In this document: positions 1 to 14,744 of the stretch, piece by piece
Position numbering within the stretch: position 1 is the stretch's first letter
How the letters are laid out: each line of letters opens with the position of its first letter
Source of the DNA: a virus
Lineage: Duplodnaviria > Heunggongvirae > Uroviricota > Caudoviricetes
Length of the DNA stretch: 14,744 nt
Direction: 5' to 3' (one strand)
IMG/VR virus record: IMGVR_UViG_2585427758_000010
Coordinates: 1 to 14,744 of that record
Translations under genes and position numbers: made by a program
Notes under the pieces: generated by a model
Databases searched by the model: none
Told to the model about the DNA's origin: nothing
The model's input: the letters and a program-made list of their open reading frames with translations, nothing else

Positions 1-896
1 CTTGCGCTGATTATCTGCTGCAGCATTTCTGCCGGTTTTTCGCACGGATGTTTCCCGGGATAGAACTGCACCGGTTTATGCGTCCACACATCGGTATACG
101 GCACCTGCACCGTCACGCCAAAATACCGCCGCAGATGTTTATATTCACTCAGCAGCTCCGCATACTGCCGGTTCAGTGAGGTATACGTATCCACCAGCTG
201 GTGGTGGAGCTTTTCCAGTTCACCACGCCGATGCTTCTCTTCTGCCACCCGGGCAAACAGCGCCTGTAATTTCAGATAATCGCTTTCATTCGGTAGCTGC
301 CACTGACTGGCACTGAACCAGTGCGACACCATGTTTTTCTTTCCTGTGGCATCTGCAATCTGTTTTGCCGTTATCCCCAAGGCCGCGCGCGCATCACGAA
401 AGTAAGAAATCAGCGGGGCCATCACATGCTGTTTCAGTGCACTGCCCTTCGCCGCATACCCGGCATCTTTCGGACGATACGGCCCCTGATAATGTTCCGC
501 GAACAGAATGCGCTCTGTGGCGGGGAAATACGCCCGCAGGCTTTCCTTGTTGCACCCGTTCCAGCGTCCGGACGGCTTCGCCCAGATAATATGGTTCAGC
601 ACACTGAAGCGTTCACGCATCATGATTTCGATATCAGATGCCAGGCGATGACCACAGAACAGGTAAAGACTTCCGGCAGGTTTCAGCACCCGCCAGAACT
701 GCGCCAGACACTGGTCCAGCCATTTCAGGTAATCATCGTCGCCCTTCCACTGGTTATCCCAGCCCTCAGGCTTCACTTTAAAGTACGGCGGGTCCGTGAC
801 TATCAGGTCAACAGAATTTTCGGGTAACGACCGGATAAATTCCAGGCAGTCGGCGTTGATTAACTCACAACTGGATATTTTTACAGTATTAAGCAT
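1..896 (-). CDS. DNA amino-methyltransferase, beta-class (N6-adenine or N4-cytosine); 3' end lies beyond the window start
   Basis: Minus-strand reading frame from ATG at 894-896 runs off the window start with no stop, which is why it is absent from the ORF track. My translation starts MLNTVKISSCELINADCLEFIRSLPENSVDLIVTDPPYF and reaches ...FYPGKHPCEKPAEMLQQII near position 1. The DPPY motif is N-terminal and an HPxxKP motif sits where it precedes the SAM-binding FxGxG in this class; the FxGxG itself would be outside the window. The listed + ORF 321..827 is its antisense shadow. Confidence 0.8.
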   Translation of the reverse strand, partial: MLNTVKISSCELINADCLEFIRSLPENSVDLIVTDPPYFKVKPEGWDNQWKGDDDYLKWLDQCLAQFWRVLKPAGSLYLFCGHRLASDIEIMMRERFSVLNHIIWAKPSGRWNGCNKESLRAYFPATERILFAEHYQGPYRPKDAGYAAKGSALKQHVMAPLISYFRDARAALGITAKQIADATGKKNMVSHWFSASQWQLPNESDYLKLQALFARVAEEKHRRGELEKLHHQLVDTYTSLNRQYAELLSEYKHLRRYFGVTVQVPYTDVWTHKPVQFYPGKHPCEKPAEMLQQIISA

Positions 897-1030
897 GGAT
901 CATTAAGCCTGTCTCTGATAGGCTCATTCTGCTTTTGCGCAAAGCAGTGGGCCTGAGGTTTGCTTGTGAACCCAACGCATGAGCAGATGGCTGGTGGGTG
1001 CCCCTAACACCCACCAGCCGCCCATTTACC

Positions 1031-1060
1031 ACAAATAAAAAAGCCTTCACTGCGGAAGGC
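1031..1060 (-). terminator. Candidate intrinsic terminator (minus strand)
   Basis: Read on the minus strand: GCCTTC-CGCAGT-GAAGGC hairpin (plus 1043-1060) followed immediately by TTTTTTATTTGT (plus 1031-1042). It overlaps the stop codon of the small ORF 1047..1244. Confidence 0.5.
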
Positions 1061-1244
1061 GTCTGTAACAACCGAACTGATAGTCTGCCAGACCCGCCAT
1101 AACCAGCTGAGTCAGTATTAACTGGCAGCGTTCGCGTGAAAGGTAAGTATTCTGCGCAATCTCCCCGACTGTCGCCGGTTCGGTGACGCTTAATTCATTA
1201 AACACCACTCTGGCGGTTTCTGTCATATCCTGCTGTTTTAGCAT
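1047..1244 (-). CDS. Hypothetical small protein (65 aa)
   Basis: ATG at 1242-1244 inside the longer track ORF 1047..1331, whose first codon is GTG. Product MLKQQDMTETARVVFNELSVTEPATVGEIAQNTYLSRERCQLILTQLVMAGLADYQFGCYRRLPQ. Upstream AAGGG is only a weak Shine-Dalgarno. No family recognised. Confidence 0.4.
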   Translation of the reverse strand: MLKQQDMTETARVVFNELSVTEPATVGEIAQNTYLSRERCQLILTQLVMAGLADYQFGCYRRLPQ

Positions 1245-1364
1245 GTCTTTTTCCCTTTTCCGGTTAACGTGACACACCAATAACTCTTGTCGAAAAAGCC
1301 AGCAAGCTGAAAGACAGGTATTCACCGCCACCAGCGCGTTTACTGTACTGACGCGATTTCAGTC

Positions 1365-1388
1365 ATAAAAAACCCGCCAGGCGGCGGG
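1365..1388 (-). terminator. Candidate intrinsic terminator about 80-105 nt downstream of the Q-like gene (tR'-like position)
   Basis: Minus-strand read: CCCGCC-GCCT-GGCGGG stem-loop (plus 1373-1388) followed by TTTTTTAT (plus 1365-1372). Confidence 0.5.
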
Positions 1389-1470
1389 GTGTAAAAAATC
1401 TTCTAACGTCAGGCATAAAACGCCTATCGTTAGAGCAAATTTACCACAGATTCGGGAAAAATCAACAACA

Positions 1471-2292
1471 CTATCGCGTTACCCTCTTTAACTGCCGCTC
1501 CGCCCATGCCTCTTCAATGTCAAACCGAACCACCAACGTATCGTAAAAGCGTTTCACTGATTTTTTCCACGTATCAAGCGTGATAGCACTCGTCACTTTG
1601 CGTATGGCATTAAATGCCTCCGTTGATGGTAGTCTTTCACAGCCACGACCACCACAACGCTGGCAGTCTCTGATAACAGGCATACCACGTTTTACCGACT
1701 CTTCACGATGAATGGCAACACCACGCCCACGGCAGTCTTTACAGGCAGTGGAAATCTCCCCCTTCCCTTTACATTCAGGACAAGAAACTTTCACCACCTC
1801 CCGAATTTTTTTCCATTCTTCCCAGTAAGACGGATACACACCTTTCGTACACTTTGCCCATACTGGCGGCTTGCCATCCGGATACTGAACCTTGTTTGTA
1901 AAAACTTCGCCTTCAATAAATTTTTCCCCTCGGCAACAGGGGCACTGCTTTTTACTCGCTGCGCTGCGGGCATAATCCTCAAAAGCGTACGAAGCCATAA
2001 TGCGCATCACTACCGGTTTTATTTCTGCCGGAAGTTTTCTCAACGCCGCCACACGATCGCACCGACTGAGTGCATAATCTGCCAGTAATTCTGTTGCCCG
2101 CGCCCTGTCATTCATACTGATGCCCATTTTCCCCAGGAACGCAGAAAACCCCATCTCAGCCCGATTCTGTGTCATGCCCTGCGCGGCCATCACATCAGTG
2201 ATACTCAGCGCATCTTTCGACGTTGAGGCCGATGCATCAGTCAGGCCGGGGGATTTTGGGGAGTAGTATTTCGGTAAATCTTCCAGTTTCAT
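1471..2292 (-). CDS. Late-gene antitermination protein, lambda Q family, with an expanded Cys-rich zinc-binding insert
   Basis: 273-aa ORF. N-terminal YSPKSP...DVMAAQGM and C-terminal ...LKRVTR resemble lambda Q as I recall it (SPKSP...DVMAA...LNAVTR). Central region carries CPCCRGEK, CPECKGKG, CKDCRGRG and CQRCGGRG, i.e. CxxCxGxG repeats. Start ATG overlaps the rusA stop as ATGA at 2289-2292. Confidence 0.8.
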   Translation of the reverse strand: MKLEDLPKYYSPKSPGLTDASASTSKDALSITDVMAAQGMTQNRAEMGFSAFLGKMGISMNDRARATELLADYALSRCDRVAALRKLPAEIKPVVMRIMASYAFEDYARSAASKKQCPCCRGEKFIEGEVFTNKVQYPDGKPPVWAKCTKGVYPSYWEEWKKIREVVKVSCPECKGKGEISTACKDCRGRGVAIHREESVKRGMPVIRDCQRCGGRGCERLPSTEAFNAIRKVTSAITLDTWKKSVKRFYDTLVVRFDIEEAWAERQLKRVTR

Positions 2293-2669
2293 TTTTTGAC
2301 CTGCTCTTCATGCATTATGGGGTAAATCTTCACCCCCAGACGTCCACCAGATACTGGCTGACCACGAACGATATTGATTTCATCAAACTGCTCATCGTCC
2401 ATTAGCAACCCCGCATGCGTCAGCGCATCCAGCGGCGCTTTCAGAATATTGTCCAGATCACGGCGGCGCTTATCCGGTGGTTCTGCAATAATTTTTATTG
2501 CCAACCTTCCGGACAGGCTTAATTTCAGCCGCTGCTGGCGAACAATAAGCGCCACTGCCCGGCGATAACGCTCCCCGGCTTTTGATACAAAATATGTGCT
2601 GCCACGACGACGCCAGTAAGTGTTCACCGTTGGCGGGTAAGGCAAAACAAATTCTATGCGTTCAGTCAT
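2289..2669 (-). CDS. rusA: Holliday junction resolvase RusA
   Basis: 126-aa ORF with the RusA hallmark acidic cluster ...PPDKRRRDLDNILKAPLDAL... and DDEQ, the right size for the family. Start abuts the stop of the upstream DUF968 gene (2667-2669 and 2670-2672). Confidence 0.9.
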   Translation of the reverse strand: MTERIEFVLPYPPTVNTYWRRRGSTYFVSKAGERYRRAVALIVRQQRLKLSLSGRLAIKIIAEPPDKRRRDLDNILKAPLDALTHAGLLMDDEQFDEINIVRGQPVSGGRLGVKIYPIMHEEQVKK

Positions 2670-3728
2670 TTATGCTTTCCACTTCAGAACACCCGAATTT
2701 CTCGCGTGCATTAAAAAACGAATCAGCAACAACAGCTGGCTGCCGTGTTTTTCTTCAAAATCTTTTACCCCGGCGTGTAGTTCGCTATGGCATTTACGGC
2801 ACAGCGGAATAACAAACAAATCATCAGCCTTTGTTCCCATCCCTCCCAGTCCATGACCAATGATGTGATGCGGATCATCTGCCTGATTGCCACACGTCAT
2901 GCATTTCTGCGTTTTTACCCAGCGCGTGTATACAGGCATCTCTTCCCGTTGTGATTTCTGGCGCTGGAGATACTGAGCCGGTGACTCGGGATCAACGGCA
3001 ATGCTGACCACCGTCTTTTCCTGTGGTGGGTTCTGTTGCTGGTGGGCGTGAGGCAGCGGCGCAAGATTTTTTGTGCGCTGTTTCAGTATGCTGGTGGCGG
3101 TCTGCTCTCCCGGTATGATGTCGCTTTCACTGTACACAGAGCGAATTTTTTCCGCACGCAACCCCAGCGAACGACGTAATACCGCTTCCGGTAGCGCGTC
3201 CGCCACCTGATTGCGGACCGCCCACCAGGATAATTCAGCCAGAGATAATTCACGCTCCTGCGTACCGCTTATTGCGTGACCGATGACGTCAATCATCCAT
3301 GCTGACAGGTTTTGATGAGCAAGTTGCCCGAGTGATTCGGATGTCTGGTCACGCAGCTGGTTGTCGCAGTGCCAGCACAACACCATTGCGCCGGTACCAT
3401 AACGGTGAATGACGGTTTCGCTGTGATGATAATCGCCGTGTGGCCACTGGCAGGATTTAATATGGCGCAACAGCCAGTCAGACAATGCACCAGCACCACC
3501 AGCAGCACGAATCACCCGTGCGTTACTGAAAAACGGCAGCAATGTTTTGTCTTCCACCAGCGGCTGGCGAGCGGCAGGAACGACCCCGGACGGCAGATTA
3601 CGCATGCTTTTTGGTTCCGGCTCCACCAGTATTCTGCCGTTATGGAATGCTGACATTGATTCACGGCCTGGCTTAACGATAACCAGACCGAGTTCCGGTA
3701 CCAGAACAGATCGAAGTAATACCCGCAC
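2670..3728 (-). CDS. DUF968 / YdfU-like prophage protein with a C-terminal HNH-type zinc-finger motif
   Basis: 352-aa ORF. C-terminal CMTCGN...DPHHIIGHGLGG...LCRKCHSELH is an HNH-like CxxC...HH...CxxC-H arrangement. Position immediately upstream of rusA and Q matches the lambdoid nin region. Confidence 0.8.
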   Translation of the reverse strand: MRVLLRSVLVPELGLVIVKPGRESMSAFHNGRILVEPEPKSMRNLPSGVVPAARQPLVEDKTLLPFFSNARVIRAAGGAGALSDWLLRHIKSCQWPHGDYHHSETVIHRYGTGAMVLCWHCDNQLRDQTSESLGQLAHQNLSAWMIDVIGHAISGTQERELSLAELSWWAVRNQVADALPEAVLRRSLGLRAEKIRSVYSESDIIPGEQTATSILKQRTKNLAPLPHAHQQQNPPQEKTVVSIAVDPESPAQYLQRQKSQREEMPVYTRWVKTQKCMTCGNQADDPHHIIGHGLGGMGTKADDLFVIPLCRKCHSELHAGVKDFEEKHGSQLLLLIRFLMHARNSGVLKWKA

Positions 3729-3729
3729 A

Positions 3730-4008
3730 TTACCTCCAGATCCGTTGCTGGAATGTGCGGGACGGACGCGCTGGCCGTTCTGAGTAAGGGAGCCTGACGG
3801 AGATTATCCAGTGACGGTAGTCGAGGCTAAGGGCTTTTTTAACCTCGCATCCGCGCCCGCGGTAACACTGAATGAGCCATTCAGCCTGTTCTTCGGTGCA
3901 GGGGTCGTGCTGATACCAGTCAGATTTGAATGCATGAGAACGCCGCCCGTGCCTGCTGGCAGGGGCGGCAGAGTTATCCGAATTGTAAAATTTGGTATCG
4001 TGCGCCAT
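3730..4008 (-). CDS. Hypothetical protein (92 aa); possibly the 3' remnant of a gene truncated by the adjacent AT-rich insertion
   Basis: ORF with phage-like GC content and a weak RBS. The frame stays open for 28 codons upstream of the ATG to a stop at 4096-4098, exactly where composition switches to AT-rich, with no alternative start. Confidence 0.45.
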   Translation of the reverse strand: MAHDTKFYNSDNSAAPASRHGRRSHAFKSDWYQHDPCTEEQAEWLIQCYRGRGCEVKKALSLDYRHWIISVRLPYSERPARPSRTFQQRIWR

Positions 4009-4275
4009 CTGTTTTCTCTGCTGGCGCAGCAGGTGCCAGTTGTTCAGGCTGACGTATGAAGTATAAATAAACTGGCTCCAGTGTAAAGCCCCACCTTAAT
4101 GGAATAAAAACCAAACAACAGATTGCTGGGATAAAAATACAACGCTTATTATTAAAAGCGGTTAGATAAATTAAATTTTAATGTTATGCAAATCTGCCAG
4201 ATTAGCATAATATTTCATTTGAAAACCGCTGAAATAACAATCTTATCGGGATTAATCATATTAAGGTGAGTAAAT

Positions 4276-4362
4276 ATGGAAAACAACAAATCTGCACATT
4301 ACGCTCCTTTTTTATCTGTAATACTTTTTGTATTTTGTTGTGTATGGGCGGTATTTTTATAA
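4276..4362 (+). CDS. Small hydrophobic peptide (28 aa), candidate membrane peptide
   Basis: AAGGTGAG Shine-Dalgarno 5 nt upstream of ATG 4276. Product MENNKSAHYAPFLSVILFVFCCVWAVFL is a polar N-terminus plus one predicted transmembrane helix. Stop TAA at 4360-4362 is followed by the hairpin at 4378-4407. Below the 60-aa threshold of the ORF track. Confidence 0.35.
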   Translation: MENNKSAHYAPFLSVILFVFCCVWAVFL

Positions 4363-4377
4363 AACACACCCACAAAT

Positions 4378-4407
4378 AAATCAAACCCGCTACAGCGGGT
4401 TTGATTT
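4378..4407. terminator. Bidirectional intrinsic terminator between convergent genes
   Basis: Perfect inverted repeat AAATCAAACCCGCT-AC-AGCGGGTTTGATTT with a GC core and T-rich flanks on both strands. It lies 16 nt after the small + ORF and 10 nt after the stop of the minus-strand protease gene. Confidence 0.6.
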
Positions 4408-4416
4408 ATATAGTTG

Positions 4417-6681
4417 TTATACGGAAACTGGCACACGAGCAGGCAATGGATAGTGAGCCCAGTTATTAGCATTTAAAGCTCTTACGCCATCAGCATAAAC
4501 TTGTGTGTTTCCATCTAATGATTTTAAAGTTACTACAATAGTTACAGGTAAAGGCTCCATTAAGGCCGGTTCATTCGCTCTCAACGTTGTTTTAGCTTGA
4601 AGAGCCCAGTTACCCGAAGTAATTCCTTTATTAAATGCCTTGCGATGAATTTTTACTGGTGACCACTTTCCACCATGCTCAATTTGAGCTCTCTCATATC
4701 CAGATTGACCGTTTTCTCCTTCCATAGGTACTTTTCCTTTTATAGTATTATTCTCAATTAAGCCAAAACTTAGCTCTACGTTCGCGCGAACATATTCACT
4801 GCCGGCATTAGGGTTCAGTGGTGGTGCATATGCAGCAGTAATTACAATCTCACCTTTAAATTTTCCATTTTGAATAAGTGCCGATGGTATGGGATAGTTT
4901 TCCTTTCTCCACCTCACCCCAGGAACCAAGAATGTTTGGAAAATCAGAGTAAACCTATCATCACTATCATATAAGGTCTCAATAACCTCATTAGGAATTC
5001 CCGCTCCCAAATAGCGTCTTTCACTTGGCGAGTAATCAGGAGAAGATAATTGAGCGGAATGAATTAATAATGCTTTAATCAATGATGGTGAAACATTAAA
5101 GTCTGAATTAGTGGCTATTCTCTGCCATGTATGCGCAGCTAAACTTGCCACAATTGGAGCAGCAAAACTAGTACCAAAATTAGAGCAAAGCCTATTATCT
5201 GGCCCTACGACCTTTAAACTGCTTGCTCCTACATTCCAAGGTCTATGAACCCCACCGCCAGCATGGATTATATCTGGCTTTGGAGTAAATACAGGCCCAG
5301 GGCCACGACGAGTATATGGTGTCGGTGTTCCAATTTCACTTAAAGCATCATTAGCTTCCATATGAGAAACTGAACCAACTGTTAGTGCTCGGACTGACTC
5401 TCCAGGAGAGGAAATTAAATCAGCACCTCCAAGCGGATCAGGATTTGGCCATGTACGTATAGGTTCATCTACATAATTACCTGCAGCAACTACAAACAAA
5501 ATACCAAATTTATCGCTGAGCCGATCTAACTCCATCGCAAAATCACTAAACATCTGCTCATTACATGGTCCGCCTCCCAAAGATAAATTCCAGACTTTTA
5601 TATCTGGTCTTTTATTTACAGCATCTGCTAGCCTCAGAATTAAATCTGATATATAAGATCCATTTTCATCTAAAGCACAAACATCATGGATTTTAGATTT
5701 TGTATCAGGAATCCATGGATGATTGTCATTTAAAAAATGAGCGCCTGATATCAATGAAGACACCATAGTCCCATGTTCATAACTCGTATCAGGAGGAATT
5801 ACGTATGTTTCCCTACTCACTACCCAAGGAGTAATTGTTGCCGCGATGGGGCTTACCCCAGTGTCAAATACAGCAACAATGGGTAATTCTTCTGATGGTA
5901 CGGGAAAGCTATTTGTTTCAATGCCAACAGAATCACTTACACTAACCGGGAATGCTGAATATTTTGGTTCTGGAATTAACGTTCTTATACCCGGGTAATC
6001 AATGAGAATGTCTAATATATATCTATCATTTGGGGATAAATCCATTATCCTTAATAAGGGAAGACCACATTTTGGTCTAATCTCATCATATTTAACTCCG
6101 TGTTGTTCTAATATAGAAATAACGTTTTCATAGTTGTTGTAAGTTGCATCTTCACCTGTGTACTCAAATAGTCGTACAAGGATGTTTGATGATTCAAACA
6201 AACCATCAGTGCCTCCTGGAACCTTCCTATTCTCATCCCAAGGTTCAATGCGCTCAATCGCGCTTAGGTTAGCCAAAATCGCTTTAATATTCCGATGTAA
6301 AATGACTGACTCTAATACGTCAAAACAGCCGGCATGAGCAGCAACCAACATTTCATCTATTTTGGCATGACCGGCATTTTGCAATCCAGCCTCTTGAGCA
6401 ATTTTGTTCGGCCTATGCGTTTTGGCTATTCCCTGGTCTCTTAATTTGAAAACCAAAGTACCCAAGCTTCCAGGGTACTCTGAAAGTTTGGATTCTAAAT
6501 AATGTTTACTGGTTGTTAAATTTCTTACTAGCCCTTGTCTATATTCGGCTGTTACATCAACCAATACCTTTGCCCCACCGCCAGCGTTTACTATTGCACC
6601 CAAGTCACTACTGGAAAAAGGGATTCTTAACATTGGGTTTGTAACTTTTGCGTTACTAAACTGTGTACCCCTTCTGCTCAT
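4417..6681 (-). CDS. Subtilisin-like serine protease (peptidase S8 family), IetS-like
   Basis: 754-aa ORF with the S8 catalytic motifs in canonical order: Asp in VAVFDTGV, His in HGTMVSSLISG, oxyanion Asn in VVAAGNY, Ser in GTSFAAP. About 270 aa precede and about 200 aa follow the catalytic domain. AGGAG lies 3 nt before the ATG. The 5' end overlaps the upstream ATPase gene by 26 bp. Confidence 0.9.
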   Translation of the reverse strand: MSRRGTQFSNAKVTNPMLRIPFSSSDLGAIVNAGGGAKVLVDVTAEYRQGLVRNLTTSKHYLESKLSEYPGSLGTLVFKLRDQGIAKTHRPNKIAQEAGLQNAGHAKIDEMLVAAHAGCFDVLESVILHRNIKAILANLSAIERIEPWDENRKVPGGTDGLFESSNILVRLFEYTGEDATYNNYENVISILEQHGVKYDEIRPKCGLPLLRIMDLSPNDRYILDILIDYPGIRTLIPEPKYSAFPVSVSDSVGIETNSFPVPSEELPIVAVFDTGVSPIAATITPWVVSRETYVIPPDTSYEHGTMVSSLISGAHFLNDNHPWIPDTKSKIHDVCALDENGSYISDLILRLADAVNKRPDIKVWNLSLGGGPCNEQMFSDFAMELDRLSDKFGILFVVAAGNYVDEPIRTWPNPDPLGGADLISSPGESVRALTVGSVSHMEANDALSEIGTPTPYTRRGPGPVFTPKPDIIHAGGGVHRPWNVGASSLKVVGPDNRLCSNFGTSFAAPIVASLAAHTWQRIATNSDFNVSPSLIKALLIHSAQLSSPDYSPSERRYLGAGIPNEVIETLYDSDDRFTLIFQTFLVPGVRWRKENYPIPSALIQNGKFKGEIVITAAYAPPLNPNAGSEYVRANVELSFGLIENNTIKGKVPMEGENGQSGYERAQIEHGGKWSPVKIHRKAFNKGITSGNWALQAKTTLRANEPALMEPLPVTIVVTLKSLDGNTQVYADGVRALNANNWAHYPLPARVPVSV

Positions 6682-7810
6682 ATGCTCCTGACTCCTTCAG
6701 AATGTTTGAAATTACTCTTGATGTAAGTTTGTACAAATTAGCAAGAACTCTGATAGAAAATAATTTTTTATCTTTAGAACGTAACCAACGAATTTCATCT
6801 TCGTAAGTGCTTAAATTTACACCTTCCATAAGCGATTGCGCAAGATACAAACGCCTATACAATTTATGGTGATTTATCACACTTGCACCTTCAATAACTG
6901 CATCCCTACGTGCATCCAAGCTCACCTGTTCAATTATTGCTCCGGATAATCCCTCCGATTTTCTTGATAAATCACTTAAATCTAGATCGCTACATATCAT
7001 ATTCTTTAAACGATTTTTCCAAATTAACTCTCTCTGATGTATGTCAGGCAGAGGCATTGGAATTCTGAAGCTAAATCGCCTCCAGATTGCAGGATCCAGA
7101 AGTTGCTCATGGTTAGTTGAGGCAATAATTACCGTATCCTCTGATGCCGCATCCATATTCTGCAATAGTGAAATGACAACTCGCTGAAGCTCACCTATAT
7201 CTCTCTCATTACCTCTTGCTCCAGCTAAAGCATCAAATTCGTCTAAAAAAAGCACTGATGGCCTCTGCATTACATAATCGAAAACCTGTCTAAGATTTTT
7301 GCTGGTTTGTCCCAATAAACTACTAATCAAAGTATCGCAACGCACTGTAAGAAGTGGAAAATCTAAGCGGGTAGCGATGTACTTAGATAACATAGTCTTA
7401 CCTGTTCCTGGCTTTCCATACACGAGCATACGACTCGGCAATGCTGCATCAGCTTTAACAAACTCATCATAACGTTGAACATTAGTGATAAACTCTTCAA
7501 CACGGGTACTGATTGCTGCAGGCAGAAAAATCTCTGAACTGTCTAATTTAGGATAACTGACATCAACAGTGTTGAGTCGACTATCAATATCTACCGGTAA
7601 TGAGCCCAGAGATATCCCACCTCCAGCCCTTTGAGCTCCTGCCAACGCCTGGGGAGCTCTAAGCAACCTTTCTCTTATCATTCTGGCTTGCTTGACCTCC
7701 CCTTTTTGTTCGAGCTTATCTGCCAGCAACCCAGCATAATTACTAGCCATCGAAGCATTTGCCTTTGTTGCACCTTCAATGATTTTTAACACTTCTGATA
7801 AATAATCCAT
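6656..7810 (-). CDS. AAA+ ATPase, IetA-like
   Basis: 384-aa ORF. Walker A GKPGTGKT, Walker B VLFLDEFD, sensor-1 and arginine-finger region ...IIASTNHEQLLDPAIWRRF, so classic-clade AAA with an N-terminal domain of about 125 aa. GGGAG RBS 6 nt before the ATG. AT-rich codon usage, unlike the flanking phage genes. Confidence 0.9.
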   Translation of the reverse strand: MDYLSEVLKIIEGATKANASMASNYAGLLADKLEQKGEVKQARMIRERLLRAPQALAGAQRAGGGISLGSLPVDIDSRLNTVDVSYPKLDSSEIFLPAAISTRVEEFITNVQRYDEFVKADAALPSRMLVYGKPGTGKTMLSKYIATRLDFPLLTVRCDTLISSLLGQTSKNLRQVFDYVMQRPSVLFLDEFDALAGARGNERDIGELQRVVISLLQNMDAASEDTVIIASTNHEQLLDPAIWRRFSFRIPMPLPDIHQRELIWKNRLKNMICSDLDLSDLSRKSEGLSGAIIEQVSLDARRDAVIEGASVINHHKLYRRLYLAQSLMEGVNLSTYEDEIRWLRSKDKKLFSIRVLANLYKLTSRVISNILKESGAYEQKGYTV

Positions 7811-8003
7811 TCAACACTCCCACAACAAAAAGCCACAGCAATCAAAAAATGAGCACACAGAATCAAAATACTCTCTAATCGTAACGCATTTTGAGATTTT
7901 TGATACGTTTTTTTGGGATTATGTAACGCCAAATGGTCATTTTGTGTCAGAAAAATAAATCTTAGTACCGAGAATATGTAGCTTCCATCCTTCATCGTTC
8001 TAT

Positions 8004-8435
8004 TCATCCCTGATCTCCAAGCCTCTCTCGAAAACCATTCTGATAAAACGCCAGCACACGCTGCATAACTTCGCTCTTCCGGCACTCGCGACAGATTATG
8101 TTCAGACGCCTGTCGTAGCGGCGTATTTCTCCGTCTGGTAATGACCAGATAAGGTCCGGATCAACCACAGATGGTTTCTTCACCTTTGCCCTGGATAGTT
8201 TTTTGCGGGCATTTTGCCAGTCCTTACGAGCCTGTTCAGACGGGAATAACCCGTAACCAGAGTTGTATACATCGCCACTGGCAACCAGCTCTCTGGCGAG
8301 AACGCTCATCAGATATCTTGTCGCACCTGTCTTGGCTTCCAGTTGCCGTAACGTCTCGCGCCCACTCCGGCGTACTAGCTCAACAACCTGCCCTTTAATT
8401 TTTTCCCGCTCTTCTTGTGTAAATACTTTTGCCAT
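8004..8435 (-). CDS. Hypothetical prophage protein (143 aa)
   Basis: ATG at 8433-8435 preceded by GGAGG at 5-nt spacing; the track ORF 8004..8450 begins at an upstream TTG. Product MAKVFTQEEREKIKGQVVELVRR... with a CRECRK motif. No family assigned. Confidence 0.7.
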   Translation of the reverse strand: MAKVFTQEEREKIKGQVVELVRRSGRETLRQLEAKTGATRYLMSVLARELVASGDVYNSGYGLFPSEQARKDWQNARKKLSRAKVKKPSVVDPDLIWSLPDGEIRRYDRRLNIICRECRKSEVMQRVLAFYQNGFRERLGDQG

Positions 8436-8450
8436 AAGCGCCTCCGGCAA

Positions 8451-9212
8451 TCACTTTTCCGATACAACACGGCGGGAAGAATCAGTAATCTGTCGAACAA
8501 TATCCCGGTGCTTGTTCAGCTCCCGCAGCGCGGCGCAGACTCGCTCCCACTTCTGGACATGATTTTTCGCCCGACGCAGTTCGCGGTTTGCCATATGCAG
8601 TGATGGTAAAACCAGGTCATCCGCTCGCGTTTCAGTAAACGATGGCAGCGACTGCACAATGTCCGCCACAGTTTCTGTTTTAATATCTTCCTGTGTTGCA
8701 GCCTCCTGTACTGGTAACGCAACACCTGCGGTATGAGGAAAGGCCTTACCATCAGTTTCCGCTACCGATGCTGCTTTCGGCTCTGCTGGTAAATTATCGC
8801 CCGGTATGCAGTAACGAAATTTACCGCCCTGATTTACGCGAATCAGACGACCTTTGCTGATTGCCATTGCCAGCGTTGAAGCCACTTTGCGTGATGTGGT
8901 ACCAAACAATGTAGCCAGCTCATCAGCCATTTGTGGTCCTCGTTGTTCAATCGTCGCGGTTAAATCGCACTCTGAGATTTTCGCTACTGTTGCTGTGGTG
9001 ATTTCTTCCGGCAGTTCTGCCTGCGCTGGCTGTTCCTGCTGAACGTTGTTATCAGCCACACGCCAGGTGTACGCGCTTTTATCAACAAAACCAGCCTTTT
9101 TCAGTTCCCATAGTTCGTTCAGCACTTCTTCACGACTGATATCAAGTCGCGCAGCAAGTTCTATGGATGTGGCTTTTCCCATTGCTTTCAGTGCGTCAAA
9201 AACAGTCTCCAT
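8451..9212 (-). CDS. Hypothetical protein with an N-terminal winged-helix-like segment (253 aa; alternative start at 9263 gives 270 aa)
   Basis: ORF with [43 protein letters not shown]... at the N-terminus. GGGAG lies 9 nt upstream of ATG 9210-9212. The in-frame ATG at 9263 would overlap the DnaC-like gene by 29 nt. Confidence 0.65.
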
Positions 9213-9234
9213 TAAATTTTTCTCCCGGTAAAAA

Positions 9235-9981
9235 TTACTTCGCAATTCCTGGCTGGACGACATTCGGACGCCAGCTCTCCCAGTTAAAATTCACCCATAG
9301 CCCGCCGTTCATGGTCATGCGATCCATAATCCGCTCGCCGAGCAATGTTTTCATGGCCTCATAGTTCAGGTTTGTCAGCATCCCCACGCTGCGCATCGAC
9401 GCTGTCCGGCGATCAACAATCTGGTGCAGTACCACCTGCTCGTTTTTCGTCTCGCGCTGAATGCCAATTTCATCAAGAACCAGCAGATCCACTTCGCACA
9501 GTTCCCGCAAAAATTTTTCGCCTGACTGCCCATCGTCATAGCTGGCGTGGAGGGCACTCATAACATCAGCCACGGTAACCACAATCACTGTCTGACCGTC
9601 TTTCAGCAGGCGATTCCCGATAGCTGCTGCTAAGTGGTTCTTCCCGGTACCAGGTTTTCCGCTAAACGCGAAATTTGTGCATCCGGTCATCAGTTCATCA
9701 GCGATAGATTTCGCCTGGCTCAACGCGTATCGCTGACCGTCGTTCTGCACCTGGTAATTCGCAAACGAGCATTTACGGTGCAACGGCTGGATGCCTGAGC
9801 GATTCAGAATTTTTTCCACCCGCAACTGGCGATTCAGGCGGTTGATCTCCTCGCTACGTTTCTGGCCTTCAGCAAGTTGCCACTCGTGCCACTCCGCTAC
9901 CGTTCTGAATGGGGCGGTTACATGTGGCGGAGCCAGTCTTCGGATACGTTCAAGAACGCCGCCTGCCGCAATGTTTTTCAT
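9235..9981 (-). CDS. DnaC-like replicative helicase loader (IstB/DnaC ATPase family), lambda P analogue
   Basis: 248-aa ORF with Walker [16 protein letters not shown], Walker B LLVLDEIG, and size and position typical of prophage DnaC homologues such as Rac YdaV. Confidence 0.9.
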
Positions 9982-9987
9982 GACACG

Positions 9988-10950
9988 TCACCCCCTGAAT
10001 CCCGGCGGTATTTCAGTGTCCGGTTCAGAAATGTGATTCACGCAACGCTGCGCAGGCAAACGCCCCAGGCGGATAACCAGTTCATCCCATTTTTCCCGGA
10101 GTTTTGCCGGACTCATGATGTTTTTTACCCAGAACGAATCCCGCTGGAGACGCCCAAACATTTCACAAATTTGTCTGTGAGTTCTGCCATCCAGCATCCG
10201 CATTGTGCGAACGTCATTGGCCCATGCTGTCCAGTTGGGTTCTTTCGGTCTAGTGATCTCGCCATCATAGCTGGCCGCCTGCTCGTAAAGACTCACGATT
10301 CGTCCCCAGATCCACTGTGCGCACACCAAATCTTCCTGACTTCCCCACTGGCGTTTTTTCGCACTGAACACAACCGCGTCAGGGTGTCGGGTTAAAAAAT
10401 CCTGTTCAGCCGTCTGCGGGTCCGGTTGCGAAGCGTCCGGACAAGAAGATCTTTTATCTGACGGATCAGGTTTTAATACTGACGGATCGGGGTCAATCAT
10501 CGGCCCCCTAATCGGCAGTTTTTTATCAACAGTTGATCCATCAAAATTTGACGGGTCAACCGTTGAGGGGTCAATATTTGACGGGTCAACTGTTAACGGG
10601 TCATTTTTTGCCGGGCTAATTTTTCTTTTCGGTTTATATGACTCACGCGCCGCCGCCGCAGCTGCTTCGAGTTTTTCCACATTAAGCCGATAGATATTGC
10701 TTACATTACGCCCACCGACCTTACGCTCTTCCTTCGTCAGCCAGCCCTCTTTCGCCAGTTCTGCAATAGCCGATTTCACTGTGGATTCACTTCTTGCACC
10801 GATCTGACGCCGGATAGTTTCAATGGCAGGCCATGACACGCCCTCGTCATTGCTGTAGTCTGCAAGACGGGCCATAACCGCCACCCTGGATAAGATCATG
10901 CCGGTGAAGGCGCACCCTTCCCAGACAAGACCATGAAGCTTGCTGCTCAT
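9988..10950 (-). CDS. Replication initiator / replisome organiser (lambda O-like or YdaU-like), containing the putative origin
   Basis: N-terminal winged-helix-like segment (...WPAIETIRRQIGARSESTVKSAIAELAKEGWL...), a central repeat-encoded linker (DPLTVDPSNIDPSTVDPSNFDGSTVD) and a C-terminal domain. ATG at 10948-10950 is preceded by a G-rich RBS; the track ORF starts at an upstream GTG (10965). Confidence 0.8.
   Translation of the reverse strand: MSSKLHGLVWEGCAFTGMILSRVAVMARLADYSNDEGVSWPAIETIRRQIGARSESTVKSAIAELAKEGWLTKEERKVGGRNVSNIYRLNVEKLEAAAAAARESYKPKRKISPAKNDPLTVDPSNIDPSTVDPSNFDGSTVDKKLPIRGPMIDPDPSVLKPDPSDKRSSCPDASQPDPQTAEQDFLTRHPDAVVFSAKKRQWGSQEDLVCAQWIWGRIVSLYEQAASYDGEITRPKEPNWTAWANDVRTMRMLDGRTHRQICEMFGRLQRDSFWVKNIMSPAKLREKWDELVIRLGRLPAQRCVNHISEPDTEIPPGFRG
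10527..10643. repeat. Iteron-like array plus adjacent AT-rich tract: putative phage origin of replication inside the initiator gene
   Basis: Five tandem units of about 15 bp, each a TTGA-N4-TCAA dyad: agTTGAtccaTCAAaa, atTTGAcgggTCAAc, cgTTGAggggTCAAt, atTTGAcgggTCAAc, tgTTAAcgggTCATt. The 15-mer ATTTGACGGGTCAAC is identical at 10546-10560 and 10576-10590. Followed by TTTTTTGCCGGGCTAATTTTTCTTTTCGGTTTATAT. Lambda ori has the same layout inside gene O. Confidence 0.5.
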
Positions 10951-10972
10951 AAACCCCCCGAACACCGTGCTT

Positions 10973-11398
10973 TTAGTGCATCACCACAGCATTCCCTGCC
11001 GGGCCGCCGCGATTCATCTGGTCATACAAAACAACCGCTGACGCAACAAAATCATCGACATCCTTCACCAGCCGATCCCTCCGTTCGACGATCTCACGGT
11101 AATATTCAGAACTGTGGCTGCGCATACGGGCCACCAGCAAAGGCGGCATCGCCTTTTCGATCGCCGGTAACAGAGCCTGCATTTTTTCAACAGCATCAGG
11201 GGTGTCTTTATCCAGCCAACGGAAAATTTTCTGGGTATTACGGGCCAGGGCTTCCGGATGGCTGTCGTCATACAGTTCCGGGAACGTCATTCCCAGCTCG
11301 AAATACGCTTTGGTAATTTTCGCAGCCGGCACTTTTTCGCCGTCCGGATGCGCCCAGACATTCATCGCCATGCGGATGTGTTCATGCTTGATTTTCAT
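10973..11398 (-). CDS. YdaT-like protein (cII-position gene of Rac-type immunity regions)
   Basis: 141-aa ORF directly downstream of the Cro-like gene, with AGGAG 9 nt before the ATG. N-terminus MKIKHEHI... Assigned by synteny with the Rac racR/ydaS/ydaT arrangement. Confidence 0.7.
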   Translation of the reverse strand: MKIKHEHIRMAMNVWAHPDGEKVPAAKITKAYFELGMTFPELYDDSHPEALARNTQKIFRWLDKDTPDAVEKMQALLPAIEKAMPPLLVARMRSHSSEYYREIVERRDRLVKDVDDFVASAVVLYDQMNRGGPAGNAVVMH

Positions 11399-11663
11399 GA
11401 ATCAAGCTCCTAGAAAGTGGTTGTGTTAACGTTTTGGTATCTTCCAGCTCGGGCCAAATATTCATCCAATCAAAAGGCCTTAGTTGCTGACGTGTAACTT
11501 CACCATTACTGGCTCGCTCAATAAGGACACATAACGATGCCCCTAACACTTGACCTTTACTCAATGCCTTTCTTAGATAACCGATGCTGGTACCACACTC
11601 GCATGCAAACATACGCTGTTCATCTGACGAAAGAGAATTGAGAAATATTCTTAATTCTTCCAT
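11382..11663 (-). CDS. Cro-like HTH protein of the YdaS family, first gene of the PR-like operon
   Basis: 93-aa ORF with a perfect AAGGAG SD 5 nt before the ATG. HTH region ...CGTSIGYLRKALSKGQ... and the motif LIERASNGEVTRQQLRPFDW that I associate with YdaS-type proteins. Divergent from the repressor gene. Confidence 0.8.
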   Translation of the reverse strand: MEELRIFLNSLSSDEQRMFACECGTSIGYLRKALSKGQVLGASLCVLIERASNGEVTRQQLRPFDWMNIWPELEDTKTLTQPLSRSLIHENQA

Positions 11664-11689
11664 AGCTACTCCTTAGTAAACACAGCAAA

Positions 11690-11735
11690 GAATACCCACA
11701 GGTAAACAAAAGTCAATACCCACAGGTTGTTTACC
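11690..11735. promoter_or_regulatory. OR-like operator/promoter region between divergent Cro-like and repressor genes
   Basis: Direct repeat AATACCCACAGGT at 11690-11702 and 11714-11726, each holding the dyad-ended 12-mer TACCCACAGGTA, plus inverted GGTAAACAA / TTGTTTACC. On the minus strand a TTGACT -35 and a TATTCT -10 at 16-nt spacing overlap these repeats. On the plus strand TATTAT lies 6 nt before the repressor ATG with no SD. Confidence 0.5.
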
Positions 11736-11763
11736 TTGCGGTAATCGCATCTATTATTTACCT

Positions 11764-12183
11764 ATGGACAAATATGAATTTAGACGACAGCAACTCATCA
11801 AAATTCGTGATGAGAAATGCGATGGTAAAGCGGTTAACGTGGCCAGAAAGATCGGGCGCGAGCCTTCTTATGTATCAAGAATGTTGTACCCAGAGGGGAA
11901 AAAGGGAAAAAAACGGATCGCTGATGATATGGTGGAGATTATCGAAGAGTCCTTTGGGTTACCCCGGGGATGGATGGATGGTATCGTTTCATCATCAACG
12001 AACACAGCCTCCAGTTATGAAACAAGGGTTCTAACGCCACGACAACGTATTTTTTTAGATCTCTTAGACGAACTGCCAGAAAGTGAAGCGGATAAATTAT
12101 TAAAAACTCTTGAAGAGAAAAAACAGTATTACAATATGATCTACGAAGAAATCCGTAAAAAGAAAGCACAAAACGCATCATAG
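11764..12183 (+). CDS. Prophage repressor, RacR/DicA-like (cI analogue, XRE-type HTH)
   Basis: 139-aa ORF with HTH ...KAVNVARKIGREPSYVSRML... and a C-terminal LDELPESEADKLLKTLEE segment reminiscent of DicA-type repressors. Divergent from the Cro-like gene, and no SD before the ATG. Confidence 0.8.
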   Translation: MDKYEFRRQQLIKIRDEKCDGKAVNVARKIGREPSYVSRMLYPEGKKGKKRIADDMVEIIEESFGLPRGWMDGIVSSSTNTASSYETRVLTPRQRIFLDLLDELPESEADKLLKTLEEKKQYYNMIYEEIRKKKAQNAS

Positions 12184-12225
12184 CTCACCAAACAACTAGT
12201 CACCAGTTAAGACACCGCAAAAATT

Positions 12226-12262
12226 TACCCATGGGTATTTACTTTTTAAATACCTATGGGTA
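12226..12262. promoter_or_regulatory. OL-like operator pair and probable PL-like promoter
   Basis: Perfect palindrome TACCCATGGGTA at 12226-12237 and near-copy TACCTATGGGTA at 12251-12262. Together they form a 35-bp near-perfect inverted repeat ACCCATGGGTATTTA-CTTTT-TAAATACCTATGGGT. Same TACC...GGTA core as the OR repeats. Possible -35 TTTACC and -10 TAAATA at 17-nt spacing. Confidence 0.45.
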
Positions 12263-12448
12263 TCCTTCTTTTCATACCAACCCACCCCGCCCCACAGAAT
12301 GCAGGGCAATACTTCGAGTTACCAGGCAGTGGTCAGGGGTTAAGTAGCCAGCCCGAGGCGTAAGAACATGACGGCAGGGTTCAACTTTAATAACTATGCA
12401 GCAGGTTTTTGTTCCGCTACCCCGGCGTTAAGGGGAAATGAGGTCAAC

Positions 12449-12601
12449 ATGGATATGCTCAATCTTGGCAACAACGAATCTCTGGTATGTGGCGTGTTCC
12501 CCAACCAGGACGGCACGTTTACCGCGATGACGTATACCAGAAGCAAAACGTTTAAAACTGAAGCTGGCGCGCGTCGCTGGTTAACCAGAAACACTGACTG
12601 A
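12449..12601 (+). CDS. Small protein (50 aa), YdfA/YdaF-like by position
   Basis: ATG 12449 preceded by GAGGT at 4-nt spacing. Product MDMLNLGNNESLVCGVFPNQDGTFTAMTYTRSKTFKTEAGARRWLTRNTD. It is the first gene after the repressor, as ydfA is in Qin and ydaF in Rac. The longer track ORF from 12368 has no RBS. Confidence 0.55.
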   Translation: MDMLNLGNNESLVCGVFPNQDGTFTAMTYTRSKTFKTEAGARRWLTRNTD

Positions 12602-12612
12602 TGAGGTTGACG

Positions 12613-13014
12613 ATGGAATTTAAAGATTTACCAGTACCATTCCAGGAAATGGCATCGAATGTGGTTCGCTCTCAACTGGCGACTCTTGACCTGAGTACCG
12701 TAGAAAAAGAAACCATCGATACTATATCCGGTAACGTGCGTCGTGCCTTTATAGGTCTGTATGAAGAGAAGCGCCTATTCGGCGGACAGAATTCGCCTGA
12801 AAACAAGAATCAAGCAAATGATGAGAAGCTGAAACACATTATCGCCTTACTTTTGGAAGACGCAAAACGTCTACAGCAACTGGAACCAAATGCAGGCACA
12901 GAGGCCCGCATTTGGATTGCCATGAAATCACTCAAATGTGAAAGCAGTGATTATTTCAAAACAACAATTAAAACTACTCAACTTTCGGGAGAGCTACTGA
13001 AGAAATTGCCATAA
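12613..13014 (+). CDS. Hypothetical protein (133 aa), no recognisable domain
   Basis: ATG 12613 preceded by GAGG at 6-nt spacing; the ATG at 12601 overlaps the upstream stop and lacks an SD. Lys/Glu-rich, AT-richer than neighbours. Its 3' end overlaps the convergent minus-strand gene by 41 bp. Confidence 0.55.
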   Translation: MEFKDLPVPFQEMASNVVRSQLATLDLSTVEKETIDTISGNVRRAFIGLYEEKRLFGGQNSPENKNQANDEKLKHIIALLLEDAKRLQQLEPNAGTEARIWIAMKSLKCESSDYFKTTIKTTQLSGELLKKLP

Positions 13015-13252
13015 GAGCATGGTCTTTCTCTTGTTCTGCAAGATGAGCATTAATACCTGGTATGGTTTTTTCAAATTTATCTATCTGTTGAATAACAACT
13101 TCGCGGTATACGTTTGTTTTTGTACCACCAAGCGCAGCCGTTAATGCAGAAAGCATATTTAGTATCATATCAGTGCGATATGAAAGAATCCTGATAGCTT
13201 CATCTTGTTTTTCAATAATAGATTGCAGGGCCTCAATTTGCTTTTTATCCAT
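12974..13252 (-). CDS. Hypothetical protein (92 aa), probably coiled-coil, convergent with the 133-aa gene
   Basis: Strong AGGAGG SD 6 nt upstream of ATG 13250-13252. Product MDKKQIEALQSIIEKQDEAIRILSYRTDMILNMLSALTAALGG.... The longer track ORF to 13291 starts at a non-RBS Met. Confidence 0.55.
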   Translation of the reverse strand: MDKKQIEALQSIIEKQDEAIRILSYRTDMILNMLSALTAALGGTKTNVYREVVIQQIDKFEKTIPGINAHLAEQEKDHALMAISSVALPKVE

Positions 13253-13584
13253 TTCACCCTCCTGAGGGTTGGTAATTAAGGAGTTCTCCACGGGTCAGGT
13301 GGAGTGCGTGCGCCGGACACGGGTGAACATCCGGCACTGACAGTTTACTGAAAGGATATGTCCCTGAAAAGTCAGGGCATAACGCGAAAGCGCACGGCGA
13401 AATTGGTCTCTCTGTACGGTGTCGTTAAATTTAGTTCGACCGTGCGCTTCCGGTTGTGGCAATCCGCGAAATGGTGCGGCGGTAAGTATGGCGGGGTTAT
13501 TCCTTCCCCCGTTGAGGACACCGGGTTGTCAGGTTGACCATACGCTTAAGTGACAACCCCGCTGCAACGCCCTCTGTTATCAAT

Positions 13585-13642
13585 TTTCTGGTGACGTTTG
13601 GCGGTATCAGTTTTACTCCGTGACTGCTCTGCCGCCCTTTTT
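13585..13642 (+). ncRNA. dicF: DicF small regulatory RNA (Hfq-dependent sRNA of the dicB operon)
   Basis: TTTCTGGTGACGTTTGGCGGTATCAGTTTTACTCCGTGACTGCTCTGCCGCCCTTTTT matches my recollection of the 53-nt DicF RNA and ends in a GC-rich element plus T5. It sits about 170 nt upstream of dicB, the position it has in Qin. Identity is from memory, not a search. Confidence 0.6.
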
Positions 13643-13811
13643 AAAGTGAATTTTGTGATGTGGTGAATGCGGCTGAGCGCACGCGGAACAGTTAAAACCA
13701 AAAACAGTGTTATGGGTGGATTCTCTGTATCCGGCGTTAATTGTTAACTGGTTAACGTCACCTGGAGGCACCAGGCACCGCATCACAAAATTCATTGTTG
13801 AGGACGCGATA

Positions 13812-14000
13812 ATGGAAACGTTATTACCAAACGTTAATACGTCTGAAGGTTGTTTTGAAATTGGTGTCACTATCAGTAACCCAGTATTTACTGAAGATGC
13901 CATTAACAAGAGAAAACACGAACGGGAGCTATTAAATAAAATATGCATTCTTTCAATGCTGGCCCGTTTACGTCCGATACAAAAAGGATGCTGGCAATGA
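13812..14000 (+). CDS. dicB: Cell division inhibitor DicB
   Basis: 62-aa product METLLPNVNTSEGCFEIGVTISNPVFTEDAINKRKHERELLNKICILSMLARLRPIQKGCWQ closely matches the DicB sequence I recall. GAGGA RBS upstream. Stop overlaps the ydfD start as ATGA. The track ORF 13707..14000 is an N-terminally extended version. Confidence 0.85.
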   Translation: METLLPNVNTSEGCFEIGVTISNPVFTEDAINKRKHERELLNKICILSMLARLRPIQKGCWQ

Positions 14001-14188
14001 ATACAGCATTTGCACTTGTTCTGACAGTTTTTCTTGTTTCCGGAGAGCCAGTTGATATTGCAGTCAGTGTTCACAGGACAATGCAGGAGTGTGTGACTGC
14101 AGCAACCGAACAGAAAATTCCCGGTAACTGTTACCCGGTCGATAAAGTTATTCACCAGGATAATAACGAAATCCCGGCAGGTCTTTAA
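13997..14188 (+). CDS. ydfD: YdfD (Qin-type small lysis-associated protein)
   Basis: 63-aa product MNTAFALVLTVFLVSGEPVDIAVSVHRTMQECVTAATEQKIPGNCYPVDKVIHQDNNEIPAGL with a hydrophobic N-terminus. Translationally coupled to dicB. Matches my recollection of YdfD. Confidence 0.75.
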   Translation: MNTAFALVLTVFLVSGEPVDIAVSVHRTMQECVTAATEQKIPGNCYPVDKVIHQDNNEIPAGL

Positions 14189-14280
14189 AACAGTTCCGTA
14201 ATAAATATCCGGTTTCATTCTTATATGCCAGCAATGGCAGGGATTTGTTCACCCTTAAATCTGTAATGAGGTAAAACAAA

Positions 14281-14462
14281 ATGAGTAAAGTCTTTATTTG
14301 CGCCGCCATTCCGGACGAACAGGCAATAAAGGAAGAAGGTGCCGTCGCTGTAGCCACTGCCATTGAAGCCGGTGATGAACGTCGCGCCCGCGCAAAATTT
14401 CACTGGCAATTCCTGGAACATTATCCGGCTGCTCAGGACTGCGCTTATAAATTTCTTGTCTG
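14281..14462 (+). pseudogene. ydfE-like gene truncated by IS1 insertion
   Basis: GAGGT RBS then MSKVFICAAIPDEQAIKEEGAVAVATAIEAGDERRARAKFHWQFLEHYPAAQDCAYKFLV. The last seven residues and stop of the track ORF (WVMTPTY*) are encoded by the IS1 terminal repeat, so the native reading frame is interrupted at 14462/14463. Confidence 0.6.
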
Positions 14463-14744
14463 GGTAATGACTCCAACTTATTGATAGTGTTTTATGTTCA
14501 GATAATGCCCGATGACTTTGTCATGCAGCTCCACCGATTTTGAGAACGACAGCGACTTCCGTCCCAGCCGTGCCAGGTGCTGCCTCAGATTCAGGTTATG
14601 CCGCTCAATTCGCTGCGTATATCGCTTGCTGATTACGTGCAGCTTTCCCTTCAGGCGGGATTCATACAGCGGCCAGCCATCCGTCATCCATATCACCACG
14701 TCAAAGGGTGACAGCAGGCTCATAAGACGCCCCAGCGTCGCCAT
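14463..14744 (-). mobile_element. IS1 insertion sequence, partial (insB-proximal end; rest beyond window)
   Basis: Terminal inverted repeat GGTAATGACTCCAACTTATTGATAGTG begins at 14463, followed by sequence encoding the InsB C-terminus on the minus strand. Confidence 0.9.
14478..14744 (-). CDS. insB: IS1 transposase InsB, C-terminal 88 codons (5' part beyond the window end)
   Basis: Translation [88 protein letters not shown] is the C-terminal portion of IS1 InsB as I recall it. Stop TAA at 14478-14480 lies inside the IS1 terminal repeat. Confidence 0.9.

What the first reader, a model, noticed from the sequence alone, without database searches (positions are those of the whole stretch)
4060..8003. 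AT-rich cassette of about 4 kb inserted into the nin region, with a possible truncated gene at its edge
Base composition drops sharply between roughly 4060 and 8000 compared with the flanking phage genes, which is what a horizontally acquired moron looks like. On the low-coordinate side the 92-aa ORF 3730..4008 has an open frame that continues 28 codons upstream of its ATG to a stop at 4096-4098, right at the composition switch, consistent with a longer gene cut by the insertion. The 190-bp AT-rich interval 7811-8003 upstream of the ATPase gene probably holds the cassette's own promoter.
Basis: partly seen in the sequence, partly recalled or inferred. Interest (0 to 1): 0.55.

Follow-up and report, generated by a model that had tools for sequence, protein, structure and literature searches.

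The report
Known IetAS anti-phage cassette in prophage
The AT-rich block is a real, foreign piece of DNA, but it is the already-described two-gene IetAS anti-phage defence system (an ATPase plus a subtilisin-like protease) sitting in a cargo slot of an E. coli lambda-like prophage, and the neighbouring 92-aa gene is intact, not truncated.

Summary
The GC drop is real: 0.390 for 4060-8003 against 0.517 on both sides, and GC3 of 0.27-0.33 against 0.44-0.62. The block holds ietA (6656-7810) and ietS (4417-6681), both on the minus strand. Both pass the PADLOC models and the curated NCBIfam cut-offs. RefSeq already annotates them as iteA/iteS in a 100%-identical E. coli prophage. This exact cassette is in 78 of 5,426 complete E. 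coli genomes.

The "truncated gene" reading is refuted. The 92-aa ORF has same-start homologues of 90-92 aa, including one in K-12 Qin.

The AT-rich block is two modules. One is an ietAS-specific segment (about 4402-8039). The other is a 376-bp spacer (4026-4401) shared with about 680 genomes that lack ietAS.

The gene altered at an edge is the DUF977 gene on the other side. Its last 9-11 codons change with each cargo.

No strong sigma-70 consensus lies in 7811-8003. However, a 30-nt element (7878-7907) is nearly invariant across diverged ietAS loci and occurs only upstream of ietA, so it probably marks the cassette's own promoter or operator.

Overall the finding is ordinary and already known.

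The parts
6656..7810 (-). ietA (PGAP name iteA): a 384-aa AAA+ ATPase, the putative antitoxin/regulator. Walker A is GKPGTGKT at 132-139 and Walker B is VLFLDE at 186-191.
   Evidence: PADLOC IetA PDLC02196, E 8.9e-143, full length. NCBIfam NF042959 equivalog scores 526.6 bits against a cut-off of 510. Pfam AAA at residues 128-253. Motifs found. The closest solved relatives by sequence are the p97/CDC48 D2 domains.
4417..6681 (-). ietS (PGAP name iteS): a 754-aa S8 subtilisin-like peptidase, the putative toxin/effector. It overlaps ietA by 26 nt and has an AGGAG Shine-Dalgarno sequence just upstream of its ATG.
7878..7907 (-). 30-nt invariant cis-element, CGTATCAAAAATCTCAAAATGCGTTACGAT, ending 67 nt upstream of the ietA ATG. 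It is a candidate core promoter (GTATCA, 17-nt spacer, TACGAT) and/or an operator (imperfect inverted repeat CGTATC...GTTACG).
   Evidence: The element is 26-29/30 identical in loci whose ietA third-codon positions are only 44-64% identical. The exact degenerate pattern occurs 22 times in the viral contigs and 8 times in the metagenome contigs. All 30 occurrences lie directly upstream of ietA. Its function is inferred, not shown.
7811..7932 (-). ietA upstream region that travels with the cassette across genera. It is the regulatory region and 5' leader, with a GGGAG Shine-Dalgarno sequence at about 7819-7823.
   Evidence: DNA homology with the Citrobacter locus L007 runs 4417-7932. Homology with L027 and L029 runs up to 7915.
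7933..8039 (-). Junction segment specific to the E. coli context. It includes the DUF977 stop codon and the variable tail of the DUF977 gene (8004-8039).
   Evidence: It is not shared with L007. Homology with prophages that lack ietAS resumes only at 8040, 8041 or 8056.
8004..8435 (-). DUF977 / Ren-like gene (143 aa from ATG 8435). The last 9-11 codons (8004-8039) differ with each cargo, so the right-hand recombination junction lies inside the 3' end of this gene.
   Evidence: Pfam DUF977, E 2e-28. phrog_142, Ren-like exclusion protein. The protein alignment is conserved up to ...MQRVLAFYQ and then diverges. Gene coordinates follow the PGAP annotation.
4376..4409 (-). Intrinsic terminator of ietS: perfect 16-bp arms, a 2-nt gap between the arms, then a T-rich tail. 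Its core is AAACCCGC-loop-GCGGGTTT. This is also the left edge of the ietAS-specific DNA.
   Evidence: Predicted RNA fold energy is -26.1 kcal/mol, z -4.6. Also seen. The same hairpin core follows ietS in six diverged loci, 35-79 nt after the stop codon. A similar hairpin ends hokD in L005, and homology to L005 begins there, at 4401.
4026..4375 (-). AT-rich non-coding spacer (GC 0.34) that is not part of ietAS. It is a separate mosaic module found downstream of hokD in many prophages. It contains two further terminator-like hairpins and one promoter-like site matching 10 of 12 consensus positions (4087-4060).
   Evidence: About 680 E. coli genomes without ietAS share only this segment, at 85-93% identity. 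It precedes either the 92-aa gene or a DUF1367 gene. It has no credible ORF and no significant fold (z -1.85).
3730..4008 (-). Intact, conserved 92-aa phage gene of unknown function (phrog_1212). It always lies immediately upstream of the DUF968/Orf-HNH gene.
   Evidence: Six-way alignment shows the same start and 78-90% identity. It is annotated at 279 nt in K-12 Qin, L003, L005 and L006. The PHROG core matches residues 27-92.

Best explanation
The low-GC block is a self-contained transcription unit. It consists of a conserved upstream element, ietA, ietS and a terminator, spanning about 7932 to 4376 on the minus strand. It encodes the known IetAS anti-phage defence / toxin-antitoxin system.

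The unit is carried as cargo in the variable slot between the Ren-like DUF977 gene and the nin genes of a Rac/Qin-type lambdoid E. coli prophage. It reached that slot by recombinational module replacement, not by transposition. One crossover lay inside the 3' end of the DUF977 gene. The other lay at a terminator hairpin of the type that ends hokD, so the usual resident cargo plus hokD were displaced.

Likely mechanism, inferred from homologues:
- The S8 protease IetS is a cytoplasmic toxin/effector.
- The AAA+ ATPase IetA, translated from the same mRNA with a 26-nt overlap, keeps IetS harmless in the lysogen.
- Infection by another phage supplies a trigger protein that breaks this restraint.
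- IetS proteolysis then stops the cell before the phage completes its cycle (abortive infection), which protects the lysogenic population and the prophage.

The identity and anatomy of the cassette are shown here. The toxin/antitoxin roles, the trigger and the abortive outcome are taken from work on homologues and are not shown for this locus.
For: Identity:
- Both proteins give full-length PADLOC hits.
- Both exceed the curated NCBIfam equivalog cut-offs.
- RefSeq annotates a 100%-identical locus as iteA/iteS.

Intact chemistry:
- The catalytic residues D273, H303, N402 and S505 are invariant across 36 homologues.
- Walker A and B motifs are present.
- The model has a subtilase fold with a C-terminal beta-domain.

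Foreign origin:
- GC and GC3 are well below the flanks.

Own transcription signals:
- The 30-nt element occurs only upstream of ietA and is more conserved than the coding DNA.
- The terminator is strong in the window and its hairpin core recurs downstream of ietS in six diverged loci.

Cargo slot:
- In relatives the same position holds hokD, rem, relBE/parDE, QueH, a hydrolase, DUF5677, Menshen NsnB/NsnC and PDC-S33.

Mobility by recombination:
- The same cassette occurs in two E. coli prophage backbones that break at 4024-4026 and at 10024.
- It also follows a DUF977 gene in a Citrobacter prophage.
- No flanking repeats are present.

Function, from the literature:
- A Bacillus cereus ietAS acts by abortive infection and is triggered by phage SPbeta yosG (bioRxiv 10.1101/2022.08.27.505566).
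- An E. coli ECOR52 ietAS was cloned and tested, and the system is described as prophage-located (10.1101/2022.08.21.504612).
- Protease activity is required for defence. Mutants of ietA could not be built, which fits an antitoxin role (PMC13069673).
- A Mycoplasma AAA-ATPase/subtilisin pair is a working toxin-antitoxin module (PMC8562856).
Against: - No experiment on this exact locus was seen. ECOR52 ietAS alone gave only limited protection in the published panel.
[quoted passage not shown] The chain from restraint to trigger to proteolysis is therefore a model.
- No good sigma-70 consensus lies upstream of ietA. The best candidate whose hexamers are conserved scores 7/12. Expression in the lysogen is therefore not demonstrated.
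- The crossover inside the terminator hairpin is inferred from where homology ends. This hairpin type is common in E. coli and could be shared by chance.
Confidence: 0.85

Rival explanations
1. The cassette serves mainly as an addiction (post-segregational killing) module that stabilises the prophage. In this view it functionally replaces the hokD type I toxin-antitoxin gene that normally occupies this slot, and phage defence is secondary.
For: IetAS was first described as a plasmid-stability toxin-antitoxin system on pTiC58 (Yamamoto 2009, as cited in PMC13069673 and PMC8562856). In nearly every relative examined the slot ends with hokD. The ietAS version lacks hokD and starts exactly at the position of the hokD-type terminator.
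Against: Homologues defend against phages experimentally. Other occupants of the slot include true defence systems such as Menshen. The two roles are not mutually exclusive.
Confidence: 0.25
2. One reading: a 4-kb element was inserted into a longer ancestral gene, leaving the 92-aa ORF as its truncated remnant.
For: The frame is open for 29 codons upstream of the ATG, up to a stop close to the composition switch.
Against: - Homologues have the same start and 90-92 aa in prophages with entirely different cargo, including K-12 Qin.
- The PHROG core is shorter than the ORF.
- The upstream open frame contains no start codon.
- That frame lies in a spacer that precedes a different gene in other phages.
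- No insertion signatures are present.
Confidence: 0.02
3. The cassette is an inert or decaying passenger. It is silent in the lysogen because it lacks a promoter and is read only as part of the early-right transcript during lytic growth.
For: No consensus sigma-70 promoter lies in 7811-8003. The cassette has the same orientation as the replication and nin genes. One viral contig (L027) carries a truncated ietS.
Against: Both ORFs are intact with all catalytic residues. The cassette is at least 99% identical in 78 genomes. The upstream element is under stronger constraint than the synonymous sites. Cloned homologues were active from their native promoters.
Confidence: 0.1

Closest known systems
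IetAS (PGAP IteA/IteS) anti-phage defence system; Gao et al. 2020; originally the pTiC58 IetA/IetS toxin-antitoxin pair, Yamamoto et al. 2009
   Same: It has the same two-gene operon, with the AAA+ ATPase upstream of the S8 peptidase. Both proteins match the family HMMs over their full length and above the curated cut-offs. The catalytic and ATPase motifs are intact.
   Different: Nothing essential differs. This is the enterobacterial prophage-borne clade. The cis-elements described here (30-nt upstream element, conserved terminator core) were not mentioned in the passages of the ietAS papers I read.
ietHAS (Liu-DS4), the ietAS variant with an SNF2 helicase (PMC13069673)
   Same: It shares the IetA and IetS components and the requirement for protease activity.
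   Different: No third gene is present here. The region upstream of ietA is a 193-nt non-coding interval, and the next gene upstream is the phage DUF977 gene.
Mycoplasma TA132/133 AAA-ATPase/subtilisin-like toxin-antitoxin module (PMC8562856)
   Same: It has the same gene order and domain pair. The ATPase is the antitoxin and the protease is the toxin.
   Different: It is chromosomal in Mollicutes and has no shown role in phage defence. Its sequence relationship to this locus was not tested here.
Lambdoid morons and prophage defence hotspots (e.g. the P2/P4 hotspots, PMC9122126)
   Same: This is a variable cargo slot bounded by conserved phage genes. It holds alternative defence and toxin-antitoxin modules of atypical composition, each with its own terminator.
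   Different: The phage type is different (Rac/Qin-like lambdoid). The slot lies between the Ren-like/DUF977 gene and the 92-aa/DUF968 or DUF1367 nin genes. The junctions lie inside a gene's 3' end and at a terminator.
hokD/sok-type type I toxin-antitoxin locus of the Qin prophage
   Same: It occupies the same slot in relatives. Its terminator hairpin and downstream spacer are homologous to 4026-4401 of the window.
   Different: hokD itself is absent from the window, and Rfam finds no Hok/Sok RNA there.

Membership tests
IetAS defence system | AAA+ ATPase IetA matching the family model over its full length | tested here: met
   PADLOC PDLC02196, E 8.9e-143, residues 1-374 of 384. NCBIfam NF042959 scores 526.6 bits against a cut-off of 510.
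IetAS defence system | S8 subtilisin-like peptidase IetS matching the family model over its full length | tested here: met
   PADLOC PDLC02197, E 3.3e-300, residues 12-753. NCBIfam NF042956 scores 1041 bits against a cut-off of 900.
IetAS defence system | The two genes are adjacent, co-oriented and in the order ietA then ietS, forming one operon | tested here: met
   ietA is 6656-7810 and ietS is 4417-6681, both on the minus strand, with a 26-nt overlap. One terminator follows ietS.
IetAS defence system | Intact Asp-His-Ser triad and Walker A/B motifs | tested here: met
   D273, H303 and S505 (plus N402) are invariant in 36 homologues. GKPGTGKT and VLFLDE are present.
IetAS defence system | Protects cells against phage; the protease is toxic and the ATPase neutralises it | not testable with these tools
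   Known only from homologues.
Lambdoid moron | Base composition differs from the surrounding phage genes | tested here: met
   GC is 0.39 against 0.517, and GC3 is 0.27-0.33 against 0.44-0.62.
Lambdoid moron | Has its own terminator | tested here: met
   The hairpin at 4376-4409 has z -4.6. It is conserved in six diverged loci. This is a prediction only.
Lambdoid moron | Has its own promoter and is expressed from the repressed prophage | tested here: inconclusive
   No sigma-70 match better than 8/12 was found. A cassette-specific 30-nt element at 7878-7907 is present and highly conserved. No expression data are available.
Transposon/IS-type insertion | Terminal inverted repeats, target-site duplication or a transposase gene | tested here: not met
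   No repeats flank 4402/8039 or 4060/8003. No transposase gene lies among the ORFs.

The most novel reading that the evidence does not exclude
Two by-products might be new.

(1) The 30-nt element CGTATCAAnAAnnnnAnnATnCGTTACGAT occurs only upstream of this ietA clade and is more conserved than the genes themselves. It may be a dedicated operator or promoter through which ietAS is autoregulated, or is coupled to a host or phage signal.

(2) The interval bounded by the DUF977 3' tail and the hokD-type terminator may be an undescribed defence/toxin-antitoxin hotspot of Rac/Qin-type lambdoid prophages. Exchange there would be driven by short shared boundary sequences.
Probability: 0.35. Interest if true: 0.4.

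Novelty: already known. Interest (0 to 1): 0.17.

Why it matters
The finding is mostly a clean negative. A striking composition island turns out to be a catalogued defence system that RefSeq already names, so it needs no discovery effort.

Its modest value lies in the anatomy:
- The exact mosaic junctions are defined. One lies inside the 3' end of the Ren-like gene and the other at a terminator.
- It shows that prophages swap defence and toxin-antitoxin cargo at this slot.
- It identifies a short cis-element exclusive to ietA. This gives an experimental handle on how ietAS, whose mechanism is still unknown, is expressed in lysogens.

Tried and rejected
- Motif scan error: the first collection scan for the upstream motif returned nothing because my pattern had one N too many. 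I corrected it against the window and repeated the scan.
- Rfam at a permissive threshold found nothing inside 4060-8003. It found only DicF and weak hits elsewhere.
- Repeat search found no flanking direct or inverted repeats, so a transposon-type insertion is rejected.
- Folding the 368-nt spacer gave no significant structure (z -1.85), and ORFs of 20 aa or more there look spurious.
- The genome contigs protein scan found only one relative, in Citrobacter.
- A PDB sequence search found no solved IetA or IetS structure.
- The Gao 2020 and Yamamoto 2009 papers are not held in the library, so they are cited only through other papers and from general knowledge.
- An alternative -10 (TATTTT at 7865-7870) was considered and down-weighted. 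It becomes CATTTT in some E. coli copies and TATTAG in L059.
- I compared the conserved element from memory with the IHF, LexA, CRP and Fur consensus sequences and saw no match. No tool was run for this.
Full report
**1. Observation**

The composition drop is real.
- GC is 0.390 for 4060-8003, against 0.517 for 1-4059 and 0.517 for 8040-11400. No other 3,944-nt window in the sequence is as low.
- Third-codon-position GC is 0.27 and 0.325 for the two large genes inside the block. It is 0.44-0.62 for eight flanking genes.
- ORF 3730..4008 (92 aa, minus strand) exists. Its frame stays open upstream to the stop at 4096-4098. That is 29 codons, with no ATG, GTG or TTG among them.
- The interval 7811-8003 is 193 nt at GC 0.347.

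**2. What the window is**

All genes around the block are on the minus strand, in a lambdoid early-right layout. From high to low coordinates:

| Feature | Coordinates |
|---|---|
| O-like replication gene | 9988-10965 |
| DnaC-like gene | 9235-9981 |
| DUF1627 gene | 8451-9212 |
| DUF977 (PHROG "Ren-like exclusion protein") | 8004-8435 |
| Low-GC block | see below |
| 92-aa gene | 3730-4008 |
| DUF968 / Orf-HNH gene | 2670-3728 |
| RusA gene | 2289-2669 |
| Antiterminator Q gene | 1471-2292 |

- Window 1-14462 is 99.99% identical to a prophage of E. coli strain 102651, NZ_CP189662.1.

**3. What the block encodes**

- ORF 6656-7810 (384 aa) is IetA. PADLOC gives E 8.9e-143 over the full length. 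The NCBIfam equivalog NF042959 scores 526.6 bits against a cut-off of 510.
- ORF 4417-6681 (754 aa) is IetS. PADLOC gives E 3.3e-300. NF042956 scores 1041 bits against a cut-off of 900.
- RefSeq already labels the identical genes "anti-phage ATPase IteA" and "S8 family anti-phage peptidase IteS".
- IetA has Walker A (GKPGTGKT, 132-139) and Walker B (VLFLDE, 186-191) motifs. Its nearest solved relatives by sequence are the p97/CDC48 D2 domains.
- In IetS, D273, H303, N402 and S505 are invariant in an alignment of 36 homologues reaching down to 50% identity. The named sources of the family include Morganella, Klebsiella, Pseudomonas, Aeromonas, Ralstonia, Comamonas and Burkholderia.
- The genes overlap by 26 nt, and an AGGAG sequence lies just upstream of the ietS ATG. 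This suggests coupled translation.

**4. Distribution**

- The cassette is present at 99% identity or more in 78 of 5,426 complete E. coli genomes.
- It is also in one deposited phage, vB_EcoS-683R6.
- It is in no plasmid of PLSDB.

**5. Boundaries**

The AT-rich block is two modules.

- Right side:
  - Homology with prophages that lack ietAS resumes at 8040, 8041 or 8056. That is inside the DUF977 gene, whose stop codon is at 8004.
  - DUF977 proteins are conserved up to ...MQRVLAFYQ and then carry a different tail of 5-11 residues in every cargo context.
- Left side:
  - Different relatives stop matching at 4025 (K-12 Qin) or at 4054-4067 (L003, L004, L006).
  - A hokD-carrying prophage (L005) keeps matching up to 4401, the foot of the ietS terminator hairpin.
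  - About 680 E. coli genomes without ietAS share only 4060-4401.
- The ietAS-specific DNA is therefore about 4402-8039.
- The spacer:
  - Segment 4026-4401 is a separate AT-rich spacer. In relatives it lies downstream of hokD.
  - It precedes either the 92-aa gene or, in a second backbone, a DUF1367 gene.
  - A short linker, CAGCCTGAACAACTGGCAyCTGCTGC (about 4030-4056), is shared by both backbones.
- No direct or inverted repeats flank the block. The route was therefore recombinational replacement, not transposition.
- In the relatives examined the slot holds other cargo followed by hokD in nearly every case. The cargo includes rem, relBE/parDE, QueH, an alpha/beta hydrolase, DUF5677, a RelA/SpoT-domain protein that matches PADLOC candidate PDC-S33, and the Menshen genes NsnB/NsnC.

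**6. The "truncated gene"**

This reading is refuted.
- Five homologues from prophages with unrelated cargo begin at the same Met-Ala. They are 90-92 aa long and 78-90% identical.
- The PHROG family core matches only residues 27-92.
- In L003 and L004 a terminator lies about 70 nt upstream of the ATG.
- The upstream open frame lies in the spacer described above, which elsewhere precedes a different gene.
- If any gene was altered at an edge, it is the DUF977 gene on the opposite side.

**7. Promoter question**

- The consensus scan finds no sigma-70-like site in 7811-8003. A relaxed scan gives nothing better than 8/12.
- Diverged ietAS loci from other prophages were compared: Citrobacter L007 with IetA 91% identical, L026/L027/L029 at 77-78%, and L059 at 85%. 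They share DNA homology with the window only from the ietS stop codon to 7915-7932.
- Within that region a 30-nt element (7878-7907) is 26-29/30 identical. Third-codon positions of ietA are only 44-64% identical in the same loci.
- Its degenerate pattern occurs 22 times in 2.9 million viral contigs and 8 times in the metagenome collection. Every occurrence is directly upstream of ietA, 45-69 nt from the ATG.
- The only candidate hexamer pair that is invariant is GTATCA, 17 nt, TACGAT (7/12). The element can also be read as an imperfect inverted repeat, CGTATC...GTTACG.
- I conclude that the cassette carries its own cis-regulatory element, most likely a weak or regulated promoter with an operator. 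No expression data exist, so this remains inference.
- At the other end, a perfect 16-bp hairpin followed by a T-rich tail (4376-4409) has z -4.6. The same AAACCCGC-loop-GCGGGTTT core follows ietS in six diverged loci.

**8. Mechanism**

Shown here:
- a complete, apparently active ATPase-protease operon with its own terminator and a conserved upstream element;
- its location in a prophage cargo slot.

Taken from the literature on homologues:
- IetS is the toxin and IetA the antitoxin (Yamamoto 2009, cited via PMC13069673 and PMC8562856).
- Protease activity is needed for defence, and ietA mutants cannot be constructed.
- A Bacillus cereus ietAS acts by abortive infection and is triggered by phage SPbeta yosG.
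- E. coli ietAS from ECOR52 was tested. It gives limited protection alone and synergy with Zorya II, and ietAS is given as an example of a system located in a prophage in E. coli.
- The molecular mechanism is stated to be unknown as of 2026.

My model is that IetA restrains IetS, a phage protein relieves the restraint, and proteolysis then aborts the infection. I rate the identity of the cassette at about 0.97 and the functional model at about 0.8.

A partly compatible rival is that the cassette mainly stabilises the prophage, in place of the displaced hokD.

**9. Verdict**

It is foreign cargo in the nin region, probably with its own control region.
- It is wrong about the truncated gene and imprecise about the boundaries.
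- The object is already known and already annotated, so interest is low.
- The minor new points are the junction anatomy, the evidence for a cargo slot, and the 30-nt element exclusive to ietA.

Noticed in passing
window 13586-13637 (+): DicF antisense sRNA, Rfam 76.7 bits against a gathering score of 48. It is followed by dicB (13812-14000) and ydfD. This marks the prophage as Qin/Rac-type.
   Followed up: partly
window 14463-14744: The window is 99.99% identical to strain 102651 up to 14462 and then stops matching. The break lies inside the large 3'-5' exonuclease-domain gene, so this is a further mosaic junction.
   Followed up: no
L009 4197-6340 (E. coli DH5alpha prophage); L061 2434-3459: The same slot upstream of hok holds Menshen genes in L009 (NsnC 1.1e-89, NsnB 8.9e-122, next to a DUF262 gene). 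In another strain (L061) it holds the PADLOC candidate PDC-S33 (a RelA/SpoT-domain protein). The slot is therefore a recurrent defence/toxin-antitoxin site.
   Followed up: partly
window 4026-4375 (-): The spacer shared with hok-bearing prophages contains two further terminator-like hairpins (4160-4143 and 4090-4074). It also contains a sigma-70-like site matching 10 of 12 consensus positions (4087-4060), just upstream of the 92-aa gene. It may act as a nin-type terminator/promoter region controlling read-through to Q.
   Followed up: no
window 4030-4056: A roughly 27-nt sequence, CAGCCTGAACAACTGGCAyCTGCTGC, is conserved upstream of two unrelated genes (the 92-aa gene and a DUF1367 gene) in different prophage backbones. 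It looks like a boundary/linker sequence that could guide module exchange.
   Followed up: partly
L027 6130-7975 (IMGVR_UViG_2681813153_000003): In this viral contig ietS is cut to 339 aa. Homology to the window stops at 5707, and an opposite-strand 277-aa ORF follows. This could be an insertion or a deletion inactivating the protease.
   Followed up: no
window 7786-8085 (-): A 99-aa GTG ORF spans the end of the DUF977 gene and the start of ietA. A shorter ORF in the same stretch is annotated "kinase (fragment)" in phage ON470595. The DNA upstream of 7932 is not shared with the Citrobacter locus, so this ORF is probably spurious.
   Followed up: partly
window 11400-12400 and 12800-13200: There are two further low-GC islands (about 0.41 and 0.38) in the immunity-side region. 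They cover small genes of unknown function, including a 139-aa ORF and a DUF1391 gene.
   Followed up: no
[not shown]
   Followed up: no

Follow-up and report, generated by a model that had tools for sequence, protein, structure and literature searches.

A short open reading frame in a prophage gap

The window, by which we mean the whole stretch of 14,744 nucleotides that was analysed, is an E. coli lambdoid prophage of the Rac/Qin type whose early-right genes lie on the minus strand. These encode a Q-like antiterminator, RusA, a DUF968 protein (2670-3728) and a 92-amino-acid protein (3730-4008), and further early-right genes on the same strand comprise DUF977, DUF1627, and ydaV- and ydaU-like replication genes. 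Two more minus-strand genes, recognized both by PADLOC and by their RefSeq names, encode the S8 peptidase IetS (IteS; 4417-6681, E 3e-300) and the ATPase IetA (IteA; 6656-7810, E 9e-143). The stop region of iteA and the start of iteS overlap by 26 nucleotides (6656-6681), an arrangement consistent with translational coupling. The 92-amino-acid protein matches PHROG 1212, a family of unknown function, over residues 27-92 only (E 1e-34); it has no family in Pfam or NCBIfam, and its N-terminal 26 residues fall outside the PHROG match. A full-length DicF small RNA gene on the plus strand at 13586-13637 (Rfam RF00039, 76.7 bits, E 8e-16) shows that the prophage has a Qin/dicBF-like left operon.

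An AT-rich gap of 408 bp separates the 92-amino-acid gene from iteS, and within it lies a plus-strand ORF of 28 codons (4276-4362) whose translation in the window is MENNKSAHYAPFLSVILFVFCCVWAVFL. The ORF is preceded by the Shine-Dalgarno (SD) sequence AAGGTGAG (4263-4270, plus strand) and a five-nucleotide spacer, TAAAT, before the ATG; it cannot extend upstream because an in-frame TGA is present at 4267-4269. The coordinates, the strong SD and its spacing, all pointed out in an earlier sequence-only reading of this DNA, can be read directly from the sequence. That reading also placed the ORF in the AT-rich leader of the ATPase-protease cassette. The base composition agrees (GC 0.29-0.33 over 4100-4400, compared with 0.54 in the genes to the left), but the ORF is located in the 3′ trailer, downstream of iteS, rather than in a leader. 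A perfect 15-bp bidirectional terminator hairpin (4376-4409) lies between the stop codon of the ORF and the convergent stop codon of iteS.

Residues 1-9 of the encoded peptide are polar (mean Kyte-Doolittle value -1.8) and residues 10-28 are hydrophobic throughout (mean +2.6), which bears out the proposed architecture of a polar head followed by one hydrophobic helix. As a hydrophobic peptide of 28 amino acids, the product falls within the definition of type I toxins as hydrophobic or membrane peptides of <60 amino acids. Its likeness in format to small membrane toxins or regulators is likewise supported, and the locus shares some features with those of type I toxins. The expectation that routine annotation would miss the gene proved correct: PGAP annotates no ORF here in the identical or related genomes examined.

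An ORF of this kind is not remarkable in itself. When the 408-bp gap was shuffled, 5.7% of the shuffled sequences carried an ATG-initiated ORF with an SD and a length of 28 codons or more, and the format alone is within chance expectation. What sets this ORF apart from chance is that its frame is kept in every complete homologue and that its substitution pattern is specific to that frame.

Conservation and coding selection

Homologues were collected by scanning IMG/VR twice, with a degenerate pattern of the peptide and with a non-coding 17-mer located upstream of the ORF (window 4175-4191). The 17-mer scan takes no account of whether the ORF is intact, and the two scans together yielded ~150 true homologues with complete sequence. 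The 28 codons are present in all of them (~150/150), including copies retrieved solely by the non-coding 17-mer or by a 21-mer, and the apparent exceptions proved to be only SD variants, chance matches to the 17-mer or loci truncated at a contig end. These intact copies are not independent observations, since they are closely related and fall into ~4 clades with 16 ORF haplotypes. The element as a whole is represented by 70 DNA haplotypes and 13 peptide variants.

Start codon, stop codon, length and SD-like site are kept in every clade despite nucleotide divergence of 20-25%, with AAAGTGAG, AAGGTGGT, AAGGTAGT, AAAGCGAG and AAGGTAAG serving as the SD variants of other clades. Insertions and deletions occur in the flanks and none is found in the ORF. 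Among the homologues, the conserved peptide positions are MENNK..H..P.LS.ILF..C..WA.FL, and a CC pair is always present.

Comparisons among four clade representatives (the window, CFT073, SW071619 and L081) give pN/pS values of 0.10-0.25 for the ORF, and the bias toward synonymous change distinguishes this frame among the plus-strand frames (one-sided Fisher p from 0.003 to <0.0001). For both shifted plus-strand frames the values are ~1.0-1.8, except that one of the four tested pairs gives 0.5. A similar pN/pS is seen in the antisense frame that has its wobble positions in common with the ORF, but this frame contains stop codons. Variable sites in the ORF are distributed 4/9/17 over codon positions 1/2/3 (p = 0.007). 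The ORF is under coding selection, and we regard it as very probably a real gene.

The peptide has no meaningful match in Pfam, NCBIfam, PHROGs or PADLOC, and no significant homology to described toxin families (Hok, Ldr, Ibs, TisB, ShoB, Zor, DinQ and others) was found in these four collections. Eight peptide variants were absent from a collection of 15 billion proteins in an exact look-up, and a full-text literature search for the peptide sequence found no paper. No Rfam family matched the region; hits to Phe and Leu leaders (E 0.06-0.07) spanning the end of the ORF and the terminator were weak and sub-threshold. A peptide HMM run against all short frames of the collected loci revealed no paralogue. 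A lipoprotein or signal peptide was also considered and rejected: the sequence lacks a lipobox [LVI][ASTVI][GAS]C, clade 1 having FVFC or FVLC with a bulky -1 residue, cleavage would leave just 6-8 residues, and the NCBIfam Lp6.6 match (E = 0.05) is far below its cut-off.

Distribution among genomes

The intergenic region, searched as a 387-bp gap sequence, has matches at ~60-100% identity in 1186 of 5426 complete E. coli genomes. Many of these matches end at the ORF stop codon or within the hairpin, and the region is annotated in none of the matching genomes examined. In CFT073 the ORF occupies positions 3049644-3049730 of NZ_CP058222.1 (plus strand). The Qin prophage of K-12 carries ydfU-rem-hokD and has no copy of the element.

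The taxonomic spread of the element is narrow. A search of 185,579 species representatives with the degenerate peptide pattern returned one true match, in Shigella flexneri, and the other 14 matches (in Vibrio, Photobacterium and others) are stretches of the AAAAAGCGCA...GCGCCTTTT type. Patterns built to exclude the E. coli codon variants matched only the clade formed by loci L081 and L191. The AAAAAGCGCA...GCGCCTTTT-type stretches in Vibrio, Photobacterium, Oceanimonas and other genera (L128-L142) happen to translate as NNK[KG]AHxAPF; judged by eye, they look terminator-like, and they are a trap for degenerate-pattern searches with this peptide.

Exchangeable cargo beside a conserved flank

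Comparison by blastn with strains 042 and CFT073 shows that homology to the window covers 4026-4401 and resumes at 8039. This break defines 4402-8038 as a replaceable cargo slot, with the ORF in its conserved left flank. In the window the slot holds minus-strand IetS and IetA together with their upstream region, and elsewhere it holds hokD and queH (042), hokD and small hypothetical genes (CFT073) or a DUF1971 gene (clade 2). We also note that the cargo hot spot lies between the small-gene element and the DUF977 gene, as compared with L007 3871-5201 and L004 3870-5900.

The same variability is evident among ~164 copies drawn from IMG/VR and from annotated genomes, where the right-hand neighbour is HokD in 108, DUF1971 in 26 and IetS in 17. 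For example, the element adjoins hokD in CFT073, 042 and JX21CE33, and a DUF1971 gene in SW071619. On the left, at an unchanging distance, lies either the 92-amino-acid gene or one encoding DUF1367, so that two different neighbours occur on the left and at least three on the right. Conservation next to ATPase-protease pairs, which the earlier reading had proposed as a check, is thus confined to a small minority of copies.

Relatives of IetS in IMG/VR mostly belong to the same cassette, 99-100% identical and accompanied by the ORF. One full-length divergent locus, L205, encodes an IetS of 75% identity in another context and has no such ORF. There (L205 4765-5354), the end of IetS is followed by a hairpin nearly identical to that at 4376-4409 and then by an unrelated 77-amino-acid ORF on the same strand. 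Because such a hairpin follows IetS in L205 as well, it appears to belong to the IetAS cargo and not to the ORF. The view that the ORF and the protease gene share a bidirectional terminator therefore needs qualification, as the two genes do converge across the hairpin, but the hairpin itself appears to be owned by the cargo. The ORF is independent of IetAS.

A mobile module of ~220 base pairs

The element that carries the ORF is an AT-rich module of ~220 bp (4143-4364) consisting of a hairpin, a core, a 5′ region and the ORF up to its stop codon. Its most divergent copy is L081, of which L191 is a near-identical metagenomic twin. L081 comes from an enterobacterium other than E. coli, as its host genes are just 84% identical to those of E. 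coli, and it is flanked by a tail-fibre gene and, on its other side, by trkG and lysis genes. Homology of L081 and L191 to the window is limited to the equivalent of 4143-4364, from which it follows that the ~220-bp unit moves as one piece. In three contexts, including L005 and L081, homology ends exactly at the ORF stop codon. The module is autonomous, occurs in differing contexts and has a GC content unlike that of its neighbours, as is characteristic of the self-contained units known as morons, and it is predicted to have its own promoter. It has no dedicated terminator, a role served by the hairpin of the adjacent cargo.

The best-conserved portion of the module is non-coding. The AT-rich core GTTAGATAAATTAAATTTTAATGTTATGCAA (4161-4191) is nearly invariant and is kept even in L081, and the lowest variability of the element is found at 4146-4185, with 7 variable sites. 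Inside the core is a perfect 13-bp palindrome, ATTAAATTTTAAT (ATTAAA-T-TTTAAT; 4170-4182), which may be bound by a protein or may simply reflect the AT-rich composition. The core could act like an UP element for the plus-strand promoter, and it would form the body of a putative minus-strand RNA (see below). A 15-codon minus-strand ORF in the core was rejected, as its start is not conserved.

To the left of the module, 4026-4142 is the conserved minus-strand leader of nin-type genes (the 92-amino-acid protein with DUF968, or DUF1367). This leader is linked to the module in E. coli and absent from L081. A minus-strand promoter-like site, TTTACA-16-TATACT (10/12; 4087-4060), overlaps a small hairpin (4090-4074) just upstream of the 92-amino-acid or DUF1367 gene. 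The site has counterparts at the corresponding position in CFT073 (L004) and SW071619 (L005) and may act as an internal promoter of the nin and Q genes. A nut/boxA-like site was rejected, since the likeness was by eye only and the prophage is of the Qin type, for which we know of no N gene.

Candidate promoters and RNA structures

A candidate promoter for the ORF is present on the plus strand at 4184-4213, with a -35 element TTATGC (4184-4189), an 18-nucleotide spacer and a -10 element TAATAT (4208-4213). It scores below the threshold of the consensus scanner. Positions 1, 2, 5 and 6 of its -10 element are invariant across all clades (TAATAT, TAACAT, TAGCAT). Judging from these elements, the ORF transcript would start near 4221 and have a 5′ UTR of ~55 nucleotides.

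In the minimum-free-energy fold predicted for the mRNA, the SD pairs with GCUCCUUU in codons 10-12, and the AUG pairs with the CAU of codon 8. The in-ORF anti-SD corresponds to GCTCCTTT (4303-4310, plus strand). The predicted helix is kept in 11/11 clade representatives through unchanged pairs or one-sided changes (G.U to A-U), with no double compensations among the 11. The codons CCT TTT TTA are invariant in these representatives and the adjacent codons vary synonymously. On this model, occlusion of the SD by codons 10-12 of the ORF is plausible.

On the minus strand, the left edge of the module can form the hairpin CGCUU-UUAAUAAU-AAGCG (4143-4160), with 5 bp and an 8-nucleotide loop, which the scanner called terminator-like. 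A U-rich tail (4142-4129) follows it in E. coli contexts, and no U-run is present in L081. Five variants of the hairpin were observed, all of which retain 5/5 bp on the minus strand (G.U or compensated), whereas three are mismatched (A.C) on the plus strand. This strand-specific covariation rests on approximately four transitions, and the probability of such an outcome by chance is ~6%. The retention of pairing on the minus strand only points to a functional minus-strand RNA.

A candidate start for such an RNA is the promoter-like sequence TTTCCA-16-TATGAT (4282-4255, minus strand), a scanner hit from which transcription would begin near 4248. The -10-like hexamer occupies the same position in other clades (TATGAT in the window, CATAAT in CFT073 and AATAAT in L081), with a 15-nucleotide spacer in clade 2. 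Its A2 and T6 are kept, 15-16 nucleotides from TTTCCA, in all clades, and its sequence otherwise changes. Promoter-like matches in the region are weak, their number and scores being not above those in shuffled sequences. These elements would specify an antisense RNA of ~110 nucleotides, extending from ~4248, overlapping the first ~28 nucleotides of the ORF mRNA and ending at the 4143-4160 hairpin.

Possible roles of the peptide

We read the product as a new small prophage membrane peptide carried by the lambda-like prophage backbone of E. coli. It would be a 28-residue, single-pass inner-membrane peptide whose polar N-terminus, including K5, faces the cytoplasm and whose hydrophobic C-terminus lies in the membrane. 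In Rac/Qin-like lambdoid prophages its gene lies on the opposite strand from the early-right operon, a placement that, together with a promoter of its own, would suit expression in the lysogen. The module forms the conserved left flank of a hot spot for hok/sok, IetAS and other genes, and is independent of whichever cargo is present.

We consider a membrane peptide controlled both by an antisense RNA and by SD occlusion to be the most likely mechanism (probability about 0.4). The peptide would be membrane-active and the locus would operate in the manner of type I toxin-antitoxin systems with the layout of hok/sok or ldr/rdl. Translation would be limited by occlusion of the SD by codons 10-12 of the ORF itself, and also by the minus-strand RNA of ~110 nucleotides, which would start opposite the ORF start, overlap the 5′ end of the mRNA and end in the 4143-4160 hairpin. 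The hairpin, the minus-strand promoter-like site and the in-ORF anti-SD suggest antisense and translational control of the sort found at type I loci, and by this analogy the module is a candidate type I-like toxin locus with a putative antisense RNA and putative toxicity. Against such a mechanism we count the strong SD, the hairpin of only 5 bp with no U-run after it in L081, the SD helix without double compensations, the weak promoter matches, the missing charged C-terminus and the lack of toxin-family homology.

Nearly as likely is that the gene encodes an ordinary, non-toxic prophage moron peptide without a dedicated antisense RNA. Such a peptide might modulate a host membrane protein or exclude a superinfecting phage, and the hairpin and core would then serve the early-right transcript, as a tR2-like terminator before the nin and Q genes, in addition to providing the ORF promoter. 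The coding evidence speaks equally for this possibility, and the strong SD and constitutive-looking promoter fit steady expression. In bacteria, small membrane proteins often act as regulators and not as toxins, which is in keeping with a moron, and the absence of any inactivated copy fits a harmless or useful gene. Furthermore, both the E. coli and the L081 contexts have a minus-strand gene transcribed toward the module, so that read-through RNA could be the target of the hairpin. It is odd for an early-right terminator, however, that the hairpin accompanies the ORF to the unrelated position of L081 and L191 without its U-tail, and the -10-like element kept at a fixed position on the minus strand opposite the ORF start also counts against a plain moron. 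Improbable by comparison is that conservation is non-coding, reflecting a minus-strand RNA, a terminator or regulatory DNA, with the ORF as an untranslated or functionless by-product. The 5.7% frequency of an ORF with SD among shuffles, the superior conservation of the non-coding core and the similar pN/pS of the wobble-sharing antisense frame are compatible with this idea. Yet the synonymous bias is specific to frame +0 and that antisense frame is interrupted by stops, the start, stop, length and SD-like site persist at 20-25% divergence with indels only in the flanks, and homology in three contexts stops exactly at the stop codon.

Two further explanations are very improbable. The sequence-only reading had linked the peptide to the adjacent ATPase-protease cassette, and an accessory or effector role in IetAS defence would agree with the position of the ORF, which converges on the neighbouring iteS both in the window and in every near-identical cassette. 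As a general association this is refuted by the neighbours, the cassette boundaries and L205: only 17 of ~164 copies adjoin IetS, and the rest have hokD, DUF1971 or some other gene as their neighbour; the ORF, which ends at 4362, is outside the cassette (4402-8038) and has no PADLOC match; and the divergent IetS locus lacks it. The remaining candidate, a leader peptide of a transcription attenuator acting on downstream plus-strand sequence, takes some encouragement from the sub-threshold Phe/Leu leader matches (E 0.06-0.07) and from clade 2, in which the DUF1971 gene is downstream on the same strand. In most contexts, though, the plus strand downstream offers only the 3′ end of a convergent gene. 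This reading was rejected because the terminator varies with the cargo or is degenerate and because selection extends over the entire peptide instead of a regulatory codon run.

Whichever mechanism applies, the region carrying this gene has matches in 1186 of 5426 complete E. coli genomes, among them those of the model pathogens CFT073 and 042. None of the annotations and family libraries checked includes it, which makes it an example of the blind spot for small proteins. The module also defines the constant left boundary of a hot spot in these prophages that exchanges hok/sok, IetAS and other cargo, and can help to find defence cargo. Constructs of IetAS that include the native downstream flank carry an unrelated membrane-peptide gene, and their phenotypes should therefore not be taken as those of a three-gene system. 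If type I-like regulation holds, the peptide would represent a new toxin family for E. coli. The full form of that proposal is doubtful: an unrecognized type I toxin-antitoxin family, made up of a 28-amino-acid membrane toxin and a cis-antisense RNA of ~110 nucleotides, present in about one-fifth of E. coli genomes and marking the fixed edge of a hot spot for defence and toxin-antitoxin cargo in Rac/Qin-like prophages. If true, the toxin-antitoxin module would possibly stabilize the hot spot or act on phage development and superinfection.

Comparison with known systems

The module resembles the type I loci hok/sok and ldr/rdl in encoding a small hydrophobic peptide, in its carriage by lambdoid prophages and in its predicted compact layout, with an opposite-strand promoter-like site in the leader or start region. 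As in such loci, the SD of the module is predicted to be occluded within the mRNA. A prophage-borne type I locus, hokW-sokW of Sp5, has been shown to be functional (PMC8621323). There are also clear differences. The peptide has no sequence homology to Hok and is 28 amino acids long, compared with 50-52 for Hok, and the module lacks both a mok-like leader ORF and the fbi and tac elements. Its putative antisense RNA would run ~85 nucleotides past the start of the mRNA, across the ORF promoter.

Closer in size are TisB, ShoB, IbsC, ZorO and DinQ, the short chromosomal type I toxins of E. coli, which have 19-30 amino acids and one hydrophobic helix. The peptide shares this length class and the single helix, but no similarity to them was found in Pfam and NCBIfam scans. 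Many type I toxins have a charged C-terminus, which the peptide lacks, although ShoB and Ibs, like it, have a hydrophobic one. The module has neither a tandem duplication nor an SOS box. At the TisB, ShoB and ZorO loci, the small RNA is divergent, with no overlap between it and the toxin gene.

IetAS is a neighbour in the window, where it shares the 4376-4409 hairpin with the ORF, yet the ORF falls outside the cassette and in most cases is found without it. Small membrane proteins are also encoded by phage morons that the lysogen expresses, such as the superinfection exclusion gene of HK97, gp15. The module is likewise an autonomous AT-rich insert that encodes a membrane peptide and is oriented against the surrounding operon, with a predicted promoter of its own. 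Compared with such morons, it is much smaller, has no dedicated terminator and no known exclusion phenotype.

Another point of comparison is YnfS, a 29-amino-acid protein of the K-12 Qin prophage (L008 2123-2212, plus strand). The two show no significant sequence similarity and occupy different prophage positions. Nevertheless, they are alike in size, in a polar start (MNN in YnfS, MENN in the peptide), in a CC pair and a hydrophobic tail, and in lying opposite the Q-side genes of their prophages. YnfS and small prophage proteins like it went unannotated until ribosome profiling found them, and YnfS and the peptide may represent an analogous class of prophage micro-peptides.

Follow-up and report, generated by a model that had tools for sequence, protein, structure and literature searches.

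An ATPase-subtilase gene pair assigned to the IetAS anti-phage system in a lambdoid prophage of Escherichia coli

What could an AAA+ ATPase and a subtilisin-like protease, encoded side by side, be doing in a lambdoid prophage? The question is raised by a stretch of 14,744 nucleotides of Caudoviricetes DNA (hereafter the window). From motifs and context, an initial annotation made without database searches had proposed that the two genes form an anti-phage system of the IetAS type. The present analysis considers the identity of the pair, the organization of its proteins, the anatomy of the DNA segment that carries it and the ways in which it may act.

Identity of the gene pair

The two genes are co-oriented on the minus strand, which the initial annotation had not specified, ietA being located upstream of ietS in the ORF listing:

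6656..7810, minus strand: ietA (iteA), 384 aa, ATG start; classic-clade AAA+ ATPase, reported antitoxin/regulator
4417..6681, minus strand: ietS (iteS), 754 aa, ATG start; cytoplasmic S8 subtilase, reported toxin/effector

The profile-HMM comparison suggested by the initial annotation gave end-to-end matches for both proteins, at 8.9e-143 for the PADLOC IetA model (residues 1-374) and at 3.3e-300 for the IetS model (residues 12-753). The curated NCBIfam equivalog models agree. NF042956 (IteS_antiphage) is matched by residues 15-752 with 1041 bits, for a cut-off of 900, and NF042959 (IteA_antiphage) is matched by residues 1-367, over 367 model positions, with 526.6 bits, a small margin over the cut-off of 510. 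Furthermore, phrog_3757 and phrog_3964 are recovered as the ietA and ietS matches, a cluster of 1,093 members named IteS has a representative 100% identical to IetS (rounded BLASTP identity), and RefSeq labels near-identical DNA iteA/iteS, a single base differing within the genes (position 6268). PADLOC profiles, scores above curated cut-offs and RefSeq names all bear out the proposed defence assignment. Judged by sequence, the pair is the canonical two-gene IetAS system (Gao_Iet; iteA/iteS at NCBI), the profile result being unambiguous. This defence system reportedly goes back to Gao et al. in 2020. It is already catalogued and annotated at this locus, and its identification is not new. Copies annotated as iteA/iteS are found in 78 of the 5,426 complete E. 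coli genomes (~1.4%), all 78 being full length and at least 99% identical. ECOR52, the source of the system cloned by Wu et al., was not found among 60 of the 78 E. coli matches listed.

As first read, the two genes overlap by 26 nt (6656-6681), provided that ietS starts at the ATG at 6681. In the phage record ON470595, the start is called at Met17 and the overlap is absent. The ATG at 6681 is favored by the conservation of N15 and P16, two residues N-terminal to Met17 that are nearly invariant or invariant across the family (alignment of 40 homologues), by the tandem AAGGAG/AGGAG Shine-Dalgarno sequences ahead of it, and by its use in RefSeq. A tight junction is common to the whole family. 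In 76 of 80 species-level loci, the ATPase gene is directly followed by the protease gene in the same orientation. Among the 76 loci with both genes, 46 show an overlap and 26 a gap of at most 15 nt (together 72/76).

The ATPase and the protease

Four segments of IetA are considered in what follows:

7394..7417, minus strand: Walker A GKPGTGKT, residues 132-139 (alignment and coordinate check)
7301..7324, minus strand: pore-loop-1 segment SSLLGQTS, residues 163-170 (alignment, p97 comparison)
7238..7243, minus strand: Walker B D190-E191 (alignment and coordinate check)
7076..7081, minus strand: second-region-of-homology (SRH) arginines R244-R245, arginine fingers (alignment, p97 comparison)

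The description of IetA as a classic AAA+ ATPase with intact Walker A, Walker B and arginine finger is upheld. Walker A (K138), Walker B, sensor-1 (N233) and the SRH arginines are invariant in an alignment of 32 sequences and align with the p97 motifs. The Pfam AAA family is matched at 2.6e-30, phmmer relates the protein to p97 at 1e-53, and the best Foldseek matches of the AF2 model (pLDDT 78) are PAN/Rpt/FtsH/p97. IetA contains a single AAA module, with a family-specific three-helix N-terminus and a C-terminal four-helix extension (314-375) that is confidently predicted by AF2 and has no detectable relatives. Residues 1-101 and 309-384 gave no Pfam match at E up to 10, and profiles built from sub-alignments of the N- and C-termini gave only chance-level matches against PDB sequences. 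Two readings made by eye, an HTH in the C-terminal helices and a MIT-like bundle at the N-terminus, are unsupported by these profile comparisons.

The aromatic-hydrophobic-Gly pore loop 1 of processive classic-clade unfoldases is absent from IetA across the 32 homologues. It is replaced by L165-L166-G167, nearly invariant to invariant, which aligns with K-L-A-G in p97 D1 and with M-W-F-G in p97 D2. Since the aromatic residue is missing, unfolding is not assured. Such a loop would weaken the case for a typical unfoldase and would still be compatible with substrate remodelling.

IetS is organized as follows:

5947..6681, minus strand: N-terminal region, residues 1-245, two tandem modules (predicted model)
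5050..5880, minus strand: Peptidase_S8 catalytic domain, residues 268-544 (Pfam, alignment of 40 homologues)
5863-5865, minus strand: D273 in AVFDTGV (alignment)
5773-5775, minus strand: H303 in HGTM (alignment)
5587-5589, minus strand: N365 in WNLSL, the oxyanion Asn (alignment)
5167-5169, minus strand: S505 in GTSFAAP (alignment)
4462..4959, minus strand: C-terminal beta-sandwich, residues ~575-740 (predicted)

The initial annotation had recognized a complete Asp/His/Asn/Ser set in the protease. D273, H303, N365 and S505 do not vary among 40 homologues (50-84% identity), and the Asp-His-Ser triad, in D-H-S order and accompanied by the oxyanion Asn, places IetS among the subtilases (MEROPS S8/PF00082). 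The conservation check proposed for the catalytic residues of both enzymes therefore finds every active-site residue of the ATPase and of the protease invariant. The large extra N- and C-terminal regions noticed in the 754-aa protease are also real: because the Pfam Peptidase_S8 match is confined to residues 268-544, the protein has ~267 additional residues on the N-terminal side and ~210 on the C-terminal side. Residues 1-267 and 559-754 gave no Pfam match at E up to 10, and a profile of the N-terminal sub-alignment gave only chance-level matches against PDB sequences. Structure prediction, likewise advised at the outset for the flanking domains, is provided by an AF2 model of IetS (pLDDT 82, pTM 0.86). 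The model has two tandem N-terminal beta-alpha-beta-beta-alpha-beta modules (residues ~74-147 and ~167-237), the second prodomain-like, and a C-terminal beta-sandwich. An invariant motif, A86-K87-x-H89-R90-P91, lies within the N-terminal region, and the N-terminus has no signal peptide-like sequence. Residues 243-266 are described as a disordered linker. In the predicted model, IetS at rest looks zymogen-like, a prodomain-type module being retained and lying against the catalytic domain. If so, IetA may act on this module or on the N-terminal region.

The prophage cassette

Both genes belong to a segment with recognizable boundaries and flanking elements:

4068..8040, minus strand: IetAS cargo cassette, ~3.97 kb, GC 0.39 as against 0.51-0.52 in the flanks
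7878..7913, minus strand: 36-nt upstream element AAAAAACGTATCAAAAATCTCAAAATGCGTTACGAT, putative promoter/operator of the cassette
4376..4409, no strand assigned: hairpin terminator with a 15-bp stem, starting 8 nt past the ietS stop codon

The gene order is cro-like, YdaT, O-like, YdaV (DnaC-like), DUF1627, DUF977 (Ren-like), ietA, ietS, hypothetical, DUF968, RusA, Q, in agreement with the position first proposed, between the replication genes and the nin/Q region. The upstream neighbor of ietA is the DUF977 gene (phrog_142, 'Ren-like') and the downstream neighbor of ietS is a 92-aa hypothetical gene. In Rac/lambdoid prophages this slot, with the Ren-like/DUF977 gene on one side and the nin/Q genes on the other, houses the cassette in three distinct backbones, and Klebsiella prophages carry it there as well. 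In phage HannyBb, the Ren-like gene is followed by other genes, which marks the slot as a position of variable cargo. The edges of the cassette were set where matches to other lambdoid phages end (query 1-68 and 4041-4101 of the segment 4000-8100), and the cassette is found at 99% identity or more in prophages with differing nin/Q genes. The carrier is a lambdoid prophage of E. coli, of the Rac/Qin type, with IetAS as putatively autonomous cargo. The cassette has the 'moron' traits of its own terminator and a deviant base composition. Hairpin/T-run terminators that differ from this one occupy the equivalent place in the cassettes of Klebsiella and Morganella.

The 36-nt element ends 55-69 nt ahead of the ietA ATG. 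In a comparison covering three genera only, it is matched at 33/36 positions in Klebsiella and at 32/36 in Morganella cassettes, the surrounding upstream DNA being non-aligning; a scan of genome contigs gave no close enterobacterial relatives among the matches listed. It contains a weak sigma-70 reading (GTATCA-17-TACGAT). A scan for consensus sigma-70 sites between DUF977 and ietA (7811-8003) found no promoter, and for this reason expression of IetAS in the lysogen is putative. We infer that the element would serve as the promoter/operator of the cassette. It is conceivable that it is an operator read by the C-terminal four-helix domain of IetA.

An open reading frame of the same region, ORF73 (7786-8007, minus strand), was considered as a conserved third gene and rejected, Klebsiella and Morganella having frame-breaking indels and no such ORF. 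The conserved feature of the region is the 36-nt DNA block. ORF73 matches phrog_9743; it overlaps the DUF977 stop through an ATGA and the start of ietA by 25 nt. An Rfam scan found nothing in the cassette, the sole match in the window being DicF.

The negative promoter scan, together with the mosaic character of the prophage backbone, could suggest a pair without current function, decaying or silent as a passenger in a defective prophage. Such a fate is very improbable. Both ORFs are intact and retain all catalytic residues, the 78 E. coli copies are uniformly full length and nearly identical, and the upstream element and the terminator are kept across genera. Moreover, the cassette is present in vB_EcoS-683R6, which was deposited as a phage genome.

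Mode of action and relation to known systems

The mechanism of IetAS, described as unknown in the initial annotation, is still so described in a 2026 paper (PMC13069673). The findings established here are the identity of the pair, its gene order, the intact motifs, the anatomy of the cassette and its position in the prophage. The assignment of the protease as toxin and of the ATPase as antitoxin, abortive infection, a trigger of phage origin and the need for the protease active site come from the literature on homologues. PMC5006074 presents IetAS of pTiC58 and SgiAT of SGI1 as toxin-antitoxin systems. In Mycoplasma, deletion of the ATPase gene alone from TA132/133 is lethal, and the ATPase is dispensable in the absence of the protease (PMC8562856). 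For ietHAS, attempts to obtain ietA mutants failed, and defence depends on protease activity (PMC13069673). The trigger of B. cereus ietAS is YosG of SPbeta, and an abortive infection phenotype is seen at high multiplicity (bioRxiv 10.1101/2022.08.27.505566). Finally, E. coli ietAS from ECOR52 is among several single systems giving 'limited' protection against a panel of 29 phages (Wu et al.).

By analogy with these homologues, the pair studied here would defend against phage, IetS being toxic alone and IetA neutralizing it. We favor, with somewhat better than even confidence, a canonical IetAS carried as a 'moron' cassette in a lambdoid prophage and acting most likely by abortive infection of the toxin-antitoxin kind. 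In the uninfected lysogen, IetA, probably a hexamer, would hold the cytoplasmic IetS harmless in an ATP-dependent manner. During infection, this restraint would be upset by a protein of the phage or by disturbed replication. The freed IetS would then cleave cellular (or phage) proteins, leading to growth arrest or death before the release of phage progeny. In a more specific and rather doubtful version, IetS would be a cytoplasmic zymogen with two prodomain-type modules, one bearing AK-x-HRP and the other docked in a pro-subtilisin-like manner, gated by an IetA with a non-aromatic pore that would act on these modules.

Other modes of action may be envisaged. IetA and IetS could form a proteasome-like machine, in which the AAA+ ring would unfold phage proteins for the protease and thereby confer direct, non-abortive immunity. 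IetA is indeed nearest to protease-feeding unfoldases (PAN/Rpt/FtsH/Cdc48), the translational coupling of the two genes suggests a stoichiometric complex, and the requirement for protease activity reported for ietHAS would fit as well. However, subtilases are not self-compartmentalising chambers, and the pore loop of IetA lacks the aromatic residue. Furthermore, proteases of the IetS type are toxic alone and neutralized by the ATPase (PMC8562856; PMC5006074), and the phenotype reported at high multiplicity of infection is abortive. These observations make a proteasome-like machine quite improbable.

Alternatively, the pair could be mainly an addiction module that stabilizes the prophage by post-segregational killing, phage defence being a side effect or absent. 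IetAS was reportedly described at first as a plasmid-stability toxin-antitoxin system, and SgiAT stabilizes the SGI1 island (PMC5006074; PMC13069673). In keeping with such a role, all 78 complete E. coli genomes hold a single chromosomal copy, prophage or phage DNA surrounds the pair in each of the three E. coli contexts examined, and the protection given by the ECOR52 system is limited. Against it, anti-phage activity of IetAS homologues is reported by several laboratories and reflected in curated models, and SgiAT expressed from its own promoter does not cause post-segregational killing. A predominant addiction role thus seems unlikely, keeping in mind that defence and addiction are not mutually exclusive.

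A sequence-only reader had correctly recognized a defence system by its motifs and its context. The biological addition is small for a catalogued system that is RefSeq-annotated at this locus and found in ~1.4% of the complete genomes of E. coli. What value remains lies in a well-delimited E. coli cassette, comprising a promoter-side element, both genes and a terminator, for studying how IetAS works. Two minor new points provide structural leads: the N-terminal modules that give predicted IetS its zymogen-like appearance, and an IetA pore loop that lacks an aromatic residue. If the zymogen reading is true, ATP-dependent control over the prodomain of a protease would turn immunity on and off, a mode of control that, to our knowledge, is described for no defence system.

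Compared by sequence with IetAS/Gao_Iet (NF042959, NF042956; PADLOC PDLC02196/PDLC02197), the pair has the same proteins end to end, the same gene order, overlap and motifs, and no difference was detected. IetA/IetS of pTiC58 (Agrobacterium) and SgiA/SgiT of Salmonella genomic island 1, likened here by description only, also place an AAA+ antitoxin upstream of a subtilisin-like toxin on a mobile element; they were studied as plasmid or island stability modules, whereas the carrier here is a lambdoid prophage. TA132/133 of Mycoplasma mycoides has the same two-gene architecture with similar sizes (353 + 757 aa; PMC8562856), but it is a chromosomal locus of Mollicutes studied outside phage defence, and the present pair is prophage-borne. 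With ietHAS (Liu-DS4), the IetA and IetS components are common to both (PMC13069673). ietHAS has in addition a SNF2 helicase gene, ietH, whereas the pair here is flanked by the DUF977/Ren-like and 92-aa hypothetical genes, and neither of these two flanking genes proved to be a SNF2-type helicase gene.

At the protein level, IetA resembles PAN/Rpt, FtsH and Cdc48/p97 D2 in Walker A/B, sensor 1, SRH arginines and lid domain, and differs from them by its single AAA module, its Leu-Leu-Gly pore loop 1 and its own N- and C-terminal helices. The best structural matches of IetS are pro-subtilisin E (3whi), ProN-Tk-SP (3afg), PCSK9 and Clostridium CspA/B/C. With pro-subtilisins and prodomain-retaining subtilases, predicted IetS shares a beta-alpha-beta-beta-alpha-beta module ahead of the catalytic domain and, with Tk-SP, a predicted C-terminal beta-sandwich after it. 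In contrast to these subtilases, to which its identity is 16-23%, IetS would have two tandem modules instead of one, an AAA+ partner and an N-terminus that does not resemble a signal peptide.

Identity of the gene pair and its junction

Two long minus-strand ORFs are found in the window, ietA (6656..7810, 384 aa) and ietS (4417..6681, 754 aa). They have 26 nt in common, in agreement with the initial annotation of co-oriented genes overlapping by 26 bp. That annotation proposed an IetAS-type anti-phage pair, to be checked by profile-HMM searches. Both proteins were matched end to end by the PADLOC models (IetA, 8.9e-143; IetS, 3.3e-300). The NCBIfam equivalog models, which come with curated cut-offs, gave 526.6 bits for IteA_antiphage (cut-off 510) and 1041 bits for IteS_antiphage (cut-off 900). 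Moreover, the cluster 'S8 family anti-phage peptidase IteS [Escherichia coli]' has 1,093 members, and its representative is 100% identical to IetS (BLASTP, rounded). Megablast retrieved ietA and ietS in 78 of 5,426 complete E. coli genomes, at least 99% identical, full length, single copy and chromosomal, and there they carry the iteA/iteS annotation. The IetAS reading is therefore correct; the observation is confirmed and its interpretation supported. The system itself is not new: the pair is a known one, and this locus already carries its name and annotation.

The motifs assigned to each protein also held. In IetA, Walker A (GKPGTGKT), Walker B (D190-E191), Sensor-1 (N233) and the arginines R244-R245, checked to the nucleotide, are all invariant in a 32-sequence alignment (homologues of 57-86% identity) and fall on the canonical motifs of p97 (HMMER alignment). 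In IetS, D273, H303, N365 and S505 stand in subtilase order, and none of the four varies among 40 homologues (50-84% identity).

The 26-nt overlap holds only with ATG 6681 as the ietS start. This is the RefSeq start and is preceded by two Shine-Dalgarno-like sequences. An alternative start, Met17, is called in one phage record; N15 and P16, upstream of it, are kept family-wide in the homologue alignment. Among the matches listed in an IetA-profile search, an IetS-like ORF lies directly downstream of IetA at 76 of 80 species-level loci, with genes overlapping at 46 of these 76 and at most 15 nt apart at 26. A close ietA-ietS junction is thus a family trait. Two of the 80 loci, L076 and L080, are from a Candidatus Bathycorpusculum grumuli MAG (Bathyarchaeia) and encode archaeal IetA-like ATPases of 35-36% identity; no IetS-like S8 ORF was found within the 2-4 kb downstream of them at the thresholds used. 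The ORF is present at 76 of the 78 other loci listed, the two exceptions ending at a contig edge.

Prophage setting and elements of the cassette

The window matches NZ_CP189662 apart from two substitutions (6268, 13490) and its final part, which diverges from about 14463 onward. In the near-identical RefSeq record, the gene order in the early-right direction is repressor-like, Cro-like regulator, YdaT, HTH O-like, YdaV (DnaC-like), DUF1627, DUF977, iteA, iteS, a 92-aa hypothetical, DUF968, RusA and antiterminator Q, followed by a DNA methyltransferase, tRNAs, lysis genes and terminase; integrase and excisionase adjoin ompW. The DUF977 gene (8004-8435, minus; 'LygF' in phage records), directly upstream of the cassette, belongs to PHROG 142, 'Ren-like exclusion protein'. 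This places the pair at the ren/nin junction, in keeping with its proposed location between the replication genes and nin/Q, and a second putative exclusion gene lies beside it. Elsewhere in the window, the DicF antisense sRNA (13586-13637, plus; Rfam RF00039, 76.7 bits, full length) adjoins dicB (~13812-14000) and ydfD (~13997-14188), a Qin-type cell-division-inhibition module. Together with the Rac-like replication region (ydaT/ydaV), this makes the prophage backbone a mosaic.

The cassette spans about 4068-8040, as bounded by the ends of matches to other phages; the last ~36 nt of the DUF977 gene would fall inside this boundary. Its GC content is 0.39 versus 0.51-0.52 in both flanks. It also occurs in phage record vB_EcoS-683R6, whose nin/Q genes differ, and in NCTC9082, where the prophage is of the Rac type and has recE, racC, kilR, sieB and trkG. 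In Klebsiella prophages, pairs 74-77% identical are found at the corresponding position, following lambda-P-like genes; in Morganella, they lie between icd and a prophage integrase. Phage HannyBb carries different cargo after its Ren-like gene. In P. aeruginosa (contig JBCIYL010000008), IetAS adjoins Fic/DUF4172, NERD, AAA_15/AAA_21 (OLD/Gabija-like ATPase) and an integrase-type gene, a setting that is a defence island and not a prophage slot.

Elements flanking the two genes in the cassette
7878-7913, minus strand: 36-nt upstream block, AAAAAACGTATCAAAAATCTCAAAATGCGTTACGAT, common to the E. coli, Klebsiella and Morganella cassettes
7786-8007, minus strand: 73-codon ORF between DUF977 and ietA, matching phrog_9743 end to end and spanning the 36-nt block
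4376-4409: terminator hairpin with a 15-bp stem, starting 8 nt downstream of the ietS stop codon

The 36-nt block (4781-4816 in L006 and 4767-4802 in L009, two homologous loci) is matched at 33/36 positions in Klebsiella and 32/36 in Morganella, where the non-coding DNA around it cannot be aligned. In the three genera, 55-69 nt separate its end from the ietA start codon. Two A-tract + CGT(A/T) half-repeats, spaced by about 20 nt, lie within it. The block was not found at the 80 more distant loci among the matches listed. It gives a weak sigma-70 reading, and a sigma-70 consensus scan returned no promoter there. The block is probably the promoter/operator of the cassette.

The 73-codon ORF has an ATG overlapping the DUF977 stop (ATGA), an end overlapping the ietA start by 25 nt and a hydrophobic C-terminal stretch; RefSeq does not annotate it. 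No such ORF is kept in the Klebsiella or Morganella cassettes, and it is therefore not counted as a component. At the position of the ietS terminator, those cassettes carry unrelated terminators of the hairpin/T-run kind. Between this terminator and the next phage gene, an AT-rich non-coding tail of about 300 nt (4068-4375, minus; GC ~0.36) contains two promoter-like sites directed toward the nin genes, 4087-4060 (10/12) and 4282-4255 (9/12), and a 12-codon mini-ORF (4261-4299, MCRFVVFHIYSP) preceded by a perfect AAGGAG. The tail is not conserved in the Klebsiella or Morganella cassettes.

Mode of action

IetAS was first known as a plasmid-stabilising toxin-antitoxin pair, the protease being the toxin and the ATPase the antitoxin, according to PMC13069673, which, like the initial annotation, gives the mechanism of defence as not yet known. 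In the three-gene variant ietHAS, defence needs protease activity and ietA mutants were not constructible (PMC13069673). SgiAT of SGI1 is a functional toxin-antitoxin homologue (PMC5006074). In a Mycoplasma pair, the protease is strongly toxic and the ATPase is essential only in its presence (PMC8562856). An IetAS system of B. cereus defends through abortive infection and becomes toxic upon expression of the SPbeta protein YosG; escape mutations also map to replication proteins (bioRxiv 10.1101/2022.08.27.505566).

This literature on homologues leads us to prefer an abortive, toxin-antitoxin-like mechanism, which is rather probable here. IetA would hold IetS in check using ATP, a phage cue would lift this restraint, and proteolysis by IetS would then lead to cell arrest or death. 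Stabilisation of the prophage itself, as an addiction module, is unlikely as the function of the pair; it would be compatible with an abortive defence role. In E. coli ECOR52, ietAS, called prophage-borne, was among several single systems with limited activity and showed synergy with Zorya II (bioRxiv 10.1101/2022.08.21.504612). That the pair, with its invariant catalytic residues, would be a silent passenger is highly improbable.

Architecture of the two proteins

The Pfam Peptidase_S8 match is limited to IetS residues 268-544; the long additional regions at both ends, as initially described, are therefore real. The IetS model (pLDDT 82, pTM 0.86) has the following predicted parts.

IetS ~74-147 and ~167-237: two tandem beta-alpha-beta-beta-alpha-beta modules
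IetS 243-266: disordered linker
IetS, after the linker: S8 core
IetS 575-740: C-terminal beta-sandwich

In the first module, A86-K87-x-H89-R90-P91, G104, E110 and M111 are invariant in the 40 homologues (window ~6349-6426); model confidence is lower over this segment (pLDDT ~66), which may serve for interaction or processing and has no known counterpart. When the N-terminal 262 residues were run by phmmer, as a single sequence, against 1.84 billion representatives, only 69 matches were obtained, all of them at the N-termini of IetS-sized proteins or fragments; by this search, the region appears only in the IetS family.

IetA, a classic-clade AAA+ ATPase with a single module, is nearest to p97/Cdc48 D2, PAN/Rpt and FtsH. 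Its predicted structure (pLDDT 78) comprises three low-confidence N-terminal helices, the AAA core and a confident four-helix C-terminal extension (314-375); no Pfam or PDB relative was found for the N-terminal or C-terminal part. Pore loop 1, S-S-L-L-G-Q-T-S, is invariant or nearly so in the 32-sequence alignment, its Leu-Leu-Gly being aligned with Trp-Phe-Gly of p97 D2 and Leu-Ala-Gly of D1. A proteasome-like machine degrading phage proteins directly is favoured by such relatives and disfavoured by such a pore loop; it is quite improbable.

The remaining value of the locus is that it offers, in E. coli, a small natural cassette with which to work out how IetAS acts. The leads are the conserved upstream element, the predicted zymogen-like IetS and the non-aromatic IetA pore loop. 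The IetS model is structurally like unprocessed pro-subtilisin E (315/355 residues aligned), PCSK9, EpiP and CspA/B/C, which suggests that IetS at rest would be in a zymogen-like state. Typical processive unfoldases, for their part, have an aromatic paddle in pore loop 1, from which IetA differs since its Leu-Leu-Gly leaves it without one.

Follow-up and report, generated by a model that had tools for sequence, protein, structure and literature searches.

The locus raises the question of what a set of short tandem repeats inside a replication initiator gene is for: whether the repeats serve as DNA, in a replication origin, or only reflect a repetitive linker in the encoded protein. The window, that is, the whole stretch of DNA analysed (14,744 nucleotides), belongs to a Rac/Qin-type lambdoid prophage of E. 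coli. An earlier sequence-only reading had proposed a probable prophage origin with iterons inside the initiator gene, and this proposal gains support from the DNA-level conservation of the repeats, their linkage to the N-terminal domain of the initiator and the homology of the initiator to lambda O. The array is probably the initiator-binding (iteron) part of a prophage replication origin, placed in the linker-coding part of the initiator gene.

The initiator gene lies on the minus strand at 9988–10950. It encodes 320 aa from the ATG at 10950, with the reading frame open back to a GTG at 10965, and the RefSeq annotation of O157:H7 gives the same CDS. A chromosomal gene of strain 102651 is 100% identical to it. 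Matches to the gene are found in 3265 of the 5426 complete E. coli genomes, with at least 80% of the gene present in 1514, O157:H7 among them; initiators of this type are also present in serotype-converting phages of Shigella and widely in Enterobacterales. The gene is part of an early-right operon on the minus strand, composed of a pR-like promoter (11689–11716), a cro/YdaS-like gene (11382–11663), a cII/YdaT-like gene (10973–11398), the initiator gene, a helicase loader gene (9235–9981) and then DUF1627 and DUF977 genes. A cI-like gene (11764–12183) is divergent from the operon. The promoter, which precedes the cro-like gene, is a candidate identified solely by a consensus scan (9/12); transcription from it would pass through the putative origin. 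A promoter and terminator scan found neither inside the repeat array. The loader is of the DnaC/IstB type, with matches to Pfam IstB_IS21 and Bac_DnaA and to PHROG 50 (‘DnaC-like helicase loader’), and is 96% identical to Rac YdaV over 248 aa.

According to Pfam, PHROG and PDB sequence matches, on which the domain assignment is based, the initiator has two domains joined by a linker. PHROG 391 (‘replication initiation O-like’) matches it over the full length (E = 2.8e-114; residues 6–325 against profile positions 1–298 of 298). The N-terminal winged-helix DNA-binding domain (about aa 1–95; 10666–10950, minus strand) matches Pfam HTH_36 (E = 2.2e-6) and shows weak profile matches to MarR and GntR winged-helix proteins in the PDB. 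HTH_36 is the sole Pfam match of the protein; the Phage_rep_O domain (PF04492), which lambda O hits with E = 5.7e-36, is absent, and BLASTP finds no similarity between the N-terminal parts of the initiator and lambda O. Over 141 aa the C-terminal half shows 36% identity to lambda O (BLASTP, E = 8e-26), of which it is a genuine homologue. At its extreme C-terminus the protein has a 19-residue tail, RCVNHISEPDTEIPPGFRG (9991–10047, minus strand), also present in E. coli DnaT and Rac YdaU; the match to DnaT is to its C-terminal end (PDB chains 2ru8, 6aep and 9zbt; E = 0.002–0.005). Since the tail is the only segment common to the initiator and YdaU, while the loaders of the two systems are 96% identical, it is a putative contact for the DnaC-type loader. 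In the host, dnaT and dnaC lie in one operon (PMC13377028).

Within the initiator coding sequence, the array separates the part for the HTH_36 domain from that for the O-like C-terminal domain. The sequence-only reading had described five tandem units of about 15 bp with TTGA-N4-TCAA dyad symmetry; the tandem 15-bp array is real, but the dyads are perfect in four units and degenerate in the fifth. The region 10516–10605 holds TTGA-N4-TCAA sites at 15-bp spacing, four of them perfect and one or two degenerate. On the plus strand, the perfect dyads are TTGATCCATCAA at 10533, TTGACGGGTCAA at 10548 and again at 10578, and TTGAGGGGTCAA at 10563; the degenerate dyad, TTAACGGGTCAT, is at 10593. Two further claims of that reading stand: a 15-mer, ATTTGACGGGTCAAC, recurs exactly, at 10546–10560 and 10576–10590, 30 bp apart, and the array falls in the part of the gene that codes for the repetitive linker, with units in frame and encoding DPS-type pentapeptides.

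Read on the minus strand in the direction of the gene, the array opens with unit 1, AATGACCCGTTAACA (10591–10605), which is degenerate, with two mismatches to TTGA-N4-TCAA, and keeps the register of the array. It is followed by unit 2, GTTGACCCGTCAAAT (10576–10590), unit 3, ATTGACCCCTCAACG (10561–10575), unit 4 (10546–10560), identical in sequence to unit 2, and unit 5, TTTGATGGATCAACT (10531–10545), whose G-rich centre makes it a site in the inverted sense. A half unit with an A-tract, GTTGATAAAAAACTG (10516–10530), closes the array; the A-tract is also present in most homologues. Translated, the units give NDPLT-VDPSN-IDPST-VDPSN-FDGST(-VDKKL) as part of the initiator's linker. The sites abut at 15 bp, or about 1.4 helical turns, and so lie on nearly opposite faces of the helix.

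Tandem Repeats Finder reports, at 10526–10624, a period of 15 bp with 5.2 copies (71% match) and a period of 30 bp with 2.3–2.5 copies (82–84%), and a separate repeat search gives five copies at 15-bp spacing. Within the array the match is 0.69 at lag 15 and 0.80 at lag 30. This is the top 90-nt stretch at lag 15 in the 14.7-kb window, a level reached by none of 200 dinucleotide shuffles. The 30-bp super-period, together with one of 45 bp in Edwardsiella, suggests growth by duplication of multi-unit blocks. The strict motif TTGASSSSTCAA has no copy elsewhere in the window, including the vicinity of the promoter.

The simplest rival explanation is that the repeats are driven by the protein only: a flexible pentapeptide linker (xDPSx) would join the two domains and the periodicity of the DNA would be a by-product. 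Repetitive linkers of the Pro/Ser/Asp type are common, and the units, all in frame, do specify a Pro-, Ser- and Asp-rich one. Permutation of synonymous codons with the protein held fixed, however, removes most of the periodicity and of the dyads. The lag-15 match falls to 0.52 ± 0.04 and in none of 2000 permutations reaches the observed 0.69; the mean number of TTGA-N4-TCAA sites is 0.48, compared with four in the actual sequence, a number likewise reached by none of 2000. The periodicity of the array thus exceeds what the repeated peptide requires.

A wider test of the same explanation is provided by homologues sharing the N-terminal domain: eight phages and 80 prophage loci, taken from one-genome-per-species contigs across Enterobacterales, make up a set of 88 non-identical genes. 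(A scan of viral contigs returned only copies about 99% identical, 24 of them distinct, with a SNP density too low for a comparison of regions.) In-frame 15-bp units, three to nine in number, directly follow the N-terminal domain in all phage homologues (8–9) and in nearly all of the 80 genomic ones. Three types of unit can be distinguished. The type nTTGA-SSSS-TCAAnn is found in close relatives of the window in Erwinia, Mixta, Edwardsiella and Morganella (68–77% N-terminal identity); TCTGAC-NCN-TCAAAA characterises a large SfIV-like group; and the palindrome TCTGAACGTTCAGAA occurs in phiP27-like loci and a few others. The N-terminal identities derive from tblastn, and a 1-aa indel in the window-like group confounds ungapped comparison by iteron class.

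Codon choice inside the units differs from that in the rest of the same genes. In the close relatives, serine is encoded by TCA in 31 of 33 cases within units and in 15 of 58 TCN serines elsewhere (p = 1e-10); in the SfIV-like group the corresponding counts are 274/303 and 208/672 (p = 7e-73). These p-values are descriptive only and overstate independence, because related sequences and duplicated units are counted. T occupies the third position of the first codon in 44 of 48 units, as against 264 of 1078 (24%) in the same codon families elsewhere, and lysine is AAA in all 218 cases within units, as against 511 of 838 elsewhere. The third codon positions, in fact, are the most conserved positions of the unit, which speaks against a protein-driven origin of the repeats, as does the wide variation of the peptides: 34 distinct pentapeptides are encoded by the 53 units of the close group (DPS, EGS, NPP, DPP and DGL among them) and 77 distinct ones occur in the other group; SKSDA and SERSE are also encountered. 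The centres of the close-group sites are CCCC in 17 units and GGGG in seven, the latter being the same near-palindrome inverted, with DPS turning into EGS. A double-strand binding site tolerates such an inversion and a peptide motif does not.

The sequence downstream of the array points in the same direction. Across the 88 genes, conservation at codon positions 1, 2 and 3 is 0.82, 0.87 and 0.52 in the N-terminal domain, an ordinary protein-coding signature, and 0.72, 0.73 and 0.72 in the 120 nt that follow the array, where the consensus, GGTTTTGACCCGTCAGAATCTGGCGGGGATCCGTCAGTAAATTCAAAACAAGATCCATCAGATAAAAAA, is near-invariant throughout. Part of this block is even kept in another reading frame: phiP27 and a Citrobacter prophage retain GTTTTGACCCTTCAGAATCTGG read as VLTLQNL rather than FDPSESG, compensating indels restoring the frame. 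The sequence-only reading had conceded that repeats not kept as DNA among homologous genes would be protein-driven only; codon choice, orientation and frame in the 88 genes come out against that outcome. The repeats appear to be under DNA-level selection across a large family, with the DNA kept better than the peptide, and an explanation by the linker peptide alone is hardly credible. As it is the DNA of the repeats that is conserved and not the encoded protein, they are very probably the place where the initiator binds its own origin.

DNA-level conservation might also reflect a nucleic-acid structure, such as an mRNA hairpin, a cruciform or a single-strand hairpin that controls translation, transcript stability or pausing in the initiator–loader operon. 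The arms 10528–10560 and 10562–10594 are 79% complementary, the RNA fold of 10430–10650 has an MFE of −60.7 kcal/mol (z = −4.1) and the array ends with an inverted unit in most close relatives. The fold energy is nevertheless unspecific, since any array of palindromic units folds well, and no stem topology is conserved among the relatives, whose strings of unit orientation vary (CCCCn, CCG, CGCC, CCGCCG, GG, CCGG and CCCCG). The most conserved block, GGGGATCCGTCAGTAAATTCAAAACAAGATCC, lies outside the hairpin, and the type of repeat switches together with the DNA-binding domain. A structural role in place of initiator binding is therefore very unlikely.

The iterons go with the DNA-binding domain of the initiator. 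In SfIV, Flotzy and YeP1 the array is retained next to this domain even though the C-terminal part or the gene surroundings are different: the initiator of Flotzy has a Phg_2220_C C-terminus, and a DnaC-type gene is lacking downstream in SfIV, P7641 and Flotzy. The converse is seen in mEp460-type initiators, where the C-terminal domain of the window, at about 86% DNA identity, is combined with an unrelated N-terminal domain; their repeat is ATYGGKTYAAAA, in three copies, and they have an AT-rich tract of their own immediately ahead of the shared stretch. A DNA-binding domain and the repeats that go with it behave as one module, given that the array follows the N-terminal domain and that mEp460-type initiators and YdaU, with other N-terminal domains, have other repeats. 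Phages lambda, P22 and L likewise each have their own iterons inside the initiator gene (PMC8022706).

An origin of this kind would also be expected to hold an unwinding region, and two AT-rich segments come into consideration. The one named by the sequence-only reading, at about 10606–10645 on the minus strand, encodes ESYKPKRKISPAK. That reading had placed it after the iterons; the tract exists, but in the direction of the gene it precedes the array, and it is not conserved in the family. No 30-mer of the gene is less stable than its part 10616–10645 (73% A+T), and the tract as a whole reaches only the 87th percentile among 40-mers of the window. The position equivalent to 10606–10645 has a mean A+T content of 45–52% in 82 homologues, so the tract is without a family counterpart and is probably not the unwinding element.

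The other segment, at 10441–10488 on the minus strand, is a conserved AT-rich block, in which the three codon positions show equal conservation over the 88 genes. Its A+T content is 62–70%, with 70% at 10449–10478. It contains two 21-bp GATC-headed repeats, GATCCGTCAGTATTAAAACCT and GATCCGTCAGATAAAAGATCT, at 21-bp spacing, and three GATC sites (10448, 10464 and 10485); the array adds a fourth, at 10535, and the window has one GATC per 447 bp. A family-wide peak of A+T (61–66%), located 50–90 bp after the array, corresponds to 10441–10488 in the window. The peptide encoded by the block, DPSVLKPDPSDKRSS, pairs in the BLASTP alignment with the lambda O residues TKDTITKEKRKDYSS, which are encoded by the AT-rich segment of the lambda origin; that segment immediately follows the four annotated iterons. 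It is on account of this family conservation and of the alignment with the lambda AT-rich segment, and of the lack of a family counterpart for the other tract, that the unwinding region is placed at 10441–10488. This is the likely location, and the whole origin, as judged by comparison of sequences, likely spans about 10441–10605. With the conserved AT-rich block on the other side of the array, the origin reaches past the coordinates originally flagged (10527–10643).

Between the block and the array lies a solo site (10489–10508, minus strand), in which TTGACCCC (10489–10496) represents the right-hand arm of a palindrome that has decayed; at this position the palindrome is perfect in close relatives (GGGGTCAA-N3-TTGACCCC). 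A direct repeat, GGGGTCAAT, is present at 10489 and 10567. Matches to host-type origin elements were also considered. Two one-mismatch DnaA boxes flank the array (10523–10531 and 10673–10681), but the five found in the window correspond to chance (mean 3.8; 66 of 200 shuffles reach five) and were discarded. At 10448, GATCTTTTATCTG agrees with the oriC R 13-mer in 10 of 13 positions; the fit in SfIV-like relatives, compared by eye, is poorer, and the resemblance is a weak lead.

The claim that phage lambda has the same arrangement holds, iterons and an AT-rich segment being found at equivalent positions and the C-terminal domains being homologous. In both systems the initiator gene itself contains the origin, which falls in the linker-coding part separating the DNA-binding domain from the C-terminal one and is downstream of a pR or pR-like promoter; several dyad-symmetric initiator sites are followed, in the direction of transcription, by an AT-rich segment right before the conserved C-terminal domain. 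By these alignments the layout is positionally homologous to ori-lambda. Stx-phage origins have six iterons. The origins of lambda and Stx phages consist of iterons and an AT-rich tract in the middle of gene O (PMC7466680). The components, however, differ. The N-terminal domain is HTH_36 here and Phage_rep_O in lambda; the 12-bp cores abut at 15 bp, whereas lambda has 18–19-bp iterons of unrelated sequence about 20–24 bp apart; the AT-rich block is less AT-rich than that of lambda and carries the GATC-headed 21-bp repeats; the loader is of the DnaC/IstB type instead of lambda P; and the initiator ends in a DnaT-like tail, which lambda O lacks. Two of these features, the A+T content of merely 62–70% in the candidate unwinding block and the abutting 15-bp spacing, are points against the origin interpretation.

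Gene 18 of P22 and gene 18 of phage L are similar by description, in that each initiator has its own family of repeats inside its coding region: four repeats of about 20 bp in P22 and six copies of an 11-bp repeat in L (PMC8022706). The repeat sequences differ from those of the window, and the partner of the initiator is a DnaB-type helicase (gp12) instead of a DnaC-type loader.

The Rac prophage (ydaU–ydaV, oriJ) was the other comparison put forward at the outset, and here only the loader and the 19-aa tail turned out to be common to both systems. Rac also has YdaS-like and YdaT-like genes upstream, and in ydaU mid-gene repeats are followed by an AT-rich stretch with GATC sites. YdaU, however, is of the DUF1376 family in its N-terminal domain and unrelated in its body, its similarity to the initiator being limited to the last 19 aa. 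Its repeats are four copies of CAGATGTTCAAACA at 33-bp spacing and an inverted copy, then GATAAAGATCTAAAAACAGATCC, not TTGA-N4-TCAA at 15 bp. Rac is thus ruled out as the same type of origin by its different N-terminal domain and different repeats.

Close counterparts are the HTH_36-type initiators of PHROG 391 in the Shigella phages SfII and SfIV, phiP27 (L17) and the Yersinia phage YeP1, which belong to the same N-terminal family (51–72% identity) and have a 15-bp unit array at the same place and the downstream block GGGGATCCGTCAGTAAA...GATCCATCAGATAAAAAA. Their units, in three to nine copies, are TCTGAC-NCN-TCAAAA or TCTGAACGTTCAGAA and not nTTGA-SSSS-TCAAnn, and some HTH_36-type relatives differ in having other C-terminal domains and no DnaC-type gene downstream. 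Neither the GenBank records of the phage relatives nor any other record examined carries an annotated origin. A literature search, which covered sources other than the review of Weigel and Seitz (2006) that may tabulate such repeats, returned no description of this repeat family and no experiment on any member. What is generally expected of iteron origins, at least three direct repeats at regular spacing beside the gene of the cognate initiator, is found in the window: five to six units at exactly 15 bp inside the initiator gene, constrained as DNA and of a type that changes with the N-terminal domain.

A mechanism can be proposed by analogy with lambda (PMC7466680), which is the basis for the steps of binding, unwinding, loader recruitment and firing. 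Upon prophage induction, transcription from the pR-like promoter would lead to synthesis of the initiator. Its winged-helix N-terminus would bind the four or five near-palindromic 12-bp sites (TTGA-SSSS-TCAA, 10531–10605) and the solo site at 10489–10496, and the resulting nucleoprotein complex would destabilise the adjoining AT-rich GATC block at 10441–10488. The O-like C-terminal domain and the DnaT-like tail would then recruit host DnaB carried on the YdaV/DnaC-type loader.

Binding of the initiator to the sites might also serve a purpose other than initiation, such as autoregulation, handcuffing as a means of copy control, or the exclusion of related phages; another possibility is a defective prophage in which the sites are relics. 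Plasmid iterons act both in initiation and in control, which lends some weight to such roles. Cloned ori-lambda fragments are reported to inhibit related phages (PMC3349717, PMC4488673), which is a further point in favour of exclusion. With no copy of the strict motif near the promoter, a non-origin role would need to be exerted from within the gene. On the other side, the order of DNA-binding domain, repeats, AT-rich block and O-type C-terminal domain is that of the functional origin of lambda; the array occurs beyond cryptic prophages, in the plaque-forming phages SfII, SfIV and YeP1; and such roles are compatible with origin function. A non-origin function or a relic state in place of an origin is unlikely.

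A further possibility is that the locus represents a distinct class of phage origin and not a variant of that of lambda, defined by invertible abutting 15-bp dyads, a GATC-headed unwinding block and recruitment of the DnaB–DnaC complex through a tail copied from DnaT. This reading is doubtful; on it, the GATC-headed repeats in the unwinding block would possibly point to Dam/SeqA control, and the interface of the host primosome would be the point at which the origin connects.

The origin reading fits a known arrangement, in which a lambdoid origin lies inside the initiator gene, and leaves the lambda paradigm unchanged. The putative location of the origin is useful for the annotation of prophages, for the construction of origin plasmids and for predicting replication incompatibility or exclusion between co-resident prophages. 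The locus is also a clean example of a cis-acting DNA element that dictates the amino-acid sequence of a protein linker.

The origin segment GTTTTGACCCTTCAGAATCTGG, conserved in the family of initiators that share the N-terminal domain of the window initiator, is read in another frame in phage phiP27 (L089, about 1930–1965) and in a second relative (L169) than in the other family members. In both loci, compensating one-base indels lie on either side of the segment; the encoded peptide is VLTLQNL in these two relatives and FDPSESG elsewhere in the family. The array of 15-bp TTGA-N4-TCAA units in the window (10516–10605), the proposed prophage origin, forms a 33-nt imperfect inverted repeat with 79% complementarity (10528–10594), and a long hairpin is predicted for the mRNA across it (MFE −60.7 kcal/mol, z = −4.1). 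Ribosomes translating the initiator have to pass this predicted hairpin.

GATC sites are dense beside and within the array, with four in 91 bp (10448–10538) versus one per 447 bp window-wide. The plus-strand sequence GATCTTTTATCTG (10448–10460) weakly resembles the oriC 13-mer R, GATCTCTTATTAG, matching it at 10 of 13 positions. The GATC cluster and this weak likeness may indicate control by Dam and SeqA. DnaA-box-like 9-mers are found on the plus strand on both flanks of the array, TTATCAACA at 10523–10531 and TTTTCCACA at 10673–10681; the window-wide tally of such matches equals chance expectation, and these 9-mers were rejected as candidate sites.

The cro-like and cII-like genes (10973–11663, minus strand) match the Pfam families ‘YdaS_toxin’ and ‘YdaT_toxin’; in PHROGs their products are classed under a transcriptional repressor and under a CII-like activator, and the two sets of family names conflict as to function. 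Two overlapping minus-strand genes (4417–7810) lie as cargo in the slot that DUF977 and DUF968 border. One codes for a 754-aa subtilase that fits the IetS model of the IetAS anti-phage defence system (E = 3e-300), the other for a 384-aa AAA ATPase that fits the IetA model (E = 9e-143). In strain Z903 of O157:H7, this slot is occupied instead by an NgoMIV-type restriction-modification pair and QueH.

Other initiators carry repeats of other types. In the ydaU gene of the Rac prophage of E. coli K-12 (L002, 2972–3145), CAGATGTTCAAACA occurs four times as a direct repeat and once inverted, mostly at 33-bp spacing, and these copies are followed by an AT-rich stretch with GATC sites, GATAAAGATCTAAAAACAGATCC; together they are a candidate for the sequence-level position of oriJ. 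The mEp460-type initiators (L172 and L173) share the C-terminal domain of the window initiator but differ in the N-terminal domain, which has no Pfam match. Their linker (codons 111–170) contains three copies of ATYGGKTYAAAA and an AT-rich tract built of ACAGAGAATA-like repeats, features that suggest a further putative origin type with the same O-like C-terminal domain.

The C-terminal tail of the window initiator, ISEPDTEIPPGFRG (9991–10047, minus strand; the last 19–25 residues), matches the C-terminal end of DnaT from E. coli (PDB 2ru8, 6aep and 9zbt; E = 0.002–0.005). It is the sole segment that this initiator has in common with Rac YdaU, although the DnaC-type loaders of the window and Rac are 96% identical. 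Many family members, including some with another C-terminal domain, end in xPxGFRG. One possible role of the initiator tail is that of a portable peptide for docking with DnaC/DnaB.

Follow-up and report, generated by a model that had tools for sequence, protein, structure and literature searches.

A putative lambda-type immunity switch with a predicted leaderless repressor mRNA in a widespread Escherichia coli prophage

The 100-bp gap at positions 11664–11763 of the viral DNA stretch IMGVR_UViG_2585427758_000010, the whole of which (14,744 nt) is referred to here as the window, lies between a 93-aa Cro-like ORF on the minus strand and a 139-aa repressor ORF on the plus strand. With a probability that we put at roughly 80%, this gap serves a lambdoid Escherichia coli prophage of the Rac/CP-933P kind as its OR/PRM/PR control region and, together with an OL/PL region beyond the repressor gene, makes up a lambda-type bistable immunity switch. 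In addition, it is very probable that transcription of the repressor gene begins at the start codon itself, as suggested by sequence conservation and by analogy with characterised prophages. For the functional steps of the switch model, support is computational and by analogy.

The window belongs to a lambdoid prophage that many E. coli chromosomes carry at 99–100% identity. In about 820 complete E. coli genomes, a 1051-bp region around the gap is present over at least 80% of its length at no less than 99% identity. In E. coli PCN033, where the locus lies at about 1391103–1391904 of NZ_CP006632, an IS66-type element interrupts the neighbouring replication region. Three features of the lambda type were found together at this locus: the repressor and cro genes diverge from back-to-back promoters in a short intergenic region, one operator motif recurs in several copies that overlap both promoters, and an early-left promoter (OL/PL) bears a further operator cluster. 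A divergent immunity switch had been proposed from the sequence alone, and this proposal is borne out by the gene content: the gene on the right encodes a CI-type repressor and the gene on the left a Cro/YdaS-type protein, with the gene for the CII-like protein YdaT next to it. The features of the locus are as follows.

10973–11398, minus strand: YdaT (CII-like) gene (Pfam YdaT_toxin, 2.8e-10)
11382–11663, minus strand: Cro-like (YdaS-type) gene, 93 aa (PHROG 35 at 4.8e-23)
11388–11405: putative YdaT operator OM, TTGATTTTCATGAATCAA, an exact TTGATT-N6-AATCAA match at the cro/ydaT junction
11669–11674, minus strand: AAGGAG, Shine-Dalgarno sequence for the cro-like gene, with 5 nt between it and the ATG
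11689–11694, minus strand: PR -10, TATTCT, from the promoter scan; predicted +1 near 11682
11693–11704: operator O1, TACCCACAGGTA, exact core, in the PR spacer with a 2-bp overlap with the PR -10
11711–11716, minus strand: PR -35, TTGACT, from the promoter scan; 16-nt spacer to the -10
11717–11728: operator O2, TACCCACAGGTT, core with one mismatch, directly next to the PR -35
11730–11735, plus strand: PRM-like -35, TTTACC, from the promoter scan; 'attTACC' is conserved across loci
11732–11743: operator O3, TACCTTGCGGTA, exact core, covering the PRM -35 and spacer
11752–11757, plus strand: PRM-like -10, TATTAT, from the promoter scan; 16-nt spacer from the -35
11764, plus strand: predicted repressor +1 at the A of the ATG, placed 7 nt past the last -10 base
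11764–12183, plus strand: repressor gene, 139 aa, with an N-terminal helix-turn-helix, a disordered linker and a C-terminal helical hairpin
12226–12237: operator OL2, TACCCATGGGTA, exact core, just upstream of the PL -35
12226–12273, plus strand: RNA hairpin of OL2 and OL1 plus a U-rich tail, a terminator-like match
12238–12243, plus strand: PL-like -35, TTTACT, placed by inspection and by aligning it with the PR module; 17 nt to the -10
12251–12262: operator OL1, TACCTATGGGTA, exact core, within the PL spacer and partly over the PL -10
12261–12266, plus strand: putative PL-like -10, TATCCT, below the scan threshold (8/12); predicted +1 near 12273

The operator unit is a 12-bp palindromic frame, TACC-N4-GGTA, of which the gap holds three copies. 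Their centres relative to the repressor ATG are at -65.5 (O1), -41.5 (O2), and -26.5 (O3), so that O1 and O2 are 24 bp apart centre to centre, while O2 and O3 are 15 bp apart, i.e., with a gap of 3 bp. Exact cores are far more frequent than expected in the 14.7-kb window (4 observed vs 0.14 expected; none of 200 shuffles reached 4), and all four sit in the two control regions, OR and OL. The sequence-only reading had described the gap as holding two copies of a repeat and an inverted pair. The two exact copies of AATACCCACAGGT were found at 11691–11703 and 11715–11727. Both members of the inverted pair, GGTAAACAA (11701–11709) and TTGTTTACC (11727–11735), are also present, but they turn out to belong to O1 and O3, as the right flank of the former and the left flank of the latter. 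Indeed, the pair extends to a 20-nt match, 11690–11709 with 11727–11746, and, since its arms are 80% complementary, O3 can be read as a full third operator in the opposite orientation. At the level of sequence, then, OR holds three operators rather than two repeats plus an inverted pair. A candidate fourth operator over the start codon (11759–11770, TACCTATGGACA) was rejected because the 6–7 nt before the ATG are not conserved and its right half is constrained by coding.

A scan for promoters across 11300–12500 returned exactly two sites, which face outward from the gap. This count is no higher than chance (2 found vs 2.7 expected from shuffled sequence), and thus the calls of PR and PRM rest on their position over the repeats and on conservation. 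The Cro-side promoter that the repeats had been said to overlap, TTGACT-16-TATTCT, was located at 11716 to 11689 on the minus strand. PRM matches the consensus moderately (9/12), and PL matches it at 8/12. Among relatives, the plus-strand TCAA before O2, which corresponds to the TTGA of the PR -35, is kept in 26–32 of 36 loci, and the PR -10 has the form TAnnnT and starts with the last TA of O1.

A comparison across species was based on 42 related loci, obtained by scanning one genome per species for the same DNA-binding domain, or 43 loci with the window; about 5 kb was covered per locus, and all counts below refer to loci that are related rather than independent samples. The 42 loci come from Enterobacterales, Aeromonas, Neisseria, Burkholderiales, Nitrosomonadales, and Xanthomonadales. 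In them, exact sites occur upstream of the repressor gene at -71 to -75 (-85 in one locus) and at -32 to -35 from the ATG, and downstream of the repressor operon in an OL-like region, usually as a pair 25–26 bp apart. Only three exact sites are stray: two in locus L034, at -448 and -49, and one in locus L033 that is unpaired, at +2870, where the locus sequence ends 25 nt later. By contrast, no TACC-N4-GGTA site was found in eight loci that have an identical YdaT but other immunity modules, these being either PaaR2 with YdaS or an S24 CI with a P22-type Cro. The earlier proposal that the repeats are operators is thereby strengthened: the motif travels with the repressor/cro family across about 40 loci and is absent from the eight loci with other immunity modules.

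The O1/O2/O3 architecture is kept in 36 of the 43 loci, with a spacing between O1 and O2 of 25 bp in 31 and of 24 bp in 5, and a spacing between O2 and O3 that is always 15 bp. The right half of O2 is imperfect in most loci, and this imperfection is itself conserved. The central four bases follow the pattern Y-R-Y-R at O1 and O2, unlike at O3. The same OR architecture is found in mEp043, a viable lambdoid phage, where it ends in TAGAAT-taaatc-ATG; moreover, the putative PL annotated by the depositors of mEp043 coincides exactly with the OL pair. Literature searches found no paper on the mEp043 immunity region and none on operators of the TACC-N4-GGTA class.

The order in which O1, O2, and O3 are filled is uncertain, as the core of O3 is perfect and that of O2 is not, while, naively, the autorepression site would be expected to be the weakest. 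In addition, simultaneous occupancy of O2 and O3 with the pairwise cooperativity seen in lambda may not apply here, because the two sites are separated by only 3 bp, and their centres by 15 bp, vs a centre spacing of 23 bp in lambda.

The OL/PL region had been overlooked in the sequence-only reading. It contains two exact operators, the first of which lies 43 bp past the stop codon of the repressor gene, and OL1 and OL2 repeat on PL the arrangement that O1 and O2 have on PR. Relatives show the order OL2, TTGACn, OL1, with a -10 that starts at the last TA of OL1. As RNA, the two operators can fold into a hairpin of 16 bp (-23.4 kcal/mol, z -5.4; none of 200 shuffles is as stable), which is followed by UCCUUCUUUU. 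This hairpin and U-tract probably terminate the PRM transcript immediately ahead of the PL start; the U-tract is not conserved outside E. coli and Klebsiella. The operon read from PL includes DicF along with a DUF1391 gene; other strains have dicB in it as well. DicF, at 13586, is the sole match in an Rfam scan of the window, with no Rfam match within 11300–12500.

The repressor is listed in RefSeq as WP_000362153.1 under the name "hypothetical protein", and a literature search for WP_000362153 returned no papers. Searches of Pfam and of PDB sequences with the 139-aa protein gave no significant match. Nevertheless, its first ~73 residues (MDKYE...LPRGWMDG) are 65–82% identical to the N-terminal domain of many CI repressors of 221–242 aa that carry an S24 domain (PF00717), in Salmonella, Edwardsiella, Klebsiella, Pantoea, and others, including the cI of mEp043. 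The repressor belongs to the same operator and DNA-binding specificity class as mEp043 cI. In the window's repressor, a tail of ~50 aa stands in place of the S24 domain: Pfam finds no S24 domain in the 139-aa protein, and AlphaFold2 (AF2) models a helical hairpin at the C-terminus instead. In this monomer model (pLDDT 81), the DNA-binding helices span residues 3–18, 23–30, 34–41, and 54–63, followed by a disordered linker (76–87) and the C-terminal hairpin (92–138). Short forms with a helical tail also exist in Salmonella, Serratia, Yersinia, and Arsenophonus. There is, furthermore, a distant homology to PaaR2 (BLASTP, 23% identity over 90 aa, E 8e-9), the alignment of which spans the end of the helix-turn-helix, the linker, and a C-terminal LT..Q..LL..F..PE.E motif. 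The best, though weak, fold match in the PDB is 5d50, the Rep of Salmonella phage SPC32H (Foldseek; E 7e-4, TM 0.47, 16% identity).

Since the repressor lacks an S24 domain, induction by RecA-stimulated self-cleavage would be impossible. Neither a LexA box (CTGT-N8-ACAG) nor an antirepressor gene was found in the window, which covers only part of the prophage. In some E. coli, the repressor copy is frameshifted (P0010, P0019), which suggests that some copies of the prophage may be decaying.

The Cro-like protein matches the PDB Cro proteins 8c7k and 8co2 at 1e-10. Its homologues (MEELRIYLNSLS..CGTSIGYLRKA) are found across most related loci, where their genes are divergent to the repressor gene. 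Next to it, YdaT is 100% identical to the YdaT of CP-933P (PDB 8bt1), which activates PRE933P. In CP-933P, OM is the footprinted YdaT site, at the end of ydaS and at the PRE933P start (PMC9986795). By analogy, OM in the window would be the site of a PRE-like establishment promoter. The DNA homology of the window to CP-933P and to another immunity type begins 1 nt inside OM, which suggests that the cI-OR-cro module is a cassette that has been swapped on a shared backbone of ydaT and replication genes.

How the repressor message begins is the point on which the sequence-only reading had been most specific, in that it proposed a leaderless mRNA for an ATG that has no Shine-Dalgarno sequence and lies 6 nt past a TATTAT hexamer. 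Both of the latter can be read in the sequence: TATTAT (11752–11757) is followed by the six nucleotides ttacct and then by the repressor ATG at 11764, and the 20 nt upstream of this ATG contain no GGAG, GAGG, AGGA, or AAGG. No in-frame ATG, GTG, or TTG occurs between the upstream stop codon (11677–11679) and 11764. The distance from the -10-like hexamer to the ATG is kept in a fixed register in most of the 37 loci compared, with 6 nt in 10 and 7 nt in 22; in the remaining 5, a better hexamer lies 1–2 nt further on and ends 5–7 nt before the ATG. When loci are aligned on O3, a hexamer of the TAnnnT type (TATTAT, TAGAAT, TAAAAT, TATGAT, TAGACT, and others) is found 8 nt past O3 in every enterobacterial locus, while the flanking bases vary. 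The start codon of the repressor is ATG in all 43 loci, and its homologues all begin with MDKYE, apart from M(D/E/N)(K/R)YE variants. A Shine-Dalgarno-like tetramer is absent from the 20 nt upstream of this ATG in 31 of the 43 loci, including the window; in the others, the tetramer is placed either ahead of the -10 or immediately next to the ATG. As a control, 22 cro-like genes with 24–34 nt between the PR -10 and the ATG were inspected, and 21 of them have one of the same four tetramers; the cro-like gene of the window has 25 nt at this place, with AAGG among them. Leaders seem to be missing from both switch genes in the members from beta-proteobacteria and Xanthomonas.

The geometry has precedents. 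PRM of lambda reads TAGATT-taacgt-ATG and that of CP-933P reads GATAAT-taccac-ATG, each with 6 nt between the -10 and the ATG. In CP-933P, the +1 of paaR2 was mapped by 5′ RACE to the start codon, and its leaderless translation was confirmed by N-terminal sequencing and mass spectrometry, the protein beginning with MQKKE (PMC8630535). The conserved spacing between -10 and ATG, the missing Shine-Dalgarno sequence, and this shared PRM geometry all argue for the predicted leaderless message.

Taken as a whole, the arrangement is close to that of lambda. There too, repressor and cro genes are divergent, three OR operators lie over back-to-back promoters, a second set of operators on PL is downstream of and co-directional with the repressor gene, and the -10 is followed by 6 nt and the ATG of a leaderless mRNA. 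The centres of OR1, OR2, and OR3 in lambda, at -66, -42, and -19, compare with -65.5, -41.5, and -26.5 here. The differences are as clear. Lambda operators are 17 bp long vs the 12-bp TACC-N4-GGTA cores of the window, lambda OL has three sites vs two clear ones, and the role of lambda CII is taken here by YdaT. The lambda repressor has an S24 domain and a DNA-binding domain of unrelated sequence; the window's repressor, as it is missing the S24 domain, is not a canonical lambda-type CI.

CP-933P shares with the window its gene order, YdaT (100%), and OM site, as well as an intergenic region of ~100 bp, a PRM -10 that lies 6 nt before the ATG, and a PL with OL sites; its repressor, PaaR2, is also a short CI-like protein without S24. 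However, its operators are repeats of the GTTTAGTAA type rather than TACC-N4-GGTA, and its Cro-like protein is only distantly similar to that of the window (E about 1e-10). A search for paaA2-parE2 after the window's repressor gene found neither ParE nor PaaA2; the OL/PL region and the DUF1391 gene follow directly. On account of these different operators, distant Cro-like proteins, and lack of paaA2-parE2, the window is not of the CP-933P immunity type. A further likeness is to mEp043 (JQ182734) and to many S24-type CI loci of Enterobacterales, Burkholderiales, Neisseria, and Xanthomonadales, which have the same DNA-binding domain, Cro family, O1/O2/O3 sites, OL/PL region, and -10-to-ATG geometry. 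In contrast to the window's repressor with its ~50-aa helical tail, CI repressors of the mEp043 type have a cleavage domain of the S24 (LexA-type) family at the C-terminus. Rep of SPC32H, known from the Rep-Ant complex, is another short helix-turn-helix repressor that has no cleavage domain.

The main alternative to a leaderless message accepts the switch as real and supposes that the repressor mRNA has a leader, either because transcription starts further upstream or because it comes from a PRE-like promoter only, with TATTAT not being a -10 at all; the A/U-rich stretch tctattatttacct before the ATG would then act as an S1-type enhancer that does not depend on a Shine-Dalgarno sequence. The -35 of PRM is indeed weak (TTTACC), and a PRE-like route, which would give a leadered mRNA, is almost certain to exist, given the exact OM, the identical YdaT, and the activation of PRE933P. 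Nevertheless, we regard this alternative as improbable. The -10-like hexamer stays in register with both O3 and the ATG across very diverged loci in which the surrounding bases are free to vary, and the distance from the start of O3 to the ATG is 32–35 nt from E. coli to Neisseria and Xanthomonas, which leaves no space for leaders of variable length; moreover, in CP-933P, the same geometry goes with a +1 at the start codon.

Two other explanations concern the switch itself, and both are given very little credence. The TACC-N4-GGTA sites might serve only the Cro-like protein, with the 139-aa protein acting elsewhere or through another motif. Co-occurrence alone cannot tell which of the two proteins is the binder, because the Cro-like family accompanies the motif as consistently as the DNA-binding domain of the repressor does. 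What speaks against a role for Cro alone is that four Klebsiella loci (L005 and L009–L011) keep the repressor, the sites, and the geometry, while an ORF scan of them found no adjacent divergent cro-like gene. In addition, repressor and Cro share operators in both lambda and CP-933P, and the sites occupy the positions that a repressor has to bind in order to shut PR and PL. It is equally hard to view the region as what is left of a switch that has decayed in a defective prophage and regulates nothing. The frameshifted repressors P0010 and P0019 of some E. coli and the IS66-type element in the replication region of PCN033 are what such decay would look like, but in the window the ORFs of the repressor, the cro-like gene, and ydaT are intact and five operators are present. 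Preservation of the 1051-bp region at no less than 99% identity in about 820 E. coli genomes points the same way, as does the control by PL of dicF (and of dicB in other strains), the silencing of which the host needs.

The preferred reading, a functional lambda-type switch with a leaderless maintenance message, can be put as a working model. In the lysogen, the 139-aa repressor would bind O1 and O2 as well as OL1 and OL2, shutting PR and PL. Closure of PR would silence the cro-like gene, ydaT, the replication genes, and Q, and closure of PL would silence the genes from DUF1391 through dicF. From O2, at -41.5, the repressor may also act as an activator of PRM, in the manner of lambda CI bound to OR2 at -42; the spacing of 24 bp between the centres of O1 and O2 would be as that of OR1 and OR2 in lambda. 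O3 would provide negative autoregulation and is likely to be the first target of the Cro-like protein. Transcription from PRM would begin at the A of the ATG; thus, the maintenance mRNA would be leaderless and translated from a 5′-terminal AUG. During establishment, YdaT bound at OM would activate the PRE-like promoter and so yield a leadered repressor mRNA. Finally, the OL1/OL2 hairpin and U-tract would end the PRM transcript just short of the PL start.

Conceptually, this switch adds nothing beyond lambda and CP-933P. The finding is correct but ordinary, because the same design is already proven in both, and lambda and PaaR2 already provide documented cases of leaderless repressor genes. What the comparison adds is modest, namely, that several orders of Proteobacteria keep one rigid architecture with three operators and a predicted leaderless repressor message. 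A more ambitious interpretation, which as a joint claim we consider rather unlikely, is that the module represents an uncharacterised and very widespread family of immunity switches (Enterobacterales, Aeromonas, Neisseria, Burkholderiales, Xanthomonadales) whose rigid geometry departs from that of lambda. As part of the same interpretation, O2 and O3 may exclude each other's occupancy, or their filling may call for a higher oligomer like that of PaaR2 instead of pairwise dimers; the four central bases, which are uncontacted, may be what tells the sites apart, having the pattern Y-R-Y-R at O1, O2, and OL and lacking it at O3; and the OL operator pair may double as a terminator of the repressor transcript.

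For the prophage itself, the gain is that a "hypothetical protein", WP_000362153.1, now has an operator that can be named (TACC-N4-GGTA), a set of three promoters, and a model of its regulatory role. In the Qin prophage, DicA and DicC control the dicBF operon, so that a prophage repressor silences an operon containing dicF, as is proposed here. If the repressor of the window keeps its dicF-containing operon and the lytic genes silent, it would bear on the stability of the prophage and on toxicity for the host. Beyond this, the comparative set is a natural experiment on leaderless translation, as the repressor is predicted to be leaderless throughout, while its partner cro gene is leadered with a Shine-Dalgarno sequence in some lineages and apparently leaderless in others.

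In the loci from beta-proteobacterial and Xanthomonadales relatives (L022, L026, L029, L030, L035, L038 and L040-L042), the start of the cro-like gene lies on the minus strand, approximately 70-90 nt before the start codon of the repressor. Its ATG is just 6-8 nt past the -10 element of the predicted early promoter PR, and no Shine-Dalgarno sequence is present at this codon in any of these loci. Given this short distance and the missing Shine-Dalgarno, both genes of the switch, repressor and cro-like, appear from sequence to be leaderless in these relatives.

The predicted operators also differ in their central four bases. In O1, O2 and the OL sites, these follow a Y-R-Y-R pattern (CACA, CATG and TATG), whereas the centre of O3 is TTGC, which does not (O1-O3 span window positions 11693-11743). 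This contrast is systematic across 36 loci and could tune affinity. In phage 434 operators, affinity is tuned by central bases that are not contacted, and this effect may be a parallel for the differing centres of O3 and the other sites here.

Some E. coli genomes encode frameshifted repressors (proteins P0010 and P0019), which begin with MNLDDS, in the frame of an ATG at window position 11774, and regain the normal frame further on. Either decay of these copies or errors in sequencing probably account for them. In the Klebsiella loci L005, L007 and L009-L011, O1, O3 and the -10/ATG geometry of the repressor are retained, O2 is degenerate, and an ORF scan detected no cro-like homologue in divergent orientation. 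The switch in these loci may have been pared down to an autoregulated repressor.

On the cro-like side, the module ends at an operator for YdaT:

11388-11405: OM, an exact TTGATT-N6-AATCAA, at the cro/ydaT junction

Among three different immunity modules with identical YdaT, a recombination breakpoint falls 1 nt inside OM (approximately 2490-2510 in the other two loci, L044 and L046).

Further into the early-right genes, the prophage carries a two-gene anti-phage defence system, consisting of the subtilase IetS (754 aa; PADLOC 3e-300) and the AAA ATPase IetA (384 aa; PADLOC 9e-143):

4417-7810, minus strand: ietAS, flanked by replication genes and by DUF968/RusA/Q genes

Downstream of the repressor gene, the two OL operators are mutually complementary and form a predicted 16-bp RNA hairpin (-23.4 kcal/mol, z -5.4). 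The hairpin is followed by a U-rich tail, found among relatives only in those from E. coli and Klebsiella. Hairpin and tail together span window positions 12226-12273, and the end of this stretch coincides with the expected start of the PL transcript. It is possible that the OL pair is a dual operator/terminator element. The operon that the PL-like promoter drives includes a small RNA:

13586-13637, plus strand: DicF (Rfam RF00039, 76.7 bits)

Because of this location, DicF is presumably silenced by the 139-aa repressor.

Follow-up and report, generated by a model that had tools for sequence, protein, structure and literature searches.

The window, by which we mean the whole analysed stretch of 14,744 bp, carries the immunity region of a lambdoid prophage and the genes that follow it. 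The repressor gene (11764-12183, plus strand) encodes a protein of 139 residues. It lies divergent to a Cro/YdaS-like gene (11382-11663, minus strand), whose product, a protein of 93 residues, is 73% identical to the Cro protein of phage mEp043 over 73 residues. Downstream of the repressor gene and on the same strand, we found a ydfA-like DUF1391 gene (12449-12601), which is the first annotated gene of an operon and has an in-frame upstream ATG at 12368; the small RNA DicF (13586-13637; Rfam RF00039, 76.7 bits); and two further genes, dicB (13812-14000) and a ydfD-like DUF1482 gene (13997-14188). This gene order agrees with an earlier note on the same DNA, made from the sequence alone, which named an operon of a small gene, DicF, dicB and ydfD.

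The repressor is composed of two parts of different affiliation. Its N-terminal helix-turn-helix (HTH) domain (residues 1-72) is of the mEp043 CI type and shares 50-82% identity with the N-termini of LexA/S24-type phage repressors of 220-242 residues, including mEp043 cI; the identity to mEp043 CI was 65% over 86 residues. A linker joins this domain to a helical, DicA-like C-terminus, which showed 33% identity to DicA over 46 residues. As the similarity to DicA is confined to these 46 C-terminal residues and the operators differ, the repressor is not a DicA orthologue. The AlphaFold2 model likewise revealed an HTH domain and a helical C-terminus (pLDDT of 84). Its best structural match in the PDB was the SPC32H repressor Rep in complex with the antirepressor Ant, followed by XRE-type HTH folds; a PDB search by sequence gave insignificant matches only, and a Pfam search with the 139 residues gave no match. 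The DNA-binding domain has no Pfam model and occurs with a C-terminus that is either SOS-cleavable or DicA-like. The LexA-like S24 self-cleavage domain (PF00717) is absent from the window repressor, where the C-terminus aligns with that of DicA instead, and induction would therefore presumably proceed via an antirepressor or through instability of the protein, as for DicA.

Direct reading of the sequence bore out that a perfect palindrome and a near-copy of it lie downstream of the repressor gene. The palindrome, TACCCATGGGTA, occupies 12226-12237, and the second site, TACCTATGGGTA, which is palindromic but for one base, occupies 12251-12262. These two 12-bp sites are 25 bp apart from centre to centre, and the pair starts 43 bp past the repressor stop codon (12183). 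The near-perfect inverted repeat that had been described around them is also present, but its span is 37 bp (12226-12262, plus strand) rather than 35 bp; a repeat search gave arms of 16 nt each (12226-12241 and 12247-12262) with 94% complementarity and a gap of 5 nt, so that the transcript could form a hairpin. Much of this complementarity arises because two similar palindromes stand side by side, and the inner flanks, TATTTA and TAAATA, are the sole extension of the hairpin beyond the paired palindromes.

The core TACC-N4-GGTA of these sites recurs in the divergent region, as had been proposed, where we found three sites instead of two: TACCCACAGGTA (11693-11704), TACCCACAGGTT (11717-11728, with one mismatch) and TACCTTGCGGTA (11732-11743). 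The exact motif TACCNNNNGGTA occurs four times in the window and all four copies flank the repressor gene, while the mean chance expectation is 0.14 and none of 200 shuffled sequences reached four. Relative to the repressor ATG, the sites are located at -71, -47 and -32 and at +462 and +487, and the divergent region and the downstream pair are separated by 533 bp. A look-alike with two mismatches, which overlaps the repressor ATG (11759-11770), has no conserved counterpart in relatives and was rejected as an operator. Allowing up to two mismatches, no third downstream operator was found upstream of 12226.

To place this arrangement in context, we compared the loci that encode the same DNA-binding domain, about 48 in all, from Enterobacterales, Aeromonas, Neisseria, Burkholderiales and Xanthomonadales (including Xanthomonas). 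In 515 kb over 48 loci, which share ancestry and are not independent events, 152 exact sites were present, where a naive expectation would be about 8, and 140 of the 152 are found at set distances upstream of the ATG of the repressor gene or as members of a downstream pair. In particular, 75 cluster around -72 and -32 relative to the ATG, with a further one-mismatch site at about -47, and 65 belong to the downstream pair, whose spacing is 25-26 bp and which is present in 36 of the 48 loci. A cluster of two sites in an OL/PL-like position downstream of the repressor gene, as the earlier note had supposed, thus appears to be a feature of the family as a whole. The N4 centre of the motif varies freely across the family. 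The recognition helix of the repressor is nearly invariant, which is why no covariation of specificity was found inside the family; covariation of operator and repressor was seen between different immunity types only. We conclude that TACC-N4-GGTA in a layout of three plus two sites is likely to be the operator code of this widespread DNA-binding domain. Three distant members without TACC sites (L027, L043 and L047) contained no clear alternative repeated motif, and one further locus (L008) has decayed operator sites.

The two promoters of the divergent region were both called by a standard promoter scan. The leftward PR-like promoter, TTGACT-16-TATTCT (11689-11716, minus strand), is predicted to drive the cro/ydaS-like gene, and the rightward PRM-like promoter, TTTACC-16-TATTAT (11730-11757, plus strand), has the same geometry in relatives. 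Just 6 nt separate the -10 element of the latter from the repressor ATG, a spacing that implies a leaderless repressor mRNA; the paaR2 and lambda cI mRNAs are leaderless as well (PMC8630535). The OR1-like site (11693-11704) overlaps the -10 element and spacer of the PR-like promoter, the OR2-like site (11717-11728) adjoins its -35 element and stands immediately before the -35 element of the repressor promoter, and the OR3-like site (11732-11743) overlaps the PRM-like -35 element (TTTACC, 11730-11735).

At the downstream pair, the candidate for a PL-like promoter is TTTACT-17-TATCCT on the plus strand. The predicted -35 element, TTTACT (12238-12243, 4/6), and the predicted -10 element, TATCCT (12261-12266, 4/6, with A2 and T6 present), match the consensus at 8 of 12 positions; the scan made no call here because its threshold was 9/12. 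Transcription is predicted to start at the A at 12274, 8 nt after the -10 element, where a conserved leader begins. The promoter-distal, OL2-like operator (12226-12237) directly adjoins the -35 element. After 7 bp this element is followed by the promoter-proximal, OL1-like operator TACCTATGGG(TA) (12251-12262), which covers the spacer and whose final TA starts the -10 element. When reverse-complemented, the window's own PR-like promoter aligns with this region, TTGACT opposite TTTACT, and the PL-like promoter is an inverted near-copy of the PR-like one. A natural variant has TATTCT as its -10 element. In a Salmonella relative (L050), whose repressor is 83% identical, both sites are kept and the promoter is called by the scan at 9/12.

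The register of these hexamers is fixed across the family. The -35 hexamer stands in the same register as -35-like hexamers in the 36 related loci with a downstream pair, and is identical in a Yersinia locus (L007). When the hexamer adjoining site 1 was scored against TTGACA in these 36 loci, with forward defined as the direction of the repressor gene, the mean was 4.47 of 6 in the forward orientation, 1.56 in the reverse and 1.48 for random sequence. A score of at least 4 was reached in 30 of the 36 loci in the forward orientation and in one, the window itself, in the reverse. The hexamers that start from the TA of site 2, among those listed, all end in T. These results argue for the PL-like promoter predicted in the earlier note, with -35 and -10 hexamers that point away from the repressor gene, and its position coincides with that of the annotated putative PL of mEp043, with which it can be aligned. 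The same scores bear on a leftward antisense promoter, TTTAAA-17-TAAATT on the minus strand, pointing back at the 3' end of the repressor gene. Both orientations score 4+4 in the window, but this equality results from an extension of the inverted repeat that is peculiar to the window, and the reverse mean across the family equals random; we therefore regard such a promoter as highly improbable.

The sites could also be auxiliary operators that serve only for looping to the divergent region, in which case there would be no local promoter and the operon would be driven from elsewhere. The distance of 533 bp, the octamerisation of PaaR2 and lambda CI (PMC8630535) and the weak hexamers of the window all fit such a role. 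Against it, the -35/-10 register is conserved and directional, no other promoter was called by the scan between 12263 and the first gene, and a mosaic boundary lies at the predicted start. In addition, lambda combines looping with local repression, so that looping would be an addition to a local promoter and not an alternative to it. Auxiliary operators alone are accordingly a quite improbable explanation.

The hairpin raises the question of termination. A terminator scan flagged 12226-12262 together with its tail, and the hairpin is stable (-22.2 kcal/mol; z = -7.2 against shuffled sequences). If these signals and the silence of the promoter scan at 9/12 were all that is considered, the palindrome could merely end the repressor transcript, with no promoter present and the resemblance to the operator motif incidental. 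The probability of the motif coincidence is negligible, however, and 36 loci share the pair with its flanking -35/-10 hexamers, mostly with a separate terminator ahead of it; one close relative lacks the T-run. Moreover, the operon would otherwise be promoterless, and the conserved leader begins exactly here behind many promoter types. A terminator and nothing else is thus a very remote prospect.

The earlier note had set terminator and promoter against each other, but the two readings do not exclude one another. The OL/PL-like element might in addition use its 16-bp hairpin and UCCUUCUUUUC as an intrinsic terminator of the leaderless repressor transcript, and would thereby protect the lysogen from read-through into the toxic dicF/dicB operon. 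Between the stop codon at 12183 and the operators, scanning revealed no other terminator-like signal, whereas relatives have a separate terminator at that place (CAGCCCGCAAAGCGGGCTTTTTT in mEp043; GGTCGG..CCGACCTTTTTTTT in 606R7), and the T-run is retained in all window-type variants in IMG/VR. The need for a terminator at the equivalent position has been demonstrated in Rac, where the Rho-dependent terminator trac inside racR is required for silence of kil (PMC4150792). On the other hand, the stem is rich in A-T, with 5 G-C pairs among its 16; the tail UCCUUCUUUU is a broken U-tract that has a single U in the three stem-adjacent positions; and the stem is weakened by N4 variants found in nature (CACG). 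In the Salmonella relative, which has the same operon, the hairpin occurs without the T-run and the terminator scan made no call. The T-rich tract TCCTTCTTTTC (12263-12273, plus strand), absent from that relative, would serve both as the U-rich tail of a terminator and as the -10/discriminator region; T-runs also occur in Klebsiella relatives that lack a good hairpin, so the T-richness may belong to the promoter discriminator. Taking both sides together, we consider the additional terminator function possible but rather doubtful.

The leader (12274-12448, plus strand) is conserved, and its first 25 nt are rich in C and poor in G (14 C and 2 G). It starts 6-11 nt past the -10 element behind at least 12 unrelated operator/promoter (immunity) types, including that of K-12 Rac, and a mosaic boundary coincides with the predicted start. 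In four types other than that of the window for which the divergent region was read (Qin, Evi, 666R9/Tritos and 606R7), the promoter repeats match those of the respective divergent region. A leader of about 180 nt had been predicted; this agrees with the 175 nt to the RefSeq start of the DUF1391 gene (12449), but only 94 nt separate the predicted start from a conserved Shine-Dalgarno sequence and ATG at 12368, in frame with ydfA. When a query that included the leader was searched against 5426 complete E. coli genomes, parts of it found matches in 4241.

We found no evidence that the leader is a structured RNA. Its fold was no better than those of shuffled sequences (z = +1.1), an Rfam search gave no match even at E <= 10 beyond chance miRNA matches to the hairpin, and RNAalifold revealed no compensatory changes among 58 distinct leaders and a 75%-identical copy on pPE4, which breaks most of the predicted pairs. 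There was no similarity to the region of HK022 that holds PL and putL, no N-like ORF or boxA/boxB (nutL) was found downstream of the window promoter, and no second copy of the leader, as an analogue of putR, was found in the window. A put-like or nut-like antiterminator RNA was rejected because Rfam match, fold, covariation and HK022 similarity were all lacking. A match of 65 nt of the leader to a Serratia T7-like phage (E = 4e-3) was treated as probably spurious. From its conservation and placement, the stretch from 12274 to about 12438 might, more speculatively, work as a movable cis-regulatory module and not simply as an untranslated leader. It could, for example, be a site where Rho loads in a manner coupled to the translation of a short upstream ORF, which would gate the expression of toxic kil/dicB operons after loss of the repressor.

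Taken together, the palindrome pair is very likely the OL region of a lambdoid prophage, placed over its PL-like promoter, and the second binding region of the repressor. We infer binding, repression and the start site at this promoter from the comparison with related loci, which supports the OL/PL reading well. Dimers of the 139-residue repressor would bind both OL-like sites, to which the Cro/YdaS-like protein probably binds too, and the bound repressor would block RNA polymerase at the PL-like promoter. The transcript of the leader, ydfA, a 133-residue ORF, DicF, dicB and ydfD, with the exonuclease gene and others possibly following, would then be silent in the lysogen. The scan called no terminator between the PL-like promoter and dicB, and the promoter directly after the repressor gene very probably drives the genes from ydfA through dicF and dicB to ydfD, as in Qin. 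The same repressor would act at the three sites of the divergent region, and the two regions, 533 bp apart, may interact through cooperativity or looping. As a control element, this is an ordinary lambda-type arrangement that involves no new principle and extends the paradigm of lambda, Qin and CP-933P to another immunity type.

In lambda OL/PL, as in the window, a second operator cluster with the recognition sequence of OR lies beyond the repressor gene; the proximal site covers the -10 element and spacer, with the next one at the -35 element. The sites are spaced by 24-25 bp in the two. The promoter, a predicted one in the window, has the direction of the repressor gene and leads into genes for a kil-type division inhibitor and for recombination, and the repressor mRNA is leaderless in lambda and probably so in the window. 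In contrast, lambda has three OL sites of 17 bp, whereas the window has two with a 12-bp TACC-N4-GGTA core, located 43 bp after the repressor stop codon without rexAB or a separate timm. The window also lacks an N gene and nutL, in place of which it has another conserved leader, and its repressor lacks the S24 cleavage domain.

A very similar layout is that of mEp043 (GenBank JQ182734 and PV340537), which has a homologous repressor DNA-binding domain and Cro, three OR sites at -72, -47 and -32, and an OL pair 25 bp apart, with a -35 element adjoining site 1 and a -10 element starting in site 2. Its order is TACCTATAGGTA, TAGACA, an intervening stretch and TACCTGTAGG(TA) continued by TATT, then a lambda-type nutL and gene N, and the GenBank record annotates exactly that 29-bp stretch as 'putative PL'. 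The two differ in that mEp043 CI has an S24 peptidase domain, that its OL comes after a small ORF and an intrinsic terminator of its own, and that its PL leads into a lambda-type nutL and N, while that of the window would lead into the ydfA-dicF-dicB operon. A literature search found no published test of the mEp043 operators. The record of mEp043 'c-1' is identical to that of mEp043 over the 3.2 kb compared, without a clear-plaque mutation in cI.

The Qin prophage also has a two-operator promoter, dicBp, directly after the repressor gene, which drives ydfA through dicF and dicB to ydfD and is repressed 22-fold by DicA (PMC10448788). DicA is likewise short and non-cleavable, with a homologous C-terminus; its DNA-binding domain, however, is unrelated and its operator is TTAGYYATRRCTAA. 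The Qin promoter is TTGACC-17-TAATCT with operators 34 bp apart, and Qin lacks the first ~135 nt of the conserved leader. CP-933P of E. coli O157:H7 resembles the window in its short non-SOS repressor, YdaS-type Cro, YdaT-type CII and leaderless repressor gene, and in a PL analogue with OR-type repeats, PL933P, which is repressed about 100-fold by PaaR2 and YdaS (PMC8630535). A promoter of the CP-933P type is followed by the same conserved leader (Evi L004 and IMG/VR loci). Differences are the other repressor family, the repeats (GTTTAGT) and a toxin-antitoxin pair between the repressor gene and PL. Phage 933W also has three OR sites and only two OL sites (PMC3317979), but these are of 15 bp and of another sequence, and no homology of its repressor DNA-binding domain to that of the window repressor was detected.

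In K-12 Rac, the repressor gene racR is followed by TTGACA-17-TATAGT with RacR-type repeats and then by the same leader. The small genes behind it include a DUF1391 gene, an antisense gene (sieB), an sRNA (KilS) and a division inhibitor (kilR), and the operon is derepressed, with ydaG and kilR rising, when racR is silenced (bioRxiv 10.64898/2026.09.06.749655). Repressor and operator are different from those of the window, and read-through from the repressor promoter is halted in Rac by the Rho-dependent terminator inside racR (PMC4150792) rather than by an operator hairpin.

The immunity region of the window was present in 821 of 5426 complete E. coli genomes, including EPEC E2348/69. About 15% of these genomes thus carry the prophage type, in which the element described here is the probable control point of the dicF/dicB operon of cell-division inhibitors; the element also offers ready-made constructs for testing the induction of a non-cleavable repressor.

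The DNA was found to be a lambdoid prophage of E. coli; positions 1-14462 showed 99.5% identity to the chromosome of strain WP7-S17-ESBL-04, and the studied region showed 99.7% identity to EPEC E2348/69. DnaC-like, O-like, YdaT-like and Cro/YdaS-like genes extend up to 11663 on the minus strand, and a divergent region of 100 bp separates the Cro/YdaS-like gene from the 139-aa repressor ORF on the plus strand (11764-12183). Further downstream are ydfA/DUF1391 (12449-12601), a 133-aa ORF, DicF (13586-13637; Rfam, 76.7 bits), dicB (13812-14000) and a ydfD-like gene. Direct reading of the sequence 3' of the repressor gene confirmed, with small corrections, the palindrome and near-copy that the earlier note had described: TACCCATGGGTA occupies 12226-12237 and TACCTATGGGTA occupies 12251-12262. 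The surrounding inverted repeat, described as 35 bp long, is present but spans 37 bp, with 16-nt arms (15 of 16 positions complementary) and a 5-nt loop. The divergent region contains TACCCACAGGTA (11693), TACCCACAGGTT (11717) and TACCTTGCGGTA (11732). The window contains four exact copies of TACCNNNNGGTA, all of them flanking the repressor gene, whereas the shuffled window held a mean of 0.14 exact sites and none of 200 shuffles reached four; the proposed core common to both regions was thus upheld.

We compared the window with 41 loci carrying the repressor domain (one genome per species), together with phage mEp043, phage CharmingMan and four contigs with closer relatives, giving 48 loci and 515 kb in total. 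These loci, which ranged from Enterobacterales to Neisseria, Burkholderiales and Xanthomonas, contained 152 exact TACCN4GGTA sites, compared with about 8 naively expected. TACC and GGTA were invariant across the sites while the N4 centre varied freely, and the consensus lines revealed little conserved sequence outside them. Of the 152 sites, 75 lay between -90 and -20 from the repressor ATG, in constant positions near -72 and -32; an additional one-mismatch site lay near -47. Another 65 formed a downstream pair with a spacing of 25-26 bp, which was present in 36 of the 48 loci at a distance varying from +460 to about +4000. The offsets in the window (-71/-47/-32 and +462/+487) fit this family layout exactly. 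The OR2-like and OR3-like sites (11717-11743) are 15 bp apart centre to centre, leaving a 3-bp gap between cores, and this spacing is kept in nearly all family members (loci L007-L053); by comparison, 24-26 bp separate OR1 from OR2 and the two OL sites from each other. Steric hindrance may limit binding to OR2 and OR3 at the same time.

The downstream pair also carried a conserved promoter register. The hexamer directly 3' of site 1 was TTGACA-like on the strand of the repressor gene and not in reverse: among the 36 pair loci, the mean TTGACA score was 4.47 of 6 forward, against 1.56 in the opposite orientation and 1.48 with random hexamers, and scores of at least 4 were reached by 30 of 36 loci forward and by 1 of 36 in reverse. 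The hexamer that starts with the last TA of site 2 read TATATT, TATTCT, TAATAT and the like, with a final T in every locus listed. In the window, the predicted -35 is TTTACT (12238-12243), identical to that of the Yersinia locus L007, and the predicted -10 is TATCCT (12261-12266), after a 17-bp spacer. A simple promoter scan did not call this promoter because it requires 9 of 12 matches, but the same scan called the equivalent TTTACA-18-TACACT in a Salmonella relative as well as the PR-like promoter of the window (TTGACT-16-TATTCT). The PL-like stretch aligned base for base with the reverse complement of this PR-like promoter and with mEp043. The gene order in mEp043 is cI, a small ORF, an intrinsic terminator and then the site pair, which reads TACCTATAGGTA|TAGACA|ACTGCTT|TACCTGTAGG(TA|TATT) and is followed by CATCAGCAGGAC, boxA/boxB (GCTCTTAAAAATTAAGCCCTGAAGAAGGGC) and gene N. 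By comparison with the lambda sequence, we take CATCAGCAGGAC to be a lambda-type start and likewise recognize a presumed nutL. The 'putative PL' annotated in the mEp043 record (GenBank JQ182734) is exactly the 29-bp TAGACA...TATATT stretch; our literature search found no paper testing mEp043-type operators. The OL/PL-like reading of the earlier note was thus supported by the footprint in 48 loci, the promoter register and the mEp043 annotation, and the comparisons point to an ordinary lambda-type left operator-promoter, an element already known in kind, belonging to a previously uncharacterised immunity type.

Homology of the window to phages of other immunity types starts at about 12270-12275. 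An IMG/VR scan with the leader core yielded 116 usable loci with at least 12 unrelated upstream operator/promoter types; in each, a -35 could be recognised and the -10 ended 6-11 nt 5' of CCAACCCACCCCGCCCCACAGAA, and a transcription start at about A12274 is predicted. In all four non-window types for which the divergent region was read (Qin, Evi, 666R9/Tritos and 606R7), the promoter repeats were those of the locus's own divergent region. The repeats were TTAGYYATRRCTAA in Qin, GTTTAGT in the CP-933P type, GTACT in the HK022-like type and ATCTAA...TTAGAT in a further one; for Rac, the promoter repeats alone were read (ATTAGGCAT). As judged from these sequences, repressor type covaries with operator type at both control regions.

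The conserved leader stretch (12274-12438, about 165 nt) was also found in K-12 Rac (L179), where it lies between racR and ydaG, and in L004, L005, L006, L050 and L176. Its first 25 nt contain 14 C and 2 G. No unusual structure was seen in its fold, no Rfam family matched it, no covariation was seen in its alignment, and it showed no likeness to the HK022 region holding putL. The predicted leader of about 180 nt agreed with the 175 nt to the RefSeq ydfA start (12449), but only 94 nt separate A12274 from a conserved GAGG-N10-ATG (ATG at 12368; 12354-12448). Because the ORF from this ATG continues in the ydfA frame, both in the window and in the majority of ydfA-linked variants, giving a 77-aa form, RefSeq start 12449 may not be the sole ydfA start; in one ydfA-linked variant the frame was shifted internally yet restored. 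At Rac-type loci this ORF has 18-20 codons and terminates at the SD of the next gene; in phage pPE4 it has 6 codons. That the leader acts as a Rho- or translation-coupled gate is a speculative possibility. An unannotated gap in the T7-like Serratia phage Kaonashi (2001-2067) matched 65 leader nt at 78% identity (E = 4e-3), possibly by chance.

The operator hairpin might additionally terminate the repressor transcript. Its RNA is stable (-22.2 kcal/mol, z = -7.2), although the stem is AT-rich and its complementarity is largely automatic, given two similar palindromes; natural variants alter the N4 of site 1 regardless of pairing. TCCTTCTTTTC directly follows and a terminator scan flags the element, but the U-tract is interrupted. 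Klebsiella relatives have T-runs 3' of site 2 with no good hairpin, whereas in the Salmonella relative the operators, promoter and hairpin are retained with neither a T-run nor a terminator call. A pure terminator with no promoter, the alternative set against the operator reading, is very unlikely. The interval from the repressor stop codon to the first operator contains no other terminator-like signal, and a toxic operon needs some device against entry of repressor transcripts: mEp043 and 606R7 have separate intrinsic terminators in this interval, and Rac has a Rho-dependent one inside racR, whose failure is lethal via kil (PMC4150792). A dual role in this lineage, as OL/PL element and terminator, is conceivable but rather doubtful.

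The 139-aa protein had no Pfam match and matched PHROG 5736 ('transcriptional regulator'). Residues 1-72 showed 50-82% identity to the N-termini of 220-242-aa proteins with LexA-type S24 peptidase (PF00717) C-termini from Salmonella, Klebsiella, Edwardsiella, Pantoea, Yersinia and beyond. Identity to the gene annotated cI in mEp043 was 65% over 86 aa and 76% over the first 72 aa (tblastn), and the Cro-like protein was 73% identical to mEp043 Cro. The C-terminal 46 residues showed 33% identity to the DicA C-terminus (E = 2e-7). An AlphaFold model (pLDDT 84) placed a disordered linker (77-87) between a helical HTH domain and a helical hairpin; its top PDB match was the SPC32H Rep repressor in the Rep-Ant (antirepressor) complex, and XRE-type HTH proteins ranked next. 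From these homologies, the model and the PDB match, the repressor is therefore a CI-type DNA-binding domain whose fused C-terminus is DicA-like and non-cleavable; by implication, this is a form of a normally SOS-type immunity that escapes SOS cleavage. The DNA-binding domain of this chimera lacks a Pfam model and is common to S24/LexA-type phage repressors, including mEp043 cI. Some E. coli database entries (P0010, P0019) carry frameshifted alleles whose N-terminus comes from an alternative frame opening at 11774 (11774-12034) and in which the first half of the HTH domain is missing, suggesting repressor decay in some prophage copies. The repressor -10 (TATTAT) ends 6 nt 5' of the ATG with no SD (11752-11766), and the mRNA is predicted to be leaderless; the relatives read and the consensus have the same geometry (TAGAAT/TAAGAT, then 6-7 nt, then ATG).

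By analogy with lambda and CP-933P, we infer that in a lysogen repressor dimers on 12251-12262 (covering the spacer and -10) and on 12226-12237 (next to the -35) would keep RNA polymerase off the PL-like promoter, while repressor at 11693 and 11717 would silence the PR-like promoter. When bound at 11717, whose centre lies about 42 bp before the leaderless start, the repressor may activate its own promoter, and 11732 overlaps the putative -35 of that promoter. Since the repressor has no S24 domain, induction would probably require an antirepressor or an unstable repressor, as with DicA (PMC10448788). Promoters at the equivalent position provide experimental precedents. DicA represses dicBp 22-fold, with transcripts spanning ydfA to dicF (PMC10448788); PL933P is repressed about 100-fold by PaaR2 and YdaS, and paaR2 is leaderless (PMC8630535); silencing of racR induces ydaG, kilR and recE (bioRxiv 10.64898/2026.09.06.749655; PMC6765115). 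Phage 933W, like the window, has three OR and two OL sites (PMC3317979).

Several other features were observed. A 105-aa antisense ORF (12974-13291, minus strand; PHROG 18692, unknown function) sits within the putative early-left operon, after the 133-aa ORF and before DicF, at a position occupied in Rac by sieB. Two large minus-strand ORFs of 754 and 384 aa (4417-7810) correspond, by position and length in the 99.5% identical genome, to the annotated anti-phage S8 peptidase IteS and ATPase IteA; this defence-system cargo has the replication genes on one side and the Q-antiterminator region on the other. Finally, IS1-like sequence at about 14443-14744, with 98% identity to an IS1A copy elsewhere in the related genome, breaks an exonuclease VIII-like gene (start 14281) that is intact in that genome.

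Follow-up and report, generated by a model that had tools for sequence, protein, structure and literature searches.

A fused early gene and a convergent accessory-type gene between ydfA and dicF in a Qin-type dicBF operon

The window analysed here is a stretch of 14,744 nt from a tailed phage (Caudoviricetes; IMG/VR record IMGVR_UViG_2585427758_000010). Its early-left region shows the gene order of the Qin-type dicBF operon, with a DUF1391 gene first, followed by DicF, dicB and a DUF1482 gene, all on one strand; dicB, which lies downstream of DicF, and the DUF1482 gene are annotated in identical RefSeq records. Two convergent genes, encoding 133 aa on the plus strand and 92 aa on the minus strand, were placed by the earlier note between a conserved first small gene and the DicF/dicB module, and the Pfam and Rfam matches listed in Table 1 agree with this placement, with a ydfA-like DUF1391 gene as the first small gene. 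The start at position 12449 that the note gave for the finding is actually that of the ydfA-like gene and not of the pair. The ydfA-like gene opens the early-left operon and is context for the pair, outside it, while the dicF leader and DicF together (13253..13637) form the conserved right-hand flank of the cargo slot. Transcription from dicBp yields a single polycistronic early-left transcript under repression by DicA, and the transcript of the dicF leader and DicF undergoes processing (PMC10448788). An IS1 insertion further downstream damages the prophage of the window.

A candidate for the corresponding PL-like promoter was obtained by a PWM scan and a pattern search and consists, at consensus level, of TTTACT (12238-12243), a 17-nt spacer and TATCCT (12261-12266). 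Palindromic operator-like sites, TACCCATGGGTA (12226-12237) and TACCTATGGGTA (12251-12262), flank this candidate, and a third copy of the palindrome is located in the cro/repressor intergenic region (11693-11704); the pattern search returned three matches where 0.38 were expected. The terminator scan flagged 12226-12262 as a simple terminator, an assignment that we rejected: operators are more likely, because the best promoter candidate is overlapped and the half-sites recur at the cro/repressor promoter. The repressor of this prophage is unlike DicA except at its C-terminus.

Table 1 Features in and around the two convergent genes, in window coordinates.
Feature	Position	Strand	Evidence
PL-like (dicBp-like) early-left promoter, candidate	12226..12266	+	PWM scan and pattern search, consensus-level
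ydfA-like DUF1391 gene	12449..12601	+	Pfam PF07151, E = 1.4e-28; RefSeq DUF1391 family protein
133-aa gene, WP_001339605.1	12613..13014	+	ORF, RBS, PGAP CDS, split PHROG matches, alignments, AlphaFold2
Module A (residues 1-55), helical hairpin	12613..12777	+	PHROG, alignments, AlphaFold2
Module B core (residues 68-108)	12814..12936	+	PHROG, homologue alignment, dN
C-terminal tail (residues 109-133)	12937..13011	+	pLDDT, dN, DNA identity
Tail-to-tail overlap of both coding regions	12974..13014		41 bp; ORF list, PGAP
92-aa cargo gene, WP_000358771.1, phrog_18692	12974..13252	-	ORF, RBS, PGAP CDS, dN/dS
92-aa gene, putative promoter with structured 5' leader	13253..13370	-	Promoter scan, RNA folding, covariation
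dicF leader, conserved, untranslated	13253..13585	+	Alignment with K-12 Qin, phage Tritos and PPompW
DicF sRNA	13586..13637	+	Rfam RF00039, 76.7 bits

That two convergent genes with good ribosome-binding sites overlap here tail-to-tail by 41 bp, as the earlier note had it, was confirmed from the ORF list and the sequence. The homologue-supported start codon of the 133-aa gene (ATG at 12613) is preceded by GAGG 7 nt upstream, and its stop codon is at 13012-13014; the 92-aa gene runs from ATG at 13252 to a stop codon at 12974-12976 and has AGGAGG (13263-13258) 5 nt upstream. PGAP/RefSeq annotates exactly these two CDSs, both as hypothetical proteins, and chromosomes that are identical or 99.5% identical, that of EPEC E2348/69 among them, carry the same two CDSs. 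To judge from sequence comparison, both ORFs are more than chance ORFs. The alternative, in which one or both would be annotation artefacts or decaying, functionless remnants, could draw on the purely hypothetical annotations, on some database clusters that hold the 92-aa protein in truncated or frameshifted form and on the damage done by IS1. It can scarcely be right, given that purifying selection is seen on the 92-aa gene, module A and module B, that the 92-aa family has distant full-length homologues, that both genes have good ribosome-binding sites and that 121 of the 127 E. coli copies of the 92-aa gene are intact and at least 99% identical.

The 133-aa gene has module A, a linker, a module B core and a tail fused in frame. 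PHROG matches to its product split into an N-terminal part and a module-B part, and the AlphaFold2 model consists of two helical hairpins with a disordered linker between them and a disordered tail. Residues 1-62 match phrog_6937, 2151 and 9419. Module A, modelled with a pLDDT of 80-84 and helices at residues 8-23 and 32-54, is an N-terminus common to several prophage proteins with differing C-termini (PPompW and other variants), and its comparison with the version of phage PPompW gave a dN/dS of ~0.30. For module B we found 238 homologues, and stand-alone proteins of 44-50 aa (MNETELKHVIALLLEDAKRLQQLEPNAGTEARIWIA...) are widespread in Enterobacterales prophages; their start methionine aligns to residue 68, and position 2 of the PHROG profiles 30817, 12693, 32391 and 2982 aligns to residue 69. 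The stand-alone proteins of these four families (~47 aa) are 50-69% identical to residues 68-108, and their genes take the same operon position as the 133-aa gene, following immediately on the DUF1391 gene or on the repressor. The 133-aa gene differs from them in the loss of module B's own start codon (ANDEK instead of MNETE), in the fusion to module A and in its read-through tail. In the comparison with Salmonella, module B has a dN of 0.18 with saturated synonymous sites. The tail is predicted to be disordered (pLDDT 35-41, all below 45) and outside the overlap is under almost no constraint (dN 0.91); DNA identity to Salmonella drops to 54% at 12935-12973, and the last 13 codons fall within the 92-aa gene. 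In our best reading, the 133-aa gene is simply one of the ordinary genes of the early-left (dicBF-type) operon, which is under repressor control.

The same promoter-proximal stretch, between ydfA and the dicF leader, is filled by ydfA-ydfB-ydfC in the dicBF operon of Qin, and ydfB and ydfC, like the 133-aa gene, encode small proteins of unassigned function. They are unlike it in sequence: BLASTP of YdfB, YdfC and YdaG against the 133-aa protein gave only E > 4, and a relationship to YdfB/YdfC was rejected. The earlier note had held that this slot changes cargo between prophages, with an oppositely oriented sieB in Rac and ydfB/ydfC in Qin. The variability and the case of sieB held up, but ydfB and ydfC are not alternatives to the pair and may co-occur with the 133-aa gene, as 15 of 55 IMG/VR loci, together with strains 214-4 and 28Eco12, show the order ydfA-ydfB-ydfC-133-aa gene followed by the backward 92-aa gene.

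The family of the 92-aa protein is small; an exhaustive HMMER profile search of 1.84 billion proteins returned only 12 representatives, none of them annotated, and full-length relatives at 33-44% identity share conserved residues over the whole length. Comparison with the Salmonella orthologue yielded a dN/dS of 0.245, indicating purifying selection. We found the gene in 127 of 5426 complete E. coli genomes and portions of the region around it in 4441, and the E. coli copies of the pair are 94-100% identical. A tblastn search of 50,697 deposited phage genomes with the 92-aa protein and a scan of one genome per species for the gene gave no match, and neither its accession nor that of the 133-aa gene was found mentioned in the literature. 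In the otherwise homologous prophages K-12 Qin, Tritos and PPompW, the flanks are shared and the gene is missing. Its GC content is conspicuous, with 0.36-0.37 at 12900-13200 compared with 0.49-0.55 on both sides. The pS against Salmonella is 0.47 for the 92-aa gene and 0.87 for the adjacent module B, and this lower synonymous divergence suggests that the two may have had separate histories. The orthologue in Salmonella and the distant relatives at loci L010, L013 and L014 adjoin a repressor and are antisense to the early-left direction, whereas the relative at L011/L012 adjoins an integrase, far from any called repressor. With its low GC content, a promoter-like element, the immunity-region neighbourhood seen in all relatives examined and a position equivalent to that of sieB, the 92-aa gene appears to bear the hallmarks of a lysogen-expressed accessory gene.

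The 41-bp overlap is the same at 54 of the 55 IMG/VR loci, in Salmonella and at L010, where the plus-strand gene is unrelated. Relative to Salmonella, 7/7 substitutions within it are non-synonymous in the plus frame, and in the minus frame three are synonymous and three non-synonymous. The overlap looks incidental, a by-product of an insert abutting the plus-strand ORF and not a functional coupling, because the plus-strand tail is disordered and nearly unconstrained and the minus frame rules the substitutions in the overlap. The idea that the convergent overlap allows antisense regulation is right as far as the potential for it goes, but this potential is not restricted to the 41 bp, since the whole 92-aa gene is antisense to the early-left transcript (PMC10448788). 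It appears distinctly improbable that the two genes form a functional pair (toxin and antitoxin, effector and immunity, or defence with self-immunity) in which the 92-aa protein would act with module B and the tail and the overlap would couple the two at the RNA level. Such a pair would be consistent with the linkage at 54 of 55 loci, with the Salmonella arrangement, where module B and a 93-aa gene are kept at 62% and 72% amino-acid identity with the same overlap, with the joint swapping of C-terminal modules and backward genes between the window and PPompW and between the window and mEp460, and with the recurrence of the same overlap in three lineages. However, the E. coli linkage mirrors recent common descent, as the high identity of the copies shows, the genes face each other, and from the layout of the repressor sites one would expect them to be expressed at different times. 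Moreover, the distant relatives L011-L014 occur without module B, that at L010 overlaps a 214-aa HTH gene that is unrelated, 47-aa module-B genes without a backward neighbour are widespread, and the tail is disordered and nearly unconstrained.

Prophages are known to contain convergent type I toxin-antitoxin loci with overlapping 3' ends, such as txpA/RatA and bsrG/SR4 of B. subtilis, and these share with our pair a tail-to-tail overlap that would allow RNase III-type antisense control. In our case both genes are protein-coding, neither product is a small hydrophobic peptide or has a hydrophobic segment, and the partner is not conserved across the family. A type II pair would consist of adjacent, co-directional and co-transcribed genes; here, the genes are convergent and the partners do not co-occur family-wide. 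Searches for toxin and antitoxin families gave nothing in Pfam and PADLOC, and the best NCBIfam match, RelB-like, reached 15.9 bits against a cut-off of 50. With homologues of the 92-aa gene that lack the partner and module B occurring mostly without the 92-aa gene, the toxin/antitoxin-type function suggested in the earlier note was not supported, and the two do not obviously belong together in function.

Upstream of the 92-aa gene, a candidate promoter with the elements TTTTCA (-35, 13370-13365) and TAAACT (-10, 13347-13342) and a 17-nt spacer matches the consensus at 8 of 12 positions. It is the top-scoring minus-strand candidate between the start of the 92-aa gene and DicF (13253-13585), at consensus level, and its position is kept in PPompW, Salmonella and L010, that is, in four diverged leaders including that of the window. 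Two predicted hairpins (13337-13310 and 13304-13286) separate it from the Shine-Dalgarno sequence. The leader RNA folds with -33.9 kcal/mol (z = -2.65) on the minus strand compared with z = -0.18 on the plus strand; in the leader alignment, 94% of cells are paired, compensatory changes occur in three pairs, and many G.U pairs are valid on the minus strand alone. The hairpins may serve another purpose, since K-12 Qin and phage Tritos, both without a backward gene, conserve them too. For the homologous K-12 leader, a Cappable-seq supplement contained no transcription start site near the predicted position, and the terminator scan found no minus-strand terminator-like site in 11600-14300. The ORF at 13295-13462 of the window and a 67-aa 'gene' of phage 640R1 were considered as further cargo genes and rejected; both look spurious because they lie inside the conserved untranslated leader.

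These features can also be read to mean that it is the backward transcription that matters and not the protein. Antisense RNA driven by a constitutive minus-strand promoter would then brake the toxic dicBF operon in the lysogen; such an RNA would cross the 133-aa gene, then ydfA and the early-left promoter. The dicBF operon of K-12 is indeed highly toxic when induced (PMC5069750), the promoter-like element and the minus-strand-specific leader are found in Qin and Tritos even where the backward ORF is missing, and the region downstream of the 92-aa gene is free of minus-strand terminator-like sites. We nevertheless consider this very improbable in view of the selection at the protein level, the full-length relatives, the near-consensus Shine-Dalgarno sequence and the finding that unrelated cargo genes of the slot are likewise intact ORFs with PHROG families of their own.

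These other cargo genes place the 92-aa gene in a wider pattern. Unrelated backward genes occupy the slot in PPompW (77 aa), mEp460 (66 aa), L018 (59 aa) and L020 (112 aa), two backward genes are present at L024, and L027 carries a 97-aa gene together with sieB; the proteins are mutually unrelated. Searches of the 77-, 66-, 59- and 112-aa proteins in Pfam, PHROGs and PADLOC led to families of unknown function throughout. The slot is best read as a recurrent insertion site with the module-B gene on one side and the dicF/kilS leader on the other; a literature search on KilS, Rac and sieB returned nothing relevant. Its sole characterised occupant is sieB, which is expressed from the repressed prophage. 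SieB (of Rac, also of lambda and P22; PF14163, phrog_6399) is encoded in the same slot and orientation as the 92-aa protein. In Rac it lies tail-to-tail with the DUF1391 gene ydaF (4-bp overlap), in general with a DUF1391 or module-B gene, and the conserved leader preceding the kil-region sRNA adjoins its start; at L027 it shares the slot with the other small backward gene. The proteins themselves differ, SieB being a basic 162-aa membrane protein with a 19-residue hydropathy maximum of 2.19, whereas the 92-aa protein is acidic and predicted to be soluble (maximum 19-residue Kyte-Doolittle mean 0.93, no transmembrane segment). Pfam and BLASTP gave no similarity between them, and PHROG assigned the 92-aa protein to phrog_18692 only, while Rac SieB, used as a control, matched phrog_6399 at 5e-70. 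We therefore rejected SieB homology and a membrane location by sequence and hydropathy, and the mechanism of an exclusion function, if there is one, would differ from that of SieB.

A further parallel is offered by the morons of lambdoid phages, a concept of Juhala and Hendrix. Like these, the 92-aa gene is polymorphic for presence and absence between homologous prophages, has a GC content unlike its flanks (13-15 points lower) and is preceded by a promoter-like element of its own, here a consensus-level candidate. It differs from them in lying antisense inside an operon and not between co-directional genes, in a terminator of its own not being found, and in a conserved structured leader that is common to unrelated cargo genes.

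The earlier note could assign no motif to either protein, and this was borne out, with all Pfam, NCBIfam and PADLOC matches below threshold and PHROG matches only to families of unknown function. The remote-homology search that it proposed, run as PDB profile searches with the 92-aa family and module B, gave best E-values of 0.3-0.4, which we judged to be chance, and the structure prediction for both proteins, followed by Foldseek against PDB and BFVD, gave no match with E < 0.3. The models, which are of modest confidence, retrieved generic helical bundles only; that of the 92-aa protein consists of three helices (pLDDT 68, pTM 0.39, a low-confidence model). An exclusion or defence role for the 92-aa protein is plausible from its position only. 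Instead, the protein might tune the lysis-lysogeny switch of its own prophage by acting on the repressor, on an antirepressor or on the toxicity of the early operon. Most of its relatives are encoded within ~1 kb of the repressor/cro switch, and small soluble helical proteins that act on a repressor are known in this system, such as Rem, which acts on DicA (PMC10448788). Still, we regard such a role as improbable: one relative adjoins an integrase far from called repressors, the gene is dispensable (with 127 of 5426 genomes against the 4441 that hold parts of the region), and it accompanies repressors of several different types, which speaks against a partner specific to one repressor.

The explanation of the interval towards which we lean, with a little more confidence than doubt, combines a fused early-left gene with a backward moron that is expressed in the lysogen and shut off at induction, without coupling through the overlap. 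In the lysogen, the repressor would sit on the operators at 12226-12262, and with it in place we propose that the early-left operon, and the 133-aa gene with it, is off. The 92-aa gene would be transcribed from its own weak promoter (~13370-13342) through the two-hairpin leader and translated from the strong Shine-Dalgarno sequence. Upon induction, early-left transcription would run antisense across the entire cargo gene, and transcription collision together with double-stranded RNA would turn the gene off. Its product may be a soluble cytoplasmic three-helix protein that binds a host or phage protein and helps the lysogen, most plausibly through the exclusion or abortion of other phages. The 133-aa gene would have originated when two small early genes, each encoding a helical hairpin, were fused in frame, its last ~25 codons being a disordered read-through into the neighbouring insert.

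A bolder version, tentative and on the unlikely side, sees in the 92-aa protein an undescribed soluble cytoplasmic phage-exclusion or abortive-infection protein that belongs to a plug-in cassette of promoter, conserved two-hairpin leader and ORF, exchanged among Rac/Qin-type prophages at a backward slot dedicated to it. If this were true, the antisense embedding would be a built-in self-immunity that switches the cargo off when its own prophage is induced, and the half-dozen unrelated genes of the slot would constitute an unexplored reservoir of single-gene, lysogen-protective functions.

The arrangement is of a familiar kind, and both genes are real and uncharacterised. For annotation, the 133-aa protein is clarified as a fusion of two common early-gene modules, and its gene's overlap with the neighbour should not be drawn as evidence of coupling. 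Experiments are straightforward, as the pair is present in well-studied pathogens (EPEC E2348/69 and ETEC strains). If our reading of a fused early gene next to a lysogen-expressed moron is right, the value lies more in the pattern of the slot than in this gene pair. Rac/Qin-type prophages, found in most E. coli genomes, would retain for unrelated backward-facing small genes a defined slot that a conserved small early gene and the dicF/kilS leader delimit, and this rule would point to candidate lysogen-expressed functions, each short enough for single-gene tests against phage panels.

Within the window lie the immunity region and the early-left region of a lambdoid E. coli prophage of the Rac/Qin type, in which the repressor gene on the plus strand is faced by YdaT-like and Cro/YdaS-like genes on the minus strand. 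The two ORFs proposed in the earlier note, each with a ribosome-binding site and overlapping tail to tail by 41 bp, are borne out by the sequence and correspond exactly to two RefSeq coding sequences annotated as 'hypothetical protein' (WP_001339605.1, 133 aa; WP_000358771.1, 92 aa); the left coordinate given for the pair, 12449, is that of the ydfA start. The RefSeq chromosomes compared, EPEC E2348/69 among them, are 99.5-100% identical over 12300-13700.

Features of the window, occupants of the backward-facing slot in other prophages and conserved leaders
Feature	Locus	Coordinates	Strand	Remark
YdaT-like gene	window	10973-11398	-	
Cro/YdaS-like gene	window	11382-11663	-	
139-aa repressor gene	window	11764-12183	+	phrog_5736; DicA-like C-terminus
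DUF1391/ydfA gene	window	12449-12601	+	Pfam E = 1.4e-28
133-aa gene	window	12613-13014	+	GAGG 7 nt before start
92-aa gene	window	13252-12974	-	AGGAGG 5 nt before start
Coding overlap of both genes	window	12974-13014		41 bp
Untranslated leader of DicF	window	after 133-aa gene, before DicF	+	333 nt
DicF	window	13586-13637	+	Rfam 76.7 bits vs gathering score 48
dicB	window	13812-14000	+	
DUF1482/ydfD gene	window	after dicB	+	
sieB	Rac (K-12)			4-bp overlap with DUF1391 gene ydaF
77-aa backward gene	PPompW phages			23-bp overlap with plus-strand gene
66-aa backward gene	phage mEp460			32-bp overlap with plus-strand gene
59-aa backward gene	L018			11-bp overlap with plus-strand gene
112-aa backward gene	Salmonella L020			63-bp overlap with plus-strand gene
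Two backward genes	L024			no overlap with plus-strand gene
97-aa backward gene plus SieB (PF14163)	L027			30-bp overlap with plus-strand gene
Conserved leader hairpins	L003 (K-12 Qin)	~2560-2650		
Conserved leader hairpins	L004 (phage Tritos)	~3200-3290		
Second-class leader	L018	3533-3640	backward gene	
Second-class leader	L020	3586-3700	backward gene	
Second-class leader	L022	2738-2850	backward gene	
Second-class leader	L014	200-306	backward gene	

Both genes are real. Against its Salmonella orthologue (locus L007, 72% amino-acid identity) the 92-aa gene gives dN = 0.18 and dS = 0.74 (dN/dS = 0.245). When 1.84 billion representative proteins were searched exhaustively with a HMMER profile, the family came to only 12 members, four of them full-length (90-93 aa, 33-44% identity) with conserved residues along the entire length. 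The first 50 codons of the 133-aa gene have a dN/dS of ~0.30 against the version in the PPompW phages, which combine a related gene with other cargo, and its central part has dN = 0.18 against Salmonella, with saturated synonymous sites.

The 133-aa gene is a fusion of two modules, to which PHROG profiles align as separate pieces: residues 1-62 match phrog_6937, 2151 and 9419, and residues 69-117 match phrog_30817, 12693, 32391 and 2982 from profile position 2 onwards. With the second module, module B, as query, a profile search returned 238 proteins spread over the Enterobacterales, in Citrobacter, Enterobacter, Klebsiella, Cronobacter, Hafnia, Erwinia, Yersinia and Sodalis among others; most are stand-alone and 44-50 aa long, and their start methionine aligns with residue 68 (MNETELKH... 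versus ANDEKLKH in the window protein). Several proteins whose C-termini are unrelated, among them the 135-aa protein of PPompW and the 121-aa protein of mEp460, begin with module A. In an AlphaFold2 model built with a 30-sequence alignment, two helical hairpins are predicted, one in module A (helices 8-23 and 32-54, pLDDT ~82) and one in module B (helices 65-90 and 96-108, pLDDT ~70); the linker between them (56-65) and the tail (109-133, pLDDT 35-41) are disordered in the model. The most conserved module-B codons (EPNAGTEARIW) contain a perfect 8-bp inverted repeat, CCAAATGC...GCATTTGG (12886-12915), in which the single Salmonella change keeps pairing only as G.U on the minus strand, even though synonymous sites are saturated otherwise.

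The 41-bp overlap is probably incidental. In the comparison of E. coli with Salmonella, which has the same overlap, the tail outside it is under almost no constraint (dN = 0.91 and an indel of 5 codons), and within it all seven substitutions in the plus frame are non-synonymous, with three synonymous and three non-synonymous in the minus frame. DNA identity is 73% in the module B core, 54% in the tail outside the overlap, 85% in the overlap and 77% in both the rest of the 92-aa gene and the proximal leader, thus two conserved blocks with a divergent junction between them. Synonymous divergence of the 92-aa gene (pS 0.47) is far below that of module B (pS 0.87), a contrast which suggests separate histories for the two blocks. 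The same overlap occurs in L010, a locus with a distant relative of the 92-aa gene, where the plus-strand gene is unrelated and encodes a 214-aa HTH protein; the last ~20 codons of that gene resemble the Salmonella tail. The simplest explanation is that the mobile unit takes in a short stretch past the 92-aa stop, and that whichever plus-strand ORF abuts it runs to the same stop.

The same slot, which has the module-B (or module-A-type) gene on one side and the sRNA leader on the other, is filled by other backward-facing genes in other prophages; at L015-L017, with a module B of just 47 aa, there is no backward gene after that module. These cargo proteins are unrelated to one another; each falls into a separate PHROG of unknown function or into no PHROG at all, and PADLOC contains none of them. 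The placing of sieB at the equivalent Rac position was thus correct and generalises to the backward genes of further prophages. Varying cargo was likewise confirmed, but ydfB/ydfC are not a swapped alternative: strains 214-4 and 28Eco12 and 15 of the 55 IMG/VR loci have the order ydfA-ydfB-ydfC-133aa<-92aa, so the pair was added to ydfB/ydfC rather than exchanged for them. In Salmonella enterica GCA_034662075.1 (L008, 5011-6413), two genes between the repressor and a module-B/93-aa cassette match PDC-M63, a candidate defence system in PADLOC, in both its components (A: 5e-42; B: 8e-41; DUF6932); they lie a few hundred bases from the cassette, so the same short region also takes candidate defence cargo.

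The 92-aa gene has a GC content of 36-37%, against 49-55% on either side. Of 5426 complete E. coli genomes, 127 carry it; every copy is on the chromosome and nearly all are 99% or more identical. A tblastn search of 50,697 deposited phage genomes found no match to its product. It accompanies the 133-aa gene with the 41-bp overlap in 54 of the 55 IMG/VR loci, a linkage that reflects recent descent because the copies are 94-100% identical. The neighbours of distant relatives vary: two (L013, L014) converge on a LexA-type CI repressor gene that they do not overlap, and have no module B; one (L011/L012) adjoins an integrase; and the L010 relative overlaps the HTH gene. A part for the 92-aa gene in the prophage's own switch has a low probability.

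Upstream of ydfA, the best intergenic promoter-like site (TTTACT-17-TATCCT, 12238-12266) looks like an operator-controlled PL analogue. A 16-bp-stem palindrome flagged there by the terminator scan (12226-12262) consists of two 12-bp palindromic sites, TACCCATGGGTA and TACCTATGGGTA, bracketing this promoter candidate, and a third copy, TACCCACAGGTA (11693-11704), overlaps the -10 of the Cro-side promoter (three matches to the pattern versus 0.38 expected). These sites look like operators of the 139-aa repressor, instead of or besides a terminator. The homologous K-12 operon is one polycistronic transcript from dicBp, repressed by DicA, processed by RNases III and E and without an internal plus-strand promoter (PMC10448788). 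The antisense potential raised earlier is therefore not confined to the 41-bp overlap: the entire 92-aa gene lies antisense within such a transcript. That the toxic dicBF operon is braked by antisense RNA alone has a low probability; this reading fits badly with the clear protein-level selection on the 92-aa gene.

The best minus-strand promoter candidate between the 92-aa start and DicF (13253-13585) is TTTTCA-17-TAAACT (13370-13342), and a -10-like hexamer lies at the same distance, ~90 nt before the ATG, in PPompW, Salmonella (TGnTAAGCT) and L010 (TGnTATTAT). Folding of the predicted 5′ leader gives two hairpins (13337-13310 and 13304-13286; -33.9 kcal/mol, z = -2.65) that are absent from the complementary plus-strand RNA (z = -0.18). 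In a small sample of eight leaders, aligned to the structure derived from the window sequence, 94% of cells pair, with compensatory changes in three pairs and many G.U pairs valid on the minus strand only. Over 11600-14300 the terminator scan found no terminator-like site on the minus strand. K-12 Qin and phage Tritos also conserve the hairpins (13286-13337) and the -10-like TAAACT, and neither has a backward gene after them; these elements may be what is left of a cargo gene since lost, or belong to an antisense RNA opposite ydfC that is not annotated. A second leader class, with an extended -10 (TGnTATxCT) ~35 nt before the start, precedes the 59-, 66- and 112-aa cargo genes and the L014 relative and is shared by unrelated cargo genes; the region upstream of Rac sieB is a variant of it. 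Its interleaved repeats (GCCTG...ACCAC...CAGGC...GTGGT) could form alternative hairpins or an H-type pseudoknot.

Several features lie downstream of the pair. The conserved untranslated dicF leader contains a 55-aa ORF in the window (13295-13462, minus strand) and further ORFs in the related locus L023 (2765-2968 and 3103-3258); such ORFs, called hypothetical proteins in some phage records (e.g. vB_EcoS-640R1, mEp460), are probably spurious calls. Between DicF and dicB lies a sub-threshold Rfam match to STnc100 (RF02076; 13649-13789, plus strand; 38.4 bits versus a gathering score of 47, E = 2e-6). After the ydfD-like gene, a recE-like exonuclease ORF stops at ~61 codons at an IS1 element end (14281-14744; terminal repeat GGTAATGACTCC from 14463, InsB-like ORF 14478-14744 on the minus strand), so this prophage copy is damaged; strain WP7-S17-ESBL-04 has an otherwise identical region without the IS1 damage.

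The 92-aa protein, with a pI of 5.7, is acidic and lacks any hydrophobic segment (maximum 19-residue hydropathy 0.93, in contrast to 2.19 for SieB). AlphaFold2 predicts three helices (3-42, 46-63, 69-85) with modest confidence (pLDDT 68, pTM 0.39), and neither Foldseek against PDB and BFVD nor HMMER against PDB sequences gave anything better than E ~0.4. A toxin-antitoxin type function, as suggested earlier, is not supported, nor is an effector-immunity pair: the genes are convergent with expression predicted at different times, neither protein matches a toxin or antitoxin family, the tail of the 133-aa protein is disordered and drifting, and each gene is widely found without the other.

The best-supported reading is that the 133-aa gene is an early gene that arose by fusion and carries an accidental tail, and that the 92-aa gene is a moron which occupies the sieB slot and faces backwards. 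The former would be expressed early, that is, in lytic or derepressed cells; the latter would be made in the lysogen and silenced on induction by convergent early-left transcription, and its product, being predicted soluble, would act by binding another protein. As far as position can tell, from the slot, from the immunity-region setting of those relatives that were examined and from PDC-M63 nearby in L008, the benefit would most plausibly be exclusion or defence. Both morons and sieB are already well known. Variable, non-conserved genes beside dicF have been noted previously, without analysis (PMC5069750, Fig. 9 legend). What is modestly new is the domain anatomy of the 133-aa protein, the placing of the 92-aa protein in a very small uncharacterised family, and the pattern of a slot plus a shared leader.
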